Assembly: GCA_963674745.2 (NCBI GenBank)
Contig: CAXXDV010000003.1
Span: forward strand, 544,001 to 608,000
Length of the DNA stretch: 64,000 nucleotides
DNA from: Desulfosudaceae bacterium
Lineage (GTDB): Bacteria; Desulfobacterota; Desulfobacteria; Desulfobacterales; Desulfosudaceae
Reading direction: 5' to 3'
The position numbers were made by a program, and so were the translations under genes. Below, piece after piece: positions 1-64,000 of the stretch. The notes beneath the pieces are model-generated. The model was not told the DNA's origin, did no database searches, and saw nothing but the letters and a program-made list of their open reading frames with translations. Every line of letters begins with the position of its first letter. Within the stretch, counting starts at the first letter, position 1.

Positions 1-932
1 AATGTCTTGATCTTGAGGTTCTGCTTGATAGCCTTGAAAAACAACTCTATTTTCCACCGATCTTTATATATTGCGGATATGGTGGAAGCGCTGAACTTAA
101 GATGGTTGGTCAGAAGAACCACCACCTTTTTGTTAACGGCATCCCAGACTTCGATTCTGCGGAGTATGTGAGGGCAATCGTCTTGAGCCTTATATCCGGC
201 AAAAAGAATAAGCTCATCAGAAAGAACATTCCGACCTTTTGGGATCGGTCGCACCTCTTCTGTTATATAATCCGCATTCTCCTTCATCCGGGTTACAAAA
301 TATACGCCTTTTTTAATCCAAAACGAGTATAGACTGTAATCATTATAGCCACGGTCCATCGTAACGATAGAACCCGGTGCCAACGGGAACTTACGAGCAA
401 CTGCAACATCATGCTTCTTCCCATTTGACAAGTATGCGTAAGATGGGAGGTAGCCGTCATGATCAAGAAGCATATGCAGTTTTACAGCCCCTTTCGTGCG
501 CCTGTATTTGGCCCAGGGAAACAGGGATAGGCACAATGAAATAGTGGTGCTGTCAAGGGACAGTAATTTATTTTTGAAACGAAACTTATGTTTGACCGGC
601 GTTGTGGACCGGCACCATTCGTATGTCTCGTAGAAAAGATCCTGATACATTTGCCAGGGTCTGTTCTTATTGGCATAGGATAAAGTTGATTTGCCTGGTG
701 CCTTATCCATACCGAGGTGCTTCAGCTTCCCCAGACAACAGGCCAGACCGCCGGATATCTCCCGCAAACTCTTGGCCTGAGCCAACTGGCAAAACAACAT
801 GGAAACAAACTGATCCCAGCAACTGAACCCCTTCGAATATCTCTCGGCCTGATGCGTCATAACCAGTTCTTCAAATTTATTTCGATCAAAAACGGCAAGC
901 AGTTGACTGAAAAGGCTTCCATGTCGTACCAT
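1..932 (-). CDS. IS4-family DDE transposase (DUF4372-type N-terminus), 3' partial
   Basis: Manual translation from ATG 932 (RBS AAGGAG): MVRHGSLFSQLL...SLDSTTISLCLSLFPWAKYRRTKGAVKLH...MDRGY...IYKDRWKIELFFKAIKQNLKIKT; has IS4 Y-x2-R-x3-E-x6-K signature. Missing from the ORF track because it runs off the edge. Confidence 0.93.
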   Translation of the reverse strand, partial: MVRHGSLFSQLLAVFDRNKFEELVMTHQAERYSKGFSCWDQFVSMLFCQLAQAKSLREISGGLACCLGKLKHLGMDKAPGKSTLSYANKNRPWQMYQDLFYETYEWCRSTTPVKHKFRFKNKLLSLDSTTISLCLSLFPWAKYRRTKGAVKLHMLLDHDGYLPSYAYLSNGKKHDVAVARKFPLAPGSIVTMDRGYNDYSLYSFWIKKGVYFVTRMKENADYITEEVRPIPKGRNVLSDELILFAGYKAQDDCPHILRRIEVWDAVNKKVVVLLTNHLKFSASTISAIYKDRWKIELFFKAIKQNLKIKT

Positions 933-1054
933 TTCTTATTCTCCTTGTGGTGTTGGTGGTTTTTTATTTTGCCGAATAAAAGTTTACCATTACCCACAAG
1001 GAGAATTCTTTCAAGATAGAACGTTATTTTAAAATCCGTTTTTGGACACTAGTG
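1..1054 (-). mobile_element. IS4-family insertion sequence (left part; continues beyond window start)
   Basis: Transposase gene on minus strand; candidate terminal repeat CACTAGTGTCCAAAA (minus strand, ending at 1054) resembles IS4 ends. Other end and target duplication lie outside the window. Confidence 0.85.
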
Positions 1055-1079
1055 ATAGACCCATTAGTAATAAATAGAT

Positions 1080-2018
1080 ATGTTCGGATTACCCAAAGGC
1101 TATCTCACATATAAAGCCCGAAAACATGTCCTTGATTTGCCTGGCTACGGTAAGACCGTATTGCTGTCCGGAACCGGAAGAGGCGGAACAACTTGGTTGT
1201 CCAATGTCATCAACTATGACAATTCATATCGATATATATTCGAACCCTTTCACCCCGGTTACGTTTCAGAGGTAAGTAATTTTAAATCCAAACAGTACTT
1301 ACGGCCGGATAGTCATGGCCATGAATATTTGAAGCCTGCCAGGAAAATCCTTTCCGGAAAAATCAACAATCGCTGGATAAATAAATTCAATCGGAAAATA
1401 GTAGTACAAAGACGATTGATAAAAGATATCAGGATAAACCTTTTGCTTGGCTGGATAAAAGTCAATTTCCCTGAAATCCCAATCGTTCTGCTTCTGCGGC
1501 ACCCTTTAGCAGTTGTGAGCTCGCAGGTGTCTAACGGATGGAAGGCTGACCTTAGGGGGTTTCTGAACCAACCGGACCTGATGCAGGACCATCTTGAGCC
1601 CTATAAAGACTTGATGGCATCAACGAAAGATAATTTTGAAGGTTTGATTTTGGAATGGTGCGTGGAAACCCGGGTTCCGATTGTTCAGCTTAAGAGCAGC
1701 GGGATAAAAATTGTTTTTTATGAAAATCTGTATTTAAATCCCGAAACAGAAGTCCCGAAGCTGTTTTCATTTATCGGGCGACCATTTGATCCATCCTTTA
1801 TGGATACTATAGGTCAACCATCAAAAACCTCCCGAATCAACAGCCCTGTTCGCAAAGGGAGTAGCCCTGTAGACAATTGGCAGCGTTCGGTAATTGATTC
1901 CCAAAAGGAGTTTTGCTTAAAGGCCCTCAAGTGCTTCCGCCTCGACTATATCTATGGCATTGAGCCGCTTCCAAAACTCAACCTCTCAAATCGTCAGGTT
2001 ACGGAGAGTGTACGTTGA
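1080..2018 (+). CDS. Sulfotransferase family protein
   Basis: 5'-PSB loop GTGRGGTTWL, 3'-PB motif LLRHPLAVVSS, FYENL, C-terminal RKG..W. Confidence 0.85.
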   Translation: MFGLPKGYLTYKARKHVLDLPGYGKTVLLSGTGRGGTTWLSNVINYDNSYRYIFEPFHPGYVSEVSNFKSKQYLRPDSHGHEYLKPARKILSGKINNRWINKFNRKIVVQRRLIKDIRINLLLGWIKVNFPEIPIVLLLRHPLAVVSSQVSNGWKADLRGFLNQPDLMQDHLEPYKDLMASTKDNFEGLILEWCVETRVPIVQLKSSGIKIVFYENLYLNPETEVPKLFSFIGRPFDPSFMDTIGQPSKTSRINSPVRKGSSPVDNWQRSVIDSQKEFCLKALKCFRLDYIYGIEPLPKLNLSNRQVTESVR

Positions 2019-3232
2019 TGGATGAAAAGCGGAATCTGATTATTATCTCCTTACCGGACCGGGCAGGAGGGCTAACGAACGTGATTCGGAATATAACAAG
2101 TTCCCGTAAATCTCCCGGTCTCGGGTACCATCTTTTTTTCATTGACCAATCCGGTTACAAAGGGCTGCGCATTTATGAAAAAATGAATGCTGACTCTATC
2201 TCGCGGTTTAAATATAATCAGGATGCCAACCTGTTTAATGTGTGCCGAAAATTCGGACGCCGGATCAAATCTTTTGGTAATCGGTCCGTGCTGGTAACAA
2301 ACAGTGAGTTCGATTTATACATGGCTGCGGTTTGTCGCCTGAAAAATCCAATTATTCATATATCTCATGGCGATAATGAGCTCGTTTATAACCTGGCAAG
2401 ATGGTATGCCCCGATTATCGATCATCATGTAGCCGTCAGTCATTTTATTGCAGATCAGTTAACTGCGCTTTCCGGTATCAATCCTGAACAGATAAGCTAT
2501 ATCCCTCATCCGGTCCCGTTTTCAGGTTGTGTTCGATGCCCTGCTGAAAAGAATCTGCGAATCGTCTTCGTGGGACGACTGGTCAAAGGGAAGGGGATTT
2601 TTTTAATGCCTGAAATTGAAAGGGAATTACGTAAACGTCAGGTCTTTGTTGATTGGATTTTTATCGGTGACGGTATAGACAGTGAGGAATTTCAGCGGCA
2701 ATGGCCGGAAAACGCCAGTGTTAATTGGGTCGGTGAGGTGACGAACAGAGATGTTTTTAATGAAATGGCGAAAGGCGATATTTTTTTACTACCTTCATAC
2801 ACGGAAGGGTTTCCACTGGTTTTAGCGGAAGCCATGAGTGTCGGCCTGGTACCTATTGTCTCAAATCTGAGAAGTGGGATCCCCGAAATTGTTGAAGAAG
2901 GGGGCACAGGATTTCGTTGCCCTTTAAATAGTATCAGTAAAATTGTAGAAGATATCTGTGGCCTGCACGCCGATCGGGAAAAACTGGAAAGAATGAGCAT
3001 TGAAGCCCGAAAACGCGTAGTTAATTTTTTCGACCCATTCAGGAGGGCAGGAGAATATGAGGCCCTCTTTAGAATGCTTGCAGCAATGCCCGAACGTCAA
3101 AAGGCATTCCCTCATCCATTCAGGCAAAGAATAATGGACAGGTCGTTTATCCCTTCTTTCATAAATATCCCTCTGCGACAAAGTATCCGGCAGTATCGGC
3201 TTGTAAAAAAGAATTTATTGAAATCTGTATAA
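2018..3232 (+). CDS. Glycosyltransferase family 4
   Basis: FVGRL..KG and EGFPLVLAEAMSVG (E-x7-E) motifs; overlaps upstream stop (TGATG). Confidence 0.9.
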   Translation: MDEKRNLIIISLPDRAGGLTNVIRNITSSRKSPGLGYHLFFIDQSGYKGLRIYEKMNADSISRFKYNQDANLFNVCRKFGRRIKSFGNRSVLVTNSEFDLYMAAVCRLKNPIIHISHGDNELVYNLARWYAPIIDHHVAVSHFIADQLTALSGINPEQISYIPHPVPFSGCVRCPAEKNLRIVFVGRLVKGKGIFLMPEIERELRKRQVFVDWIFIGDGIDSEEFQRQWPENASVNWVGEVTNRDVFNEMAKGDIFLLPSYTEGFPLVLAEAMSVGLVPIVSNLRSGIPEIVEEGGTGFRCPLNSISKIVEDICGLHADREKLERMSIEARKRVVNFFDPFRRAGEYEALFRMLAAMPERQKAFPHPFRQRIMDRSFIPSFINIPLRQSIRQYRLVKKNLLKSV

Positions 3233-3324
3233 TGGACCCCGTATCTTATTTTGTCTGACGCAGGGATACGGATGTCGGGCGAACGCCCCAGATGTGTACT
3301 TTTGGAAAAAATGTTTCTTATTAA

Positions 3325-4350
3325 ATGCCGAATATGAATGTCCTTTTTGTCGGTGAGTTACCCGATAAAGCCGCTCCGTCGCTGACCCTTGCAACTGTGT
3401 TAGGGTCGTTCGGGTTTTCGACGAAATTTTCGGAAGAAGCCGAACTTAAAGCCCCAGGCCTATGGGCGGAGCTGCTTTTCTGGGCCGATGTAATCATTGT
3501 AGTGGATTACACCGGCCCCGGCACCTTCCGGTTGCGACAACTGGCCCGTGCCGCGATACTGGGAAAACCGATCATACGATGGTGGGTGGGCAGTGATGTA
3601 CTGCATGTTTTAGAGGAGCCGCGATGGCAAACAGGTGCAAAAACCTTAAATTGTTTTACCTTTACCAACATTGTGGTCGCGCCACATCTTGTTGAAGAGC
3701 TTGCGAGTATCAATATCTCCTGCAGCTATATCCCCTCTGTTATTCTACCGGTTCCTACAGAAGCCGAAGTCTTGGATAACGTTCCTCCGAATGCGGTACT
3801 GATATATCTTCCAAGTAACCGGCTCGATTTTTACGGAGTAAACGTATGCGAGGAAATGATCAAAGAATATCCAGAGGTCAAATTTAAAATCGTTGGCGAC
3901 GATTCGCATTCCCTGGCAGGATATGCCAATGTTGATAGCCTCGGATGGGTATCCATGGACGATGTTTGGCAGACAATAGGGGCGCTGCTGCGCATTACAC
4001 AACATGACGGCATGCCGCGCATGGTTCTCGAAGCCCTGTCCAGAGGGAAATATGTTATTTATTCTTGGCCGCTTTCCGGCTGCTGGCAGGCAACGGCCAA
4101 GGCTGAAGTGAAAGAAAAGCTGGAGTCTTTTTTGCAGAAGACCGGCCCCAATCGTCAGGGTATTGAAGCTGTACGTCAATTAATGGCGGAAAAACCGGAA
4201 CAAGCCTTTGTCGGCATGATATTGAATGCTTTAAACCGTCGCAACATGTGGTTACGTATCCGCGCCGTGCTGATTTACTTAAAATTATCTGGAACAGTAT
4301 TTATATGGGCATTAAAAAGCAAATATACCGCTAAAAGATTTTCCTCGTGA
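3325..4350 (+). CDS. Putative GT-B fold glycosyltransferase
   Basis: WVGSDV and HDGMPRMVLEALSRG (D-x7-E) motifs; polysaccharide locus context. Confidence 0.7.
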   Translation: MPNMNVLFVGELPDKAAPSLTLATVLGSFGFSTKFSEEAELKAPGLWAELLFWADVIIVVDYTGPGTFRLRQLARAAILGKPIIRWWVGSDVLHVLEEPRWQTGAKTLNCFTFTNIVVAPHLVEELASINISCSYIPSVILPVPTEAEVLDNVPPNAVLIYLPSNRLDFYGVNVCEEMIKEYPEVKFKIVGDDSHSLAGYANVDSLGWVSMDDVWQTIGALLRITQHDGMPRMVLEALSRGKYVIYSWPLSGCWQATAKAEVKEKLESFLQKTGPNRQGIEAVRQLMAEKPEQAFVGMILNALNRRNMWLRIRAVLIYLKLSGTVFIWALKSKYTAKRFSS

Positions 4351-4369
4351 AACAGCTTTCGAATCCGCA

Positions 4370-4612
4370 ATGAAAACAGCTTATTTCTTAAGACCATATA
4401 GACCGGCATTAACACAAGGCGGTAATGCCCATATTAAACAATTTCTTGATCTCGTTCATTCGGCGGGACATGAAATATGGGTTTCAATGTCGGATGAACA
4501 CCCAGCCACTCAAACCTTGCCGACTAATCGTTTGTCAAGATTACGCGTTTTAGAATATATTGATATCATTTGGGTTTCTCTAAAAAATAGTGATTTTCAT
4601 ATATTCAAGTAG
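4370..4612 (+). pseudogene. Truncated 5' fragment of a GT4, paralogue of 10626-11693
   Basis: First 68 aa align ungapped with the N-terminus of the 10626 GT4 (42/68 identical by manual count), then diverge and stop at 80 aa. Confidence 0.85.
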
Positions 4613-4646
4613 TACTTCTTATGTTATGGCATTAGGATAATGTACC

Positions 4647-5354
4647 ATGAAAGTTCCGCGCAACCTGACACTGCTTGTTCATTTTGTTTTTGATCAGTTA
4701 ATTCCGCCTCTATTGCGTGACAGCAGGTGGTTCATGTGGTTGCCTTTCAAGATGCTCTTTGGTGACAAAACGGAGTGCTTCTTTTCCTTTAAGGAAAAAG
4801 CTCTCCTGATGAGCGAAGAGGAATTCCGCAACATTTATCTGAAAACGGCCTCTGTCCATATTCAACGGGAAACCGATCTGAACCAGGCATGTATCGAGGT
4901 CATTGAAGCCCGCATATTGGGCAATAGTGTGCTCGATATCTCATGCGGAAGAGGTTTCCTGAGCAAGCGACTGGCTCAAAGCTACCGAGTCACAGCTGCG
5001 GATATTGTCATCGATGAACAGCTAAGACTGGATAATCCCAAAATCAATTTTCAGGAAGCATCGGTCGAACATCTTCCTTTTCCGAATCAGGCATTCGATA
5101 CAGTGATATGCACCCATACACTGGAGCATGTGCAGAATCTAAGGCTTGCTATAAAGGAGTTACGGAGGGTGGCTGCAAAGCAATTGATCATCGTTGTCCC
5201 CAAGCAAAGGCCGTACAAGTATACCTTTGACCTGCATCTGCACTTTTTCCCTTACGAGCACAGCCTGCTGAAGCAGCTGGACATTTCAGATCAAAACTTC
5301 ACTTGCCAAAATATGGGTGGAGACTGGATGTATGTTGAAAACTTTGATAACTAA
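4647..5354 (+). CDS. Class I SAM-dependent methyltransferase
   Basis: Motif I VLDISCGRG; LPFPNQAFDTVICTHTLEHV; ELRRV. Confidence 0.9.
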   Translation: MKVPRNLTLLVHFVFDQLIPPLLRDSRWFMWLPFKMLFGDKTECFFSFKEKALLMSEEEFRNIYLKTASVHIQRETDLNQACIEVIEARILGNSVLDISCGRGFLSKRLAQSYRVTAADIVIDEQLRLDNPKINFQEASVEHLPFPNQAFDTVICTHTLEHVQNLRLAIKELRRVAAKQLIIVVPKQRPYKYTFDLHLHFFPYEHSLLKQLDISDQNFTCQNMGGDWMYVENFDN

Positions 5355-5398
5355 AGCACGCTACAGGGAAGTAGCCGGACCAGATCAAGTGAGGAGCC

Positions 5399-6367
5399 AT
5401 GACAGTAGCTGCATTTATTTCGATAGTCGTTCCCGTCCACAATGAGGCGTCCCAACTACGACATTTTTTTGAAGTGTGCGACACGATTCTGAATGAATTC
5501 GACATCGCCCGCGAATTTATTTTTGTCGATGACGGATCAAGTGACTCATCGTGGGAAATTCTTTCCTCACTTGCCGAACAGCATGAAGGCCTAGTCCTGG
5601 TCCGTCTAAGTCGAAATTTTGGAAAAGAGTCGGCAATTACTGCCGGATTGGATGCCGCCACCGGAGATGCTGTAGTAGTGATCGATGCGGATATGCAACA
5701 TCCGCCAGCATTGATTCCCGAGTTTGTGCGGCTTTGGCGACAGGATGGATATAAGGTTGTCGAGGCAATAAAAAACAGTCGGGGTAATGAAAACTGGCTG
5801 AAAAAAAACCTGTCATTGGCATTTTATGGGTTCATGAGCCGTGTAGCCGGGCTAAATATGAAAGGCGGTAGTGATTTCAGACTGATGGACAAAGAGGTGG
5901 TCACGGCAATCAGGTCGTTTCCTGAACGGGTAAGATTTTTCAGAGGCATATCTACATGGGTGGGCTTCAGGCGCACCACAGTAACATTTGATGTGGCACC
6001 GAGAATGGGTGGAGACAGTAACTGGAACATTATTTCACTGATCCGTCTGGCAGTTAACGCAATTACCTCGTTTTCGTCCATTCCGCTTTATCTCATTACG
6101 ATTGTTGGTGTTTTTATGATGCTATTCTCGCTGGTATTGGGTGTACAAACTTTCGCGGTTTATCTTACGGACAATGCGGTGGACGGCTTTACAACTGTTA
6201 TTTTGCTGCAGTTGATTATAGGCGCTTGCAGCATGTTTGGTCTGGGTGTGCTGGGGATTTACGTGGCCAGGTTGTACGAAGAGGTCAAGGCTCGCCCTCA
6301 ATACATTGTAGAAAAAAGACTATCCTCATCAAAGAGAGCTAATCCACACGATGACGGCATGGCATAA
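5399..6367 (+). CDS. GT2 bactoprenol glycosyltransferase (GtrB/ArnC-like)
   Basis: VDDGSSD, SRNFGKESAITAG, IDADMQHPP, SDFRLMD, two C-terminal TM helices, YEEVKARPQY. Confidence 0.92.
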   Translation: MTVAAFISIVVPVHNEASQLRHFFEVCDTILNEFDIAREFIFVDDGSSDSSWEILSSLAEQHEGLVLVRLSRNFGKESAITAGLDAATGDAVVVIDADMQHPPALIPEFVRLWRQDGYKVVEAIKNSRGNENWLKKNLSLAFYGFMSRVAGLNMKGGSDFRLMDKEVVTAIRSFPERVRFFRGISTWVGFRRTTVTFDVAPRMGGDSNWNIISLIRLAVNAITSFSSIPLYLITIVGVFMMLFSLVLGVQTFAVYLTDNAVDGFTTVILLQLIIGACSMFGLGVLGIYVARLYEEVKARPQYIVEKRLSSSKRANPHDDGMA

Positions 6368-6481
6368 AGCTGAAGTTGGCAGGAAAAGAGTCTGTCGCTG
6401 AAATGGAATAAATAAACGTAATGATTATGAAAAAAAATACTAGAATTAAATCGGATATATCTGGCACTTAACGGAATATAT

Positions 6482-8014
6482 ATGTCTAATATTGAAATGA
6501 AAATGACTCATTTTTTGCAACACAATGCGCATGCACTAAAGTTGTTGTCGATTGCCTTTGTTGTAAATGTAATTATCTATGGCCAAAAGTTGTTCTTTTA
6601 CGCACTTTCACCAGATGATTACGCAATGTTTTTTGGCCCCCCAGTTGAGTTGGCGGGTATATCAGGGCGTTGGATGGCATCAATCGCCAACAAATACATC
6701 TTTGCAGGTGCGTTGCAAGTTTTGCCATTCCTATATGGGTTAATTGGCGTTCTTTCTTTTACCTTTGCCGGATTTCTGACAGCTCGGATTTTTCAGCGAA
6801 AAAATGTGTATGAGATAATGGTGGTGACCTTACTTATTTCTGCCACGCCATTCGTAGCACACTCTTTGTATTTTACTGTTGGTATAATGGGATGGTTAAC
6901 GACCATGCTCGGAGTAGTTAGCATATTTATTGTGTACAAGCCAAACAAATTTGGTAAATTCCTTGGGCTTGTTTTGCTTACTTGCGCAATAGGCACATAT
7001 CAAACAATCTTTCAAGTCTGTATGTCCATAGTTATAATTAAAACTGCTTTGGATATTCTAAAAGCACAAAACAGTGAAGAACTAAAAAAAATAGTCCTGC
7101 ATTTCTTTGGTTTGATGGTATTCATTATTTCTGCGTTTGTTTGCTCAATTGTTATTAATACTATTTATATTGAATATCATCATCTTTCATTGAGTCATAG
7201 ATATGAGAAGGTGATATCCGGTCAAAGCCTGAATCTGTATATTGGAAAAGCATTAATGGTGCTGAAAAGCTTTACACCCAATTATAAATTCATGTACGCT
7301 TCAAGTTTATTGAATCAGTTTGTTAAAGCTATGTTTTATTTGGCGATTCTTTCCGGAATGGTTGGATTACTCAAAAGCAGGCAGGAAAGATCCTTGAAAT
7401 GTGCCTCCGTATTGATTTTGATATTATTGTTTTTATCTATTCCTCTTGTTATTGAATTGCCGTTTATTGCAGGATCTGACATCCCTTTAAGAGCACATTA
7501 TACGGTTGGTTGGTTTATAGCAGGCTTCTTTTGCATCGCTGCAACAACATTTAAAGGAAAAATTGGAATAATAGTAAAGGGATTTCCGGTGTTATTGATT
7601 CTAATTAATATATTATATATCAATGTTTACTTTTATGCCGCTAATCGCCAAACAAGTGCAGACATTATGCGTGCGAATCAAATCGTAAACCGTATTCGTA
7701 TGGATAGGAACTATTTAAAAGAACCGGTGAAGCTAAAAATTATTGGTGAAAAAAGATTTAGTGTGATCGGGTGGCATTCGGGGCGCGAGCCATTAAATAA
7801 ATCCTGGGCAAAATATTTAATATTTAAGCATTTCACAGATCTTGAATTCGAAGTTATGAGTAATGATGAATATAGTAAAATCGTAAATTATATTAGAAAT
7901 ATGGCTATAAAAATCCATCCCTATCCAGGAAAGAACTCAATTGTAGTTAATCAAAATAGCGTTGTTCTTTTTTTAAGTGATGATGAGCAGAATAAAGTAA
8001 TAAACAATAAATGA
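6482..8014 (+). CDS. Multi-pass membrane glucosyltransferase (GtrII/GT-C-like)
   Basis: DD..GRW N-terminal motif and YQ motif typical of Glucos_trans_II; about 10 hydrophobic segments plus soluble tail; AT-rich; follows GtrB-like gene. Confidence 0.7.
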   Translation: MSNIEMKMTHFLQHNAHALKLLSIAFVVNVIIYGQKLFFYALSPDDYAMFFGPPVELAGISGRWMASIANKYIFAGALQVLPFLYGLIGVLSFTFAGFLTARIFQRKNVYEIMVVTLLISATPFVAHSLYFTVGIMGWLTTMLGVVSIFIVYKPNKFGKFLGLVLLTCAIGTYQTIFQVCMSIVIIKTALDILKAQNSEELKKIVLHFFGLMVFIISAFVCSIVINTIYIEYHHLSLSHRYEKVISGQSLNLYIGKALMVLKSFTPNYKFMYASSLLNQFVKAMFYLAILSGMVGLLKSRQERSLKCASVLILILLFLSIPLVIELPFIAGSDIPLRAHYTVGWFIAGFFCIAATTFKGKIGIIVKGFPVLLILINILYINVYFYAANRQTSADIMRANQIVNRIRMDRNYLKEPVKLKIIGEKRFSVIGWHSGREPLNKSWAKYLIFKHFTDLEFEVMSNDEYSKIVNYIRNMAIKIHPYPGKNSIVVNQNSVVLFLSDDEQNKVINNK

Positions 8015-8026
8015 AAATCCCCTGGA

Positions 8027-9103
8027 ATGAAAATATTCATTATTGTCGGTACTCGACCAAACATTGTTAAGATAACCCGTTTTAAGCAGGCGGCTCTTGA
8101 ATTCAGAGATTTGAATATAGAAATCGTGCATACAGGTCAACACTATGATCGCATGATGATGGACGTTTTTTTTGTACAATTTGGGTTAAAACCTGACTTT
8201 CAGCTTACCCTGAGAGGCAACGATGTCGCGTCACAAATGGGTTATATGATGGCTGATCTGGCTGCGTTGCTGGCCACACACAAACCAGACCTCGTTATCG
8301 TGCCCGGGGATGTCAACTCCACTTTAGTCGCTGGTTTGACAGCGCATCGCTCCAATATCCCCGTCGCTCACCTGGAAGCGGGCCTTAGAAGCAATGACCG
8401 ACAGATGACGGAAGAGATCAACCGCATACTGGTGGATCAGATTGCGGATCTTCATTTTGTAACCGAACAAAGCGGTTTGGAGAATTTAAAACGTGAAGGG
8501 GTGTCGGACGAAAAGGTTCATTTTGTCGGTAATACCATGATTGATGCGCTGGTTGGTTTTCGGCGCCAGATTGAGGCGTCTCAGATTCTGGAAGAACTCA
8601 ACATAAAGCCGGGCGAATTCTTTCTCGCCACCATGCACCGTCCATCTAATGTGGATTACTCGGATGGATTATTGTTTCTCTATGATCTTCTGAAGCAGCT
8701 GTGCACATATAAACCGGTTGTGTTTCCTGTTCACCCGAGAACCCGCAAGCGTTTTGAGGATTTTGGATTGTTGGCTGAGCTTAATGCGATAAACGATCTG
8801 TTATTCATTGAACCTCAGGAATATTTCGCTTTCCAGAAACTAGTGGCTACTGCCGATGTTGTGATTACCGACAGCGGTGGCATCCAGGAGGAAACAACTT
8901 TTTACGGAATTCCGTGTGTAACGCTTCGGGATAACACCGAACGGCCGATAACCTGTACAAGTGGCACCAACAGACTGGTCCCACGTGATATGGATGAAAT
9001 ACAAAAAGCGATCTCTTTTCCCAAAACCGGGACAATACCGCCGCTTTGGGACGGTTACGCAACAGAGCGTGTTTTGAATGTAATTCGATCTTATTTTACC
9101 TGA
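8027..9103 (+). CDS. wecB: UDP-N-acetylglucosamine 2-epimerase (non-hydrolysing)
   Basis: GTRP, HTGQHYD, GDVNST, HLEAGLRS, EEINR, TDSGGIQEE, TERP motifs. Confidence 0.95.
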   Translation: MKIFIIVGTRPNIVKITRFKQAALEFRDLNIEIVHTGQHYDRMMMDVFFVQFGLKPDFQLTLRGNDVASQMGYMMADLAALLATHKPDLVIVPGDVNSTLVAGLTAHRSNIPVAHLEAGLRSNDRQMTEEINRILVDQIADLHFVTEQSGLENLKREGVSDEKVHFVGNTMIDALVGFRRQIEASQILEELNIKPGEFFLATMHRPSNVDYSDGLLFLYDLLKQLCTYKPVVFPVHPRTRKRFEDFGLLAELNAINDLLFIEPQEYFAFQKLVATADVVITDSGGIQEETTFYGIPCVTLRDNTERPITCTSGTNRLVPRDMDEIQKAISFPKTGTIPPLWDGYATERVLNVIRSYFT

Positions 9104-9109
9104 GTGCCA

Positions 9110-10477
9110 ATGCCTTCCTGTTTTAAAACCTACATTGCCCGGCGGCTAAAAGACTTTTCTCGTCATAAATATTTAAATAGGATAATTAAATACAGCTTAT
9201 ATATTGCGCTCTGGGGGCATGTAAAAAACGATATTCGAAACATTTCACGGTCGAGAAACAACTTTTTCATAAAGGGATTTGAACCCAGGCCCAGAGTGGC
9301 ATATCTACGTACGGAGTATTGGCTGGGGGGGCACAAGAGCGGCGGCGCTGCAGCGCATACCAAAGGCGTCGTCGAAGAATTCGCCCGGCGCGGGTTCGAG
9401 ATTATGATTTTATCAAGCTACCCGCTTGATTATATCAATAGTGCGTCGGTTCCAAATTATACGGTTGAGCCGGAATTGTTATCTTCTGCCTTCGGTGAAC
9501 TCAGAGAGTTGGAGTATAATAGACAATATATTACTAAGGCATATTCATATATAAAAAATTTCCAGCCTTCGTTCATTTATCACCGTTATGGTTTAAACAG
9601 TTATGCAGCCGCTTATTTGTCCAAAAGGTTAAATATCCCGATGATTTTGGAATATAATGGATCAGAAATCTGGATGTCAGAGAACTGGGGAAGCAGATTA
9701 CGCTTCAAGCGTATTGCAGAGGAAATCGAGAGTTTAAATTTTCATTCGGCAAGCCTTATTATCGGCAACGCTAAACCCTTAAAAGATGAACTGATCGGCC
9801 GGGGGGTGCAATCCCCGAAAATAGTCATTATCCCTAATGGTGTCAATCCAGATCGGTATTCACCATCCATCAATGGCGATAAAATCCGAAATCGTTTTAT
9901 GTTAAGCGCAGACACGATAGTCGTCGGATTTGTGGGCACTTTCGGTCCCTGGCACGGTGCTGAAGTCCTGGCCAGATCAATTAGAAAAGTTGTTAATGAA
10001 AATCCGGCGATTCATTTTCTGTATATCGGGACAGGAGCAACCATGCCTCTTGTAAAGCGTATAATCAAGGATGACAATATGAATCAATATGTCATCTTTA
10101 CCGGCGAGGTTCCGCAAGCGGAAACACCTGAGTTTCTGGCTGCTTGTGATATACTTGTCGCGCCTCAGATACCCAACCCGGACGGCACCCCTTTTTTTGG
10201 TTCTCCAACAAAATTATTTGAGTACATGGCCATGGGAAAGGCGATTGTGGCAAGTAATCTTGACCAGATTGGTGAAATACTGGTTGATGGAGAAACGGCG
10301 GTCCTTTTTACTCCAGGTGATCATAACACCTTAGCGGAAAAGATTTTAATGACAGGCGGGGATAAATCATTAAGAGAATATCTAGGGCATAACGCCAGAA
10401 AGGTGGTTGAAAAACAATATACGTGGGAGAAACATGTTGATAAATTATTGAACAGAAGCTTTATGGTGTCAAATTAA
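9110..10477 (+). CDS. Glycosyltransferase family 4
   Basis: IIPNGV, GFVGTFGPWHG, SPTKLFEYMAMGK motifs; start uncertain (GTG 9104 or ATG 9110). Confidence 0.9.
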   Translation: MPSCFKTYIARRLKDFSRHKYLNRIIKYSLYIALWGHVKNDIRNISRSRNNFFIKGFEPRPRVAYLRTEYWLGGHKSGGAAAHTKGVVEEFARRGFEIMILSSYPLDYINSASVPNYTVEPELLSSAFGELRELEYNRQYITKAYSYIKNFQPSFIYHRYGLNSYAAAYLSKRLNIPMILEYNGSEIWMSENWGSRLRFKRIAEEIESLNFHSASLIIGNAKPLKDELIGRGVQSPKIVIIPNGVNPDRYSPSINGDKIRNRFMLSADTIVVGFVGTFGPWHGAEVLARSIRKVVNENPAIHFLYIGTGATMPLVKRIIKDDNMNQYVIFTGEVPQAETPEFLAACDILVAPQIPNPDGTPFFGSPTKLFEYMAMGKAIVASNLDQIGEILVDGETAVLFTPGDHNTLAEKILMTGGDKSLREYLGHNARKVVEKQYTWEKHVDKLLNRSFMVSN

Positions 10478-10625
10478 AGCGAGTAAATGTTCTCAGGGGG
10501 TGAGGGATATTTATTCTGACGCTTGGCGACTTCTATACATGTTATGATGGATGGCTTTGTTTGTCGCGTTATTATTATCGCATATCGAGTGAACTTATGG
10601 TCAAAGATAATCCGGAAAAGAAGTT

Positions 10626-11693
10626 TTGAAAATAGCCTATTTCTCCAGACCCTATAGAATATCACGAACAGAGGGCGGTTATATTCATATTAAACATTTC
10701 CTTGATTTAGTAAGTGCGGCCGGTCATGAAATATGGGTTTCCATGCCCGACGAGCATCCGACCACCAGAACCTTGCCGATGGGGCTGTTTTCAAGAGTAG
10801 CCGCATTAAGGTCCATGGATGTGATTTACTGCCGTATCGAATGGCAGCCGCGCACCCAATGCCGATTTGCAGTAAAGCCCTATCGTTTCATCGCCGGCCG
10901 GGCAAAACATGTTTGGGAATTTAACACGGTTCCGGACTTCGGTCTGCATCTTGGGGCTTCCCAAAAGGAAGTGGATCAATCCATTGCTACCCTTCGCCGG
11001 TTTGGATCTGGCTGTGATCTTGCGATTTGTGTTTCCGAAGCAATTGAAGACTATGTGAAAAAACATTTCAGGATTTTCAATACAATCGTGGTTCCGAACG
11101 GTTCTGATCCGGATATTTTTCACCCGGAGTCGCCGCCGGCCCCCTGTCTTGAAAAATTTAAAGATAAATTTAATATCGTATGGATGGGATCTGCCGATAT
11201 CCCCTGGCATGATATCGAAAGAATTATCGACGCGGCCAGGCAGTTAGTCCATGCGGACAATATCCATTTTCACCTGGTCGGCACAGGGACCGATCAGTAT
11301 GATGGCGCAACGCCGCAGGTGCATGGGTATGGGGCTGTTGCATATGACGATCTTCCAGGATGGCTTTCCATCATGCATGTTGGGTTGGTATTTTATAAGC
11401 CAGGGGCTGCAGACTACGGTTCCCCGCTGAAATTTTTTGATTTTCTTGCCGCAGGCCTGTCCGTTCTTACCGATCAGCCTCAGGCCAGCGCGTTTCTCAG
11501 CGCAATGGGACTGGCGGAAATGGTCCTGACGGATCAGCGGCCTGAGGCGCTTGCCCGCAAATTACATGATTTGTCTTTGCAAATCGCGTTTGTTCGAGAG
11601 ACGGGGAACAAGGGCCGGGAAACATTGATCCGGAAATACACGTGGAAAAGCGCCATGCGCAAGATTTTATTGCGAATTGACCAGTTGCTGTAA
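10626..11693 (+). CDS. Glycosyltransferase family 4
   Basis: VVPNGSD, SPLKFFDFLAAG, YTW motifs; TTG start aligns with ATG of paralogous fragment at 4370. Confidence 0.88.
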   Translation: MKIAYFSRPYRISRTEGGYIHIKHFLDLVSAAGHEIWVSMPDEHPTTRTLPMGLFSRVAALRSMDVIYCRIEWQPRTQCRFAVKPYRFIAGRAKHVWEFNTVPDFGLHLGASQKEVDQSIATLRRFGSGCDLAICVSEAIEDYVKKHFRIFNTIVVPNGSDPDIFHPESPPAPCLEKFKDKFNIVWMGSADIPWHDIERIIDAARQLVHADNIHFHLVGTGTDQYDGATPQVHGYGAVAYDDLPGWLSIMHVGLVFYKPGAADYGSPLKFFDFLAAGLSVLTDQPQASAFLSAMGLAEMVLTDQRPEALARKLHDLSLQIAFVRETGNKGRETLIRKYTWKSAMRKILLRIDQLL

Positions 11694-11704
11694 AGGGTTC
11701 GTAA

Positions 11705-12401
11705 ATGATCATTCTCTCTTCCAGCCTCCCTAAATCCGCCAGCACGATTTTTGCCACCTATCTTGAAGAACTGGTTGCAATTCCCGGCTGGAGGAATGGG
11801 CAGAACGCCTTAAAAGACCGGGTGGGCGCCAGGTATGTTGATAGAATTCATCTGGTATTGGGACTGCGGCTTGCGCTGATTTCCAATATATACGGCACCG
11901 TGGTTTTGAAAAGCCATTGTGCGCCGAATCGAACTGTCCGGTGGCTGATCAATGCAAAGCAACTCAAGGCCCTCTATATTTATCGGGATCCCCGGGACGT
12001 GGTACTGTCTGCCATGGATCATCGGAAACACAGAGGAGGGGGTGAGAGTGGTTTCTCAAAATTTACGGATTTGGAAACAGGTTGCGACGGTGTTCTGGGG
12101 TGGGCCAAAGTATGGCGGGAATGGAAAAATTGGGGCAGGGTTGAATTTTTTCTGTATGAAGATTTGATAACGGACCCGCAATCTGTTTTAAGACGCGTTT
12201 CAACCTGCCTGGGTCTTGGGGTGAATGATACGCAAATCAGCAAAATCATCATGAAGCATGAAAAAAAATAAAAAAAACAGTCTCAACTTTAACAAGGGAA
12301 CATTATCCCGCTACAGGGAAGAATGCAGTTCGGAAGAACAGGCATTGTTAAACGACAGACTGGGGCGGCTGGCAGAGGAAATGGGTTATTCTTGTTTTTG
12401 A
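11705..12401 (+). pseudogene. Sulfotransferase, frameshifted at an A8-T-A8 tract (12261-12277)
   Basis: SSLPKSAST PSB loop, YRDPRDVVLS, YEDL. Removing one A restores ...EKNKKNSLNFNKGTLSRYREE...EEMGYSCF* ending 12401, the usual sulfotransferase C-terminus. Real frameshift or sequencing error. Confidence 0.85.
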
Positions 12402-12419
12402 AAAACGTTAGGCGATGTT

Positions 12420-13367
12420 ATGAAAGAAAACATTACCCCTCGAAAGTTTGAAGATTTGCCCCTGCCGCCAAATGGAAAAACCGGCTGGCCTTGGACGGGC
12501 GGGGCCGGATATCAATCCGAATCCGAATCCGCCACTCTTCCGGCCATTTCCATTGTGACACCAAATTTTAATGGCGGAGAGTTTCTGGAAGCAACGATCC
12601 GGTCTGTTTTGCTTCAGGGTTATCCGCATTTGGAATATATCATTGTGGACGGGGGCAGCACCGATGGCAGCCTCGAGATCATACACCGTTATGAACCGTG
12701 GCTGTCCGGCTGGCTCAGCGAACCGGATACTGGCATGTATGATGCCGTCAACAAGGGATTTGATCATACTTCCGGTGGAATCATGGCATGGCTCAACTCA
12801 GATGATATGTATGTGCCCAACAGCCTGCGTCAGGTAGGTGCCTGTTTTGGGCAATGCGGGCCGGATGTGAAATGGCTTAAGGGAATGAGCGGGGTGTGGA
12901 ATATCCGAGGTGATTTTTGCTGGATCAGTGATCTCAAACGATTTCATCAGGGGTTGATCCAACGGGGCTGCTATGAGGGCCGCGGCTTGGGATGGATTCA
13001 GCAGGAAAGTGTTTTCTGGCGGCGCGGGTTATGGGAAAAAGCAGGTGGCTATATATCAGATGAATACCGCTTGGCCGGGGATTTTGAATTGTGGACCCGC
13101 TTTGCCCGATATGCGGAATTGTACAGCGTGCGCAATGTGTTCAGCGGCATCCGCCGTCATCCGGATCAGCGTTCCGCGGCCATGGAAGATTATAGAAAAG
13201 AGGTGGATGAATGCCTCCTTGGGATGCCGGATCGCGGCCGCATTGCCCGTCTGTGCCGCCGACCGGTGGCCAGAAAAATATTCCAATTTACCGCAAAACG
13301 CCTGTTCAAAGCCCCCATAATTGAATATGATCCTCTGGCGCTTTGCTGGAAGGCTTACCGGCTGTAA
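12420..13367 (+). CDS. Glycosyltransferase family 2
   Basis: SIVTP, VDGGSTDGS, SEPDTGMYDAVNKG, WLNSDD. Confidence 0.92.
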   Translation: MKENITPRKFEDLPLPPNGKTGWPWTGGAGYQSESESATLPAISIVTPNFNGGEFLEATIRSVLLQGYPHLEYIIVDGGSTDGSLEIIHRYEPWLSGWLSEPDTGMYDAVNKGFDHTSGGIMAWLNSDDMYVPNSLRQVGACFGQCGPDVKWLKGMSGVWNIRGDFCWISDLKRFHQGLIQRGCYEGRGLGWIQQESVFWRRGLWEKAGGYISDEYRLAGDFELWTRFARYAELYSVRNVFSGIRRHPDQRSAAMEDYRKEVDECLLGMPDRGRIARLCRRPVARKIFQFTAKRLFKAPIIEYDPLALCWKAYRL

Positions 13368-13392
13368 CCCATAAATTTTAATTAGCAGTTGC

Positions 13393-14253
13393 ATGGAAAA
13401 ACAGTTTTTAAAAAACAATACCCCCAACCAATTTCCTCCCGGAGGATCTTCTCTGGGAACAAAGGATTTCGGCGTCCTGTATGTGATTGACGACAATCCC
13501 GGCTATGAAAAAATGCTGGAAGTGAGTATTCAGTCTCTGGATGATTTTCATCCGGACTGGCCGCGACAGGTGGTCCGCATTCCGCTTCCCAGAGAACCCT
13601 TTCGGGATCGTCTACGCCGAATGGGCCCGATCTGGAAATGGCGGCAGCGATATAACCGCCTGGGGCAGGACAAGCGCTTTTACAGAGCCAAAGCAATGGC
13701 GGCCATCAACAGTCCATTTGAAAACACCCTGTTTCTGGATGTGGATACGGTGATTCGCAAGCCCCTGGATACCATGCGTAAAAAAGCATTACAGTGTGAT
13801 GCGCTTTTTACAGGGCTGCCCTGGAAACATTATCCGCCGATTGAAGCGGACCTGCCCCGGGAGATCCCTTACGTGATGTCCGGGGTATTTTTTTATAATC
13901 AGCAATATGCCGGCCTGTGCCGGCCTTATTTGGAACGGTTTGCCCACCGGCTGCATGAGCAGGTCAATGGGGTGACCATCGGGGACCAGTTTGTCTTCAG
14001 CCTGGTTTGCACCATGGAATCACGCCGCCTGAACATTCAGTTTGATCCGCACCTGCAGGTCGATGTGGTGAATGCCAGGCAGCACCTTGGGGCCAACGAC
14101 CTGAAGATGATCGGAAAATGCCTGGATCTCTCATGGGAGGCCATTGATCGGTTTTTTGTGTTTCATTACAACGAATACAAACCCCAGTATCTTCAGCAAA
14201 TAAAAAAACACTGGGGTTATCCGCAAAATCATGTCAAAGGGGACGAAAATTGA
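13393..14253 (+). CDS. Putative GT-A fold (GT8-like) nucleotide-sugar transferase
   Basis: SPFENTLFLDVDT (DxD), SGVF, GDQ and late HY motifs. Confidence 0.6.
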   Translation: MEKQFLKNNTPNQFPPGGSSLGTKDFGVLYVIDDNPGYEKMLEVSIQSLDDFHPDWPRQVVRIPLPREPFRDRLRRMGPIWKWRQRYNRLGQDKRFYRAKAMAAINSPFENTLFLDVDTVIRKPLDTMRKKALQCDALFTGLPWKHYPPIEADLPREIPYVMSGVFFYNQQYAGLCRPYLERFAHRLHEQVNGVTIGDQFVFSLVCTMESRRLNIQFDPHLQVDVVNARQHLGANDLKMIGKCLDLSWEAIDRFFVFHYNEYKPQYLQQIKKHWGYPQNHVKGDEN

Positions 14254-15284
14254 AAGTGCCGAATCAATGGACGGATTTTCCGGCAGCCCCGCAAGGTTTT
14301 AAGGGATGGCCCTGGGAGCCGGTCGGAACAGTCGGACAGGGCTTTATAAATGGCTTGGAAAAATGGCCTGAAATTACCATTGTCACCCCCAGTTACAACC
14401 AGGGCCGGTTTCTGGAAGCCACCATCCGATCAGTGCTGCTTCAGGGGTATCCGAATCTGGAATACATCATTATTGACGGCGGCTCTTCGGATGATTCCGT
14501 GGAAATTATTAAAAAATATGAAAACTGGATAGATTTCTGGGTTTCAGAGCCGGACCAGGGACAATCTCATGCAATCAACAAGGGATTTGAAAGAGCAACC
14601 GGGCAGATTCTGGCATGGCTGAACTCCGATGACATGTACTCACCTGACGCATTGTGGTGTGTCGGCGAGATATTTAACAGCCGGAAAGGCGATGTGGTTA
14701 GTGGCCATGCTGTTTTTGTGGATGAGAATGGCGCCCGGGAAGGCCGCTATGACGCCTCGCCGGTAAATGTGGATCGATTGCTGGACGTCAGGGGAGGATT
14801 CTCCGCGCCTCAGCAGAGTACATTCTGGAGCCGGCTGTGTTGGGAAAGAAACGGACCGCTTTCAGAAGACCTGCATTATGTCATGGATTACGATTACTGG
14901 ATTCGAATGGCGGCTTCCGGAGAGGAATGGATCATTCTCGATAAGGACCTGTCTTTTTTCCGGCACCATGGTGCTCAAAAGACAGCAGACTTGTCAATGA
15001 ATGCGCAAATGCTTCAGGAGCGGCGGCGAGTGCTGGAACGGTTTCTCTCATCCAACCTGTGTACAAGGTCTCTTTTTAAGACCACGGTCCGAGGTTTACG
15101 TGAAAACCGGGTTAAAGAAGTCAGGGTGCGTTATATTCACAATCAGATTCAATCGCCTTTCTGGATATACTGGATAAAAGCGGCGTTCCATAATCCCGGC
15201 TGTTTATTCGTTCCAGCCTTCTATGGTTTATTGCTTCGGGGCGGATCCGTCAAGCATGTCTCAAAAACAAAAAACAGCGCCTGA
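14250..15284 (+). CDS. Glycosyltransferase family 2
   Basis: TIVTPSYNQG, IDGGSSD, SEPDQGQSHAINKG, WLNSDD, MDYDYW. Confidence 0.92.
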   Translation: MKVPNQWTDFPAAPQGFKGWPWEPVGTVGQGFINGLEKWPEITIVTPSYNQGRFLEATIRSVLLQGYPNLEYIIIDGGSSDDSVEIIKKYENWIDFWVSEPDQGQSHAINKGFERATGQILAWLNSDDMYSPDALWCVGEIFNSRKGDVVSGHAVFVDENGAREGRYDASPVNVDRLLDVRGGFSAPQQSTFWSRLCWERNGPLSEDLHYVMDYDYWIRMAASGEEWIILDKDLSFFRHHGAQKTADLSMNAQMLQERRRVLERFLSSNLCTRSLFKTTVRGLRENRVKEVRVRYIHNQIQSPFWIYWIKAAFHNPGCLFVPAFYGLLLRGGSVKHVSKTKNSA

Positions 15285-16533
15285 TTCAATACGAATGGCT
15301 GTTGCGGATGACTTGCCCGCCATTTTAAAGGGGTGGCGGTCAGCATATAAAGATAGTTTTGATTACAAATATCCGCAACGGTGGCAATGGATGTTTGAGG
15401 CAAATCCATTTTCTCATAGTGCTGAAAAAAATCGGTTGCCAATGGCGGTCGGAACGGTGAACGACTCGATTGCCGCCTGGGCCTGCGCCATGGAAACCCC
15501 GGTCTTCCTGGAAAATAAGATCGTTCCGGCGGCGTTCAGCTGCAATACGTTCACGCTCCCCAAATACAGACGCCTTGGACTTGGTTTCCGCGTTCAGGCA
15601 CTGATTGCCGAAGATTATCCGATTTTCTGGAGCATCAGTATGTCTGCGGGAAACCGGCGCAACAAGCTCCGGGCGGGCGGTGTCCCTGGAAAGCCTCTCT
15701 ATATCTGCTGTCGTCGTTTTAGTGCCCTTGACGATGATGCGTTGATGCGGTCTTTTGAATCAGCACTGAGCCGCAGAAAAAAATATGTGCAAAGAATCGC
15801 TGGACTGGTCACGCAAACAGGAATGACCAGCTTGATGATGCGACTGTTGTCGCGTATCGTCCTTCCCGTTTCACCGGTTAAAAAAATGACGGCAGATAAT
15901 GCCGGTTGTTTACCGGATATCCGTCAAATATCGTCTTTTAATGATGAGTGGGACAACTTGTGGGAAAATGAAATCCGTCCCGCCTATGATTTCGGAGTAG
16001 ACCGGTCAGCTGAATATATGAACTGGAAATATGTACAACAGCCCCACGTATCCTTTCAAAAGTACGGTATCATGGACGGCAACAGGCTCGCTGGCGCCAT
16101 TGTTTATCGGCTGGCAAAGCGCCCTGAAATACCGGTCGGTATTGTAACAGAATTTCTTGTTTCTTCTAAATATGGGGCGGATCGCTTCCCGTTATTCATT
16201 CGACGTGTTACCGGGGATCTGTATAACCAGGGTGCCTTGGCTGCATATTGGAGTACCAGTGATCCGGTTCAAGTTGCGGCTTTAAAAAAAGAGGGCTATC
16301 GCCTTATTCGGATTAACGTGCCGATACGTCAAATGCAGAATGATCTTAAAGTCAAATGGAAAGTGTCGGCGGGAAAGCCCCATGCCAAGTGGCTGCTGAG
16401 CCTGGGGGATCAGGACCAGGATCAGTTTATGTTGAGGCAACAACCGTCATTTTTAACCTTGTTGGGGTTACTGCTGGGAAACGTTCCCGGCTCGGAAGAT
16501 TTAAATGAAATTCAGCACTTTTCTGAAATCTAA
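15223..16533 (+). CDS. GNAT-like acyltransferase family protein
   Basis: Acyl-CoA motif PKYRRLGLG; W.W..NP and RSAEYMNWKY motifs seen in EPS-locus GNAT proteins. True start probably later (15256 or 15295). Confidence 0.6.
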   Translation: MVYCFGADPSSMSQKQKTAPDSIRMAVADDLPAILKGWRSAYKDSFDYKYPQRWQWMFEANPFSHSAEKNRLPMAVGTVNDSIAAWACAMETPVFLENKIVPAAFSCNTFTLPKYRRLGLGFRVQALIAEDYPIFWSISMSAGNRRNKLRAGGVPGKPLYICCRRFSALDDDALMRSFESALSRRKKYVQRIAGLVTQTGMTSLMMRLLSRIVLPVSPVKKMTADNAGCLPDIRQISSFNDEWDNLWENEIRPAYDFGVDRSAEYMNWKYVQQPHVSFQKYGIMDGNRLAGAIVYRLAKRPEIPVGIVTEFLVSSKYGADRFPLFIRRVTGDLYNQGALAAYWSTSDPVQVAALKKEGYRLIRINVPIRQMQNDLKVKWKVSAGKPHAKWLLSLGDQDQDQFMLRQQPSFLTLLGLLLGNVPGSEDLNEIQHFSEI

Positions 16534-16542
16534 CAAAAAAAT

Positions 16543-17298
16543 ATGAACGGCAGTTATTTGGATGTTGAGATCAGCGCGGATGATTTCGGCAGATCTGCGG
16601 AAGCCAACGCAGGTATCTTGATGGCATTTGAGCAGGGCCTTGTCTCCTCTGCCTCCATCATGTCAAATATGCCGGAATTTAAAGAAGCCTGTTCCTTACT
16701 CTCCAGTAATCAGCAGATCACAAATATCGGCATACACCTGAACATAACCGAAGGAGAACCTTTGACGGAAGCGATCAGGCAATTTTCTGTTTTTTGTGAT
16801 AAACATGGACGTTTTATGGCGACTAAATTAAAAGCGTTTAGGCCTTTCCGGCAAGTTGAGAAAAAAGAACTCTGGAATGAACTCGACGCGCAAATCAGGC
16901 AATGCCATGATGTTGGTATATATCCGCACCGGATAGACTCTCATATGCATCGTCACACGAACTGGCTGGTAGGCAAAATGGTTATTCAGTTGGCCAAAAA
17001 ACATCATATACCCGCTGTTCGATTAGCCGGCAACTGCCGTCGGCAGAATTTTGGCAAACAGCTGTTTACCCGGGCCTATAATTATCGTTTACGTTTGCAC
17101 GGACTGGCGGGACATGACTATTTCGGAGCGGTCGACGATTTATGCCGGTGCCGGGATCGATTGCAGGGCAAAATAGAAGTTATGGTGCACCCCGTGCTTG
17201 ATGCCGATGGTGTCCTGCGCGATGCGGAGAGCATGCGCCCGTTATCGGACCATCTAAGCTGGTTTTTGAATCATCAGAGAAAACCGTATGAACAATAG
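16543..17298 (+). CDS. ChbG/YdjC-family carbohydrate deacetylase
   Basis: ADDFG, GIHLNITEG, DSHMH, EVMVHP motifs. Confidence 0.92.
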   Translation: MNGSYLDVEISADDFGRSAEANAGILMAFEQGLVSSASIMSNMPEFKEACSLLSSNQQITNIGIHLNITEGEPLTEAIRQFSVFCDKHGRFMATKLKAFRPFRQVEKKELWNELDAQIRQCHDVGIYPHRIDSHMHRHTNWLVGKMVIQLAKKHHIPAVRLAGNCRRQNFGKQLFTRAYNYRLRLHGLAGHDYFGAVDDLCRCRDRLQGKIEVMVHPVLDADGVLRDAESMRPLSDHLSWFLNHQRKPYEQ

Positions 17299-18286
17299 AA
17301 TCGGCCATGTGTCGGTAATAATACCGGCATATAACACGGAAAATTCCTTGAACCAGTGCCTGGAAAGCGTGTTCAGCCAGACCTTTCTACCCAGGGAAGT
17401 CATTGTTATTAATGATGGTTCTGAAGATGATACAGCGAAAATCGCCCATGAATACGGTGACAGGATTGTGTACCTGTACCAGGAAAATTCAGGCCAGGGT
17501 GCCGCCAGGAATACCGGGTTGACGGTTGCCACAGGAGATTACATCGCTTTTCTGGATGCCGATGACTACTGGAAGCCTGATTTTTTAAAGCGATGTGTCG
17601 AATTTTTGGATAAATATCCGGATGCCGTTGCTGTTAATACCGGCCTGATTACCCGGATGCATGACGGGCGGGAGGTTGTTCAGCCGGAACTGTTGACCCG
17701 GTCGGATGCCCCCCGGGAGGCATTTATCATAGAGGACTTTTTTTCTTTTTGGGCGCAGAATGACCATGTCCGGACGGGTTCAGCGGTAATCCGAAAAAAC
17801 GTCATTGATCAGGCCGGTGGCCAACGGGCAGATCTGCGTGTCAGCCAGGACCTGGAATACTGGGGTTATATCGCTACGTTTGGAAAATGGGGTTACATTC
17901 CCGAGCCACTATGGGTCGGTAATTCGCGGGCGGCTGCACGGGCGCCGGGTTGGCTGAGGCGATATCAGGTGCGGCGTCAGCTGTGTCCGACCGTTGAAGG
18001 CTGGCAGGAAAGGATTCTGCCAAAGCTTACGTCTCGAGATGTCCTATACTTTAAAATTGTCAGAGGCAGGGTCGCTGCCGGCTATGCTCAGAATCATATT
18101 TTAGTTAAGAATTTCACCAAGGCACGGCACATTGTTCAAACCTTTACAGAGGATTTGCCGCATAATCGATTAACGCGGTTGTTGACTGCGGGCGACAGGT
18201 CTGGCGGTCTCGGGTGGTGGCTTGCGTGCCAGGTGGTAAGGGCTCGTGAGTATGCTAAGTCAATGATGCTTCATCTAAGATACTAG
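17288..18286 (+). CDS. Glycosyltransferase family 2
   Basis: SVIIPAYN, INDGSED, ARNTG, FLDADD. Confidence 0.92.
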   Translation: MNNRIGHVSVIIPAYNTENSLNQCLESVFSQTFLPREVIVINDGSEDDTAKIAHEYGDRIVYLYQENSGQGAARNTGLTVATGDYIAFLDADDYWKPDFLKRCVEFLDKYPDAVAVNTGLITRMHDGREVVQPELLTRSDAPREAFIIEDFFSFWAQNDHVRTGSAVIRKNVIDQAGGQRADLRVSQDLEYWGYIATFGKWGYIPEPLWVGNSRAAARAPGWLRRYQVRRQLCPTVEGWQERILPKLTSRDVLYFKIVRGRVAAGYAQNHILVKNFTKARHIVQTFTEDLPHNRLTRLLTAGDRSGGLGWWLACQVVRAREYAKSMMLHLRY

Positions 18287-18395
18287 CGATGCAATGCGGC
18301 ATTACCATTATTTCTGATCTGGGTCGTGATGAATCAGTACAAATCATATCGATTCTCAACCAATCCTGATTCGGGATCGGCATACGCATAAAACA

Positions 18396-19442
18396 ATGAA
18401 TCGTCACAACTGGGCAATAAAATATGAACAATCTCCTGTGGATGTCAAATGTCCTGTTTGCGGGAACACCGATTGCCGTCAACTATATTCCGTAACAGCG
18501 GAGTCTGCAGCGCAACATTATGTGTTGCGAGAAGTTCATCCCGAAAGACATGGCGCCCTGCTTAAAAATATTCGGGAATTATGGGGGCACAAGGACTGTT
18601 TGCTTGTTCGATGTCCCCGGTGTCAATTCGTATTTGCGTCACCGTTTAAGGCCGGGAATTCCTCCTTTTATGCTCTGGCCTACACATACACTGCTGACAA
18701 GTATCCTCAAAACAAATGGGAGTATGACGAAACCATTCGTCGACTGGATCACCGGTTTGGACAGAGAAACCGTTATCTGGAAATTGGCGCCGGCAGCGGC
18801 GTTTTTGTCAAAAAGTTAATTCCGGATTTTGTACGTCCGGAAGATGCTACTTGTTTTGAGTACTCTTCAAGTGGCGCTGACGCCATACACGCCCTGGGCA
18901 TTCAATGTCTGGATCATAATTTTTGCAATAGTTCCGAACTGGAAGGCCGTCAGTTCGATATTATCTGTTTGTTCCAGGTCCTTGAACATATGGCCGATCT
19001 GGACCCTCTTTTTGCAAAGCTCTGTGAGCTCGCCGCCCCACAGTGTGATATTTTTGTTGCTGTCCCCAATCCGTTACGAACCGAGTTTCAGGAGCAAAAA
19101 GGGTCGATATTGGATTTGCCGCCCAATCATGTCGGCCGATGGACGCCCGGGTGTTTTGAAATCATTGCGAAAAGATTCGAGCTTGTACTTATCGCCTGTC
19201 AGACGAACCGTTCTCAATCTTTTGTGGAAAAAACCAAGCGATTTGTAAAATTTACATACCAACGCAGGGCGCAGGGGAAGACGATGGCAAACCGGATCGA
19301 ACAAATCCGAAACAACAATCTAAGAAATCTGTTTCGGTTGTTTGCCGCAGGGTTATATGCGTTTGGAAACGTACCGGGTGTTTTAAACTGTGCCGATCCT
19401 GATCTGGGTGACTCTCTGCTCGCTCATTTTCGGAAACCATGA
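18396..19442 (+). CDS. Class I SAM-dependent methyltransferase with N-terminal CxxC...CxxC
   Basis: CPVC...CPRC; LEIGAGSG; FQVLEH; VPN; PPNH. Confidence 0.88.
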   Translation: MNRHNWAIKYEQSPVDVKCPVCGNTDCRQLYSVTAESAAQHYVLREVHPERHGALLKNIRELWGHKDCLLVRCPRCQFVFASPFKAGNSSFYALAYTYTADKYPQNKWEYDETIRRLDHRFGQRNRYLEIGAGSGVFVKKLIPDFVRPEDATCFEYSSSGADAIHALGIQCLDHNFCNSSELEGRQFDIICLFQVLEHMADLDPLFAKLCELAAPQCDIFVAVPNPLRTEFQEQKGSILDLPPNHVGRWTPGCFEIIAKRFELVLIACQTNRSQSFVEKTKRFVKFTYQRRAQGKTMANRIEQIRNNNLRNLFRLFAAGLYAFGNVPGVLNCADPDLGDSLLAHFRKP

Positions 19443-19540
19443 CCCAATTGCTATATGTCTGCCCCAAGATGGATAGAGACACAATTGCCAAGCGCCGGCA
19501 ATGGCCGGCTGAAATTCTGAATATTTATTAATGCAATAAA

Positions 19541-20707
19541 ATGAAAATTGCCTGGGTGACACGGTCTTTTCTGGACTATCGCGTTCCCGTTTACGGGGAA
19601 TTGGATAAACTGGTCAGTGGCCAGCTCTATTTGATATATGCCGGGGACTATGTACCACAGGCCGTCCAGGAAAAAGCTGTCGCCGTCCTTGGCCGACGAT
19701 CCTTGCCCTTGACCGGTGAGTGGCGGATCGGCCCTGAAGACAGACATTTTCTGGCCAATCGAAATGTTTCGTTACGCATTCATCCCGGTGTATTAAAAAA
19801 GATCCGTGAGTTGAAGCCGGATATCATTGTGTGTGACGGTTTCTTTAAATGGACACTGCCCGCACTCTTGTATCGGATAGGTTTTGGTACGCCGTTGGTT
19901 ATCTGCTATGAGCGATGGGCTCATACGGAAAGACATGCCCAATGGTACCGCAAGCTTTATCGCAAAGCCGTGCTTCATTTTACGGATGCCATGTGTTGCA
20001 ATGGAATGTTGTCCAAACAATATACTGTTGACCTGGGCATGCCCGCCGAAAGAATCACAACGGGGCACATGTCTGCGGATACCGAAAGTCTGCAGAAACA
20101 GGCGGAGGCAGTTACCGGTGCTGAAAAAAAAGCGTTTCTTGAAAAACATAAAGCTGAAGGGGTTATTTTTCTATATGCCGGTCGGTTGATTCATTTAAAA
20201 GGTGTTGACCTGCTGCTGGCTGCCTGGAGCCAATTTGAGAAAGAAAGTGCTTCGGGAACCCTTTTGCTCGTTGGTGGCGGATCTCAGGAGCAGGAATTAA
20301 GAGGACGAGTGATGGCCGAAGGCCTTGAACGAGTTCGATTTGTCGGGTCTGTGGATTATACGGATATGGCAAAATTCTATGCCGCAGCCGATATATTTGT
20401 CATTCCGACGCTTGAAGATAACTGGAGCCTGGTAGTCCCCGAGGCTATGGCCTGCGGTTTACCCGTACTCTGTTCAAGGTATAATGGCTGTTGGCCTGAA
20501 ATGGTTCAGGAGGGTAAAAACGGGTGGGTGTTTAATCCTAATGATATTGGAGATATCTTGCGGGTAATCCGGGCTGCTGCTGATGCGAGAGATCAATTGC
20601 TGGAAATGGGCAAATGCTCGCGTAACATTTTGTCCGCACACTCACCAGAAACTGCTGCCGAATCCGTCCTTTCCGCCTGCCGGATTGCTTTGAAAAACAG
20701 GAATTGA
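19541..20707 (+). CDS. Glycosyltransferase family 4
   Basis: YAGRLIHLKG, EDNWSLVVPEAMACG. Confidence 0.92.
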   Translation: MKIAWVTRSFLDYRVPVYGELDKLVSGQLYLIYAGDYVPQAVQEKAVAVLGRRSLPLTGEWRIGPEDRHFLANRNVSLRIHPGVLKKIRELKPDIIVCDGFFKWTLPALLYRIGFGTPLVICYERWAHTERHAQWYRKLYRKAVLHFTDAMCCNGMLSKQYTVDLGMPAERITTGHMSADTESLQKQAEAVTGAEKKAFLEKHKAEGVIFLYAGRLIHLKGVDLLLAAWSQFEKESASGTLLLVGGGSQEQELRGRVMAEGLERVRFVGSVDYTDMAKFYAAADIFVIPTLEDNWSLVVPEAMACGLPVLCSRYNGCWPEMVQEGKNGWVFNPNDIGDILRVIRAAADARDQLLEMGKCSRNILSAHSPETAAESVLSACRIALKNRN

Positions 20708-20782
20708 TTCATGTTTTTTCCAGTGATGTAATAAGATAAAGCCATAATGCTTATAGATGCCTAATGGATAATATAGATCACA

Positions 20783-22165
20783 ATGCCTAAAAAATTTAAA
20801 AATGATTATTGGCTAAAGGTTGCAGCTGCACGAAAAGAAGCACCTCAGCCCGGCTTTTCCAAAATTCCATCCAGAGAAAATTTAATCGGTTCAAATCAAA
20901 AAAATGTCGGCAGATGGGGGCCTGAAAATATTAAAGCATGGTTACTTTATTCTCTCGTTATGGTGTGGGTTGTCCGCAATACCATTTTTATTCGAAGGCG
21001 CCCGGGCGATTTGTATGCCGCTCTTGATACCATGGCAATGTTTCAGGTCGGTATTGTTTTCGCTATACTGTTGATCCTCCTTTCAGGGCCAGGCTTAAAA
21101 CTCTTGGCGCAAATCAAACATTCATCATTAAAATTTTATTTTTTGTATTATTTATTGGCTTTACTGTCCGCTGCCTGGTCGATCAATCCGGCGTTTTCTT
21201 TCTATCGTGCCCTGGAAGTTCTAGCGCTTTCTTTGGCGGTACTTGTTTTTTGTGCCAGCGGGATTGATACGGAGAAAAATATCAAACGAACACGTATTGT
21301 TGTTTGGTCTGTCGTGTTAATGATAGCAGCCGCATCGGCAAGATCCGGCTCTTTCTGGAATTTGCGGAACAACACCCTGGGAGCGGCGGCAGTCATGGCC
21401 GCCTGTTTTTTTATCGCCTGGATATTGGCGGGGCGGGAACAAAAAAAAGATCGAAAGCGCCTGATTCAGGGCAGTATCGGACTGTCAATCGTTCTTTTAT
21501 CCTTTAGTCTGGCCAGCTGGTGGTCTTTCTGGTTCGGGATCCTCTATTGCGCTGTTTTCAGCCGTCGCAAGAGCCTTATCTTTGGACTGTTCGCTGTCGG
21601 GGTACTGATTTTTTTCATACTGGGGACAGATACCCGCGAGAATCTTCTTGTACGTGACAAAGCACCTGATGAGATTCAAACATTGACCGGCCGAAAAATA
21701 CTTTGGGCAGATTTCTGGTCCGCTTCCATGGAACGGCCGGTTGCCGGGTTTGGCTTTGCCATCGGAGCCAGGGAGGTCAGCACGATATATACTACCAATA
21801 CCCATAATCTGTTTTTTGGCGCCCTGCTTAGTTTAGGCTGGGTGGGCGTAATACTTTGGAGCATGTTTTATTTTGCACTTTTCCAGGAGTTGATAAAATA
21901 CCGACACTCAAGAAACCCTCCCTGGCTTGCCTGTGCGGCAGCTTTAGCCGCCGGAACATTAAACAGCATGTCGCTGTCGATTTTGAGTGAACAATGGAGC
22001 GCGGCCACAACGGTTTTCATCGCTTTTTTGGGCCTTCATATGCGTTTTTTACAAGAAGCCAAACAAATCAAACAGGAGCAGCCTGACCTATCTTACGGGT
22101 TGCGTTTCTCTCGGGTATCGTCCTGGGGCAGACGGCCCTGGTCCCCTAATGATCCGATAAGGTGA
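20783..22165 (+). CDS. Wzy_C-domain protein (polysaccharide polymerase / O-antigen ligase family)
   Basis: About 11 TM segments; TLTGR..LW, P.AGFG, THN motifs. Confidence 0.8.
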   Translation: MPKKFKNDYWLKVAAARKEAPQPGFSKIPSRENLIGSNQKNVGRWGPENIKAWLLYSLVMVWVVRNTIFIRRRPGDLYAALDTMAMFQVGIVFAILLILLSGPGLKLLAQIKHSSLKFYFLYYLLALLSAAWSINPAFSFYRALEVLALSLAVLVFCASGIDTEKNIKRTRIVVWSVVLMIAAASARSGSFWNLRNNTLGAAAVMAACFFIAWILAGREQKKDRKRLIQGSIGLSIVLLSFSLASWWSFWFGILYCAVFSRRKSLIFGLFAVGVLIFFILGTDTRENLLVRDKAPDEIQTLTGRKILWADFWSASMERPVAGFGFAIGAREVSTIYTTNTHNLFFGALLSLGWVGVILWSMFYFALFQELIKYRHSRNPPWLACAAALAAGTLNSMSLSILSEQWSAATTVFIAFLGLHMRFLQEAKQIKQEQPDLSYGLRFSRVSSWGRRPWSPNDPIR

Positions 22166-22178
22166 TAGACCGACAATT

Positions 22179-23348
22179 ATGAAAATTTTGATTGCCCATA
22201 ATGAGTATGGGGCCCCCAGCGGCGAAGAGCATGCTCTGGGCGTTATTGCCGACTTGTTGAAGGACAACGGACATCAGGTGAAGTGGTTTTTACGATCTTC
22301 GGCTGAAATTCATGGCTTTGCCGACAAGATCAGCGCTTTTTTCTCAGGTATTCATAACCCTCGCACATGTAAGCGTCTTTGCTCTTTTTTAAGAAAGGAA
22401 CCTGTAGATGCGGCTTTGGTTCAGAACCTTTACCCGTTTCTTTCTCCTTCCATTTTGCCGATATTTAAACGCTCAGGAATTCCGGTTGTGATGCGCTGCC
22501 CCAACTATCGACTCTTCTGCCCCAGCGGCCTGCATCTGTCCCACGGAGACATTTGTGAACGATGCCTGAACGGCAAGGAGTACTGGTGCGTCATCAGAAA
22601 TTGCGAAAACAGTCTTTCGAAAAGCATGGGGTATGCATTACGAAATGCCGCAGCCCGGATAACCCGGCGGATCGTGGATAATGTCGACCTTTTTGTGGTT
22701 TTGTCTGAGTTCCAGCGCATGCGATTTATAGAAGGTGGGATTCCGGAAGATCGCTTGGCCCTTCTGCCGAATACTGCTCCGGAAGTTGAATCTGAAATAC
22801 CGTCCGGTCCGGGCGATTTTGTTTCTTTTGTTGGCCGGGTGAGCCCGGAAAAAGGAATTAACGATTTCGTTTCCTGTGCCAGGCGTTTACCGGACGTGAC
22901 CTTTGCCGTGGCCGGACATTATGACCAAATGCCGGACCTGGTAAACAGTTCACCGGCCAATGTCCAATGGCGGGGATTTTTAAAAGGAGCGGAACTGGAT
23001 GCCTTTTATCAGCGGTCACGCATGCTGATCGTCCCTGGCCGTTGGTTCGAGGGCTTTCCAAATGTTATTATACGAGCCATGGCGTTTGGTAAGCCTGTCG
23101 TTGCTTCACGCCTTGGCGCTATCCCCGAGATCGTAGAACATGAGCGGACCGGCCTGTTGTTCGAACCCGGAAATGTTGATGCCCTTACTGAATCAGTCCA
23201 GTGCCTTTATTCGAACCCGTCTTTATGTGACCGATTGGGCCGGGCCGGGCAGCTTAAATCCGAGACCGCCTACAGTCGTCGAACGATAAGTGAGACGCTG
23301 GCCACAATTTTTGACTGTGTCTCCCGTTCTAATCGAAAGCCACGTTGA
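22179..23348 (+). CDS. Glycosyltransferase family 4
   Basis: SGEE, YRLFCP Cys cluster, FVGRVSPEKG, EGFPNVIIRAMAFG. Confidence 0.9.
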   Translation: MKILIAHNEYGAPSGEEHALGVIADLLKDNGHQVKWFLRSSAEIHGFADKISAFFSGIHNPRTCKRLCSFLRKEPVDAALVQNLYPFLSPSILPIFKRSGIPVVMRCPNYRLFCPSGLHLSHGDICERCLNGKEYWCVIRNCENSLSKSMGYALRNAAARITRRIVDNVDLFVVLSEFQRMRFIEGGIPEDRLALLPNTAPEVESEIPSGPGDFVSFVGRVSPEKGINDFVSCARRLPDVTFAVAGHYDQMPDLVNSSPANVQWRGFLKGAELDAFYQRSRMLIVPGRWFEGFPNVIIRAMAFGKPVVASRLGAIPEIVEHERTGLLFEPGNVDALTESVQCLYSNPSLCDRLGRAGQLKSETAYSRRTISETLATIFDCVSRSNRKPR

Positions 23349-24322
23349 TATTGCCTGAACCTTCCAAGCAAAGAATTCACATGGTTGATGCAGCCGCCGG
23401 AATTACAATGATTCTTGTGGTTTTTGGACATAACTATTTTGATGACTTCAGGCAGGATTCGATTTATGCCCCATTGAGAATTTTCATTTATCAATTTCAT
23501 ATGTCCGTCTTCTTTTTTTTGTCAGGATTTATCATTTTTTATTCCTTTAAACCGATCAAGTCTATTCCCGAATATTGGCGCTACATTTCCCGAAAAGGAC
23601 GAAAATTTATTCCCATTTATTTTCTTTTGTCCATTTTCTACCTTCTTGCCGATCTGTTTCTCAAAAATCTCAGCCCGGATCAGATTCCTGACCAGGTATA
23701 CAAAATATTCCTTTCTCCGGTTCAAAGCAGCGCCAAATTCTTGTGGTATATTTATGTTTTGATGATTTTTTATCTGATTACACCGGTTCTTAAATCGCTG
23801 CCGCACAAAATGATGTATCTGGTTGTCGCCCTGGCTTTTTTCTTGACCTTAATCCGTTTTCCTTACGAGTTCTCAGCCAACTTGGCGGGAAAGTATTTTT
23901 TATTCTTTATTCTTGGTGGAATGATGGCTGAGCGAATTGATCTGTTAAAAACGATTGTAAAAAAATATGGTTTGATCTCTCTTTGTGTCTTCTGCTTACT
24001 GTTTATTAATGCGTTTGTCGATATAACCGATGTGCCCTATCAGTTGACAAGTGTTATCGCCATCATCAGCATCCTTTATTTGTCGTCACTTTATATTGTG
24101 GAAAAGTTATCGATACTGAAGAAGATTGGCATACATTCTTATTATATTTATCTGTTAAACTCATTAGTCATCGGTACGTTTTATCTCATGTACCATAAGA
24201 CACCGCTTCATGTTTATATCCATCCACGTGTTTATATCGTAATGCTCACAATTTTAGGGACATTGTTGCCCTTATGGTTCAGCATGTTTGACAGTCGCCG
24301 GAACAACACTATTTTGAATTGA
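23345..24322 (+). CDS. Acyltransferase family 3 (membrane O-acyltransferase)
   Basis: LVVFGH, FHMSVFFFLSGF, LWY, SYYIYL motifs; about 10 TM segments. Confidence 0.88.
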   Translation: MILPEPSKQRIHMVDAAAGITMILVVFGHNYFDDFRQDSIYAPLRIFIYQFHMSVFFFLSGFIIFYSFKPIKSIPEYWRYISRKGRKFIPIYFLLSIFYLLADLFLKNLSPDQIPDQVYKIFLSPVQSSAKFLWYIYVLMIFYLITPVLKSLPHKMMYLVVALAFFLTLIRFPYEFSANLAGKYFLFFILGGMMAERIDLLKTIVKKYGLISLCVFCLLFINAFVDITDVPYQLTSVIAIISILYLSSLYIVEKLSILKKIGIHSYYIYLLNSLVIGTFYLMYHKTPLHVYIHPRVYIVMLTILGTLLPLWFSMFDSRRNNTILN

Positions 24323-24368
24323 ATCATCGCTTCTGTTTTACAGGTAACTGCCTATACAGGTTCTTCTC

Positions 24369-25802
24369 ATGTTGTTTACATCTCTTGAATTTTATCTGTT
24401 TTTGGCGGCCGTTTTTTCGATCTGGTTTTGTGTGCCGGTGGCGAGGCGGCCGTTGGTATTGCTTGCGGCAAGTTATGCTTTTTATGCCTGTTGGCAGCCT
24501 TGGTTTGTCGGGGTGCTGCTCTTTTGTACCCTGGTTGGCTGGTCGGCCGGGCGTTTAATGGCCGGTGAGCAGGATAATCGGAAAAAAAAGAAAATTTTGA
24601 TTGCGTCCGTGGGTTTAAACCTATTGCCGTTATTGTTTTTTAAATATGTTAATTTTTTTAACGCTGCGCTGAACGATGCGTTTTCTTTTTTGGGACTGGG
24701 TTATGCCGTTCCGGCGCTGAATATTCTCCTGCCCCTGGGTGTGTCCTTTTACACGTTTCAAACCATTGCCTATTGCGCTGATGTTTATATGGATAAAATC
24801 CAAGCAGAGAAGAATATGGGTGCTTTTGCGCTTTTTCTGGCGTTCTTTCCAAAGCTGATTTCCGGGCCCATAGAGCGGGGAGGTTCCTTTCTGCCGCAGA
24901 TAAAGCGGGCGGATCGTTTTAACAGTGCGCTTTTTGTCTCAGGTGTCCAGCTTTTTTTATGGGGTGTGTTTAAGAAAATTGTCATCGCCGATCGACTGGC
25001 CATGTATGCGGATATGGTGTTTGGTGATCCGCATTCGATGTATGGAAAAACAGTTGTGATCGGGATGTGGATGTTTTCGATTCAGATTTACTGTGATTTT
25101 TCCGCTTACATGGACATGGCCATCGGGTGCGGTCGGATATTCGGGATTGAGTTGAGCCGGAATTTTAATTTTCCGTATATGGCCGGATCCGTGGCGGATT
25201 TCTGGCGACGCTGGCATATTACCCTGACCTCGTGGTTCCGGGATTATGTGTATATCCCTTTGGGAGGTAGACGGGTTGCAACAGGTCGCTGGATATTCAA
25301 CATCATGGCGGTGTTTCTGCTCAGCGGTTTGTGGCACGGGGCGGGCTGGACGTTTATTTTCTGGGGCGTTTTGCATGGTTCGTTTTACCTGATTGGGACG
25401 TTCACTGCGCCGGTACGAAATCGGATACGCGGTTTTTTGGGTATACGCGGAAGATTCGAGGCGATCTGGCAGGTTTTCTTCACGTTTCAACTGGTATCTC
25501 TGGCTTGGGTGTTTTTCCGGGCGCGAACAATTGACGATGCCTTTGTTTTGATACGGAATATGAGCATACACCTGGAACTGCCGGTAAGGATGCTGTCTTC
25601 CCAGTTTTCAACTGCGCTGGCGTTCGGGTTTGCTTTACTGATTGTGGGGCTGGAGCTTTTGATTTACTGGGCTGATCGCAGGGGTATCGACTTGGTGCAG
25701 GTCATACCGCCGGTGGTGAGGTATCCGGGGTATGCGGCGGGGCTCTTGTTGATGGCGCTGTTCGGGGTGAGTAGTAATGAGTTTATATATTTTCAGTTTT
25801 AG
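24369..25802 (+). CDS. MBOAT family O-acyltransferase (AlgI/DltB-like)
   Basis: LPLGVSFYTFQ, SGPIER, QIYCDFSAY, DFWRRWHITL, SGLWHGA, FIYFQF terminus. Confidence 0.95.
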   Translation: MLFTSLEFYLFLAAVFSIWFCVPVARRPLVLLAASYAFYACWQPWFVGVLLFCTLVGWSAGRLMAGEQDNRKKKKILIASVGLNLLPLLFFKYVNFFNAALNDAFSFLGLGYAVPALNILLPLGVSFYTFQTIAYCADVYMDKIQAEKNMGAFALFLAFFPKLISGPIERGGSFLPQIKRADRFNSALFVSGVQLFLWGVFKKIVIADRLAMYADMVFGDPHSMYGKTVVIGMWMFSIQIYCDFSAYMDMAIGCGRIFGIELSRNFNFPYMAGSVADFWRRWHITLTSWFRDYVYIPLGGRRVATGRWIFNIMAVFLLSGLWHGAGWTFIFWGVLHGSFYLIGTFTAPVRNRIRGFLGIRGRFEAIWQVFFTFQLVSLAWVFFRARTIDDAFVLIRNMSIHLELPVRMLSSQFSTALAFGFALLIVGLELLIYWADRRGIDLVQVIPPVVRYPGYAAGLLLMALFGVSSNEFIYFQF

Positions 25803-25872
25803 GGCGCTTCGCGCCGTTGAGGGATTGAGATGGGTTTAGGGGTTGAGAGGTTGAGGAGTTGAAGGGTTGATT
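25803..25872 (+). repeat. Degenerate G-rich 8-mer array (nGGGTTGA-like), left flank of four-helix-bundle gene
   Basis: GCGCTTCGCGC mini-hairpin then ...GGGTTTAG GGGTTGAG AGGTTGAG GAGTTGAA GGGTTGA. Confidence 0.8.
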
Positions 25873-25903
25873 TTAATGGTTATATGATGACAGGGAGGTT
25901 GTC

Positions 25904-26282
25904 ATGAAGAAGGCAGAAGCGCATAAATATGGTTTTGAGAAGCTGAATGTCTGGCAAGATTCTCGGAAGCTGGTTATTCAAGTTTATAAAATTACGGCAA
26001 AGTTCCCAAAGGCAGAAACATATTCGTTAATAGACCAAATTCGACGGGCAGCGATTTCTATTCCGGCAAACCTGGCAGAAGGTACCTCGAGAGTAACTTC
26101 CAGGGAACAGGCACGTTTTACCTCTATTTCATATAGCAGTCTTATGGAGTTATTAAGCCATTTTTATCTGGCAATGGATCTGCAATACGTTGAGTTCGAC
26201 ACGTTTGATGCATTAAAGAATGATGTTTTAAATTTCTAATCAGTTGAATGCGTTGCGGAGGGCGCAGCAAGCTGCGCGTTGA
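25904..26282 (+). CDS. Four-helix-bundle protein (23S rRNA-IVP / S23-like), apparent frameshift near C-terminus
   Basis: FEKLNVWQ, FPKAETYSLIDQIRRAAISIPANLAEG motifs. ORF stops at 26239, but the conserved ISNQLNALRR tail continues in another frame to 26282. Confidence 0.88.
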
Positions 26283-26297
26283 GTCGTTTATTCGTTG

Positions 26298-26330
26298 ACT
26301 CAACCCCTCAACCCCTCAACCCCTAAACAA
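26298..26330 (-). repeat. C-rich 8-mer array, reverse complement of the left-flank array
   Basis: ACTCAACC CCTCAACC CCTCAACC CCTAAACA. Confidence 0.85.
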
Positions 26331-26335
26331 CAAAA

Positions 26336-27235
26336 TTGAAAAAACACATACCATCCGCCTTGATTGTTATCGTCCTGTTTTTCATGGGCGACCTGGCGGT
26401 TTTCCATGTGCTTAGGGCCGGGATGGACCGGTATTACGGATTGAACAAGCCGGCGAAGGTTTTGTGTGTAGGCTATTCTCATACGGTGCTGGGGATTGAT
26501 GCCGAAAGAATGAAAAAGGAGCTTGGGGTGCCGGTGGCCAAGTATGCCACGGCCGGGGCCAATACCCTGGATCGAATGTGGATGGTGAGGCATTTTCTGG
26601 ATAAAAAGCCTACGGTGACGACTGTTATCTATGATGTTGATCCGCGCCTGTTTGACTCGGAAGGGTTGAGCTCGGCGTCTTACACCCTTTTTCTGCCGTA
26701 TATCGGTAATCCGGTCATGGGTAAATATTTAAGGCAGGAAACCACATGGCAGGAATATGTGATTGCGAAACTGATTCATACGGCCCGGTTTCGGGATCAG
26801 ACGATTAATATCGCTTTGCGGGGTTTGCTGGACAAAATTGAAAACAAGAAGATGACCCGCATCCGGGTTGACGATTACCGGGCTCGCTTGAGAGAGGAAA
26901 AGGCCAGAAAAATTCGTGTTAATCCGGAAAGCCGGCAATGTTTTCTGGATACAATTGATTTTTTGACAGGTCGAGGTATTAACGTGATCCTGCTCTATAT
27001 TCCTACCATAGACCTTTTGAACGAGATAGACCCGGAGGGGCGGGAAGCGGTGTTGAGTATTTTTCAGGGACTGGCTGATAAAAATGCTAAAGTGTGGTTT
27101 TGGGATTTTAATCGCGATTACCAGCACCGGCATGAATTGTTTTATGACCTGCGGCATTTGAACTGGAAGGGCAATGGGGTGGTGACGGGACGATTGGTTG
27201 ATGACTTAAAAGGTTTGTTGTTTGCGGCGCATTGA
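26336..27235 (+). CDS. SGNH-like periplasmic O-acyltransferase partner (AlgJ/DltD-like)
   Basis: N-terminal TM anchor; GYSH block-I-like and DLRHLN (DxxH) motifs; follows MBOAT gene. Confidence 0.7.
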   Translation: MKKHIPSALIVIVLFFMGDLAVFHVLRAGMDRYYGLNKPAKVLCVGYSHTVLGIDAERMKKELGVPVAKYATAGANTLDRMWMVRHFLDKKPTVTTVIYDVDPRLFDSEGLSSASYTLFLPYIGNPVMGKYLRQETTWQEYVIAKLIHTARFRDQTINIALRGLLDKIENKKMTRIRVDDYRARLREEKARKIRVNPESRQCFLDTIDFLTGRGINVILLYIPTIDLLNEIDPEGREAVLSIFQGLADKNAKVWFWDFNRDYQHRHELFYDLRHLNWKGNGVVTGRLVDDLKGLLFAAH

Positions 27236-27278
27236 TTCTTTCTTGATTTGTGCAGCCGTTTTTTGATGACCGGCAGAT

Positions 27279-27305
27279 CTGGATTCCGGCTTTCGCCGGA
27301 ATGAC
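27279..27305 (+). repeat. Palindromic repeat CTGGATTCCGG-loop-CCGGAATGAC
   Basis: Copies at 27279-27305, 30069-30096 (variant 30108-30130), 33442-33468, 36901-36920; stem co-varies (TTCTGG..CCAGAA at 33442). Confidence 0.85.
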
Positions 27306-27344
27306 AACAAAGTGATGGACTCTGTTTTAGTCGGAATAATAAGT

Positions 27345-28121
27345 ATGCGAAATCTGATAACTGAAAACATATTAAATTGCGCGGTTGTCACTGATCCCCT
27401 GGATGGGTGTCTGGATGTGATTTTCGAGTGGCTTGAGCGTGAGGGCGGGGAGCGGGTGTTTGTGTGTGCCAACCCTCATTCGCTGGTGCTGGCGGAGAAA
27501 GATCCTGTTTTTAAGGCGGCTATTCAATCGGCGGACCTGGTTACGCCGGATGGGGCCGGCATTGTGCTGGCCTCGAGAATACTGGGCGGGAATATAAAAC
27601 AACGGATAACCGGAAGTGACATTTTTGCAGGGCTCAGCCGGAGATTAAACAGTCGCGGGGGCAGGGCGGTGCGTTATTTTTTCCTGGGATCAACTGAGGA
27701 AACCTTGTCTGCCATTAAAACCCGGATGGCTGTGGATTATCCCGGGATAGAAATTGCCGGTACTTATTCGCCACCGTTTAAGGCATCATTCAGTGAAGAT
27801 GACAGCTGTAAAATGATTGCGGCTGTTAATCGGGCTGCCCCGGATGTGCTTTGGGTGGGCATGACCGCGCCCAAACAGGAAAAATGGGTTTATCAGCATA
27901 GAGATAAGCTGAAGGTTAAGTTTATCGGGGCCATTGGCGCGGCTTTTGATTTTTATACCGGCAATGTCAAACGTTCCCATCCTGCTTTTCAGAAAATGGG
28001 ATTGGAATGGCTGCCCCGGTTGGTCAGAGATCCCCGGCGACTTTATGACAGGACCCTGGTATCGGCGCCGAGGTTTTTAATGTTAGTAGTCCGGCAACGC
28101 TTGGGCAAAAAAGATAGTTAG
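27345..28121 (+). CDS. WecG/TagA/CpsF-family (GT26) glycosyltransferase
   Basis: PDGAG, RITGSD, YSPPF, WVGMTAPKQE, GLEWLPRL; start 27345 or 27312. Confidence 0.93.
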   Translation: MRNLITENILNCAVVTDPLDGCLDVIFEWLEREGGERVFVCANPHSLVLAEKDPVFKAAIQSADLVTPDGAGIVLASRILGGNIKQRITGSDIFAGLSRRLNSRGGRAVRYFFLGSTEETLSAIKTRMAVDYPGIEIAGTYSPPFKASFSEDDSCKMIAAVNRAAPDVLWVGMTAPKQEKWVYQHRDKLKVKFIGAIGAAFDFYTGNVKRSHPAFQKMGLEWLPRLVRDPRRLYDRTLVSAPRFLMLVVRQRLGKKDS

Positions 28122-28157
28122 ATGATTAGAATGTTCTGGAAGGGGCCTGAAGGGAAA

Positions 28158-28258
28158 AGTGGTTAAGTGATTATGTGGTTAAGTGTTTAAGGTTTTGACC
28201 GCTTCGCGGGGTTTTAAAGTTTTAAGTGTTAAGGTTTTAGGTGTCAGGTCGGGGTTAA
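28158..28258 (+). repeat. Degenerate G/T-rich 8-mer array
   Basis: AGTGGTTA AGTGATTA TGTGGTTA AGTGTTTA AGGTTTTG, CCGCTTCGCGG hairpin, then GGGTTTTA AAGTTTTA... Confidence 0.85.
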
Positions 28259-28388
28259 GCTTTATTACATGAATTTTGGGCGTTTCAGGCATTAGTTTTT
28301 GGTTAGAATTGACAGATAAAAGTGGAACAACTTTACAAATGGTTCCCAAGGGTATAAATTGTTGTAACAGTAGGAGGTGTCTGGATTT

Positions 28389-29858
28389 ATGACGACGCTG
28401 CTGTTTACACTTCTTGTCTCTCTTTGTTTGTCCCTGGTGCTGACCGTGGTTGCCCGAAATTTAGGTATCAGGTATGGCGCCCTGGATGAACCGGATCAAC
28501 GGAAAGTGCATACCCATCCTATTCCAAGAACCGGCGGCATCGCCATCTTTGCGTCTTTTTTTCTTTCTCTTTTGGCCGTGAGCTTTTTAAATACACCTGT
28601 TGCTGCAGAACTGGAAATCAACCGGAAGATTCTGCTGGTTATTGCCGGGGCGGTCGTCTGCTTTGGTGTTGGCGCTGTCGATGATTTTACCCGGCTCAAA
28701 CCGTCGACCAAGTTTTTGTTTCAGATTATCGGCGCCAGCTCGGCCTATCTGGGCGGTGTTCATATCAGTGCTTTCGCCTTCGGCGGCTGGTCTATCCATT
28801 TCGGGTATCTTACATATTTTGTGACGGTATTCTGGTTTCTGCTGTTTATGAACGCTGTTAACCTGGTCGACGGCCTGGACGGCCTGGCCGGGGGAATTAT
28901 CGTTTTTGCCTCACTGGTCATGATCTTGCTGTCTGTCTTCAGGGAAGATTATTATACTGCCGTGATTTTTACTGCCCTGGCCGGAAGTGTGCTGGGTTTT
29001 CTGCGGTATAACTTTAATCCGGCCTCGGTGTTTATGGGTGATGGCGGCAGTTATTTTCTGGGATACGTGGTGGCTTCTATGGGGATTATCGGCTCTGTCA
29101 AAAGCCAGGTGGCGCCGGCCATGATGATTCCTGTGCTGGCGTTGGGCGTGCCGATTTTTGACACCCTTTTGTCGCCCATCCGCCGGTTTCTTCGTGGGCG
29201 GAAAATGTTTTATCCCGATGACCGGCATGTGCATCACCGTTTGCAGAAGATGGGGCTTTCCACCGCCAAAGTGGTCTGGCTGCTGTATGGCGTGACGGTC
29301 GTGCTTTGTCTGGCCGCCTTGCTGGTGGTGAACATGCGTGATGAGCGGGCCGGGCTTTTTCTGATCCTGCTCGGGCTGGGGGCAATCGTTTTTGTGCGGA
29401 AGCTGGGGTATTTTGAATACCTGGGCGCAGACAAGTTTTTCGGCTGGTTGCGGGATTTGACGGATGATTCGGGATTGAGTCAGCACCGGCGAAGTTTTTT
29501 AAACCACCAGATAGAAGTTTCTCGATCTTCAAATATTGAAGAACTGTGGCAGCGGCTGGTGGCGGCTGGTAAATACCTGCGGCTTGACCATATGGAATTA
29601 AAGCTGAATGATAACATGGATAAATCGGCCGAAGGAAAAAACAAGTATGTCTATACCGATAACGGTTTTGCCCCGGGGGCTTTTGACAGTAACCGGATCA
29701 TGCACGTTACGCTCCCGCTGGCTACAAAAAAACAGGTTTATGGTTGCCTGGCGGTCTATAAGGATCTGGGTAAAGGTGAGATGTTTCCGTTTATGCTGCG
29801 GCGAGTCGAACAGATACGGCGGTCGGTTATCGGGGCACTGGGAAATATGGGTAAATAG
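28389..29858 (+). CDS. wecA: Undecaprenyl-phosphate GlcNAc-1-phosphate transferase (WecA/MraY family) with C-terminal soluble extension
   Basis: RKVH..P.P..GG, DD, NAVNLVDGLDGLA, FNPASVFMGDGGS, PD..HVHH motifs; RBS AGGAGG before ATG 28389 (GTG 28377 is the alternative). Confidence 0.92.
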   Translation: MTTLLFTLLVSLCLSLVLTVVARNLGIRYGALDEPDQRKVHTHPIPRTGGIAIFASFFLSLLAVSFLNTPVAAELEINRKILLVIAGAVVCFGVGAVDDFTRLKPSTKFLFQIIGASSAYLGGVHISAFAFGGWSIHFGYLTYFVTVFWFLLFMNAVNLVDGLDGLAGGIIVFASLVMILLSVFREDYYTAVIFTALAGSVLGFLRYNFNPASVFMGDGGSYFLGYVVASMGIIGSVKSQVAPAMMIPVLALGVPIFDTLLSPIRRFLRGRKMFYPDDRHVHHRLQKMGLSTAKVVWLLYGVTVVLCLAALLVVNMRDERAGLFLILLGLGAIVFVRKLGYFEYLGADKFFGWLRDLTDDSGLSQHRRSFLNHQIEVSRSSNIEELWQRLVAAGKYLRLDHMELKLNDNMDKSAEGKNKYVYTDNGFAPGAFDSNRIMHVTLPLATKKQVYGCLAVYKDLGKGEMFPFMLRRVEQIRRSVIGALGNMGK

Positions 29859-29998
29859 GCTTGGGATCTAAGGGCTTAAGGGTTGCGGGGTTAAGGGGGG
29901 GGGCGAGGATCGGGACTCTAGGTTCGGGGTTCGAGAGGAAGTTGAGGCGCAATATATTGAGTTTTTAATATTTTTGTCTTTTTTTAAGGTTATAATTA

Positions 29999-30027
29999 TT
30001 GACGTATTATTTTTAATTATATATAAT
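29999..30027 (+). promoter_or_regulatory. Sigma70-type promoter
   Basis: TTGACG-17 bp-TATAAT in AT-rich DNA upstream of 30186. Confidence 0.75.
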
Positions 30028-30185
30028 TAAAATGTTTTATTATAAATAGCATCAATTTATGGCCTGAGCTGGATTCCGGGTCAAGCCCGGAATGACGAAG
30101 GTGTAAAGGATTCCGGCAAAAGTCCGGAATAAAAAAATATAGTTAAATGTAAGAATATATAGAAAAAGAATTCCGGGAGGTAGTT

Positions 30186-31040
30186 ATGAAAAAACTTACC
30201 ACAAAAACCGCTGCCGTTTTATTGTTTGTTGTCGCAATAATGATGGTTGTGGTCAGTTTACCCGTCGATGAGGCATGTGCCGCAAGACGTATTATCAGGG
30301 AATCATCTGTCAGCAGTGACTACCAACCCGGGCAGGGTACGCCGATCGGTAAGATCAGTCGTGTTTACGGTAAAGTGTTTGTCATGCACCAGGATATGGG
30401 CGCTATTTATGCCGCTGGAAACGACTTCGCCCTTTATGCCGGCGATACGATCACCACAAAATCAAACGGCAGGATAACGTTTATCATGAAAGATGACAGC
30501 GTGATGACTCTGGCACCGAACACCACCATGGTGCTTAACGAAGCCGTGTTTGATCCGGCGGTTAAAAGGCGGTCCTCCCTGCTCAGCCTGATTTCCGGTA
30601 AAGCTCGTTTTTATGTAAAAAAATTCGCGGATTTTCAAAACTCCACCTTCAGGGTCAAAACCAAAACATCCATCGCGGCGGTGCGGGGGTCGGATTTTGT
30701 TATAGAGATAACCGATGATGATGAGGTGAGAATTACCTGCGGTGACAACACCGTCGTATGGGTTTATCCTGTTGATCCTGCCACTGGCTCGCCGGGTGCA
30801 CCGATAACGGTTAGTTCCTTTCAGCAGTTGGCGCTCAAGCTCGGTGATCTGACAGGTCAGGCAGTAGATATTACGAGTGATGTCTGGACAAATCTTGTGA
30901 ATGCCCTTGGCGGCGGCGGCGATGGTGGTGGCGGCGATGGCGGCGGCCAGGAAGGAGACGGATACGGTGGAACTTTTTTCGGCAACCAGTCCGGTGGCGG
31001 TTCCAACCCGGATACGGTTTCGCCGTCTGACCCTGATTAA
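30186..31040 (+). CDS. Secreted FecR-domain protein with Gly/Asp-rich C-terminal tail
   Basis: Signal peptide; LYAGDTITT, DDS.M.L..NT, VKTKTSIAAVRGSDF FecR-like motifs; GGGGDGGGGDGGG tail; RBS GGAGG. Confidence 0.8.
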   Translation: MKKLTTKTAAVLLFVVAIMMVVVSLPVDEACAARRIIRESSVSSDYQPGQGTPIGKISRVYGKVFVMHQDMGAIYAAGNDFALYAGDTITTKSNGRITFIMKDDSVMTLAPNTTMVLNEAVFDPAVKRRSSLLSLISGKARFYVKKFADFQNSTFRVKTKTSIAAVRGSDFVIEITDDDEVRITCGDNTVVWVYPVDPATGSPGAPITVSSFQQLALKLGDLTGQAVDITSDVWTNLVNALGGGGDGGGGDGGGQEGDGYGGTFFGNQSGGGSNPDTVSPSDPD

Positions 31041-31119
31041 CCGGGAGATGGTCAGTTTTTGATTTTTAAAATGACGTGATGTTTTAAGGAATCGACAATA
31101 CAGTAAATAAGGAGATGTC

Positions 31120-32394
31120 GTGAAACAGTTGTGGAAAATCGGCTTGGGAATTTTGTTTTTGATGGTGCTGGGAAGTATAACGGTTTCGGCGGCGGAAGAA
31201 TATTATTCCTCCCAGGGCGTCAGCGGCGATGTGTTTGGCCGTAAAACCGGCATCATTCATCCGTTTATAAAAGTTTCCGGAACGCATACCGAAAATGTTT
31301 TCAATTCATCTGATAATGAAGATTCCGACTTTATCACGAGTGTTGCGCCGGGGATAGCCCTGGCCATTCCCGGAACAGGCAATATCAATACGGGCATGTC
31401 TTCAGCCACCGGTGCCCCGGGCGGGCTGTCGACCTCCAGGCAGAAACTGTTTACAGTAAAACGGTTTCAGGGCTTTCTGGTATATAATGCCGAGATAATA
31501 GAATACAGCGATAACTCCGATGAAGATTTTACGGGCCAATACTTTACCGGCGCATTTCAGTACAACGTCCCGGGCAGGTTGACGGTTGATATTGCTAACA
31601 AATACCAGCGTGCCCAGGAAATGTGGGGGGAAGCCGGCATTACCAATGATCATGCCACTTATGACGATAACCTGGCCCATGCCATTTTAGAATTTACTTT
31701 CTCGTCCAAGTTCAGCATTACCGCCGGCGGTTCCTATCACACCCTGGGATACAAACACGGGATTAATGAATTCAGGGACCGTGATGACGCCACGTTTTTC
31801 GGTTCCTTTAATTATCACATCAGCCCCAAGATTAGCCTGATTTTTGAATACAGGCAGGTTGACGTCAGCTATGAAGAAGATCTTTCCGAGATTCTGGACA
31901 GCTCTCAAAAACAAGTTTCGGCCGGTTTGGCTTGGGATATCACTGCCAAGTCAAAGGGTGCGCTTAAGTTCGGTTATGTGAACAAGGAATTTGACGATTC
32001 AAGCCTGGATGATCCGTCTACCTGGACCGCTGAAGCATCTATTGCGCACATGCTGACCAGTAAGACCGTGGTTACGGTCAGCGGGACACGGGGATTTTTT
32101 GAAACCAACATACAGACATCGGATTATTTCACCACCAACCGGGTTGGCCTGACGATCAACCAGAAACTTACACCTAAACTGGGGGCAAACCTCGAGTTGA
32201 ATTATCAGAATGATGATTATGACGGGATCGACATTGAAAACGATACCTTCAGTGTCAGTCCGGGCCTCTCCTATTCACCGACCCGGTGGATGACCTGCCA
32301 GCTGGCGTATTCTTACTCGGATCGGGATTCCGATGATGATAACTGGGATTACACCACCAACGCGTATACGTTTTCCATTACCGCATCCTTTTGA
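31120..32394 (+). CDS. Outer-membrane beta-barrel protein (BBP2 type, EPS-export associated)
   Basis: Signal peptide, alternating beta-strand pattern, C-terminal YTFSITASF; next to wza. Confidence 0.8.
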   Translation: MKQLWKIGLGILFLMVLGSITVSAAEEYYSSQGVSGDVFGRKTGIIHPFIKVSGTHTENVFNSSDNEDSDFITSVAPGIALAIPGTGNINTGMSSATGAPGGLSTSRQKLFTVKRFQGFLVYNAEIIEYSDNSDEDFTGQYFTGAFQYNVPGRLTVDIANKYQRAQEMWGEAGITNDHATYDDNLAHAILEFTFSSKFSITAGGSYHTLGYKHGINEFRDRDDATFFGSFNYHISPKISLIFEYRQVDVSYEEDLSEILDSSQKQVSAGLAWDITAKSKGALKFGYVNKEFDDSSLDDPSTWTAEASIAHMLTSKTVVTVSGTRGFFETNIQTSDYFTTNRVGLTINQKLTPKLGANLELNYQNDDYDGIDIENDTFSVSPGLSYSPTRWMTCQLAYSYSDRDSDDDNWDYTTNAYTFSITASF

Positions 32395-32440
32395 TGGGTT
32401 CCTTCCGGGGATGATCCGGAACCAAACCTGAAAGTAGCAT

Positions 32441-32600
32441 TAGGTCTTGAAGGTTTTAGAGTTTTAGGGTGTTAGAGTTTTAAGGCTCTAGGCTTTCGTA
32501 ATGCCTGGTCTCGTAGGGGCGACCGGCGGGTCGCCCTTTTGTCGTGATTAGGTGGTTAAGTGGTTAAGTGATTATGTGTTTAAGTGTTTAAGTGATCAGA
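32441..32600 (+). repeat. 8-mer arrays around a GTAG REP hairpin (32513-32536)
   Basis: AGGTTTTA GAGTTTTA GGGTGTTA...; GTAGGGGCGACCGGCGGGTCGCCC; then GGTGGTTA AGTGGTTA AGTGATTA TGTGTTTA. Confidence 0.85.
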
Positions 32601-32754
32601 ATAAAGACTTACAGTTTAATTAGAAGAAGCATTCCGCCCGGACAGTCGTCGAACTTCAGATATTATAGACCTTTAAAGCATCCCTTCACATTGAACTTGA
32701 GATTTTGAACGGACGCAGTGAGTTAAACTTATATAAACCCCAAGGGAAAAGTCA

Positions 32755-33066
32755 ATGCACCGGATTTTAAAAGACAATATTGATAAAATTCATGTCTTAT
32801 GCATGCAGCATGGGGTTAGATCTCTATTTGCATTTGGCTCTGTCTGCACGGAGCAATTTGACGAGGCCAGTGATATTGACTTATTGGTTTCTTTTGAGCC
32901 GATGGATTACGGTGCGTATGCGGATAACTATTTTTCTGTTGCTGAAAAACTCGAAGCGCTTTTCCGCCGTCCCGTTGATTTGATAACTGATAAATCGTTG
33001 TCAAATCCTTATTTTATTGATTCGGTTAACCTTACCAAGATGTTGCTCTATGGAAAACAAAATTAA
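32755..33066 (+). CDS. mntA: Minimal nucleotidyltransferase antitoxin (MntA-like)
   Basis: GS-x10-DID (FGSVCTEQFDEASDID), RPVDL; overlaps HEPN gene. Confidence 0.88.
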   Translation: MHRILKDNIDKIHVLCMQHGVRSLFAFGSVCTEQFDEASDIDLLVSFEPMDYGAYADNYFSVAEKLEALFRRPVDLITDKSLSNPYFIDSVNLTKMLLYGKQN

Positions 33067-33382
33067 GAAATTTCTTTATGATATCAGCGTTTCCATCGCT
33101 TCTATCGAAACCTACCTGGAAGGTGTTGCAACTTTTGATGATTATCAAAGCAATAAAATGCTTCGGAGAGCGGTTGAACGAGAGTTCGAAATTATTGGAG
33201 AGGCCATGAGCCGGCTCGATAAGCTTGCTCCTGAGATAAACATCTCATCCAAAACGCAGATCATCAGTATGCGCAATCGGGTTATTCACGGTTATGATAA
33301 AATAGATGACGGAATTATCTGGGGGACGATTATTAAGTACCTGCCTGTCTTAAAGACGGAAGTCGCGAATTTAATCGACTAA
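33050..33382 (+). CDS. hepT: HEPN / DUF86 ribonuclease toxin (HepT-like)
   Basis: AVER.FEIIGEA and R-x4-H-x-Y (RNRVIHGY); ATG 33050. Confidence 0.9.
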   Translation: MENKIKKFLYDISVSIASIETYLEGVATFDDYQSNKMLRRAVEREFEIIGEAMSRLDKLAPEINISSKTQIISMRNRVIHGYDKIDDGIIWGTIIKYLPVLKTEVANLID

Positions 33383-33489
33383 TGAAATCGGTGGAAGGAT
33401 GGATCAGCGATGGTCGGTTATTGAATCTGATCCGGGCTTATCTGGATTCTGGCGTTCGCCAGAATGACGAGGTGTTTGTTCCTTTTCGC

Positions 33490-33518
33490 TTGACCGAAAA
33501 CGATTTGGCCGGTATCAT
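33490..33518 (+). promoter_or_regulatory. Sigma70-type promoter for wza-wzc
   Basis: TTGACC-17 bp-TATCAT. Confidence 0.6.
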
Positions 33519-33634
33519 AATCGTTTTATATAACAGTCTATAATTAATTATCCGTTAGAAAACCAGCTTTTGGTTTTATGCGGGTTTGTCATGATACAGG
33601 GATCTGCTGGTCAATGCTGATATATCGTTCATCA

Positions 33635-34444
33635 ATGCAAAAAATGCTGCATCTGCTGGGAATCGTGTTGGTGTTGCTGATGTTTGTGCCCGTTGGTTGG
33701 TGCAAGGACTACACGGTCGGTGCGGGAGATACCCTGCACATAAACGTGTTCGGCCATCCGGACCTGAATCAGACGGTTGAAGTAAACGAAGACGGCTTCA
33801 TCGTTTATCCCTTCATCGGACAATTAAAGATCCAGGGCATGAGCGTCACCCAGGTATCCCGCATCATCACGGGACGACTGGCCGCCGGATATATTGTCAA
33901 TCCACAGGTAACCGTTGTCATGGATGAATACCGCAGCCGCAAAGCCAGTATACTAGGGAAGGTAAAAGCGCCGGCGCTGTATGAATTAAAAGGGCGTACC
34001 ACGCTTCTGGAGTTTATCTCCACTGCTGGTGGGTTGGCGGCAGATGCCGGCCAATATGCCTATGTTACACGAAAAGAACAGAAAAGCAGAGATTCCATTG
34101 ACGGCAGGCAGGAAATTATCCGAATAGACTTGAAAAAACTGATGGAAGAGGGCGATACCCACCAGAACATACTGATACGGGATGGCGACAGTGTTTTTGT
34201 TTCCAATATGCAGAAAATATACGTTACCGGGCAAGTCGCTTCTACGGGCGCTTATCCTTATGAGGAGGGGTTGACCGTAATAAAAGCGTTGACCAATGCG
34301 GGCGGCTTGTCGGACATTGCTTCACCTACCAGAATTCGAATTATTCGAAAAGGAAACGGCGAAGAAAGAGTGCTTCGTAAGGTTAAGATGGACGATCCGG
34401 TTAAACCTGAAGATGTGATTGTGGTGCCGGAAAGTTTCTTTTAA
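33635..34444 (+). CDS. wza: Polysaccharide export protein (Wza/OPX, Poly_export + SLBB)
   Basis: YTVGAGD, DG.I.YPFIG, YIVNPQV, two SLBB repeats, VPESFF terminus; start uncertain. Confidence 0.9.
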   Translation: MQKMLHLLGIVLVLLMFVPVGWCKDYTVGAGDTLHINVFGHPDLNQTVEVNEDGFIVYPFIGQLKIQGMSVTQVSRIITGRLAAGYIVNPQVTVVMDEYRSRKASILGKVKAPALYELKGRTTLLEFISTAGGLAADAGQYAYVTRKEQKSRDSIDGRQEIIRIDLKKLMEEGDTHQNILIRDGDSVFVSNMQKIYVTGQVASTGAYPYEEGLTVIKALTNAGGLSDIASPTRIRIIRKGNGEERVLRKVKMDDPVKPEDVIVVPESFF

Positions 34445-34473
34445 CGGTTCGAAGTCCTGGGGGAGAAATCTAT

Positions 34474-36636
34474 ATGCCCATCGATATGCAGAATGAATCG
34501 GATTTCCACCCGCGTGAATATCTGAATATCGTATTAAAAAGAAAGCGAATCGTTTTTGGTGTTTTTATTATTTTCGTTATTGGCGGGTTACTGGTATCGC
34601 TTCGTGCCACCCCACTTTATACGGCCACGACTCGACTTAAGGTGGAGAAAAAAAGTAACGATCCGCTTGATATATACGGCTATGCCCGACAGGATTCCGC
34701 ATTTTTCAACTCCCAGATCCAGATTATTTCCAGTCCCGGCGTGATGACCAGGGTGGTCACCATGCTTGATCTTAACGATACTTACAGTCGGTATTTCCCG
34801 GGCCGGGGCAAGCGGTCTTTACTTGGCTTACTAAAAGGGCTTTTTAAAACCTCGGCTGATAAATCAACCGAAACGCAAACCTTACTCCAGGGGCCGGATG
34901 ATCCTGAGCAAATTGAAAAACTGGCCAAAAGACTGTTAGTTGGCCTGAGTATCGGCCATGCTCGAGACAGCCATATCCTGAGGATATCCTACTCCTCGAG
35001 AAATCCCGCTTTTTCCGCTGAAATTTGCAATACGCTTCCACGGGCCTATATCGAACAGTTGCTTGAAATGAAGATGGACAACACCCAGTATACGATTGAC
35101 TGGATGGAAAAAAAGGTGGCTGTCGAACGGGAAAAACTTAAAGAGGCCGAGCATACCCTCCAGGATTACCTGGTAGCTCAAGACATTGTCACTATTGAAA
35201 ACCGTATCGCCATTATTCCGGAGCGGCTTTCCCAGATCAGTTCCCAGCTTACCAGTGCCGAGGCCCGACAGCGGGAATTGGAAATGATCGTGGCCCAGAT
35301 TGATAGCACCCCGATGAATGCCCTTGATACCATCCCGGCCATTGCCGGCCAGGGATCATTGTCGGAAATCAGTGATCAGATTCGGGCAACAGAACAGCAG
35401 ATAATCTCATTAAGCCAGAAATACGGTGCCCTGCATCCGGTTCGTATCCAGGCCCGGAAAACGTTGGAAGAGTTGCAGCAGAAAAAACAAGCGGAAATCA
35501 GCAATATTGTCCAGCGACTGAGGAATGATCTGCAGCTTGCCGCTACCAATTGCGAAAATCTTACGCAACAGCTGGCCAACATCAAAGCGGAGGCGGCCCG
35601 GCTGAATGAAAAGTTTATTCAGTATGACATGTTAAAACGGGAGATAGACACCAAGAAGCAGCTTTACGAAGCCCTGGTGTCCCGGATCAAGGAACAGACC
35701 ATGACCAAGCAGATCCGGGACGTGGATGTTTATGTGGTAGAGCCTGCCAGAATACCGGAAACACCGTCCAACCAGAATCTGCCCCGGAATTTGTTGATTG
35801 CGGTGGTGTTAGGTTGTTTGGGCGGTGTCGGCAGCTCACTATTACTGGAATACATGGACAACACCATCTCCCTGTGTGAAGACGCGGAAGAGAAAACCGG
35901 CGTCAAGGCCCTTGTCGCGATTCCTTTTATCAAGGACGAGGAAATACAGCCGGCTACCATTGTCAGTCATCATCCCGCGTCCGCAGAAGCCGAAAGTTAC
36001 AAGGTGGTCAGGACGGCCCTTTCCCTGTCAACCTCGACCGGGTATCCTGATTCTTTGATGGTGACCAGCCTTTACCCGGGCGATGGCAAAACCATGACCA
36101 GCACCAACCTGGCGGTGGCCATTGCCCAGGCCAAGCGGACCGTTCTGCTGATTGACAGCGACATGCGGCGGCCGACCCTGCACAAAGCCCTGGGCAAAAA
36201 GAACGGCAATGGTTTTGCCGAAATACTGGCCGGGCAAAGCGAAATTGCCAAGACCATCCAGAAGACCGATATCCCCAACCTGTGGTTTATCCCGGCCGGC
36301 ACGATTCCGCCCAATCCTTCTGACCTGCTGGCGGCTGAGGGGACCGTACGGATTATAGAAGCCCTTGAAGAAAAATTTGATGTCGTCATGTTTGACACCC
36401 CGCCCATGACCAGCGTATCGGACAGCAGTGTGCTGGCCCAATATGTGAAAAAGATACTATTTGTGACCCGTTCCGGGATAACCCGCTATGAGGATCTGAT
36501 TCGGGTCATGTATCAGCTCGAAGACAATGCCGCCAAAGTGGTAGGGCAGGTGGTCAACGCGGTGGACATGGAGCGTATGGGACATTATACGCCATATTAT
36601 AAGTATTCGAATTATTACTACGCAAATGAGGAATAA
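34474..36636 (+). CDS. wzc: Polysaccharide co-polymerase / tyrosine autokinase
   Basis: Two TMs around coiled coil; Walker A PGDGKT, A' IDSDMRRP, B FDTPP; Tyr cluster YTPYYKYSNYYY. Confidence 0.95.
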   Translation: MPIDMQNESDFHPREYLNIVLKRKRIVFGVFIIFVIGGLLVSLRATPLYTATTRLKVEKKSNDPLDIYGYARQDSAFFNSQIQIISSPGVMTRVVTMLDLNDTYSRYFPGRGKRSLLGLLKGLFKTSADKSTETQTLLQGPDDPEQIEKLAKRLLVGLSIGHARDSHILRISYSSRNPAFSAEICNTLPRAYIEQLLEMKMDNTQYTIDWMEKKVAVEREKLKEAEHTLQDYLVAQDIVTIENRIAIIPERLSQISSQLTSAEARQRELEMIVAQIDSTPMNALDTIPAIAGQGSLSEISDQIRATEQQIISLSQKYGALHPVRIQARKTLEELQQKKQAEISNIVQRLRNDLQLAATNCENLTQQLANIKAEAARLNEKFIQYDMLKREIDTKKQLYEALVSRIKEQTMTKQIRDVDVYVVEPARIPETPSNQNLPRNLLIAVVLGCLGGVGSSLLLEYMDNTISLCEDAEEKTGVKALVAIPFIKDEEIQPATIVSHHPASAEAESYKVVRTALSLSTSTGYPDSLMVTSLYPGDGKTMTSTNLAVAIAQAKRTVLLIDSDMRRPTLHKALGKKNGNGFAEILAGQSEIAKTIQKTDIPNLWFIPAGTIPPNPSDLLAAEGTVRIIEALEEKFDVVMFDTPPMTSVSDSSVLAQYVKKILFVTRSGITRYEDLIRVMYQLEDNAAKVVGQVVNAVDMERMGHYTPYYKYSNYYYANEE

Positions 36637-36639
36637 TAT

Positions 36640-36842
36640 AGGTTCAGGGTTCGGCCCTAGGGGCACGGCGTGCCGTGCCATTTTGATATGATTTTGTGGT
36701 TATGTGGTTAGGTGATTAGGTGGACGGGGTGTGAGGCCGGGTGTGGCCCGCTTCGCGGGGGTTTTTGGTATGACCGCGGATGTTGTAGGGGCGGCCCCCT
36801 GTGGCCGCCCGGTGATGGGCACCCACAGGGGGGTGCCCCTAC
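36640..36842. repeat. REP cluster with 7/8-mer arrays
   Basis: TAGGGGCACGGCGTGCCGTGCC; TGTGGTTA TGTGGTTA GGTGATTA; CCCGCTTCGCGGG; inverted pair GTAGGGGCGGCCCCCTGTGGCCGCCC / GGGCACCCAC...GTGCCCCTAC. Confidence 0.85.
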
Positions 36843-36932
36843 ATGTGTTTAGATTTCTGTTCTTATGTCTTCTTAAGATTGTGCTGGTGTGTTTTTGTGC
36901 CCGGCTTTCGCCGGAATGACGAAAAAGGATTG

Positions 36933-39293
36933 ATGATTAAAGCCAGTCGTGCAACGTTTATTGTGTTGCTTTTGTTTGCCCCGGTGGCATTCGGCAGTGT
37001 CGAGCCCTGGGCGTTTTTTTTTCTGGCCCTGCTGACGGGCCTCTCCTTGCTTTTTTATCTCGTCCATTGCCAGCCTTCTGATCGATACTTTTATCGAATT
37101 CCCGGTTTTATTCCCCTGGTATTGATTTTTTCACTCCTGGTTTTCCAGTTGATCCCTTTGCCGGAGTTCCTCTCCGCCGTCCTTTCGCCGCGTTCGTTAT
37201 CATTCAGACAGCAGACTGTCGGCCTGTTTGCCGACACGGCATTCTGGCCCCTTTCCCTGGATGTCCGGGGCGGTATTTATGAGCTGTCCCGTTTTCTGGT
37301 CTGTTTTGGGTGCTATGTGCTGGCCGTTCAATTGCTGGCCGACGGCAAAGCTTTTAAGCGGATTGTTTTGATACTGGCCCTGTTCGGCGGGGCGCTGGCG
37401 CTTTATTCTATCCTGCAGTCGATTTTTACGGTGGATCGTGTCCTCTGGTTCAGAGGTGTGCCGGAAAACGCAAATCCTTTCGGCCCTTATGTCAACCGCA
37501 ATCATTATGCCGGTCTGATGGAAATGCTTTTCCCCGTCACCCTGGCACTGACTTTTCTCTACCGCCCGGCACCCCAGTTCGGCACCCGGCGGGAGAAAAT
37601 TATCGGGTTTTTTGAAGACGATGATTTTCTCGTTTTTATTCTGCTCTGTTTGGGCTCAGTGTTGATGGCCCTGTCCGTGTTCATGTCCCTTTCCCGGGGG
37701 GGCATATTCGGTCTGTGCGTTTCTCTCGTGTTTTTCATGTCCATCTTTGCCTGGACCACCAGCCCTTCCCGACGGTCAGGCAAAACCCGGCTGGCGGTGG
37801 TTATTCTCTTCGCCATTGTCCTGGCAGTGTCCTGGTTCGGCTGGGATCGGCTGGATCAGCGCTTCGGAGAATTGGAGGGGGAGATAATTGCAGCCTCCCC
37901 GGCATCGCGTATTTCTATAGTAAAAGACGGCCTGAACATGTTCAGGGACTTCCCGGTGTTCGGTGCGGGTTTTGGCAGTTTCCGAAATGTGTTTCCAAGA
38001 TACCATAGCGCTGCCTCCTTTCACCTGGTTGATCATGCCCACAATGATTATCTGGAACTGCTGCTGGAAGGCGGTGTCTCAGGAATGCTGCTTTTTGCTT
38101 TATTCTTTTTATTCTTGTTTAAACAGACATTGGTCACCCTAAAAAAGCGGGTGGAGCCATATGCTGTTTTTGTGTGCCTGGGCGCCGTGTCAGGCCTGGC
38201 AGCGATTTTCTGCCACAGCCTGGTGGATTTTAATCTACATATCAATGCCAACACGCTTTATTTTTCTTTTTTGTGCGCACTGGTGGTGTCGGCCTCGCAC
38301 ACCCGTTTCAGGTCGCATATTACACCCGGCACTTACCTTTCTGTTTGCCGGCAGAAAACAAAACCGGTGGTGCTGGTGATCTTTTTTGTTTTATGGATTC
38401 CGCTGCTGGTTTTTTCCGCCGGTCAATGGGCGGCCGATTATTATAGCGATCCTTTTATGGATTTGAATATTTCCGGCCAGACAGACCTGGATGTGCGGCA
38501 GAATTTCGCTTCAGCAGCACAGCAGGCATCGCGCCTGGATCCGTTTAAGGCGGTTTACCGGGTCATGGCAGGTGATGCCGCTTATGCGTCCAAAGACTAT
38601 GCCGACGCATTACAGGCCTATCAGCAGGCCATCAGGCTGGTGCCGACCCGTGCCGAATTTCTTCAGCGGGCCGGGTGGGCGGCTTATTTTGCAAACAATG
38701 ATATCGACCTGGCCGATGCTTTGATGGCTGCCGGAGTGGATTTTTATCCGGAAAAGCCTGAACTTTACGGACGGTACGCGGCCTTTCTGCTGACGGTCGG
38801 GCAACATGCCGCGGCCCGGGAGGTGATACGAAAAGGGCTGGATCTGGATCCGCAAAAGGCGAAAATGTTTTTTGACATCATGCGTGCTGGTGGTTTGTCG
38901 TACACGGAAATCTATGCCGCCTTGACGGATCATTCCTATGTCTGGTACACGTTTGCGACATATATCCGGAATACGGATTATGATTACATGACCAGGGAAG
39001 TGCTTGTTGGCGCCGTTAACGCAGCCAAACTGGAGGAATCACCTTCTCCTGGTGTTTATTTAACCCTGGCCCGTTTATTTGCCCGGGAAAAGAATCATGA
39101 TGAGGCGATTGCGGTTTTGAAAAAAGGGGTGGACAAACTGCCTGAGAACGTCGGTCTGCTTTATGAACTGGCCCGGCAGTACGAGATGCTTCAGATAACC
39201 TACAAGGCGGTGGAGTTGTATAAAAAGATCGTGCTGCTGAATCCCGGATACGGCAGGGCTGAGCAACGGCTGCGCGAACTGACAAGCCTGTGA
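36933..39293 (+). CDS. O-antigen ligase / O-oligosaccharyltransferase-like membrane protein with C-terminal TPRs
   Basis: GPYVNRNHYAG, SLSRGG, P.FGAGFGSF, HAHNDYLE motifs; TPR-like helices in last ~250 aa; ATG 36933 with RBS AAGGA. Confidence 0.85.
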   Translation: MIKASRATFIVLLLFAPVAFGSVEPWAFFFLALLTGLSLLFYLVHCQPSDRYFYRIPGFIPLVLIFSLLVFQLIPLPEFLSAVLSPRSLSFRQQTVGLFADTAFWPLSLDVRGGIYELSRFLVCFGCYVLAVQLLADGKAFKRIVLILALFGGALALYSILQSIFTVDRVLWFRGVPENANPFGPYVNRNHYAGLMEMLFPVTLALTFLYRPAPQFGTRREKIIGFFEDDDFLVFILLCLGSVLMALSVFMSLSRGGIFGLCVSLVFFMSIFAWTTSPSRRSGKTRLAVVILFAIVLAVSWFGWDRLDQRFGELEGEIIAASPASRISIVKDGLNMFRDFPVFGAGFGSFRNVFPRYHSAASFHLVDHAHNDYLELLLEGGVSGMLLFALFFLFLFKQTLVTLKKRVEPYAVFVCLGAVSGLAAIFCHSLVDFNLHINANTLYFSFLCALVVSASHTRFRSHITPGTYLSVCRQKTKPVVLVIFFVLWIPLLVFSAGQWAADYYSDPFMDLNISGQTDLDVRQNFASAAQQASRLDPFKAVYRVMAGDAAYASKDYADALQAYQQAIRLVPTRAEFLQRAGWAAYFANNDIDLADALMAAGVDFYPEKPELYGRYAAFLLTVGQHAAAREVIRKGLDLDPQKAKMFFDIMRAGGLSYTEIYAALTDHSYVWYTFATYIRNTDYDYMTREVLVGAVNAAKLEESPSPGVYLTLARLFAREKNHDEAIAVLKKGVDKLPENVGLLYELARQYEMLQITYKAVELYKKIVLLNPGYGRAEQRLRELTSL

Positions 39294-39309
39294 GGAAAAC
39301 GGATTTTCG

Positions 39310-40008
39310 ATGATTGATATTCATACCCATATTCTTCCCGGTGTTGATGACGGGGCTGCAAACATGGACGAGGCCATTGAAATGGCGAAGATTGCCGAAC
39401 AGGACGGTATCCGTCACATCATTGCCACGCCCCATCTGAGTGATCCGGAACTGCGGCAGAAGGAAATAGAAAGCCGGACAGCCGAGGTAAATGAGGCTTT
39501 ACAGGAAGCGGGTGTGAACGTGACAATATATCCGGGGGCCGAGATCCCGATCTTTATGCTGGATGATGAAGATTGCCGGATCGGCCTGGCCGGGTCGCGT
39601 TACCTGCTGGTGGAGTTCCCGTTTACCGGCATGCTGCCGGTGTCATCGGAAATTTTCGGCCATCTGACCGGGCGGGGTTATAAAATTATTATTGCCCATC
39701 CGGAGCGGAATTATGCGGTCATGCAGAACCCGCAATTTCTGCTGGACCTGCTCTCACCGGATGTTACGCTGCAGATCACGGCCGGCAGCCTGACCGGTGA
39801 AATGGGAAAGGAAGCCATGTCCCTGGCCCGTTACCTGTTGAAAAAAAAGGTGGTGGCACACATGGCCTCTGATGCCCATAATGTCACGGACAGGCGCCCG
39901 GAACTGTCGGCCGGGGTGAAGGCTGCCGGGAAATATCTTAAGGGGAGGGCGGGGGCAGGGGCATCGGCGCTTGTAAATGAAAATCCAGGGAGGATAATCG
40001 GGGGGTGA
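39310..40008 (+). CDS. CpsB/CapC-type PHP protein-tyrosine phosphatase
   Basis: DIHTHILPGVDDG, ATPH, AHPERN, SDAH. Confidence 0.95.
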   Translation: MIDIHTHILPGVDDGAANMDEAIEMAKIAEQDGIRHIIATPHLSDPELRQKEIESRTAEVNEALQEAGVNVTIYPGAEIPIFMLDDEDCRIGLAGSRYLLVEFPFTGMLPVSSEIFGHLTGRGYKIIIAHPERNYAVMQNPQFLLDLLSPDVTLQITAGSLTGEMGKEAMSLARYLLKKKVVAHMASDAHNVTDRRPELSAGVKAAGKYLKGRAGAGASALVNENPGRIIGG

Positions 40009-40024
40009 GGACGGCCTGCTTTAC

Positions 40025-40593
40025 AGGGGTTTTAGGGTTTTATAGTTTTAAGGTTTTATGTGATTATGTGATTATGTGATTATGGGATTATGGGATTATG
40101 GGATTATGGGGCGTTGGCGAATGCCGTAGGGGCACGGCGTGCCGTGCCCTTTTGTCATGGTTATGACGTGCTTTAGTTTTTTGTGTGGCCCGCTTTGCGG
40201 GAGGGTGATGTGGGTTCAAGTTGCCGTGGCCCGGCGTTCCAGGTGCCAGACGACGTAGCGGAAGGCTTTAGCCTTCCATTTTTTTTGGAGGGCTAAAGCC
40301 CTCCGCTACAAATATCTCATCAGGCGTCATATTTTTTTATAAAATTGTGCAGGCGTTTCAGGCGCGGAGGGCGACCAGCCGGTCGCCCCTACACAGAGCA
40401 ATGCACGGCCGTAGGGGCGACCGGCTGGTCGCCCGCTGAAGGGCAACCACAGGGGGTTGCCCCTACATGGATGTATTCACAATCGGGCACGGCACGCCGT
40501 GCCCCTACGTGGACGTCATTTGCGATTGGATGCAACATGCCGTTCATATACATGCTTATGCCACGGCCGTAGGGGCGACCGGCTGGTCGCCCG
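40025..40593. repeat. Composite REP / 8-mer cluster
   Basis: (ATGTGATT)3(ATGGGATT)3 array; six GTAGGGGC-type REP hairpins plus a GTAGCGGA-type inverted pair at 40255-40309. Confidence 0.9.
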
Positions 40594-40598
40594 AACAA

Positions 40599-40853
40599 TC
40601 AGAGTGTTCGGTAGATGTCTCTTCTATGTCCCACACGCAGAATAACAATGTCGGATCCTTCAAGATCAAAGATGACCCTGTAATCACCGATTCTAAAACG
40701 GTATGTTCCAAGTCGGGGATCTGTTAGTGGTTCGGAATAATTAAGCGGAGCCTGTTGGTAGCGAAGTAGTGTTTTCCCAATACGTTTTTTTATGTCCGGG
40801 GCGAGTTTTTTGATGTCTTTTACGGCACGGTTTGTGTAAACGAGGTTGTACAT
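40599..40853 (-). CDS. RelE/ParE-family toxin
   Basis: 84 aa; A.KD.KKL, YRFRIGDYRVIF, VGHRRDIY. Confidence 0.92.
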   Translation of the reverse strand: MYNLVYTNRAVKDIKKLAPDIKKRIGKTLLRYQQAPLNYSEPLTDPRLGTYRFRIGDYRVIFDLEGSDIVILRVGHRRDIYRTL

Positions 40854-41056
40854 TATTCCCCGAAGACGTCATTATGCGATTGGACGTTTCCTTCTTTGTA
40901 ATCATTTCTCGCTTCTTTGATGCTTTTGAGATAATCGGGTGATGTTGACGCAAGAAGGTCTTCCAGAAAAGCATCTCTTTCTTTTTTCTTCATATTCATA
41001 ACAGCCTGAATTAATATTTCCGGCTTGATGTCAATTTTAATCGAGTTGGATTCCAT
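40853..41056 (-). CDS. Putative cognate antitoxin
   Basis: Small ORF from ATG 41056 (RBS GGAGG) whose stop overlaps the toxin ATG; SIKEARNDYKEG tail typical of RelE-linked antitoxins. Confidence 0.75.
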   Translation of the reverse strand: MESNSIKIDIKPEILIQAVMNMKKKERDAFLEDLLASTSPDYLKSIKEARNDYKEGNVQSHNDVFGE

Positions 41057-41192
41057 GGTGCCTCCTGCTTGATGTGTCTGAACCAAATTGATCTTTTAGT
41101 ATTATATTAAAAGAGTAAGATAAACCGTTTTGGAATGCAATTGAAAATTACGGGTTTGGGGTTCGGGCTCAAGGTTCGGGGCTCGGCCGTAG

Positions 41193-41301
41193 GGGCACGG
41201 CACGCCGTGCCCCTACGTGGACGTCATTTGCGATTGGATGCAACATGCCGTTCATATACATGCTTATGCCACGGCCGTATGGGCGACCGGCTGGTCGCCC
41301 G
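41193..41301 (+). repeat. 109-bp direct repeat of 40485-40593 (REP doublet)
   Basis: Manual comparison shows one substitution (GTAGGGGCG vs GTATGGGCG). Confidence 0.92.
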
Positions 41302-41316
41302 TTTCAGGAATAAAAT

Positions 41317-41368
41317 AAAAAAACCGGGCGGCAAAACCATTTGCTGGTTTATTGCCGCCCGGTTTTTT
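41317..41368 (-). terminator. Rho-independent terminator, possibly bidirectional
   Basis: AAAAAAACCGGGCGGCAA...TTGCCGCCCGGTTTTTT downstream of the H1-like gene. Confidence 0.8.
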
Positions 41369-41401
41369 GTTAAAAGGGGAGCAATCGTAAAATAAAGTCT
41401 T

Positions 41402-41758
41402 CTACTTTTTGGTGCGCTTCTTGGCCGCGGTCTTTTTCTTGGCTGCAGGTTTTTTCTTGGCTGCGGTTTTTTTCTTAGCTGCAGTCTTCTTGGTGACTTT
41501 TTTCTTAGCTGCTTTTTTCTTGGCTGCGGTCTTTTTGGGAGCGGCTTTTTTCTTAGCCGCAGTCTTTTTCTTAGCAGCCTTTTTGGTTGCGGTCTTCTTG
41601 GCGGCTGTTTTCTTTGCTGCAGTCTTTTTCTTAGCAGTTTTCTTGGTTGCGGTTTTCTTGGCAGCCGTCTTCTTCTTAGCTGCAGTCTTCTTCTTTGCTG
41701 CGGTTTTCTTCTTCGCGGTAGCCTTTTTGGCGGCTGCTTTTTTCTTAGCTGGTGCCAT
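41402..41758 (-). CDS. Histone H1-like Lys/Ala-rich DNA-binding protein
   Basis: 118 aa almost entirely KKTAA/KKAA repeats; RBS AAGGAGG; own terminator. Confidence 0.85.
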   Translation of the reverse strand: MAPAKKKAAAKKATAKKKTAAKKKTAAKKKTAAKKTATKKTAKKKTAAKKTAAKKTATKKAAKKKTAAKKKAAPKKTAAKKKAAKKKVTKKTAAKKKTAAKKKPAAKKKTAAKKRTKK

Positions 41759-41871
41759 AAGCCCCTCCTTTAATTTTTTTTTGATGTGTTCCCCTACCTC
41801 GTTCCTTTAACGAGGGTTTTATTGAAATTGTTTAAGGCGTTATATGAAAATTGTGCCTATTTTTTATTATT

Positions 41872-41887
41872 ATACAATATATAGTGT
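41872..41887. promoter_or_regulatory. Candidate NrdR box overlapping a TTGACA -35 hexamer
   Basis: ATACAATATATAGTGT vs consensus acaCwAtATaTwGtgt (15/16); minus-strand TTGACA at 41892-41887. Confidence 0.55.
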
Positions 41888-41914
41888 GTCAACCCTTTTT
41901 TTTAAAATTATATA

Positions 41915-44056
41915 TTATTTTTCGACCCTTACGGGCAGGCCGGAAAAAGCGGCATTGCCGCTTACGTCAATTCTCTTGTCATCCGTTATATCGTTTATAT
42001 TGACACCCGGGTTTTTCGCTGCCACGTGCAAAGCCACGCCAGGCCTGTCGTGACCCCATCCATGGGGTATGCTGACAACACCCGGCATGATGCGATCGGT
42101 AACTTCAGCCTCGATGTCGATGCTGCCGATAGTTGATGTCACCCGGACAGAATCACCGGGTTTGATGGACCTGTTTTCCGCGTCTTCGCTGTTGATAATA
42201 AGTGTGCAGCGGTTGGTTTGGTTTTGCATGGACGGGTAGTTGTGGAACCAGGAATTGTTGGACATCAAATTGCGTCGGCTGATCAGCAGCAGATCAAATT
42301 CTTGTGTCGATGTTTTTGGCGCATCCGGTTCCAGGTTGTGCTCGACGGATTTTAATTCGTTTATCAGCAGTTCCGGGGCAAGGTTGATTCTTTTGTCTTT
42401 TGTAAACAGCCGGTCCGGAAGCCTTGATACCAACGGTCCAAGGTCGATACCATGTTCGGCGCGTTTGACTTTTGACAGTGTCAGGCCCGAACCCAGAACG
42501 TTGAACCCCGTACCATGGGGACCAAAGCGCAGCATCAGGCCGAGCAGTCGTTCCGGTTTGGCCTGTCTGATTGCAAAACGGAACAGCGGATTCGAAACGA
42601 ATCGCGCGCTCAGTTCGGAAAGGATCTGCCAGTTGTGGCGTGTGTCCGGACGGGGCTGAAATACCGGTTTCGTATACGCGGCATAATTGCGGGCGCCCGC
42701 CAGGTTGATCATGGTCATGAAGTTGTGGTGTTCCAGGATACAGGTCGGCGGCAAAATGATATGGGCATGGCGGGATGATTCGTGGATGTACCAGTCGATG
42801 GCGACCATGAAGTCCAGGTGCGCCAGGGCCTTGTCCATCAGCCGGCCGTTGGGCGCGGCCACTACCGGGTTGCCGGCAATGGTCAGCAACGCCCTGATGC
42901 GGCCTTCTCCTTCGGTGAGAATTTCTTCGGCCAGAACCGAGCTCGGAAATTCTCCGGCAAAGTTCGGCAATCCGCTGACCCGTGAATGATGCCGGCCCAC
43001 ATAACCCTTTTCATTCCCTTTGGCCGCAAAGTCAACCAGGTCAAGGGCGGGCGTGGGGAACATGTAACCACCGGGTTGATCCATCTTGCCGGTGATGATG
43101 TTAAACGCCAGTATCAGCCAGGTGGACAGGGAGCCGTAAGCCTGAACGCTGGTGCCCATCCGGCCGTAGCACACGGCTTTGTCGGCATTGCAGAATTCCT
43201 TTGCCAATTGACGGATGTCATCGGCGTTGATACCGGTGATAGCGGCGGTCTTTTCCGGTGTAAAATTTTTGACGGCGGTTTTAACCGCATCGATCCCGTC
43301 TGTAAAACCGGCCAGCCGGCCGGGCTTGTCCAGCCCTTCTTCAAAAACGGTGTTGACCAGGGCGGCCAGAAAATAGACATCCGTACCCGGACGGATGAAC
43401 AGGTGCTGATCCGCAAGGGAAGCGGTTCTGGTTTTTACCGGGTCTATTACCACCACCTTGCCCTGTCGTTTCTGAATACGTTTGATCCGCGGGGCAACGC
43501 CCGAGGCGGTCATGATGCTGCCGCCGGACACAACCGGGTTGGCACCGATGACAAGGAAGTAATCGGTCCGGTCGATATCCGGTACCGGGAACAGAAACTG
43601 ATGGCCGAACATCAGGTAGCAGCACATCATCAGCGGCAGCTGATCAAGGGAACTGGAAGAATAGCGGTTTTTTGTTTTCAGGGCTTTTATCAGAAAGCCG
43701 ATATAAAGCATGTTGCCATGATAATGAGCATTGGGATTGCCGAGGAAAGTGGCCAGGGCATTGTCGCCGTATTGGTCGCAGATTTTTTTTATCTGTTGTT
43801 CTGTTTCATCAAAAGCCTGCTGCCAGCTGATCTGCCGCCACTCGTTGCCGAATCGTTTGACCGGGTACTTGAGGCGATCGGGATCGTTGTAGAGATCTTT
43901 AAGAGCGATGGCTTTGGGGCAGATAAAACCGTTGGAAAACGTGTTCTGCCGGTCCCCGCGAATGGACAGGATTTCCTTGTCGCGGATCGTAACTTCAAGC
44001 CCGCACTCTGCTTCGCATACAGGGCAGGTTATGAAATGTTTTATGGTATCCGGCAT
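41915..44056 (-). CDS. Molybdopterin (bis-MGD) oxidoreductase, DMSO reductase superfamily, with [4Fe-4S]
   Basis: CPVCEAECG...CPK, DRLKYP, GANP, VIDP, RPGTD, C-terminal molybdopterin-dinucleotide-binding domain; no Tat leader. Confidence 0.92.
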   Translation of the reverse strand: MPDTIKHFITCPVCEAECGLEVTIRDKEILSIRGDRQNTFSNGFICPKAIALKDLYNDPDRLKYPVKRFGNEWRQISWQQAFDETEQQIKKICDQYGDNALATFLGNPNAHYHGNMLYIGFLIKALKTKNRYSSSSLDQLPLMMCCYLMFGHQFLFPVPDIDRTDYFLVIGANPVVSGGSIMTASGVAPRIKRIQKRQGKVVVIDPVKTRTASLADQHLFIRPGTDVYFLAALVNTVFEEGLDKPGRLAGFTDGIDAVKTAVKNFTPEKTAAITGINADDIRQLAKEFCNADKAVCYGRMGTSVQAYGSLSTWLILAFNIITGKMDQPGGYMFPTPALDLVDFAAKGNEKGYVGRHHSRVSGLPNFAGEFPSSVLAEEILTEGEGRIRALLTIAGNPVVAAPNGRLMDKALAHLDFMVAIDWYIHESSRHAHIILPPTCILEHHNFMTMINLAGARNYAAYTKPVFQPRPDTRHNWQILSELSARFVSNPLFRFAIRQAKPERLLGLMLRFGPHGTGFNVLGSGLTLSKVKRAEHGIDLGPLVSRLPDRLFTKDKRINLAPELLINELKSVEHNLEPDAPKTSTQEFDLLLISRRNLMSNNSWFHNYPSMQNQTNRCTLIINSEDAENRSIKPGDSVRVTSTIGSIDIEAEVTDRIMPGVVSIPHGWGHDRPGVALHVAAKNPGVNINDITDDKRIDVSGNAAFSGLPVRVEK

Positions 44057-44104
44057 TATCCCTCACGGTTTAATTTATAACATGATATATGATAATCTCA
44101 AGAA

Positions 44105-44664
44105 GGTCAAGCGGTTAAAGGTGTTTTAGATTATAAAGTTTCAGGTTTTATGGTTTTATGGTTTTAGAGTTTTAAAGTTTTAAGTGTTTATGTGATTAAG
44201 TGGTTATGTGATTATGGGATTATGTGATTAAGGGGCTGTTCGCAAATGTAGTAGGGGCACGGCGTGCCGTGCCCTTTTGTTATGGTTTTAGGGTTTTAAA
44301 GTTTTAAGTGGTTATGTGTTTATGTGATTAAGTGGTTATGTGATTATGGGGCTGTTCGCAAATGCTGTAGGGGCACGGCGTGCCGTGCCCTTTTTGTTAT
44401 GGTTATGAGGTTCAGGGTTCAGGGTTCGCCCGTACATGCGTATGCCTCGGCCCTAAGGGCGACCCGCCGGTCGCCCCTACACAACAGAGGAATGCCACAA
44501 CCATTCACGCAAATGCCTCGGCTGTAGGGGCGACCTGCCGGTCGCCCGGTGAAGGGCAACCACAGGGGGTTGCCCCTACATGGACCAATTCACAATCGGG
44601 CACGGCACGCCTTGCCCCTACATGGACGTGATTTGCAATCGGGCACGGCACGCCGTGCCCCTAC
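44105..44664. repeat. Composite REP / 8-mer cluster, same element order as 40025-40530
   Basis: Long GGTTTTA/TGTGATTA/AGTGGTTA arrays; seven GTAGGGGC-type REP hairpins; 44524-44621 closely matches 40411-40508. Confidence 0.9.
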
Positions 44665-44910
44665 GGGACTGTGCAGGCATGTTTAATTGTCTGGACGGTT
44701 TAATTTTTAAGGGTATTGTGATAACGTTTTTGTTCAAGGGCATCGGGACGAAAAATAATTTTTAACGATGCCCAGTCATCACAAAAAACGCGGTTACCCG
44801 GGGGCTGTAATTCTTTAAACAAAACCAAGGACAGTAATCGTTGTAAATTTTTTTTGGTGTCTGAAGAACCCCGGATTTATCAGTAACCATTTTAAACAAC
44901 AGGTGGCAGA

Positions 44911-46029
44911 TTGAACAGTGTCTACGAAAAGCGGATAGAAGGGATAAGGGCAGGTTTGGTCAAAGCCAATATTGATACGCTGCTGGTGACCAACGCGGAA
45001 AACCGTCGCTACTTGAGCGGCTTTACGGGAGAGGACGGCGGGATAAACGAATCGGCCGGGGCGTTATTGATTACGGCTGACAAACTGGTCCTGGTTACCG
45101 ACTCGCGTTATACGCTGCAGGCGGCGGACGAGGCCGAATCATACCAGATCTGTCAGAACAAACACGGCATGGCCAAAGAGCTGCCGGCGCTGCTCAAGCA
45201 GTTAAACACGCGATGCCTGGGGTTTGAAGCCGAACGCATGCCCCATGCCGAGTATACAAAAATTACCGAAGGCTTGAACAAAGAAGACGCCGCCGTCCGG
45301 ATGACGGCGGTGGATGACTGGCTGGGCAATCTCCGGGTGCGCAAGGCGGCAGAAGAAGTCGATGCCATGCAGCGGGCGCTGATCCTTTCGGAAACCGCTT
45401 TTGAAACGTTTCTGGCCGAAGACTTTAAAACAGGGATAACGGAAAAACAGGCCGCCTGGCTGCTGGAAAAACACATGCGTGAAGCCGGGGCCGAAGGCAT
45501 GGCGTTTCCCGTTATCGCCGCTTTTGGCGACAACAGCGCCCGGCCTCACGCTATCTGCGGTGACCGGCCGTTAAAAGAGGGCGCACCGGTATTGTTCGAC
45601 TGGGGGGCAAAGCTGGACGGTTATTGCGCCGATATTTCCAGGAGCTTTATGTGGGGGCAGGCCGACGACACCTATCGCAAGGTGCATCGCACGGTTTATG
45701 AAGCCCAGCAAATGGCCAAAGAAAAAATTAAACCGGGCATGGCCGCCAGTGAGGTTGACGCCGTGGCCCGGGAGCACATCGACCGGGCGGGTTACAAAGA
45801 CAGGTTCGGTCACGGCCTGGGGCACGGGGTCGGCCTGGCCATCCATGAGCCGCCCCGGGTCAGCCCGCCGAGCGAGGCAACCATTGAAGAAGGCATGGTC
45901 TTTACCGTTGAACCGGCCATCTATCTGCCCGGATGGGGCGGGGTCAGGATCGAGAACATGGTGGTGGTGCGGACCGACGGCGCGGAAACATTGAACCAAA
46001 GTGACGGCAGTATTCCGGAGCGTGTCTGA
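44911..46029 (+). CDS. Xaa-Pro aminopeptidase (M24B)
   Basis: Creatinase-like N-domain; PHA, DWG, YCADISR, HGLGHGVG.AIHE.P, TVEP, GVRIE. Confidence 0.93.
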   Translation: MNSVYEKRIEGIRAGLVKANIDTLLVTNAENRRYLSGFTGEDGGINESAGALLITADKLVLVTDSRYTLQAADEAESYQICQNKHGMAKELPALLKQLNTRCLGFEAERMPHAEYTKITEGLNKEDAAVRMTAVDDWLGNLRVRKAAEEVDAMQRALILSETAFETFLAEDFKTGITEKQAAWLLEKHMREAGAEGMAFPVIAAFGDNSARPHAICGDRPLKEGAPVLFDWGAKLDGYCADISRSFMWGQADDTYRKVHRTVYEAQQMAKEKIKPGMAASEVDAVAREHIDRAGYKDRFGHGLGHGVGLAIHEPPRVSPPSEATIEEGMVFTVEPAIYLPGWGGVRIENMVVVRTDGAETLNQSDGSIPERV

Positions 46030-46922
46030 TGGACAAGCTTGATGATTACATCGATCAGTACCTGAATTACCTGCTGATTGAAAAAGGGTTGTCGAAAAAC
46101 ACGATGGCCGCTTACAGCAGCGACCTGTCGGCTTACGCCGATTTTTTAAAAAGCAACCGGATCGATTGCGTTTCCGAAGACGACATGGCGGTTGTCCTCA
46201 AGTACCTTATCGATCTCCGGGGCAGCGGCCTGGGAAAACGGTCCCGGGCGCGGCACCTGGTCACGCTGCGGGGCTTTTACAAATACCTGGTTCAGGAAAG
46301 ATTTCTCAAGCAGAACCCGGTGAATATTGTCGATCTTCCCAAGATCGGCTTCAGGCTGCCGGATGTGTTGACGGTCGAGGAAGTGATCGCGCTGCTGGAC
46401 GCGCCCGATATCACCAATCCCAGGGGAAAACGCGATTCAGCCATGCTGGAGCTGCTTTATGCCGCCGGCTTGCGAGTGTCCGAACTGGTCAATGTGGCGG
46501 TCCAGGATGTGAACACCGAAGTGTCTTTTATCCGGGTGTTCGGAAAAGGGGCCAAGGAGCGGCTGATTCCTACCGGCCGGATGGCGGCCGACAAACTCGA
46601 CGATTACATGAAAACCGCCCGGCCGCTGTTGCTCAAAGACCATGTCAGCCGTTTTCTTTTTGTCGCCTGGCGGGGGCAGCCCATGACCCGGCAGGGGTTC
46701 TGGAAGCTGATTAAAAAATACGCCCGCGCTGCCGGTTTGGATAAACGGGTAACCCCTCACTCCCTGCGCCATTCCTTTGCCAGCCATCTGCTTGAAGGCG
46801 GGGCCGACCTGCGGTCTGTCCAGATGATGCTCGGTCACACGGATATTTCAACCACCCAGATTTACACCCATGTGGCTTACGGCCATTTAAAGGAGGTGCA
46901 TTCCCGATTCCATCCAAGATAG
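46029..46922 (+). CDS. xerD: Site-specific tyrosine recombinase XerD
   Basis: EKGLS.NT, LP..L, GLRVSEL, GKG.KER, TRQGFW, HSLRHSFA.HLL.GGADLR.VQ.MLGH..ISTTQIYTH. Confidence 0.93.
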   Translation: MDKLDDYIDQYLNYLLIEKGLSKNTMAAYSSDLSAYADFLKSNRIDCVSEDDMAVVLKYLIDLRGSGLGKRSRARHLVTLRGFYKYLVQERFLKQNPVNIVDLPKIGFRLPDVLTVEEVIALLDAPDITNPRGKRDSAMLELLYAAGLRVSELVNVAVQDVNTEVSFIRVFGKGAKERLIPTGRMAADKLDDYMKTARPLLLKDHVSRFLFVAWRGQPMTRQGFWKLIKKYARAAGLDKRVTPHSLRHSFASHLLEGGADLRSVQMMLGHTDISTTQIYTHVAYGHLKEVHSRFHPR

Positions 46923-47049
46923 AGCTTGACAATAGACCCAAAAATTTTGAAGATTGACAGATTTAGTAGGAAATAGCCGGGTGGTTTCTTTTTTAACGGC
47001 GGCGCAATCCGCCGGATGTGACGGCCAAATATCGGGGGAGATGGCAGGT

Positions 47050-48711
47050 ATGAATTTTACTTCTGAGAGGCAGTTGTCGCGGGGTTCAAGAATCGGCACA
47101 TGGCGCGACAGCGAAGGGGCATCACCGGAAGAGGGTCAAGAAGCGATAAGATCAGCGCTGTTTTCTGTTTCCAGGCCCGTGTTTCTGGTGGAAAAAGACG
47201 GAGCTGCCGGCGTCGCCACGCAGGGACGGGCGGAATTATCGACGTCAGGACAACCCGGACAGGGATATCCCCTGGTCGGTTACGCGCCGCCTTTGCCGCC
47301 TGAAAATTTCGGGGACCCGTGGTTTAAAAAAATGATCGGCCTGCGTTACCCCTATGTGGGGGGCGCCATGGCCAACGGCATTACCTCGGTTAAAATGGTG
47401 CAGGCCCTGGCCGGGGCGGGCATGGTCGGTTTTTTCGGCGCGGCCGGACTACCGCCGGAAAAGGTGGAAGCGGCCTTAACGGAACTTCAGTCCTCCCTGC
47501 CGGATCTGCCTTTCGGTGTCAATCTTATCCACTCACCGGTTGATGCCTCCCTGGAACAGGCCATTGTTGATTTATACCTGAAAAAACAGGTTCGCCTGAT
47601 CAGCGCTTCGGCTTACATGCGGCTGACACCTTATATTGTTTTATTCCGGGTCAAGGGAATCCATACCGACAGCCAGGGCCGTATCGTGGCGCCCAACCGG
47701 ATTGTGGCCAAGGTCTCCCGGGTTGAAGTGGCGGCCCGGTTTTTTACCCCGCCCCCGGAAAAAATATTAAACGGCCTGGTCCAGCAGGGCCTGATTACAG
47801 ACGAAGAAGCCCGGCTGGCCGAAAACATCCCCATGGCGGACGCCTTGACGGCGGAAGCCGACTCCGGCGGACATACGGACAACCGTCCGGCCCTGTCATT
47901 GCTGCCGACCATGCTGACCCTGCGCGACGAGATATGCGCGCAATACAATTACCCGCAATCCATTCCCGTCGGTCTCGGGGGCGGTATCGCCACGCCCGAA
48001 GCCACTGCCGCCGCCTTTGCCATGGGCGCCGCGTACGTGGTCACCGGCTCGGTCAACCAGGCCTGTGTTGAAGCCGGTGTAACACAGACCGTGCGGAATA
48101 TGCTGGTCTCGGCCGAACAGGCGGATGTGACCATGGCGCCCGCGGCGGACATGTTTGAAATGGGCGGAAAGGTCCAGGTGTTAAAACGCGGTACCATGTT
48201 TGCCATGCGGGCCGCCAAACTTTATGACCTGTATGTCAGGCATAAAAGCTATGACGAGCTGCCGGCCAAAGAAAAAGAGAATATCGAAAAGAATCTTCTG
48301 CGACGCGGGTTTGAAGAAGAGTGGCAGGAGACGCGAAGGTTTTTCGAGATTCGTGATCCCAGGCAGATAGAACGGGCGGAAAAAGACGCCCGGCATAAAA
48401 TGGCCCTGGTTTTCCGTTCTTACCTGGGCCGGTCTTCCATGTGGGGGATTACCGGTGAAGAAGACCGCAAGGTGGATTACCAGATCTGGTGCGGACCGTC
48501 CATGGGCGCGTTTAATGAATGGGCCCGGGGCAGTTTCCTGGAAAAAGCCGAAAATCGTGATGTTACTACCGTGGCCATGAATCTCCTTTTCGGGGCTTCG
48601 GTGGTGTCCCGGTTCGGCTGGATTCAATGCCAGGGCGGGGCTTTACCACCAACAGCAGGCAAGGTGAGGCCCATGCAGTTGGATGAAATCAACAACTGGA
48701 TGGCAAAGTAA
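47050..48711 (+). CDS. pfaD: PfaD-family enoyl reductase (PUFA/polyketide synthase)
   Basis: GAMANGI, VNLIHSP, AKVSR.EVA, EADSGGHTDNRP, MAPAADMFEMG, DYQIWCGP; start 47041 or 47050. Confidence 0.95.
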   Translation: MNFTSERQLSRGSRIGTWRDSEGASPEEGQEAIRSALFSVSRPVFLVEKDGAAGVATQGRAELSTSGQPGQGYPLVGYAPPLPPENFGDPWFKKMIGLRYPYVGGAMANGITSVKMVQALAGAGMVGFFGAAGLPPEKVEAALTELQSSLPDLPFGVNLIHSPVDASLEQAIVDLYLKKQVRLISASAYMRLTPYIVLFRVKGIHTDSQGRIVAPNRIVAKVSRVEVAARFFTPPPEKILNGLVQQGLITDEEARLAENIPMADALTAEADSGGHTDNRPALSLLPTMLTLRDEICAQYNYPQSIPVGLGGGIATPEATAAAFAMGAAYVVTGSVNQACVEAGVTQTVRNMLVSAEQADVTMAPAADMFEMGGKVQVLKRGTMFAMRAAKLYDLYVRHKSYDELPAKEKENIEKNLLRRGFEEEWQETRRFFEIRDPRQIERAEKDARHKMALVFRSYLGRSSMWGITGEEDRKVDYQIWCGPSMGAFNEWARGSFLEKAENRDVTTVAMNLLFGASVVSRFGWIQCQGGALPPTAGKVRPMQLDEINNWMAK

Positions 48712-48821
48712 AAATCCCAACCTCTGCGTTGCGCTTCATCTCTCGGAATTTCACGTACTACATGTACGCTGCATTCCTCGAGATTTGCGACGCCTTGATC
48801 TTGAAATTTTTACTTTGCCAT
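48700..48821. mobile_element. 122-bp MITE-like palindromic element
   Basis: Perfect 16-bp terminal inverted repeats ATGGCAAAGTAAAAAT / ATTTTTACTTTGCCAT; non-coding interior; left end includes the pfaD stop. Confidence 0.75.
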
Positions 48822-48872
48822 TATAATCATTTCAGGCCAATTATTTAAGGTCATGAAAAAAGTTTTGGGAAG

Positions 48873-51800
48873 GTGAGCCAATTGAAGCAGGCGCGAAATA
48901 ACAAGGATCAAAGCATAGCCATCGTGGGAATGGGCAGCCTGTTCCCGAAATCCGCCAATTTAAAAGAATACTGGCGGCTTCTGGCCCGGGGTGAAGACGC
49001 CATTATCGAAGTGCCTTCCTCGCACTGGTCGACGGTTGATTATTACCGTCAGGACACCAGCGGCGGTGATTACACCTATTGCAAGCGGGGCGGTTTTCTT
49101 TCCCCGACATTGTTTGACCCCACGGAATTTAATATTCCGCCCAATATTCTAGAGGCCACCGATACGTCCCAGCTGTTGGGGCTGGTCGTCACCCGCATGG
49201 CCCTCGAAGATGCCGGCTACGGTGAAGGCGGCCGCAACTGGGACCGGGACGCCACCGGCGTGATTGTCGGTGTGACCGGCACCCAGGAACTGTTGATCCC
49301 CTTGAGTTCCCGGCTGGGCTTTCCCATCTGGCGCAAAGCCCTTGAGAATGCCGGTGTCACACAGGAACAGCTTGATCTGGTCATGGAACAGATATCCGAC
49401 GCTTATGTCGGCTGGCAGGAAAGCTCTTTTCCGGGGCTGCTGGGCAATGTGGTGGCCGGCCGGATCGCCAACCGGTTTGATCTGGGCGGAACCAACTGTG
49501 TCGTGGACGCCGCCTGTGCCAGTTCCCTGGCGGCACTTAACCTGGCCGTCCTGGAATTGATTTCCGGCCGGAGCGATATGATGATTGCCGGCGGCATCGA
49601 TACCCTGAATGATATTTTCATGCATATGTGTTTTGTTAAAACAGCGGTTCTCTCTTTTTCCGGTGACGCCAAACCGTTTTCCAAAAGTGCCGACGGTACG
49701 GTGCTGGGCGAGGGGCTGGGCCTGTTTGTGCTCAAGCGGCTGGAAGACGCCGAAAGGGACAAGGACAAAATATATGCCGTTATCAAAGCCATGGGGACTT
49801 CCAGTGACGGCCGGTCGGCGGGCATATACGCCCCGGTGGCCGCAGGACAGGCAAAAGCCATCCGGCGCACCTATGATTACGCCGGTATTTCACCGACCAG
49901 TGTGGAAATGGTAGAGGCCCACGGCACCGGCACCAGGGTCGGCGACGCGGTTGAGTTTGAAGCCCTGGCCGGATGTTTCAAAGAAGCGGGTGTCGAACAG
50001 GGCAGTTGCGCGCTGGGCTCGGTCAAGTCGATGATCGGTCACACCAAGGCGGCCGCGGGCGCCGCCAGTCTGGCCAAGACGGCCCTGTCCTTATACCACA
50101 AGGCCATTCCCCCCACGCTCAAGGTCGACGAACCGGATCCCAAACTGGGACTCGATCAATCGCCGTTTTACATCAGCACCACCCTGAGACCGTGGTTTTC
50201 CAACCGCAAACACCCCCGCCGGGCGGCCATGAGCTCTTTCGGGTTCGGCGGCAGCAATTATCATCTGGTCCTCGAGGAATACGGGGCCGATAAAATAACA
50301 ACGGCCTGGGACAGCACGGTCGAGATCGTCGCTTTTTCCGGGGCTTCAAAAGCCGACGTCGTCCAGAAACTGGGCGACTTAACCGGCGCGGTGACCGAGG
50401 CCGCGTCCGACATCAGCGGATTTTCTACGATCATTGGCCGGCTTGCCGCTGACGCGCGCCAGAGTTTTAACCCCGGGGATAAACATCGCCTACTGGTGAT
50501 TCTTGATCTCATGAAAGACGATGTGCCGGGTGTATTACAAGGCGCGATCGACACAATTAATTCATCCGAACAACCGATCGTGTCCGGCGATAATCTTTTT
50601 TACGGCATATCGGACCATCCGGACGGACCGGTCGGGAAAACCGCTTTTGTATTTCCGGGCCAGGGCAGCCAGTATGTCTATATGGGACGGGACCTGGCGG
50701 TTGTTTTCCCGGAAGCGCACGAAGCCTTTGAAACAGCCAACAAGCAGTTTGATCATTTCCATGATGCCCCTGAAAAACGCCTGTCGGATCATGTTTTTCC
50801 GGCCGGGTATACCGGTGACCGGAAAAAACCGGCTGAAGAAAACCTGCGCAGCACGGACATCGCGCAACCCGCCATCGGCACGGTCAGCCTGGGGATGGCC
50901 CGGGTGCTGACGCGATTCGGCCTGGCTCCCGACATGGCCTGCGGGCACAGTTTCGGCGAGTTGACAGCACTTTGCCAGGCCGGGTGGATGGATGAAGAGA
51001 CGTTTTTATCCCTGGCCGCCGCCCGTGGAAAATACATGGCCGCGGCCGGCAAAGAACCCGGCGCCATGATGGCGGTCAAAGAAGACCTGGCCCGCATTGA
51101 ATCACTGATCACGGAAAACGATCTGGACCTGGTGCTGGCCAACAGAAACAGTTATGACCAGGGGGTTCTGTCGGGCAAAGAAGATGAAATCGAACGCGCC
51201 CTTGGCATCTGCAAACAGCATAAGATCAGGGCCACCCGCCTGCCGGTGTCGGCCGCCTTTCACACCAGACTGGTCCAGGATGCCGCCAAACCATTTCGCG
51301 ACTATCTGCGGAAGAAAGACCTTGCTGCCACGGATATCGCTGTCTATTCCAATACCACGGCCGGTGCTTATCCCAAAGACAGTGCCGAAATAAAGAAGAT
51401 CCTGGGCGGTCAGATCCTGAATCCGGTAAATTTCGTCCAGGAAGTCGAGCAGATGTATGCCGACGGGGCCCGGATTTTCATGGAGATCGGGCCCAAGTCC
51501 GTCCTGACCGGTCTTGTCAAATCGATATTAAAAGGGCGGGAGTTTCATGCCCTGTCGCTGGATGCTTCCGGCGGCCGTAAGAACGGGTTGGTTGATCTGG
51601 CCAAAACCCTGTGCTTTTTTGCTGCTGCCGGTCACCCCGTTAAACTGGAAAACTGGGAAGAGCGCCCCCCGCAGGCTGCCCGGGAGCAGAAAATGCGGGT
51701 GCCCATCTGTGGGGCCAACTACAGAAAAGAACAACCAAAGAAACCCCGACGCATTGCACCGATTGTACAAAAACCGGTCGCCGCGCCGCCGCCGGTCATA

Positions 51801-54800
51801 GAAAAGCCGGTATCCGAGACTGCTGCACCGGCCGTGCCGACAGGTACATTGGACAGTTCGGTTGTCCGCGAGGCGTTAAAAGTGGTGTCCGACAGCTTGA
51901 AGTCCATGCAGACCCTTCAGCAGCAAACCGCCCTGGCTCACCAGAAGTTCCTGGAAACCCAGTCGGAAGCGGGCAGGGCACTCGGCATTGTCATGGAAAA
52001 AACCCGGCATTTCAGCTCGACTGTTGCGCCTGCGGGGGATATGCCTTCAATGCCGGTGACACCGGCCCGGCCGGCGCCTGCCCCGGAACCGGAAAGAATG
52101 CCTGCCGCGCCTGTACCGCCGCCGGCCCGGCAAGTGCCGGCCCCGGTTGCACCGGCAACGCCCGGCATTGACGCCGCTGTTATCGAAAGCGCCATGCTCG
52201 ATATCGTCAGCCAGGTGACGGGTTATCCGGCGGACATGCTCGGTCTTGAAATGGACATCGAGAACGACCTGGGCATTGACTCCATCAAGCGGGTCGAGAT
52301 TTTGTCGGTGTTTGAAGAAGAGCACCCGGACATTCCCCCGGCCACACCCGAAGACCTGGCCGAGATGCGGACGCTGCAGGAAATCTGCGATCATTTGCTG
52401 TCATTGGCCGGCACCGGCGCAGCGGCAGCGCCGACCCCGGCCGCACCGGTTGCCGCCGTCCCGGCGGCAGCAGGCGTATCGGCTGCTGGTATCGAAAGCG
52501 CCATGCTCGATATCGTCAGCCGGGTGACGGGTTATCCGGCGGATATGCTGGGTCTTGAAATGGACATCGAGAACGACCTGGGCATTGACTCCATCAAGCG
52601 GGTCGAGATCCTGTCGGTGTTTGAAGAAGAGCACCCGGATATTCCCTCGGCCACACCCGAAGACCTGGCCGAGATGCGGACGCTGCAGGAAATCTGCGAT
52701 CATTTGCTGTCATTGGCCGGCACCGGCGCAGCGGCAGCGCCGACCCCGGCCGCACCGGTTGCCGCCGCCCCGGCGGCAGCAGGCGTATCGGCTGCTGGTA
52801 TCGAAAGCGCCATGCTCGACATCGTCAGCCGGGTGACGGGTTATCCGGCGGATATGCTGGGTCTTGAAATGGACATCGAGAACGACCTGGGCATTGACTC
52901 CATTAAACGGGTCGAGATCCTGTCGGTGTTTGAAGAAGAGCACCCGGATATTCCCTCGGCCACACCCGAAGACCTGGCCGAGATGCGGACGCTGCAGGAA
53001 ATCTGCGATCATTTGCTGTCCCTGTCCGGTTACGCCGGAGGTTCCGGAGTTGCGGTCGACACGGCCGTTGAACCGGTTACCGAACCTGCTGCGCCGGTCG
53101 AACAGCCGGCAGAACAGGTCCTCCGGCGGCGGATCGTTTTGCGTGAGCAGCCCGCGGGGGATGCCGGATCGCTTACCATGGCTGAAGACCGGATGATATT
53201 CGTAACCGGCAATGACCCGGAAACGGGGCAGGCCATCTGTGATCAATTAATGACATCCGGCATAAAGACCCGGTTTCTGGATAAGATCGACGGGGATGTG
53301 GATTTTTCACAAGCCGGCGGGCTGGTGATTGTTTCCAGGTCAGTGTCTGACGGGGATCTGTTGTGGACGGATGAAGATGAAAATTACGTGAAATCGGTTT
53401 TTGAGCTGACGGCACAGGCCGGTCCGGAATTGATCAACCATGCCGCAAGCGGGGAAGATGTCGTCTTCGCAGCCGTTACCCGGCTGGACGGCGCCATGGG
53501 GTTTGGCCAAAGCGTTGATTTTAATCCCCTGTATGCGGCCATGAGCGGGCTGGTGAAAACCGCCGCCATTGAATGGGATAAGGTCATCTGCCGGGTGGTC
53601 GACGTTGATCCGCAATGGCTGGATGCCGAAGCCGCTGCCGGGGCTGTCGTTACCGAAATCCTGAACAAAGAGGGCGCGCTGGAAGTCGGCCTGTCCGACA
53701 AGGCACGACGGGTCATTGAACTGGCGGAAGCGCCTTGTCCGGAAGGGGATATCCATCTTCAGCAGGGGGATGTCATTGTTGTTTCCGGCGGTGCCAGAGG
53801 GGTGACGGCCGAATGCGTCAAAACCCTGGCCGGTCAGACCCCGGCCGCCATCGCGCTGCTGGGCAGATCGCCGTCTCCGGTGGAAGAGCCCGAATGGCTG
53901 AAGCCCGTGACCGGGGAAGCAGAAGTCAAAAAGACAATCATGGCCAATGAATTTGCCGGTCAAAAGGTGTCTCCCATGGAACTGGAGGCTTCCTACAAGA
54001 AACACATGGCCAATCGTGAAATTCTTGAAACCCTGCGCCATATCCGTGACCTGGGCAGGGATGTCGTTTATTATCCGGTGGACATTCGAGACCGGGACGC
54101 CGTAAAAGCGGTTTTTGATACCATCGGACAAAACCAGGGCACCATCCGCTGCCTTGTTCACGGCGCGGGGGTGCTGGAGGACCGGTTTATCGTTGAAAAA
54201 ACACGCCGGCAGTTCGACCGGGTTTTTGATACCAAGGTAAAGGGTGTCAGGACGCTGCTTTCCGTCATCGATCCCGGCCTGTTGCGTTATGTCGTCCTGT
54301 TCTCTTCCGTCACTGCCCGTATGGGCAACAAGGGGCAGGTGGATTACGCCATGGCCAACGAGGTGTTGAACAAGACCGCGCATAAGCTCTCTTTGAGCCT
54401 GACGGACTGCAGGGCCGTTGCTATTAACTGGGGGCCCTGGGACGGCGGTATGGTGACGGCTTCCCTGAAACGGGAATTTGAAAAGAACGGCATTTCCCTG
54501 ATTCCGCTGGCGGCCGGTGCCAGTTGCCTGCTGGCCGAAATGAGCAGTCAGGATAAAGCCGACAGTGAGATCGTCATCGGAGCCGGTTTTTCAGACCTGG
54601 CCGCTGATGCCGGGGAACCGGCTGCTAAAGCGGCCGGGGTCGATCAGCAGCCCGTGACACCGGTAAAAGGCAACGGCCTGTCCATGGCGTTCGAGCGCGA
54701 GGTCAGCCTGGCGTCGTTTCCGGTATTAAAAGCGCATATGTTAAATGGTAAGGCGGTGGTGCCTTTTGCCCTGGCGGCGGAGTGGGTCGGCAGCGGCGCG

Positions 54801-55517
54801 CTTCACGCCAATCCGGGACTGCTGCTGACCGGCATCGACGATATGCGGGTGCTGTCCGGTATCACCTTGAACGGCGGCTCTGAATATATTGAGGTCCAGG
54901 CCGGAAAACCCAAAAAGAACGGTTCCGTATTCGAGGTCGATGTGCAGATCATCACCGGCCCGGATGCCGCGGACAAGCGGCTTCGATATACCGCCCGGGC
55001 GGTCTTGAGCGCCGATTATGAAACACCGCCGCCATTCACCGAACCGGCTTCACTGGCTTCGGGTAGTTATGAAAGATCAACGGCCGATGTATATGAACAG
55101 ATTCTTTTCCATGGCCCGGAACTGGCCGGTATTCGTGACATTTACGCCTGCAGCAAAGAGGGGATAAAGGCGGCCGTTGCCTGCGCGCCAATGCCGCGTC
55201 AATGGATCGCGCAGCCTTTACGGAATACCTGGCTGATCGACCCGATGATTCTGGACGCCGCTTTTCAACTGGCCATTGTCTGGTGTTATGAAAATGCCGG
55301 GGCGGTGTCCCTGCCGGTTTCTTTTAAACAGTTCCGCCAGTATCGTAAGGCCTTCCCGGCTGAAGGTGTCGTGACTGTGCTGGAAGTAAAGCAGCAGACC
55401 GACCGCAAAATGCGCGGTGATTTTACGTTCCTGGATGACGGCGGCGCCGTGGTGGCCCGGATGATTGATTACCAGGCTGTGATGGACAAGGCCCTGAAAA
55501 AGGCGTTTAAAGGTTAA
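48873..55517 (+). CDS. pfaA: PfaA-like iterative type I PKS: KS-MAT-ACPx3-KR-DH
   Basis: KS DAACASS, EAHGTGT, GHTKAAAG; AT GHSFGE, AFH; three DLGIDSIKRVEI ACPs; KR SGGARGVT, YAMAN; DH HMLNGKAVVP...DPMILD. Confidence 0.95.
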   Translation: MSQLKQARNNKDQSIAIVGMGSLFPKSANLKEYWRLLARGEDAIIEVPSSHWSTVDYYRQDTSGGDYTYCKRGGFLSPTLFDPTEFNIPPNILEATDTSQLLGLVVTRMALEDAGYGEGGRNWDRDATGVIVGVTGTQELLIPLSSRLGFPIWRKALENAGVTQEQLDLVMEQISDAYVGWQESSFPGLLGNVVAGRIANRFDLGGTNCVVDAACASSLAALNLAVLELISGRSDMMIAGGIDTLNDIFMHMCFVKTAVLSFSGDAKPFSKSADGTVLGEGLGLFVLKRLEDAERDKDKIYAVIKAMGTSSDGRSAGIYAPVAAGQAKAIRRTYDYAGISPTSVEMVEAHGTGTRVGDAVEFEALAGCFKEAGVEQGSCALGSVKSMIGHTKAAAGAASLAKTALSLYHKAIPPTLKVDEPDPKLGLDQSPFYISTTLRPWFSNRKHPRRAAMSSFGFGGSNYHLVLEEYGADKITTAWDSTVEIVAFSGASKADVVQKLGDLTGAVTEAASDISGFSTIIGRLAADARQSFNPGDKHRLLVILDLMKDDVPGVLQGAIDTINSSEQPIVSGDNLFYGISDHPDGPVGKTAFVFPGQGSQYVYMGRDLAVVFPEAHEAFETANKQFDHFHDAPEKRLSDHVFPAGYTGDRKKPAEENLRSTDIAQPAIGTVSLGMARVLTRFGLAPDMACGHSFGELTALCQAGWMDEETFLSLAAARGKYMAAAGKEPGAMMAVKEDLARIESLITENDLDLVLANRNSYDQGVLSGKEDEIERALGICKQHKIRATRLPVSAAFHTRLVQDAAKPFRDYLRKKDLAATDIAVYSNTTAGAYPKDSAEIKKILGGQILNPVNFVQEVEQMYADGARIFMEIGPKSVLTGLVKSILKGREFHALSLDASGGRKNGLVDLAKTLCFFAAAGHPVKLENWEERPPQAAREQKMRVPICGANYRKEQPKKPRRIAPIVQKPVAAPPPVIEKPVSETAAPAVPTGTLDSSVVREALKVVSDSLKSMQTLQQQTALAHQKFLETQSEAGRALGIVMEKTRHFSSTVAPAGDMPSMPVTPARPAPAPEPERMPAAPVPPPARQVPAPVAPATPGIDAAVIESAMLDIVSQVTGYPADMLGLEMDIENDLGIDSIKRVEILSVFEEEHPDIPPATPEDLAEMRTLQEICDHLLSLAGTGAAAAPTPAAPVAAVPAAAGVSAAGIESAMLDIVSRVTGYPADMLGLEMDIENDLGIDSIKRVEILSVFEEEHPDIPSATPEDLAEMRTLQEICDHLLSLAGTGAAAAPTPAAPVAAAPAAAGVSAAGIESAMLDIVSRVTGYPADMLGLEMDIENDLGIDSIKRVEILSVFEEEHPDIPSATPEDLAEMRTLQEICDHLLSLSGYAGGSGVAVDTAVEPVTEPAAPVEQPAEQVLRRRIVLREQPAGDAGSLTMAEDRMIFVTGNDPETGQAICDQLMTSGIKTRFLDKIDGDVDFSQAGGLVIVSRSVSDGDLLWTDEDENYVKSVFELTAQAGPELINHAASGEDVVFAAVTRLDGAMGFGQSVDFNPLYAAMSGLVKTAAIEWDKVICRVVDVDPQWLDAEAAAGAVVTEILNKEGALEVGLSDKARRVIELAEAPCPEGDIHLQQGDVIVVSGGARGVTAECVKTLAGQTPAAIALLGRSPSPVEEPEWLKPVTGEAEVKKTIMANEFAGQKVSPMELEASYKKHMANREILETLRHIRDLGRDVVYYPVDIRDRDAVKAVFDTIGQNQGTIRCLVHGAGVLEDRFIVEKTRRQFDRVFDTKVKGVRTLLSVIDPGLLRYVVLFSSVTARMGNKGQVDYAMANEVLNKTAHKLSLSLTDCRAVAINWGPWDGGMVTASLKREFEKNGISLIPLAAGASCLLAEMSSQDKADSEIVIGAGFSDLAADAGEPAAKAAGVDQQPVTPVKGNGLSMAFEREVSLASFPVLKAHMLNGKAVVPFALAAEWVGSGALHANPGLLLTGIDDMRVLSGITLNGGSEYIEVQAGKPKKNGSVFEVDVQIITGPDAADKRLRYTARAVLSADYETPPPFTEPASLASGSYERSTADVYEQILFHGPELAGIRDIYACSKEGIKAAVACAPMPRQWIAQPLRNTWLIDPMILDAAFQLAIVWCYENAGAVSLPVSFKQFRQYRKAFPAEGVVTVLEVKQQTDRKMRGDFTFLDDGGAVVARMIDYQAVMDKALKKAFKG
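52181..53020 (+). repeat. Near-identical 309-bp tandem repeats encoding the three ACP domains
   Basis: Units begin at 52181, 52490 and 52799. Confidence 0.95.
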
Positions 55518-55733
55518 GGGCACGGCACGCCGTGCCCCTACAATGCCGGGGCACGAACCCCGGTATGGCGCAGGTCGCGTATTCCCGTCCCGGCATCGTC
55601 CCATAATGCCGGAGCACGAACCCCGGTATGGCGCAGGTCGCGTATTCCCGTGGGCATCGTCCCATAATGTTGGGGCATGGATTCCGGTATGGCGCAGGTC
55701 GCGAACGCCGTAGGGGCACGGCGTGCCGTGCCC
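55518..55733. repeat. REP doublet with internal ~62-bp tandem units, left flank of RAYT
   Basis: Reverse REP, units starting 55542/55605/55666, forward REP; begins right after the pfaA stop. Confidence 0.92.
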
Positions 55734-55792
55734 AACAATACATTACATACGGACGACAGGATGTCGTCTCCATCATTCACCATGGAGGGACA

Positions 55793-56321
55793 ATGCCATA
55801 CAACCCCGATACACACCACCGCCATTCCATTCGTTTGCGGAAATATGATTATTCTCGGGCCGGAGCGTATTTCGTTACCATTTGCACATATAACAAAGAA
55901 TGTCTGTTTGGCAATATTACAGACGGCAAAGTCCGGTTAAACGATGCCGGACGCGTGGTTGGTGGTGAATGGATCAAGACGGCAGAAATACGTAATGAAA
56001 TCCGTTGATTTGGATGAATGGGTGATAATGCCCAATCATTTTCACGGCATTTTGATCATCACCGGTATGGGCGCGGCGCGCCGTGCCCATACAATTGAAC
56101 GGTTTGGAAAACCGGTACCCGGTTCGATACCAACGATCATCCGGTCATTCAAATCCGCCGTTACAAAACAAATAAACGAATTACATCACACGCCCGGCGC
56201 ACCATTATGGCAGAGGAATTATTGGGAACATATTATCCGTAACGAATCCGAATTAAATGAAATCCGGCAATACATCAACAACAATCCGGCGCAATGGGAA
56301 TTAGGACCATCTTTATCATGA
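55793..56321 (+). pseudogene. REP-associated tyrosine transposase (RAYT/TnpA-REP, HUH Y1), frameshifted near 55995-56008
   Basis: ATG 55793 (RBS GGAGG) SIRLRKYDYSRAGAYFVTICT in one frame; VIMPNHFHGI (HUH), FKS, LWQRNYWEHIIR, QYINNNP (catalytic Tyr) in the next frame. Confidence 0.92.
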
Positions 56322-56331
56322 ATAATCGTGA

Positions 56332-56484
56332 GGGCACGGCACGCCGTGCCCCTACAATGCCGGGGCACGAACCCCGGTATGGCGCAGGTCGCGTATTCCC
56401 GTGGGCATCGTCCCATAATGTCGGGGCATGGATTCCGGTATGGCGCAGGTCACGGACTCTGTAGGGGCACGGCGTGCCGTGCCC
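56332..56484. repeat. REP doublet, right flank of RAYT; direct repeat of 55518-55733 with one fewer internal unit
   Basis: Same REP-spacer-REP sequence; 153 vs 216 bp, a difference of one 63-bp unit. Confidence 0.92.
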
Positions 56485-56507
56485 GATTGCGATTCACGTC
56501 TTTATCG

Positions 56508-57017
56508 TCACAATTCCAGCGGCGGCCGGCCGGCCCTTCTGCGGATCTGATCAATGGATCGCCGTATAAAGAGCGATAGTCGACGACCCGCCGTTCAACC
56601 TTGGATTTTCGGCGAAAATGGGGCCGATTTTAGTATCCCGTACGACAGGCGCCGATCATGCCGTACCTTGAAAGTTTTCCGCCCGACATGAAATCCAGGC
56701 AGTATGCACGCCGGTATGCATGATCGTCAGTAGGCCCTGGCCGGGGATGAACAGCATGACGACGCCGGTCAGGATCAGCACCAACCCCATCGCGTTTTTG
56801 AAAATAAGTATTATGATTTTCAGCAATGGCCGTCTTTTCCCCTGCCGCGCCAGACGGCGGGTTCCATGTGTAAAATAGTCGGCGGGCATGTTGACGATCA
56901 GCCAGGGGGCGGCGATCGATGCCCACAAAAGTGAACAGGGATATGATTGTCAGCCAGAAGACCCGAGGCTTCGTGGGTTTTAACGTATTCAATGATGACC
57001 GGATTCATGGTTGTCAT
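56508..57017 (-). pseudogene. PGPGW-type small membrane protein, multiply frameshifted
   Basis: Fragments in different frames: VFWLTIISLFTFVG; PWLIVNMPADYF...MLFIPGQGLLTI; IDQIRRRAGRPPLEL*. Confidence 0.7.
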
Positions 57018-57311
57018 TATGATCCAAAAACAGTCCGCGTCATAAAAGCGCCGGATTTAAGTCCGCTCGTTTATGCTTTTCTTGCCCAGACAAAAGGAAC
57101 CAAGTTTACTCTTCGGGACATGGATGTTTTGAACGGCTGATCCCAATGATGACCTCCGGATTCATCGTGATCATGTCGTTTTTTTGTAATCGCATTGTAT
57201 AATGTCATTATGATTAAAAGCGGCATTTTAAAAGTCCGCCGATTTATCTTTTCTTGACAGCCGGAAAGGACACCGCGTTTAAGTTTACTCTTTGAACACC
57301 CGGACGGCCTT

Positions 57312-57500
57312 GTTGGGGCATGATACCGTGTCCGTGCCGACGCATTTCGCAATCCCGCAGGGGCGACCGGCTGGTCGCCCGTAAACGCCGGCACGGCCCG
57401 TAGGGGCGCGGCGTGCCGTGCCCGATTGCGAATCACGTCCATTCAGGGTACCCCCCTCCCACGGGGGCCTGTGAAGGGGCACGGCGCGCCGTGCCCGATT
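57312..57500 (+). repeat. REP cluster
   Basis: Three or four GTAG-type hairpins; 57400-57439 matches 56461-56500 at 38/40. Confidence 0.85.
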
Positions 57501-57532
57501 ACCTGAAAGATGTTGAATGAAAAGGAGATCAC

Positions 57533-58934
57533 ATGCAAACCTCAGCCGCCGGAGAAGTTCAGCCCTACCGCACACTGAGCCGCCGGGAATTTTTGCGCCT
57601 GTCGGCACTGGCCTCGGCCGGTGTGATCGCCGGGTGTGCCGTCAATCCCGTAACCGGTGAAAAACAATTCATGCTGGTCTCCGAAGACTGGGAGGTTCAA
57701 GTTGACCGGGAAAACTCGCCGCACCAGTTTTCAGCGGATTACGGGGCGACGCAGGATCAGGCGCTGAACCATTATGTCAACCAGGTCGGTACCGCCATGG
57801 CCGCCCGGACGCACCGTCCGCACATGCCTTATTCCTTTCGTTGCGTCAACGCCAATTATATCAATGCCTATGCTTTTCCCGGCGGCAGTATCGCCGCCAC
57901 GCGGGGGATTATGCTGACACTGGAAAGCGAGGCCGAACTGGCCGCGCTGATGGGTCATGAACTCGGTCATGTCAATGCCCGGCACACTGCCCGGCAGATG
58001 TCCAAATCCATGCTGACCCAGGCCCTTGTAGCCGGTGTCAGCGCCTATGCCGCATCCAGAGACGAGCTTTACGGCGACATCGCCGCAACCATCGGTATGA
58101 TCGGTGCCGGCGCGCTGCTGGCCAGCTACAGCCGTGACAACGAGCGTGAAGCCGATCACCTGGGCATGACCTACATGACCCAAAGCGGTTACGGCACGGG
58201 GGGGATGGTTGAACTCATGGACATGTTAAACTCGCTTCATCATGGCAGTTCTGACGCGGTCTCTCTTCTTTTTGCCACTCACCCCATGAGCCAGGAACGG
58301 TATGACACGGCTGTCAGCCAGGCGCAAAGCGAATTTTCTCAGGCCCGGTCAAATCCCGCTCTATCGAGAGCGCTACATGGATAATACCGCTTCTTTAAGG
58401 AGAATAAAAACAGCCGTCGAGCAGTTCCAAAAGGGGGAAGCCTATATCGCCAAAAAAGATTACAATGCCGCTGAATCGGCGATTTTAAAAGGACTGAAAG
58501 TCGTGCCCCAGGATTATGCCGGCCTGGTGATCATGGCCAAATGCAAAATGGCCCAGGGCCAGCACGATCAGGCCCTGCTCTTTTCTGAAAAAGCCAGGCG
58601 GGTGTATCCCCAGGAGGCCCAGGCAAATTATATCAGCGGTTTTTCCAGCCTTCAGCTGAACCGGCTGAACGCGGCCGTGGCCAATTTCAGCGCCTACGAT
58701 AAAAAACTCCCCGGCAACCCCAACACGGTTTTCTTCCGGGGCTATGCCTATGAGAAAATGGGCAGAAAACAGCAGGCGGCCACGGATTACACCGCTTATC
58801 TCAACCAGGTGAATGCCGGCGATCAGGCCCGGCATGCCTACGATAAATTGGTCAAATGGGGGGTATATAAAACCGGCCAACCAGGCCCAGTGACCGCGTC
58901 CGGGCGGACCGTTTCCGGATCCGATTGGGTGTAG
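57533..58934 (+). pseudogene. M48 (BepA/YfgC-like) zinc metalloprotease lipoprotein with TPRs, one-base frameshift near 58351-58357
   Basis: Tat-like SRREFL plus lipobox IAGC; NAYAFPGG, HELGH, YSRDNEREAD, THP. Deleting one base joins the downstream TPR ORF (PLYRERYMDN...). May be a sequencing error. Confidence 0.85.
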
Positions 58935-59480
58935 GGGCGACCGGCCGGTCGCCCTTAAACATGGGTGCCACGGACACAGGGCGACCCGCCGGTCGCCCCT
59001 ACGTGCTGTCGCAATTTGACCAATCACGGGCAAGCTGACGCTTCGCCCGTGGCACCCATTAAAGAAAATACATAAACCTCATGAACCTATAATCACCTGA
59101 AGCCACAGGGCGACCCGCCGGTCGCCCCTACAGAGTTCGTGCCGGGCGTCCATATACATTCCCGTGTGTCCATGAATGATGCCGATGGCGTTCATGGTTG
59201 TTGTAGGGGCAGGCCCCCGTGCCTGCCCGGGGATAGGGCGATCCGCCGGTCGCCCCTACGGAATCGCCTCAAACGTGAACCGAGCCCGAACAACATAAAC
59301 ATGGCAAAAGGGCACGGCACGCCGTGCCCCTACAGCATTCGCGAACGCCCATCTGGCCACTTAATCCCCTCACCACAGAACACCCTAAAACTCTAAAACC
59401 CTAAAACTTTAACACCTTAAAATCCTGAAACATCCCCGAAGCAGGGCCATCCCGAATCCCGAACCTCAAATCTTGAACCG
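58931..59480. repeat. REP cluster with C-rich 8-mer and 7-mer arrays at its right edge
   Basis: Six REP hairpins; CCCTAAAA CTCTAAAA CCCTAAAA; CCCGAAT CCCGAAC CTCAAAT CTTGAAC. Confidence 0.88.
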
Positions 59481-59492
59481 GTGATAGTCCCC

Positions 59493-59534
59493 TTGACATG
59501 TTCTTTGAACGGTGTTAAATTAACATTGTTCAAA
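59493..59534 (+). promoter_or_regulatory. Sigma70 promoter overlapped by a palindromic TetR-type operator
   Basis: TTGACA-17-TAAATT with extended -10 TG; inverted repeat TTTGAACGGTGTTAA-A-TTAACATTGTTCAAA (59504-59534). Confidence 0.75.
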
Positions 59535-59548
59535 TGACAGGAGGGCCA

Positions 59549-60196
59549 ATGCCGAAAGCACCCCGCACACAGGACGAAGTTCAGGAAATCCGAAACCGGA
59601 TTCTGGACGAGGCCATTTATCTGATTACGGAAAAAGGCTTCAACAACCTGAGCATGCGGTCTATTGCCTCACGGGTGAATATGACCGCAGCCAATATTTA
59701 TAATTACTATAAAAACAAGGATGAGCTGTATCTGGACATTCAGACCCGGGGTTTTGAGCAGCTTTACGACTATCTGCAACAGGCCCTGGACGACAACCCC
59801 GACCCTCATGCCGGCATCCCGGCCGTGATGCGGGCCTACCTTGACTTTGGCATTTCGTTTCCCAGCCTGTATGAGATCATGTTTATACTCAACACCCCCA
59901 AGTACGCCGATTATCAGAACACCAGCCTGGAACCGGATGCCTATGTTGAGAAGGAGACGGCCATGAAAGCGGCGCGCCTGCTGGTGGAAGCGATAACCGG
60001 CATTCCACCCGAAGTGTCCCGGGTTGAAACCGGGGAGGCTTTTGCCCTTATGACCCAGGTCTGGACCGCCCTGCACGGTATTGTCAGCCTTTACAACAGC
60101 CGGGTGCTTCAGGAAGTGGAAGCGGATACCGAAGCCTTTATCAATCGCTGCATCAACACATACAGCCGGTTTTTTGTCCTTGATACCGGTGTTTAA
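59549..60196 (+). CDS. TetR/AcrR-family regulator (WHG-like C-domain)
   Basis: HTH RILDEA...GF..LSMR.IA...AANIYNYYKNKDEL; WTALHG; RBS AGGAGG. Confidence 0.93.
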   Translation: MPKAPRTQDEVQEIRNRILDEAIYLITEKGFNNLSMRSIASRVNMTAANIYNYYKNKDELYLDIQTRGFEQLYDYLQQALDDNPDPHAGIPAVMRAYLDFGISFPSLYEIMFILNTPKYADYQNTSLEPDAYVEKETAMKAARLLVEAITGIPPEVSRVETGEAFALMTQVWTALHGIVSLYNSRVLQEVEADTEAFINRCINTYSRFFVLDTGV

Positions 60197-60209
60197 AAGG
60201 AGTTGCCAT

Positions 60210-63170
60210 ATGAACGGTCTGGTTTTCTGGTTGTTTCGAACAATGGCCCTGATGTTCAATCATCGCCCGAAGTTGAATCAATGCCTGCGGCACAGGGACG
60301 GGTATTTTGAATTTACCCTGGGCTTTAAAACCGAAACCGGTTCCGTTGACCGGGCCCTTCGGGTGGCTGACGGCCGCATGACGCCCTTGAAAAAGACGCC
60401 GGACAAAGCCGACCTGGTCCTGTATTTTAAAGATAACCGGACCCTGCTGGAAATGCTGACCACCACGCCCAACCAGATCCTGATCCTGATTCTGAACAAC
60501 AAGATGACCCTGTCGGGCAATCTTTCCTGCCTGCAGTTGTTTAATTATTATGTGTCGCTGCTGGCGGGGCCGCTGCATCGGTGGATGCTGCGCCGGCAGC
60601 AGAAGAAAGACCGGGCCGACCGGACCCGAACCTGGGGGAGAAAAAACAGCCAAAGCGAAAAAGCGGATCTGCCTTACCGGCGGCAGCAGCCCCTGCGGGT
60701 TGACAACCCGTCCATCGAAGCCGGGGTCGGTTTTTTAACGGAGCCGTATCTTTCCGATTACACGCTTTCGGATTTCCCCCGGCTGGAGCGGATGCTCGAG
60801 CGGCACTTCACGGCAAAACCGCAGGTCTGTATCGAACGCCCGCGCCTGCTGACCCGATGGTTCCGGGAAAACGGTTTCGAGACCGATGCCGACGGGCAGC
60901 CCTGGACGCCGGAATTGCGGCAGGCCCATGCCTTCAAATATCTGATGTGTGAAAAAAAGCCGGTTATCGCCGGGGACGCCCTGCTGGCGGGATCGACCAC
61001 CGCGGCCCAGCCCACCGGCGTTGTCATTTATCCTGATGCCCATGGCGGCCTGCTCTGGGGTGAGTTGGCTTCCGTCGGCGACCGGCCGCTCAACCCTTAC
61101 CATATCAGCCAAGAAGATGCCCGGGAACTGCATCATGATATCTTTCCGTTCTGGATCAATCGCAATTTCAAGGAGTATGTCCGCCAGAAATACGATTATC
61201 CCTTGAGCATGAAGATTGAAGAGCGCTGGGTTTATTATTTTGTCTGGAAGTCCATCGCGGTATCCCATACCATCCCTGATTACCCCGCCATCCTGAGCCG
61301 GGGCACATCCGGCCTGATCGATGATATTGAAACACATCTGGCCGATGCTTCCGACGATAAAGACCGCTGCCATACGCTGACGGCCATGAAGCTGTGCCTG
61401 GAAGGGATGACGGCCTATGCCGAACACTGTGCCGAAGAAGCGGAACGGCAGGCACAACAGGCGGCGGGTCAGGTCCGCAAGCAGGAGTTGCTTGGCATGG
61501 CCGAAGCCTGCCGCAGGGTTCCCCGTTATCCGGCGCGAAACCTGCAGGAAGCCGTCCAGTGCGTCTGGCTGGTCTGGGTCGGGCTGCACATGGAAAACAC
61601 CAACACCGGTCTTTCACTGGGGCGCCTAGACCAGTGGCTGCAGCCGTTTTTTGGCCGGGACATGGAGCAGTTGACCACGGCCGACGAACGGCAGGCGTAT
61701 GTCAGGCATGCCCTGGAACTGGTCGGCGACCTGATGATGCGGGCCACCGATCATCTGCCGCTGGTACCGGACATCGGCAACTACCTGTTCGGCGGCAGTT
61801 CTTCAGACCAGGCCATCACCCTGGGCGGCATCACCCCGGACGGTGCCGACGGGGTCAATGACATGACCTATATTTTCTTAAAAGTCACCGAGATGCTGGC
61901 CATCCGTGATCCCAACATGAACGCCCGCTTCTGTCCGGACGTCAACAGCGATACCTACTTGAGCCGGTTGTGCGAGGTCAATTACGTGACCGCCGCCACG
62001 CCTTCCATGCACAATGACCGGGCCGTGCTGGCCGCGCTTTCACAGAACGGTTACGCGCCCGAACATGCCCGGGACTGGTCGGCCACCGGCTGCGTGGAGC
62101 CGACCTTGTCCGGAAGGCACATGGGGCATACCGGTTCCATCCTCATGAACATGGTGTCGGCCCTGGAACTGGCCTTGAACAACGGCCGTCATCCCCACCT
62201 TGATCAGCAACTGGGGCCGGCCACCGGGGCGGTCGATGATTTTGCCCGGTTTGAGGATTTCTTTGCGGCCTACCAGGCCCAGCAGCGGTTTCTGATTGAG
62301 CAGGCGGTCTCTTTGAACAACATGCTGGCCGAGGCCCATGCCTTTATCCGGCCCACGCCTTTGCTCAGCGCCCTCATGGACGGCTGCCTGGAAGCCGGTC
62401 GCGACGTTACCCGGGGCGGGGCCCGTTACAACACTTCGGGCACGTCCAACATCGGCCTGACCGACGTGGTGGACTCTTTGCTGGTTATCAAAAAAATGGT
62501 TTTTGACGACAGGGTTGTCGGCTTTCAGGAACTGAAAAAAGCCATTGATACCGATTTTAAGGCGGCCCCGGATTTACACCAACGGATCCGGCGGCAGGTG
62601 TCGATGTTCGGGTCCGGACACCATGATGCCGTGGACATGGCCCGGCAGGTGACCGCTTTCGTTCACGATGCCTATCACAACCAGACGAATTTCCGCGGGG
62701 GGCACTATACCGCCGGTTTCTGGTCCATGTCCCAGCATGTGGCTTACGGCAACCTGTCCGGCACGCTGCCGTCGGGTCGTATCCGGGGCAAGGCCTTTAC
62801 CCCCGGGCTGACGCCGCATCCGGAAGCCTCGCCGAGTTTTCTGGATAATATCCGGGACGTGGCCGCCCTGGATCCGAAAACCATGGACAACAACATCGCC
62901 TTTAACGTCAAGCTGGTACCTGATGCAAAAGAATCCCGCCGGGAAATTGTTGATACCATGCGGGCTTATGTCGGCGCCTATTTCAATATGGGCGGCATGC
63001 AGATGCAGTTTAACGTGGTCAATTCCGACACTCTCAAAGCCGCCATGGCCGACCCCGACAGTTACCGCAATCTGCTGGTCAGGATTTCCGGGTACAATGC
63101 CTATTTTGTGACGCTTAACCGGGAGATGCAGATCGAGCTCATCGAGCGGGCCGAGTACGGGCTCTCATAA
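60210..63170 (+). CDS. Glycyl radical enzyme (PFL2/eliminase-like) with N-terminal SCP2-like domain
   Basis: GRLDQ, GCVEP Cys loop, QFNVV, LLVRISGY radical Gly. First ~120 aa resemble SCP2 (ADLVLYF...KMTLSGNL). ATG 60210 with RBS AAGGAG. Confidence 0.92.
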   Translation: MNGLVFWLFRTMALMFNHRPKLNQCLRHRDGYFEFTLGFKTETGSVDRALRVADGRMTPLKKTPDKADLVLYFKDNRTLLEMLTTTPNQILILILNNKMTLSGNLSCLQLFNYYVSLLAGPLHRWMLRRQQKKDRADRTRTWGRKNSQSEKADLPYRRQQPLRVDNPSIEAGVGFLTEPYLSDYTLSDFPRLERMLERHFTAKPQVCIERPRLLTRWFRENGFETDADGQPWTPELRQAHAFKYLMCEKKPVIAGDALLAGSTTAAQPTGVVIYPDAHGGLLWGELASVGDRPLNPYHISQEDARELHHDIFPFWINRNFKEYVRQKYDYPLSMKIEERWVYYFVWKSIAVSHTIPDYPAILSRGTSGLIDDIETHLADASDDKDRCHTLTAMKLCLEGMTAYAEHCAEEAERQAQQAAGQVRKQELLGMAEACRRVPRYPARNLQEAVQCVWLVWVGLHMENTNTGLSLGRLDQWLQPFFGRDMEQLTTADERQAYVRHALELVGDLMMRATDHLPLVPDIGNYLFGGSSSDQAITLGGITPDGADGVNDMTYIFLKVTEMLAIRDPNMNARFCPDVNSDTYLSRLCEVNYVTAATPSMHNDRAVLAALSQNGYAPEHARDWSATGCVEPTLSGRHMGHTGSILMNMVSALELALNNGRHPHLDQQLGPATGAVDDFARFEDFFAAYQAQQRFLIEQAVSLNNMLAEAHAFIRPTPLLSALMDGCLEAGRDVTRGGARYNTSGTSNIGLTDVVDSLLVIKKMVFDDRVVGFQELKKAIDTDFKAAPDLHQRIRRQVSMFGSGHHDAVDMARQVTAFVHDAYHNQTNFRGGHYTAGFWSMSQHVAYGNLSGTLPSGRIRGKAFTPGLTPHPEASPSFLDNIRDVAALDPKTMDNNIAFNVKLVPDAKESRREIVDTMRAYVGAYFNMGGMQMQFNVVNSDTLKAAMADPDSYRNLLVRISGYNAYFVTLNREMQIELIERAEYGLS

Positions 63171-63505
63171 TAGGTTTGAGGTTCGAGGTTCGGGGTTCCA
63201 GGGGCAGGGGATTTGGGGGCCGCGGGACGTTCGCTGATGCTGTAGGGGCGACCGGCGGGTCGCCCATTTGTCGTTTTCAGGTGGTTTCCCTTATTACCCA
63301 CGGCCCGTAGGGGCAACCCCCTGTGGTTGACCTTCATCAGGGCAGGCACGGGGGCCTGCCCCTACATTATTCATGAACATTCGCCACGGCCCGTTGGGGC
63401 GACCGCCGGTCGCCCCTACATAATCACCTCAAACCTCAACCACATAACCATGACAAAAGGGCACGGCACGCCGTGCCCCTACGCCATTTGCGAACGCCCC
63501 CCCGA
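63171..63505. repeat. REP cluster with G-rich 7-mers at the left edge and C-rich arrays near the right edge
   Basis: GGTTTGA GGTTCGA GGTTCGG GGTTCCA; five REP hairpins; TAATCACC TCAAACC TCAACCA CATAACCA. Confidence 0.88.
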
Positions 63506-63507
63506 AC

Positions 63508-64000
63508 CTATCCGGAAAAGGTTTCCTTCATCATCAGTGTGCAAACCAGGGCGCACAGGGCGGACAGGAACAATATCAGCAGCAGCAGGGTATACCCTTC
63601 CGTCGCGTAGGCGCCGGCACGGGCGGCGGGAAAGTGGTCAAGCACGCGACCCATCAGGGGCATGTAAACCGCGCCGCCCAGAAAGGGGAACAGGTTGACC
63701 GCGCCCACCGAGGTGCCGGCGATGGATACCGGAAACAGTTCTTTGGTCGTTGTAAACCCCACAATAACAATGGCCGAGGCAAAAACCGAGAGGGTGAAAA
63801 AAAGGACGTACAATGCCGGCCGGGGCAGGCCGTCGGGGTTCAAATACAGGAACAGGAGTTCCCCTGAAAGAAGTACGGCGCAGATAATAAACGGTTTTTT
63901 CCGGCTTTTGAGCAGGCGGTCGGAAACCAGCCCCATCAGCGGGCTGCCGATAATCATTCCCCACGCAATCATGCTTAAGATGGCACCGGCTTCAGTGCGG
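63508..64000 (-). CDS. MFS transporter, 5' partial
   Basis: GLVSDRLLKSRK motif A, ELFP..IAGTSVG.VN, multiple TMs; frame stays open to the window end. Confidence 0.88.
   Translation of the reverse strand, partial: RTEAGAILSMIAWGMIIGSPLMGLVSDRLLKSRKKPFIICAVLLSGELLFLYLNPDGLPRPALYVLFFTLSVFASAIVIVGFTTTKELFPVSIAGTSVGAVNLFPFLGGAVYMPLMGRVLDHFPAARAGAYATEGYTLLLLILFLSALCALVCTLMMKETFSG

Follow-up and report, generated by a model that had tools for sequence, protein, structure and literature searches.

The 64-kb window (the whole stretch of DNA that was analysed) carries a glycyl radical enzyme (GRE) gene directly behind a gene for a TetR-family regulator, and the following features were assigned in and around the pair:

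59493..59521, + strand: promoter-like site, TTGACA-17 nt-TAAATT, the second hexamer preceded by TG (10 of 12 matches)
59499..59539, no strand: probable TetR operator, an inverted repeat that overlaps the promoter; its two 20-nt arms are 80% complementary with 1 nt between them, and the core, GTTAAATTAAC, lies at 59514
59534..60196, + strand: TetR-family regulator, 220 aa (TetR_N, E 1.8e-12; TetR_C_33, E 2.8e-12)
60210..63170, + strand: SCP2-fused glycyl radical enzyme, 986 aa (translation, Pfam, NCBIfam, PDB comparison, AF2 model)
60210..60569, + strand: predicted SCP2-like N-terminal domain, residues ~1-120 (relatives' PF02036 matches; AF2 and Foldseek)
60570..60779, + strand: long helix (105-142 in the model) and basic linker, residues 121-190 (AF2 model; family charge counts)
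60780..62750, + strand: PFL-like barrel core, residues 191-847 (PF02901, E 1e-162)
61266..61268, + strand: His353, at the catalytic-His position of C-O-cleaving GRE dehydratases by alignment (119 of 120 members)
62088..62102, + strand: Cys loop GCVEP, residues 627-631 (C628, thiyl-radical site; E630 of CXE; translation; 120 of 120 members)
62799..63110, + strand: glycyl radical domain (PF01228, E 1.3e-20), with RISGY (residues 958-962, G961) at 63081-63095
63246..63265, + strand: terminator-like G+C-rich hairpin, 76 nt past the GRE stop (8 pairs, 7 of them G-C; weak T tail)

The GRE gene runs on the + strand from the ATG at 60210 to the stop at 63170 and encodes an oxygen-sensitive enzyme of 986 aa; its start lies 13 nt beyond the end of the TetR gene, with AAGGAG 7 nt 5' of the ATG. 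A longer open reading frame call (60081..63170) begins at a TTG within the TetR gene; protein conservation places the start at the ATG, 60210. The promoter-like site at 59493..59521 is the sole one on the + strand in 58900..64000; it is weak when taken alone, the scan of the region having found 3 sites against 2.3 expected. Terminator-like sites numbered 12 against 6.7 expected, and the hairpin 3' of the GRE gene is suggestive only.

The regulator has its best PDB sequence match in the TetR regulator 7w2o (E 1.8e-11) and reaches no NCBIfam equivalog cut-off. The core of the inverted repeat, GTTAAnTTAAC, occurs at a single site in the window and is conserved across phyla: it is present in 18 of 29 TetR upstream regions, and was matched 19 times in 170-nt stretches upstream of TetR genes versus 7 times elsewhere in 1,164,503 nt of loci. 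We consider that TetR probably binds this palindrome (59499-59539), placed as it is over the regulator's own promoter. An orthologue of the regulator lies directly upstream of the GRE gene, on the same strand, in 28 of 79 related loci as well as in the window; of the 60 loci whose upstream sequence is long enough for the comparison, only 25 have it within 1.5 kb on that side. The first-pass annotation had placed the enzyme under TetR control; with these counts for the gene pair and the operator core, the link is real and conserved for the clade.

Within the 986-aa protein, Pfam recognises a PFL-like region (residues 191-847, E 1e-162) and a Gly_radical region (864-967, E 1.3e-20), and the full-length AF2 model has a pLDDT of 91.0 and a pTM of 0.93. 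Translation and Pfam thus bear out the initial description of a 986-aa GRE with a single-Cys GCVEP loop and a RISGY motif, a glycine preceding C628. The N-terminal extension had been put at about 120 aa; this holds for the SCP2-like part (residues ~1-120), but the helix and linker that follow bring the true length to about 190 aa. The 120 relatives listed are all 872-1030 aa long, and in all 120 the G, C, V, E and P of GCVEP and the radical-site G961 are conserved. Pyruvate formate-lyase was considered as an assignment and rejected: an adjacent Cys pair on the Cys loop is a formate-lyase feature, according to the available text of a 2026 GRE review (PMC13450708), and such an enzyme requires two adjacent catalytic Cys, where this one has G627-C628, with Gly at position 627 in 120 of 120 members.

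No curated NCBIfam GRE equivalog cut-off was reached, which leaves the enzyme outside every characterised GRE equivalog. HypD gave the best score (400 bits versus a cut-off of 1100); the others were HpsG (387 versus 1000), CutC (380.7 versus 1050), the PflD type (360.1 versus 1109), HpfG (355.2 versus 1000), IAD (265.6 versus 1100), HPAD (203.3 versus 1150) and PFL (114.5 versus 994), and TIGR01774, the PFL2-3 subfamily, scored 494.3 bits versus 678.2. By Foldseek, the full-length model resembles GD, PD, HypD, CutC and AfPFL2 (TM 0.91-0.94, target-normalised). Identity to the solved eliminases is 26-29%, with about 800 of the 986 residues aligned; the N-terminal domain is covered by no solved GRE, and over those roughly 800 aligned columns the solved soluble-substrate eliminases have no SCP2-like domain. 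The annotation had been offered with the proviso that the enzyme should not cluster with a characterised small-molecule GRE and keep its active-site residues; it falls into no characterised equivalog, although the generic eliminase residues C628, E630, H353 and F527 are kept.

Position 353 is His in 119 of 120 members, and F527 is likewise kept in 119 of 120. The HypD residue opposite H353 is the catalytic His (chain residue 180, within 'pgHT'), and CutC carries Asp there; the equivalence of H353 to GD His164 is read from the start of the alignment (query 30 = chain 161), and that to PD likewise. Opposite H353 and I349, IslA would have Gln193 and Arg189, by extrapolation one residue beyond the alignment (query 34 = chain 194). 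These two residues, together with Arg678, are the IslA sulfonate anchors described for the C-S-cleaving GRE lyases (IslA, IseG, HpsG) in the available review text, which also has GD His164 protonating the leaving OH, and CXE kept by all C-O, C-N and C-S eliminases and by the isomerases, its Glu hydrogen-bonding the substrate hydroxyl (PMC13450708). F527 aligns with CutC Phe389 (D. alaskensis numbering assumed), a position at which Phe is typical of eliminases (PMC7077986). C628-V629-E630 is the Cys-X-Glu expected of a 1,2-eliminase or isomerase and, because both this motif and the His found where HypD and GD have their catalytic one hardly vary in the family, the sequences point to C-O-cleaving eliminase chemistry. 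The predicted substrate-side positions are polar (S530-S532, D533, Q534, H637, H640, T641), and S531, S532, Q534, H637, H640 and T641 are nearly invariant in the family. Given these positions and the generic eliminase residues, the reacting group is probably a polar, hydroxylated head group and neither a sterol ring nor a plain acyl or alkyl chain. The same polar side chains would also suit a small soluble substrate. Two active-site subtypes occur in tandem paralogs.

The N-terminal domain was examined through its relatives as well as on its own. This protein's own N-terminus matched no Pfam family at E<=10 and did not attain the PF02036 gathering score. Of 70 orthologous N-domain slices, 53 matched PF02036 (SCP2) at E<=1, the strongest at 2.9e-6; every other family was matched by two at most. 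A phmmer comparison of the domain with 1.84 billion representatives returned only 88 matches; of the 68 scanned, 26 match PF02036, three of them above the 21.3-bit gathering score, and 17 carry PFL-like sequence. Against PDB sequences, the N-domain profile ranked three SCP2 entries first, at a non-significant E of ~0.25. Modelled alone with AF2, the domain reached a moderate pLDDT of 72.3, with helices at 2-18 and 20-26, five strands, and helices at 76-84, 87-95 and from 105 onward. Foldseek matched this model to 35 PDB entries at E<=1e-3, all those listed being SCP2 or SCP2-like; UbiJ-SCP2 was the top match (E 5e-6, TM 0.61-0.71), and the best matches also included alkylsulfatase SCP2-like domains and sterol carrier proteins. 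In the full-length model, the pLDDT of residues 1-80 is 93-97, versus 72 for the domain modelled alone; a helix spans 105-142, and the pLDDT is 66-87 across 141-180. The linker (121-190) holds 14 K+R versus 9 D+E in this GRE, and across the family (n=120) has a median length of 62 aa and a median net charge of +6, with a net charge of at least +3 in 87.5%. The N-terminus is thus predicted to adopt the SCP2 fold that the first-pass annotation had seen in it, on the strength of the AF2 and Foldseek results and the 53 of 70 relatives that match PF02036. Of the two checks then suggested for this region, the HMM comparison gave no Pfam match for the protein's own sequence, while structure prediction returned the SCP2 fold; we accept the likeness because of the relatives' PF02036 matches and the predicted fold, and not because of a Pfam match of its own.

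No activase was found in the window: tblastn gave nothing better than E 0.27, and none of the 37 ORFs of at least 150 aa matched Radical_SAM. GRE activity in the source organism would therefore depend on an activase encoded outside the window. In relatives, a conserved activase, which reaches TIGR02494 (PFLE_PFLC-type; 287.5 bits versus a cut-off of 174), adjoins the GRE gene in 26 of 79 loci; where both flanks are present (54 loci), it does so in only 15. In many relatives it lies so close to the GRE stop that a small-subunit gene would not fit between them; consistent with the earlier remark that the small subunits typical of fumarate-adding enzymes are absent, no conserved small-subunit cluster was found beside the GRE in the 79 loci (ORFs of at least 80 aa clustered). 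Beyond TetR and activase, the neighbourhoods showed no conservation and named no pathway (79 loci; 59 neighbour proteins scanned), and hence lend no pathway support for lipid metabolism. Genes for an MsbA/SmdAB-like ABC exporter (8 loci) adjoin the GRE gene in Desulfoluna loci and a few others, and an alpha/beta hydrolase gene lies 3' of it in the Desulfosudis oleivorans locus; these neighbours give a weak hint of a hydrophobic context.

Among the GTDB species representatives there are at least 582 stretches with a gene for a relative, and the carriers belong to Desulfobacterota, Spirochaetota, Actinomycetota, Chloroflexota, Bacillota and Planctomycetota. They include Smithella, Desulfatibacillum and Desulfosudis oleivorans, taxa of hydrocarbon settings, and among cultured organisms three Desulfoluna species. 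To our knowledge, the substrates of every GRE characterised so far are either small and soluble or hydrocarbons. In agreement with the initial statement that no characterised GRE is known to carry an SCP2 domain, targeted literature searches found no paper describing such a fusion; the available text of the 2026 review covers seven GRE classes, none with a lipid-binding domain, and contains the string 'scp' zero times (PMC13450708).

Taking the locus as a whole, we propose with moderate confidence a TetR-autoregulated TetR-GRE operon, whose enzyme belongs to a large uncharacterised clade of SCP2-fused GREs of the CXE 1,2-eliminase/isomerase type acting on an amphiphilic substrate. In such a two-gene operon, TetR preceding the GRE, the repressor would sit on the promoter palindrome and let go once it has bound the substrate or some hydrophobic molecule akin to it. 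The radical would be put on G961 by a radical-SAM activase from another part of the genome, and would move from there to C628; the C628 thiyl radical would take a hydrogen from a hydroxyl-bearing carbon, E630 would deprotonate the substrate hydroxyl, and H353 would protonate the beta leaving group, which would depart by C-O cleavage as water or alkoxide. The polar hydroxylated head of the substrate would enter the barrel; the SCP2 domain, which according to the full-length model would keep a fixed position on the core, would hold the hydrophobic tail or pass it on. The chemistry is derived from the conserved catalytic residues and the hydrophobic nature of the substrate from SCP2 precedent in other enzymes, by analogy with which a lipid tail seems reasonable to infer. 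The fused design suggests that a fatty molecule, similar to those of membranes, undergoes radical chemistry in anaerobes.

We know of no characterised GRE eliminase whose substrate is not small and soluble, and the enzyme may share that habit, with the SCP2-like domain serving a structural or regulatory role as hydrophobic-patch cover, channel gate, oligomerisation element or activase dock. The polar, nearly invariant substrate-side residues predicted here would fit, as would the pLDDT of 93-97 for the N-domain in the whole chain, suggestive of tight packing on the core rather than of a free carrier; separate small subunits cover hydrophobic patches and gate the channel in BSS, MASS and HPAD, as the available review text describes (PMC13450708). 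Set against this, the listed fold matches are all lipid-binding SCP2 proteins or alkyl-chain-recruiting alkylsulfatase domains, the solved soluble-substrate eliminases do without such a domain, and TetR regulators and nearby exporters fit hydrophobic effectors, if weakly; we therefore regard a small soluble substrate as unlikely, though an alternative of real weight. If instead the N-domain were UbiJ- or UbiT-like and held an isoprenoid quinone or polyprenyl intermediate for the GRE to modify, the top fold matches, UbiJ-SCP2 6h6o, 6h6p and 6h6n (E 5e-6 to 4e-5, TM 0.58-0.71), would be accounted for. Identity to UbiJ-SCP2 is only 17-18%, however, other SCP2 proteins score nearly equally, and no quinone-biosynthesis genes occur among the 59 neighbour proteins scanned, which makes this a very improbable account.

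Two further alternatives keep a hydrophobic substrate but change the reaction. The enzyme could be an X-succinate synthase that adds fumarate and does without small subunits, a role suggested for AfPFL2, and could receive an alkane or alkene from the SCP2 domain; AfPFL2 (2f3o), for which GD and MASS functions are debated in the available review text (PMC13450708), is among the closest solved relatives. Carriers also include taxa known from hydrocarbon settings (Smithella, Desulfatibacillum, Desulfosudis oleivorans). Yet the matches to MasD (2.3e-65) and BSS (5.4e-46) are weaker than those to the eliminases (~1e-100), identity is 21-23% to X-succinate synthases versus 26-29% to eliminases, and the loci compared hold neither a conserved small subunit nor downstream succinate-pathway genes; with the CXE Glu and the dehydratase His also kept, residues that serve hydroxylated substrates, fumarate addition has a slim chance of being right. 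Decarboxylation, or another non-eliminase reaction, of a hydrophobic (fatty or aryl-alkyl) acid with release of a hydrocarbon would have in its favour that NCBIfam scores the enzyme at 265.6 bits against indoleacetate decarboxylase and at 203.3 bits against the HPAD large subunit, and the SCP2 domain would suit a long-chain acid. Those scores nevertheless fall below the 355-400 bits of the eliminases and far under the cut-offs of 1100-1150, no small subunit was found beside the GRE, and His353 is the dehydratase state, so that we hold a decarboxylase to be highly improbable.

The amphiphile-eliminase reading can be taken a step further, to a speculative and improbable form in which the SCP2-GRE clade would be the first GREs to act on membrane-type lipids, by anaerobically breaking a C-O bond in a head group that is a beta-hydroxy ether or a vicinal diol. 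Candidate substrates would be 1-O-alkylglycerols, archaeol-type glycerol ethers, monoacylglycerols, long-chain 1,2-diols and 2-alkoxyethanol surfactants. Were this true, a fatty alcohol or water would be released and an aldehyde or ketone left, sediments and digesters would have an O2-free route of ether-lipid turnover, and the two active-site subtypes of the tandem paralogs would represent two head-group specificities. More generally, if the SCP2 domain presents a lipid, the clade would perform an unrecognised anaerobic lipid transformation that bears on how lipids and biomarkers are turned over in digesters and anoxic sediments. The clade is large, phylogenetically broad and fixed in architecture, with catalytic residues pointing to C-O elimination. 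It is also unusually easy to test: TetR, GRE and activase make up a self-contained system, ligands could be screened with the candidate operator, and some carriers are in culture.

Among known systems, the N-terminal domain (residues 1-120) is most like, in predicted fold, the alkylsulfatases SdsA1 and Pisa1 (2cfz, 2yhe), the SCP2L domain of MFE-2 (1ikt) and UbiJ-SCP2 (6h6o), at E 5e-6 to 5e-4. The SCP2-like domains of these proteins bind alkyl chains, acyl-CoAs or isoprenoid quinones. Identity to them is only 11-20%, the catalytic scaffold here is another one, and the domain is N-terminal in this GRE, whereas it is C-terminal in the fused alkylsulfatases and MFE-2.

With GD (1r8w), PD (5i2a, 9rco) and HypD (6vxc) the enzyme shares the ten-stranded barrel (predicted here), the glycyl radical motif, the CXE loop, the His at the GD His164/HypD His160 position (equivalence inferred for GD and PD) and the Phe at the GD Phe333/CutC Phe389 position, and its relatives share the PFLE_PFLC-type activase of C-O-cleaving eliminases. 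It differs from GD, PD and HypD in having only 27-29% identity, 190 additional N-terminal aa made up of the SCP2 domain and its linker, invariant residues particular to the family (the SSSDQ loop, H637, H640 and T641), and a TetR operon with no microcompartment or aldehyde-processing genes nearby. Archaeoglobus fulgidus PFL2 (2f3o; E 3.2e-106, 28% identity, TM 0.94) has GCVE too, and an SH motif where this enzyme has S352-H353, but is archaeal, is 776 aa long and lacks the N-terminal domain, its residue 5 aligning opposite residue 191 here. The X-succinate synthases (BSS 4pkc, MASS 9o8u) are also GREs, with hydrophobic substrates and a hydrophobic channel gated by an accessory protein; they are distant (21-23% identity) and need beta and gamma small subunits, which were not found here. 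In the SCP2-GRE family the Glu of the eliminase CXE motif is retained, as is the catalytic His.

The gene for the SCP2-fused glycyl radical enzyme (GRE) runs on the forward strand from an ATG at 60210 to a stop at 63170 (986 aa), with AAGGAG 7 nt 5' of the start codon. A longer frame, opening at a TTG at 60081, was rejected because its first part lies within the tail of the TetR gene and the proteins of relatives start at the ATG. Translation places GCVEP at residues 627-631 and RISGY at residues 958-962, confirming both the motifs and the coordinates of the first-pass annotation. Pfam assigned residues 191-847 to a PFL-like domain (E 1e-162) and residues 864-967 to a glycyl radical domain (E 1.3e-20); about 190 aa thus precede the GRE core, rather than the ~120-aa extension originally described.

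We placed the enzyme among GREs using NCBIfam scores and PDB comparisons. It reached no NCBIfam cut-off (PFL2-3 subfamily, 494 vs 678; HypD, 400 vs 1100; HpsG, 387 vs 1000; CutC, 381 vs 1050) and therefore lies outside every characterised equivalog family; the grouping with a characterised small-molecule GRE that had been raised as a possibility was not found at these cut-offs. The closest solved GREs by sequence were CutC, AfPFL2 (from Archaeoglobus fulgidus), PD, GD and HypD (E 1e-107 to 1e-99), while MASS (2e-65), BSS (5e-46) and PFL (1e-22) were more distant. Comparison of predicted folds gave a similar order, with 26-29% identity and target-normalised TM scores of 0.91-0.94 over ~800 aligned columns. 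The sequence alignments begin at window residue ~185-197 or later, and no solved GRE covered the N-terminal domain in PDB comparisons by sequence or by predicted fold. The window enzyme is a GRE of the CXE class that falls outside all characterised families.

Pfam matched no family to residues 1-197 or 1-125 of the window protein at E<=10, so that the SCP2 signal is carried by its relatives and by the predicted fold. When 69 N-domain slices, cut by DNA coordinates from 79 fetched genome loci, were combined with the window's own, 53 of these 70 matched SCP2 at E<=1 (best 2.9e-6), and every other Pfam family was limited to at most two members. A profile of the same alignment ranked three SCP2 entries first among PDB sequences, at an E of ~0.25 that is not significant alone. 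ESM Atlas scores of 0.91-0.92 went to clusters where SCP2 is present in only 14% and 30% of the members, which we treat as a lead only. AlphaFold2 on the slice alignment returned a model of moderate confidence (pLDDT 72.3, pTM 0.62), in which two helices precede five strands and further helices lie at the C-terminal end, and Foldseek gave 35 PDB matches to this model at E<=1e-3, those listed all being SCP2 or SCP2-like. The top match was UbiJ-SCP2 (E 5e-6, TM 0.61-0.71); further listed matches included the alkylsulfatases Pisa1 and SdsA1, AF1534, yeast, human and mosquito SCP2, and the SCP2L domain of MFE-2. Together, these predictions give good support to an SCP2 fold, as the first-pass annotation had proposed; of the two approaches to residues 1-125, structure prediction returned this fold, and the Pfam HMM search of the window's own sequence did not.

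A full-length model built from 120 sequences was of higher confidence (pLDDT 91.0, pTM 0.93), with residues 1-80 at pLDDT 93-97, a helix at 105-142 and lower values (66-87) at 141-180. Because pLDDT of the N-domain rises within the whole chain, the models hint that this domain may pack on the GRE core. The linker between them is basic throughout the family (median length 62 aa, median net charge +6, and +3 or more in 87.5% of the 120 members listed).

The predicted SCP2-fold domain is nearly confined to this GRE clade. Among 1.84 billion representative proteins, phmmer with residues 1-130 as the query matched only 88 at E<=1e-3. Pfam was run on 68 of these, the 20 omitted being mostly short fragments; PF02036 (SCP2) appeared at E<=1 in 26, three of them above the gathering score, and the 17 containing PFL-like sequence are accordingly GREs or GRE fragments. 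Three short proteins among the matches (P0137, P0145 and P0148) join the N-domain to unrelated domains, namely COX3, PilN, and CoA_binding_3 with Bac_transf, and probably represent chimeric or frameshifted gene predictions from metagenomes. The complete architecture is widespread: a word-index search found at least 875 relatives among 8000 candidates scored, and the 120 listed are all 872-1030 aa long and 55-100% identical, at 88-100% query coverage. In the GTDB species set, at least 600 stretches match the two family patterns and at least 582 encode relatives. The 79 loci kept come from Desulfobacterales, Syntrophales (including Smithella), Spirochaetota, Anoxymicrobiaceae, Chloroflexota, Bacillota, Phycisphaerae and SAR324, and include three cultured Desulfoluna species (D. 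spongiiphila, D. butyratoxydans and D. limicola); the nearest to the window enzyme among the matches listed are from Desulfosudaceae MAGs (75-76% identity).

Residues G627, C628, V629, E630, P631, G961, S352, H637 and T641 are invariant in all 120 listed members, and H353 (119/120), F527 (119/120), H640 (118/120) and Q534 (118/120) nearly so. According to a recent review, the CXE motif is common to C-O, C-N and C-S eliminases and isomerases, its Glu hydrogen-bonds a substrate hydroxyl, and His164 of GD has been proposed as the residue that protonates the departing hydroxyl (Imrich et al. 2026, PMC13450708). By alignment start coordinates, H353 would lie opposite residue 164 of GD and residue 166 of PD, and, extrapolating by one residue, opposite Gln193 of IslA. 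In the printed alignments the same position is occupied by a His in HypD (chain residue 180, in 'pgHT') but by an Asp in CutC. The state of residue 353, His and not Asp or Gln, favours a departing group that has to be protonated, which would mean C-O cleavage with loss of water or an alkoxide. F527 aligns with a CutC Phe, taken as Phe389 in D. alaskensis numbering, which the HypD paper (PMC7077986) describes as characteristic of eliminases. The remaining positions predicted to face the substrate (the SSSDQ loop, H637, H640 and T641) are polar, and for this reason the substrate probably reacts through a polar head group.

Two correlated active-site variants occur at ~92 : 25, T466/S530/D533/'GSIL' versus A/A/T/'NCMM', and the window enzyme belongs to the major one. 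Tandem paralog pairs were seen at three loci (L006, 6994..12958; L014, 1865..7978; L036, 7608..13551). Those of L006 and L014 have one copy of each variant ('HTGSIL' with 'NTG' versus 'HTNCMM' with 'NAG'), which suggests that the variants represent two specificities.

Neighbouring genes were compared at the 79 loci by retaining the longest non-overlapping ORFs of at least 80 aa and clustering them with BLASTP. Only two clusters recur widely, a TetR regulator and a radical-SAM protein, and no further conserved pathway neighbour was found at these loci. In the window and in 28 of the fetched loci the TetR gene (TetR_N and TetR_C_33) immediately precedes the GRE in the same orientation, upholding the TetR association noted earlier. 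The radical-SAM protein (~305 aa) adjoins the GRE in 26 loci and exceeds the cut-off of the GRE-activase model TIGR02494 (287.5 vs 174 bits). By a stricter count, which omits 15 loci where ORF picking gave no forward-strand GRE of at least 900 aa, TetR lies no more than 1.5 kb upstream at 25 of the 60 loci whose upstream sequence is long enough, and the activase adjoins the GRE at 15 of the 54 that have both flanks. No activase was found in the 64-kb window (best tblastn E 0.27; no Radical_SAM among 37 scanned ORFs of at least 150 aa), and an adjacent one is missing in about half of the related loci too.

In the window, the TetR stop codon is 13 nt before the GRE start, and a TTGACA-17-TAAATT site (59493-59521) overlaps an inverted repeat (59499-59518 / 59520-59539). 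Of 29 TetR upstream regions, 18 contain the core GTTAAnTTAAC. The 170-nt regions together have 19 matches, versus seven in the other 1.16 Mb of locus sequence, and several of these seven lie no more than a few hundred nt from the start of a TetR or GRE gene; the 64-kb window has a single copy. A terminator-like hairpin (63246-63265) follows the GRE, and past it a convergent MFS gene with Pfam support extends on the minus strand from 63508 to the window end. TetR and the GRE form an operon with a conserved candidate operator. The operon may be induced by a hydrophobic effector; a search of TetR against PDB sequences returned no informative ligand.

Sporadic neighbours, each at nine loci or fewer, encode AMP-ligases, HDAC-like, CoA-transferase-GNAT, MBL-fold and PNPOx-like proteins, ABC exporters and an alpha/beta hydrolase. 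Among Desulfoluna/Desulfolunaceae, two MsbA/SmdAB-like ABC exporter genes lie 3' of the GRE at L049, L060 and L065, and one lies ~3 kb downstream at L068; the alpha/beta hydrolase is 3' of the GRE in Desulfosudis oleivorans (L028). These exporters and the hydrolase hint weakly at a substrate or product that is hydrophobic. Microcompartment targeting was discarded, as the 59 neighbour proteins scanned included no shell-protein family. At two Chloroflexota loci the SCP2-GRE has another GRE-like gene beside it, encoding 838 aa and accompanied by an activase of its own (L075, 4685..7201, minus strand; L079, 5912..8428, plus strand). We considered these as an SCP2-less form of the family; both GCVE and R[IV][SA]GY are missing by regular expression, so they represent a different GRE.

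The remainder of the window contains the following features:

3..932, minus strand: DDE transposase (DUF4372 and DDE_Tnp_1), running off the window start
1080..40008, plus strand: surface-polysaccharide synthesis cluster of ~39 kb, from the domain scan
46029..46922, plus strand: tyrosine recombinase (Phage_integrase)
46954..55517, plus strand: PUFA-synthase-like pair, 4.7 kb upstream of the GRE operon
55944..56321, plus strand: short IS200-like Y1 transposase fragment
57533..58934, plus strand: BepA-like M48 peptidase ORF and overlapping TPR ORF in another frame (offset 1)

The PUFA-synthase-like pair consists of a 585-aa PfaD-like enoyl reductase (NMO and FabD helical insert) followed by a 2214-aa PKS, whose domains are KS, AT, three stretches of PP-binding, KR and PS-DH. 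As a partner for the GRE this Pfa-like PKS (~5-13 kb upstream) was rejected: none of the neighbour clusters that recur at the 79 loci represents a gene of this kind, and we therefore treat its proximity as coincidental. The polysaccharide cluster includes many GT2/GT4 glycosyltransferases, two sulfotransferases, methyltransferases and two Wzy-type ligases, as well as Wzz/tyrosine-kinase-like, Poly_export, CpsB, WecG and MBOAT genes, and its G+C content (0.37-0.50) is below that of the last 25 kb of the window (0.52-0.61). The M48 ORF (283 aa, matching positions 62-259 of the 483-position BepA model) and the TPR ORF (210 aa) resemble two parts of a single BepA-type gene, interrupted by a frameshift or by an error in sequencing. 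The transposase and recombinase genes are mobile-element traces.

From the conserved Cys, Glu and His, we infer that the enzyme would catalyse a C-O beta-elimination. Its substrate may be amphiphilic, with the tail bound by the SCP2 domain, by analogy with the SCP2 domains of alkylsulfatases, MFE-2 and UbiJ. The main rival to this reading holds that the SCP2-like domain is structural and the substrate small and soluble; the hinted packing on the core and the polar substrate-side positions are compatible with such an arrangement, and the precedents just named speak for a bound tail. Fumarate addition, decarboxylation or a quinone-related role is less likely: the core carries the CXE motif and the dehydratase-type H353 and stands closer to CutC, PD, GD and HypD than to the fumarate-adding MASS and BSS, and although UbiJ is the top structural match of the N-domain, other SCP2 proteins score nearly as well.

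Our search of the openly accessible literature found no published description of a GRE-SCP2 architecture, in keeping with the earlier statement that no characterised GRE is known to carry SCP2; likewise, a term search for 'scp' in the 2026 GRE review (PMC13450708) gave no occurrence. The GRE scaffold is of the known eliminase type, the fusion of a further domain to it is new, and the substrate is probably amphiphilic.
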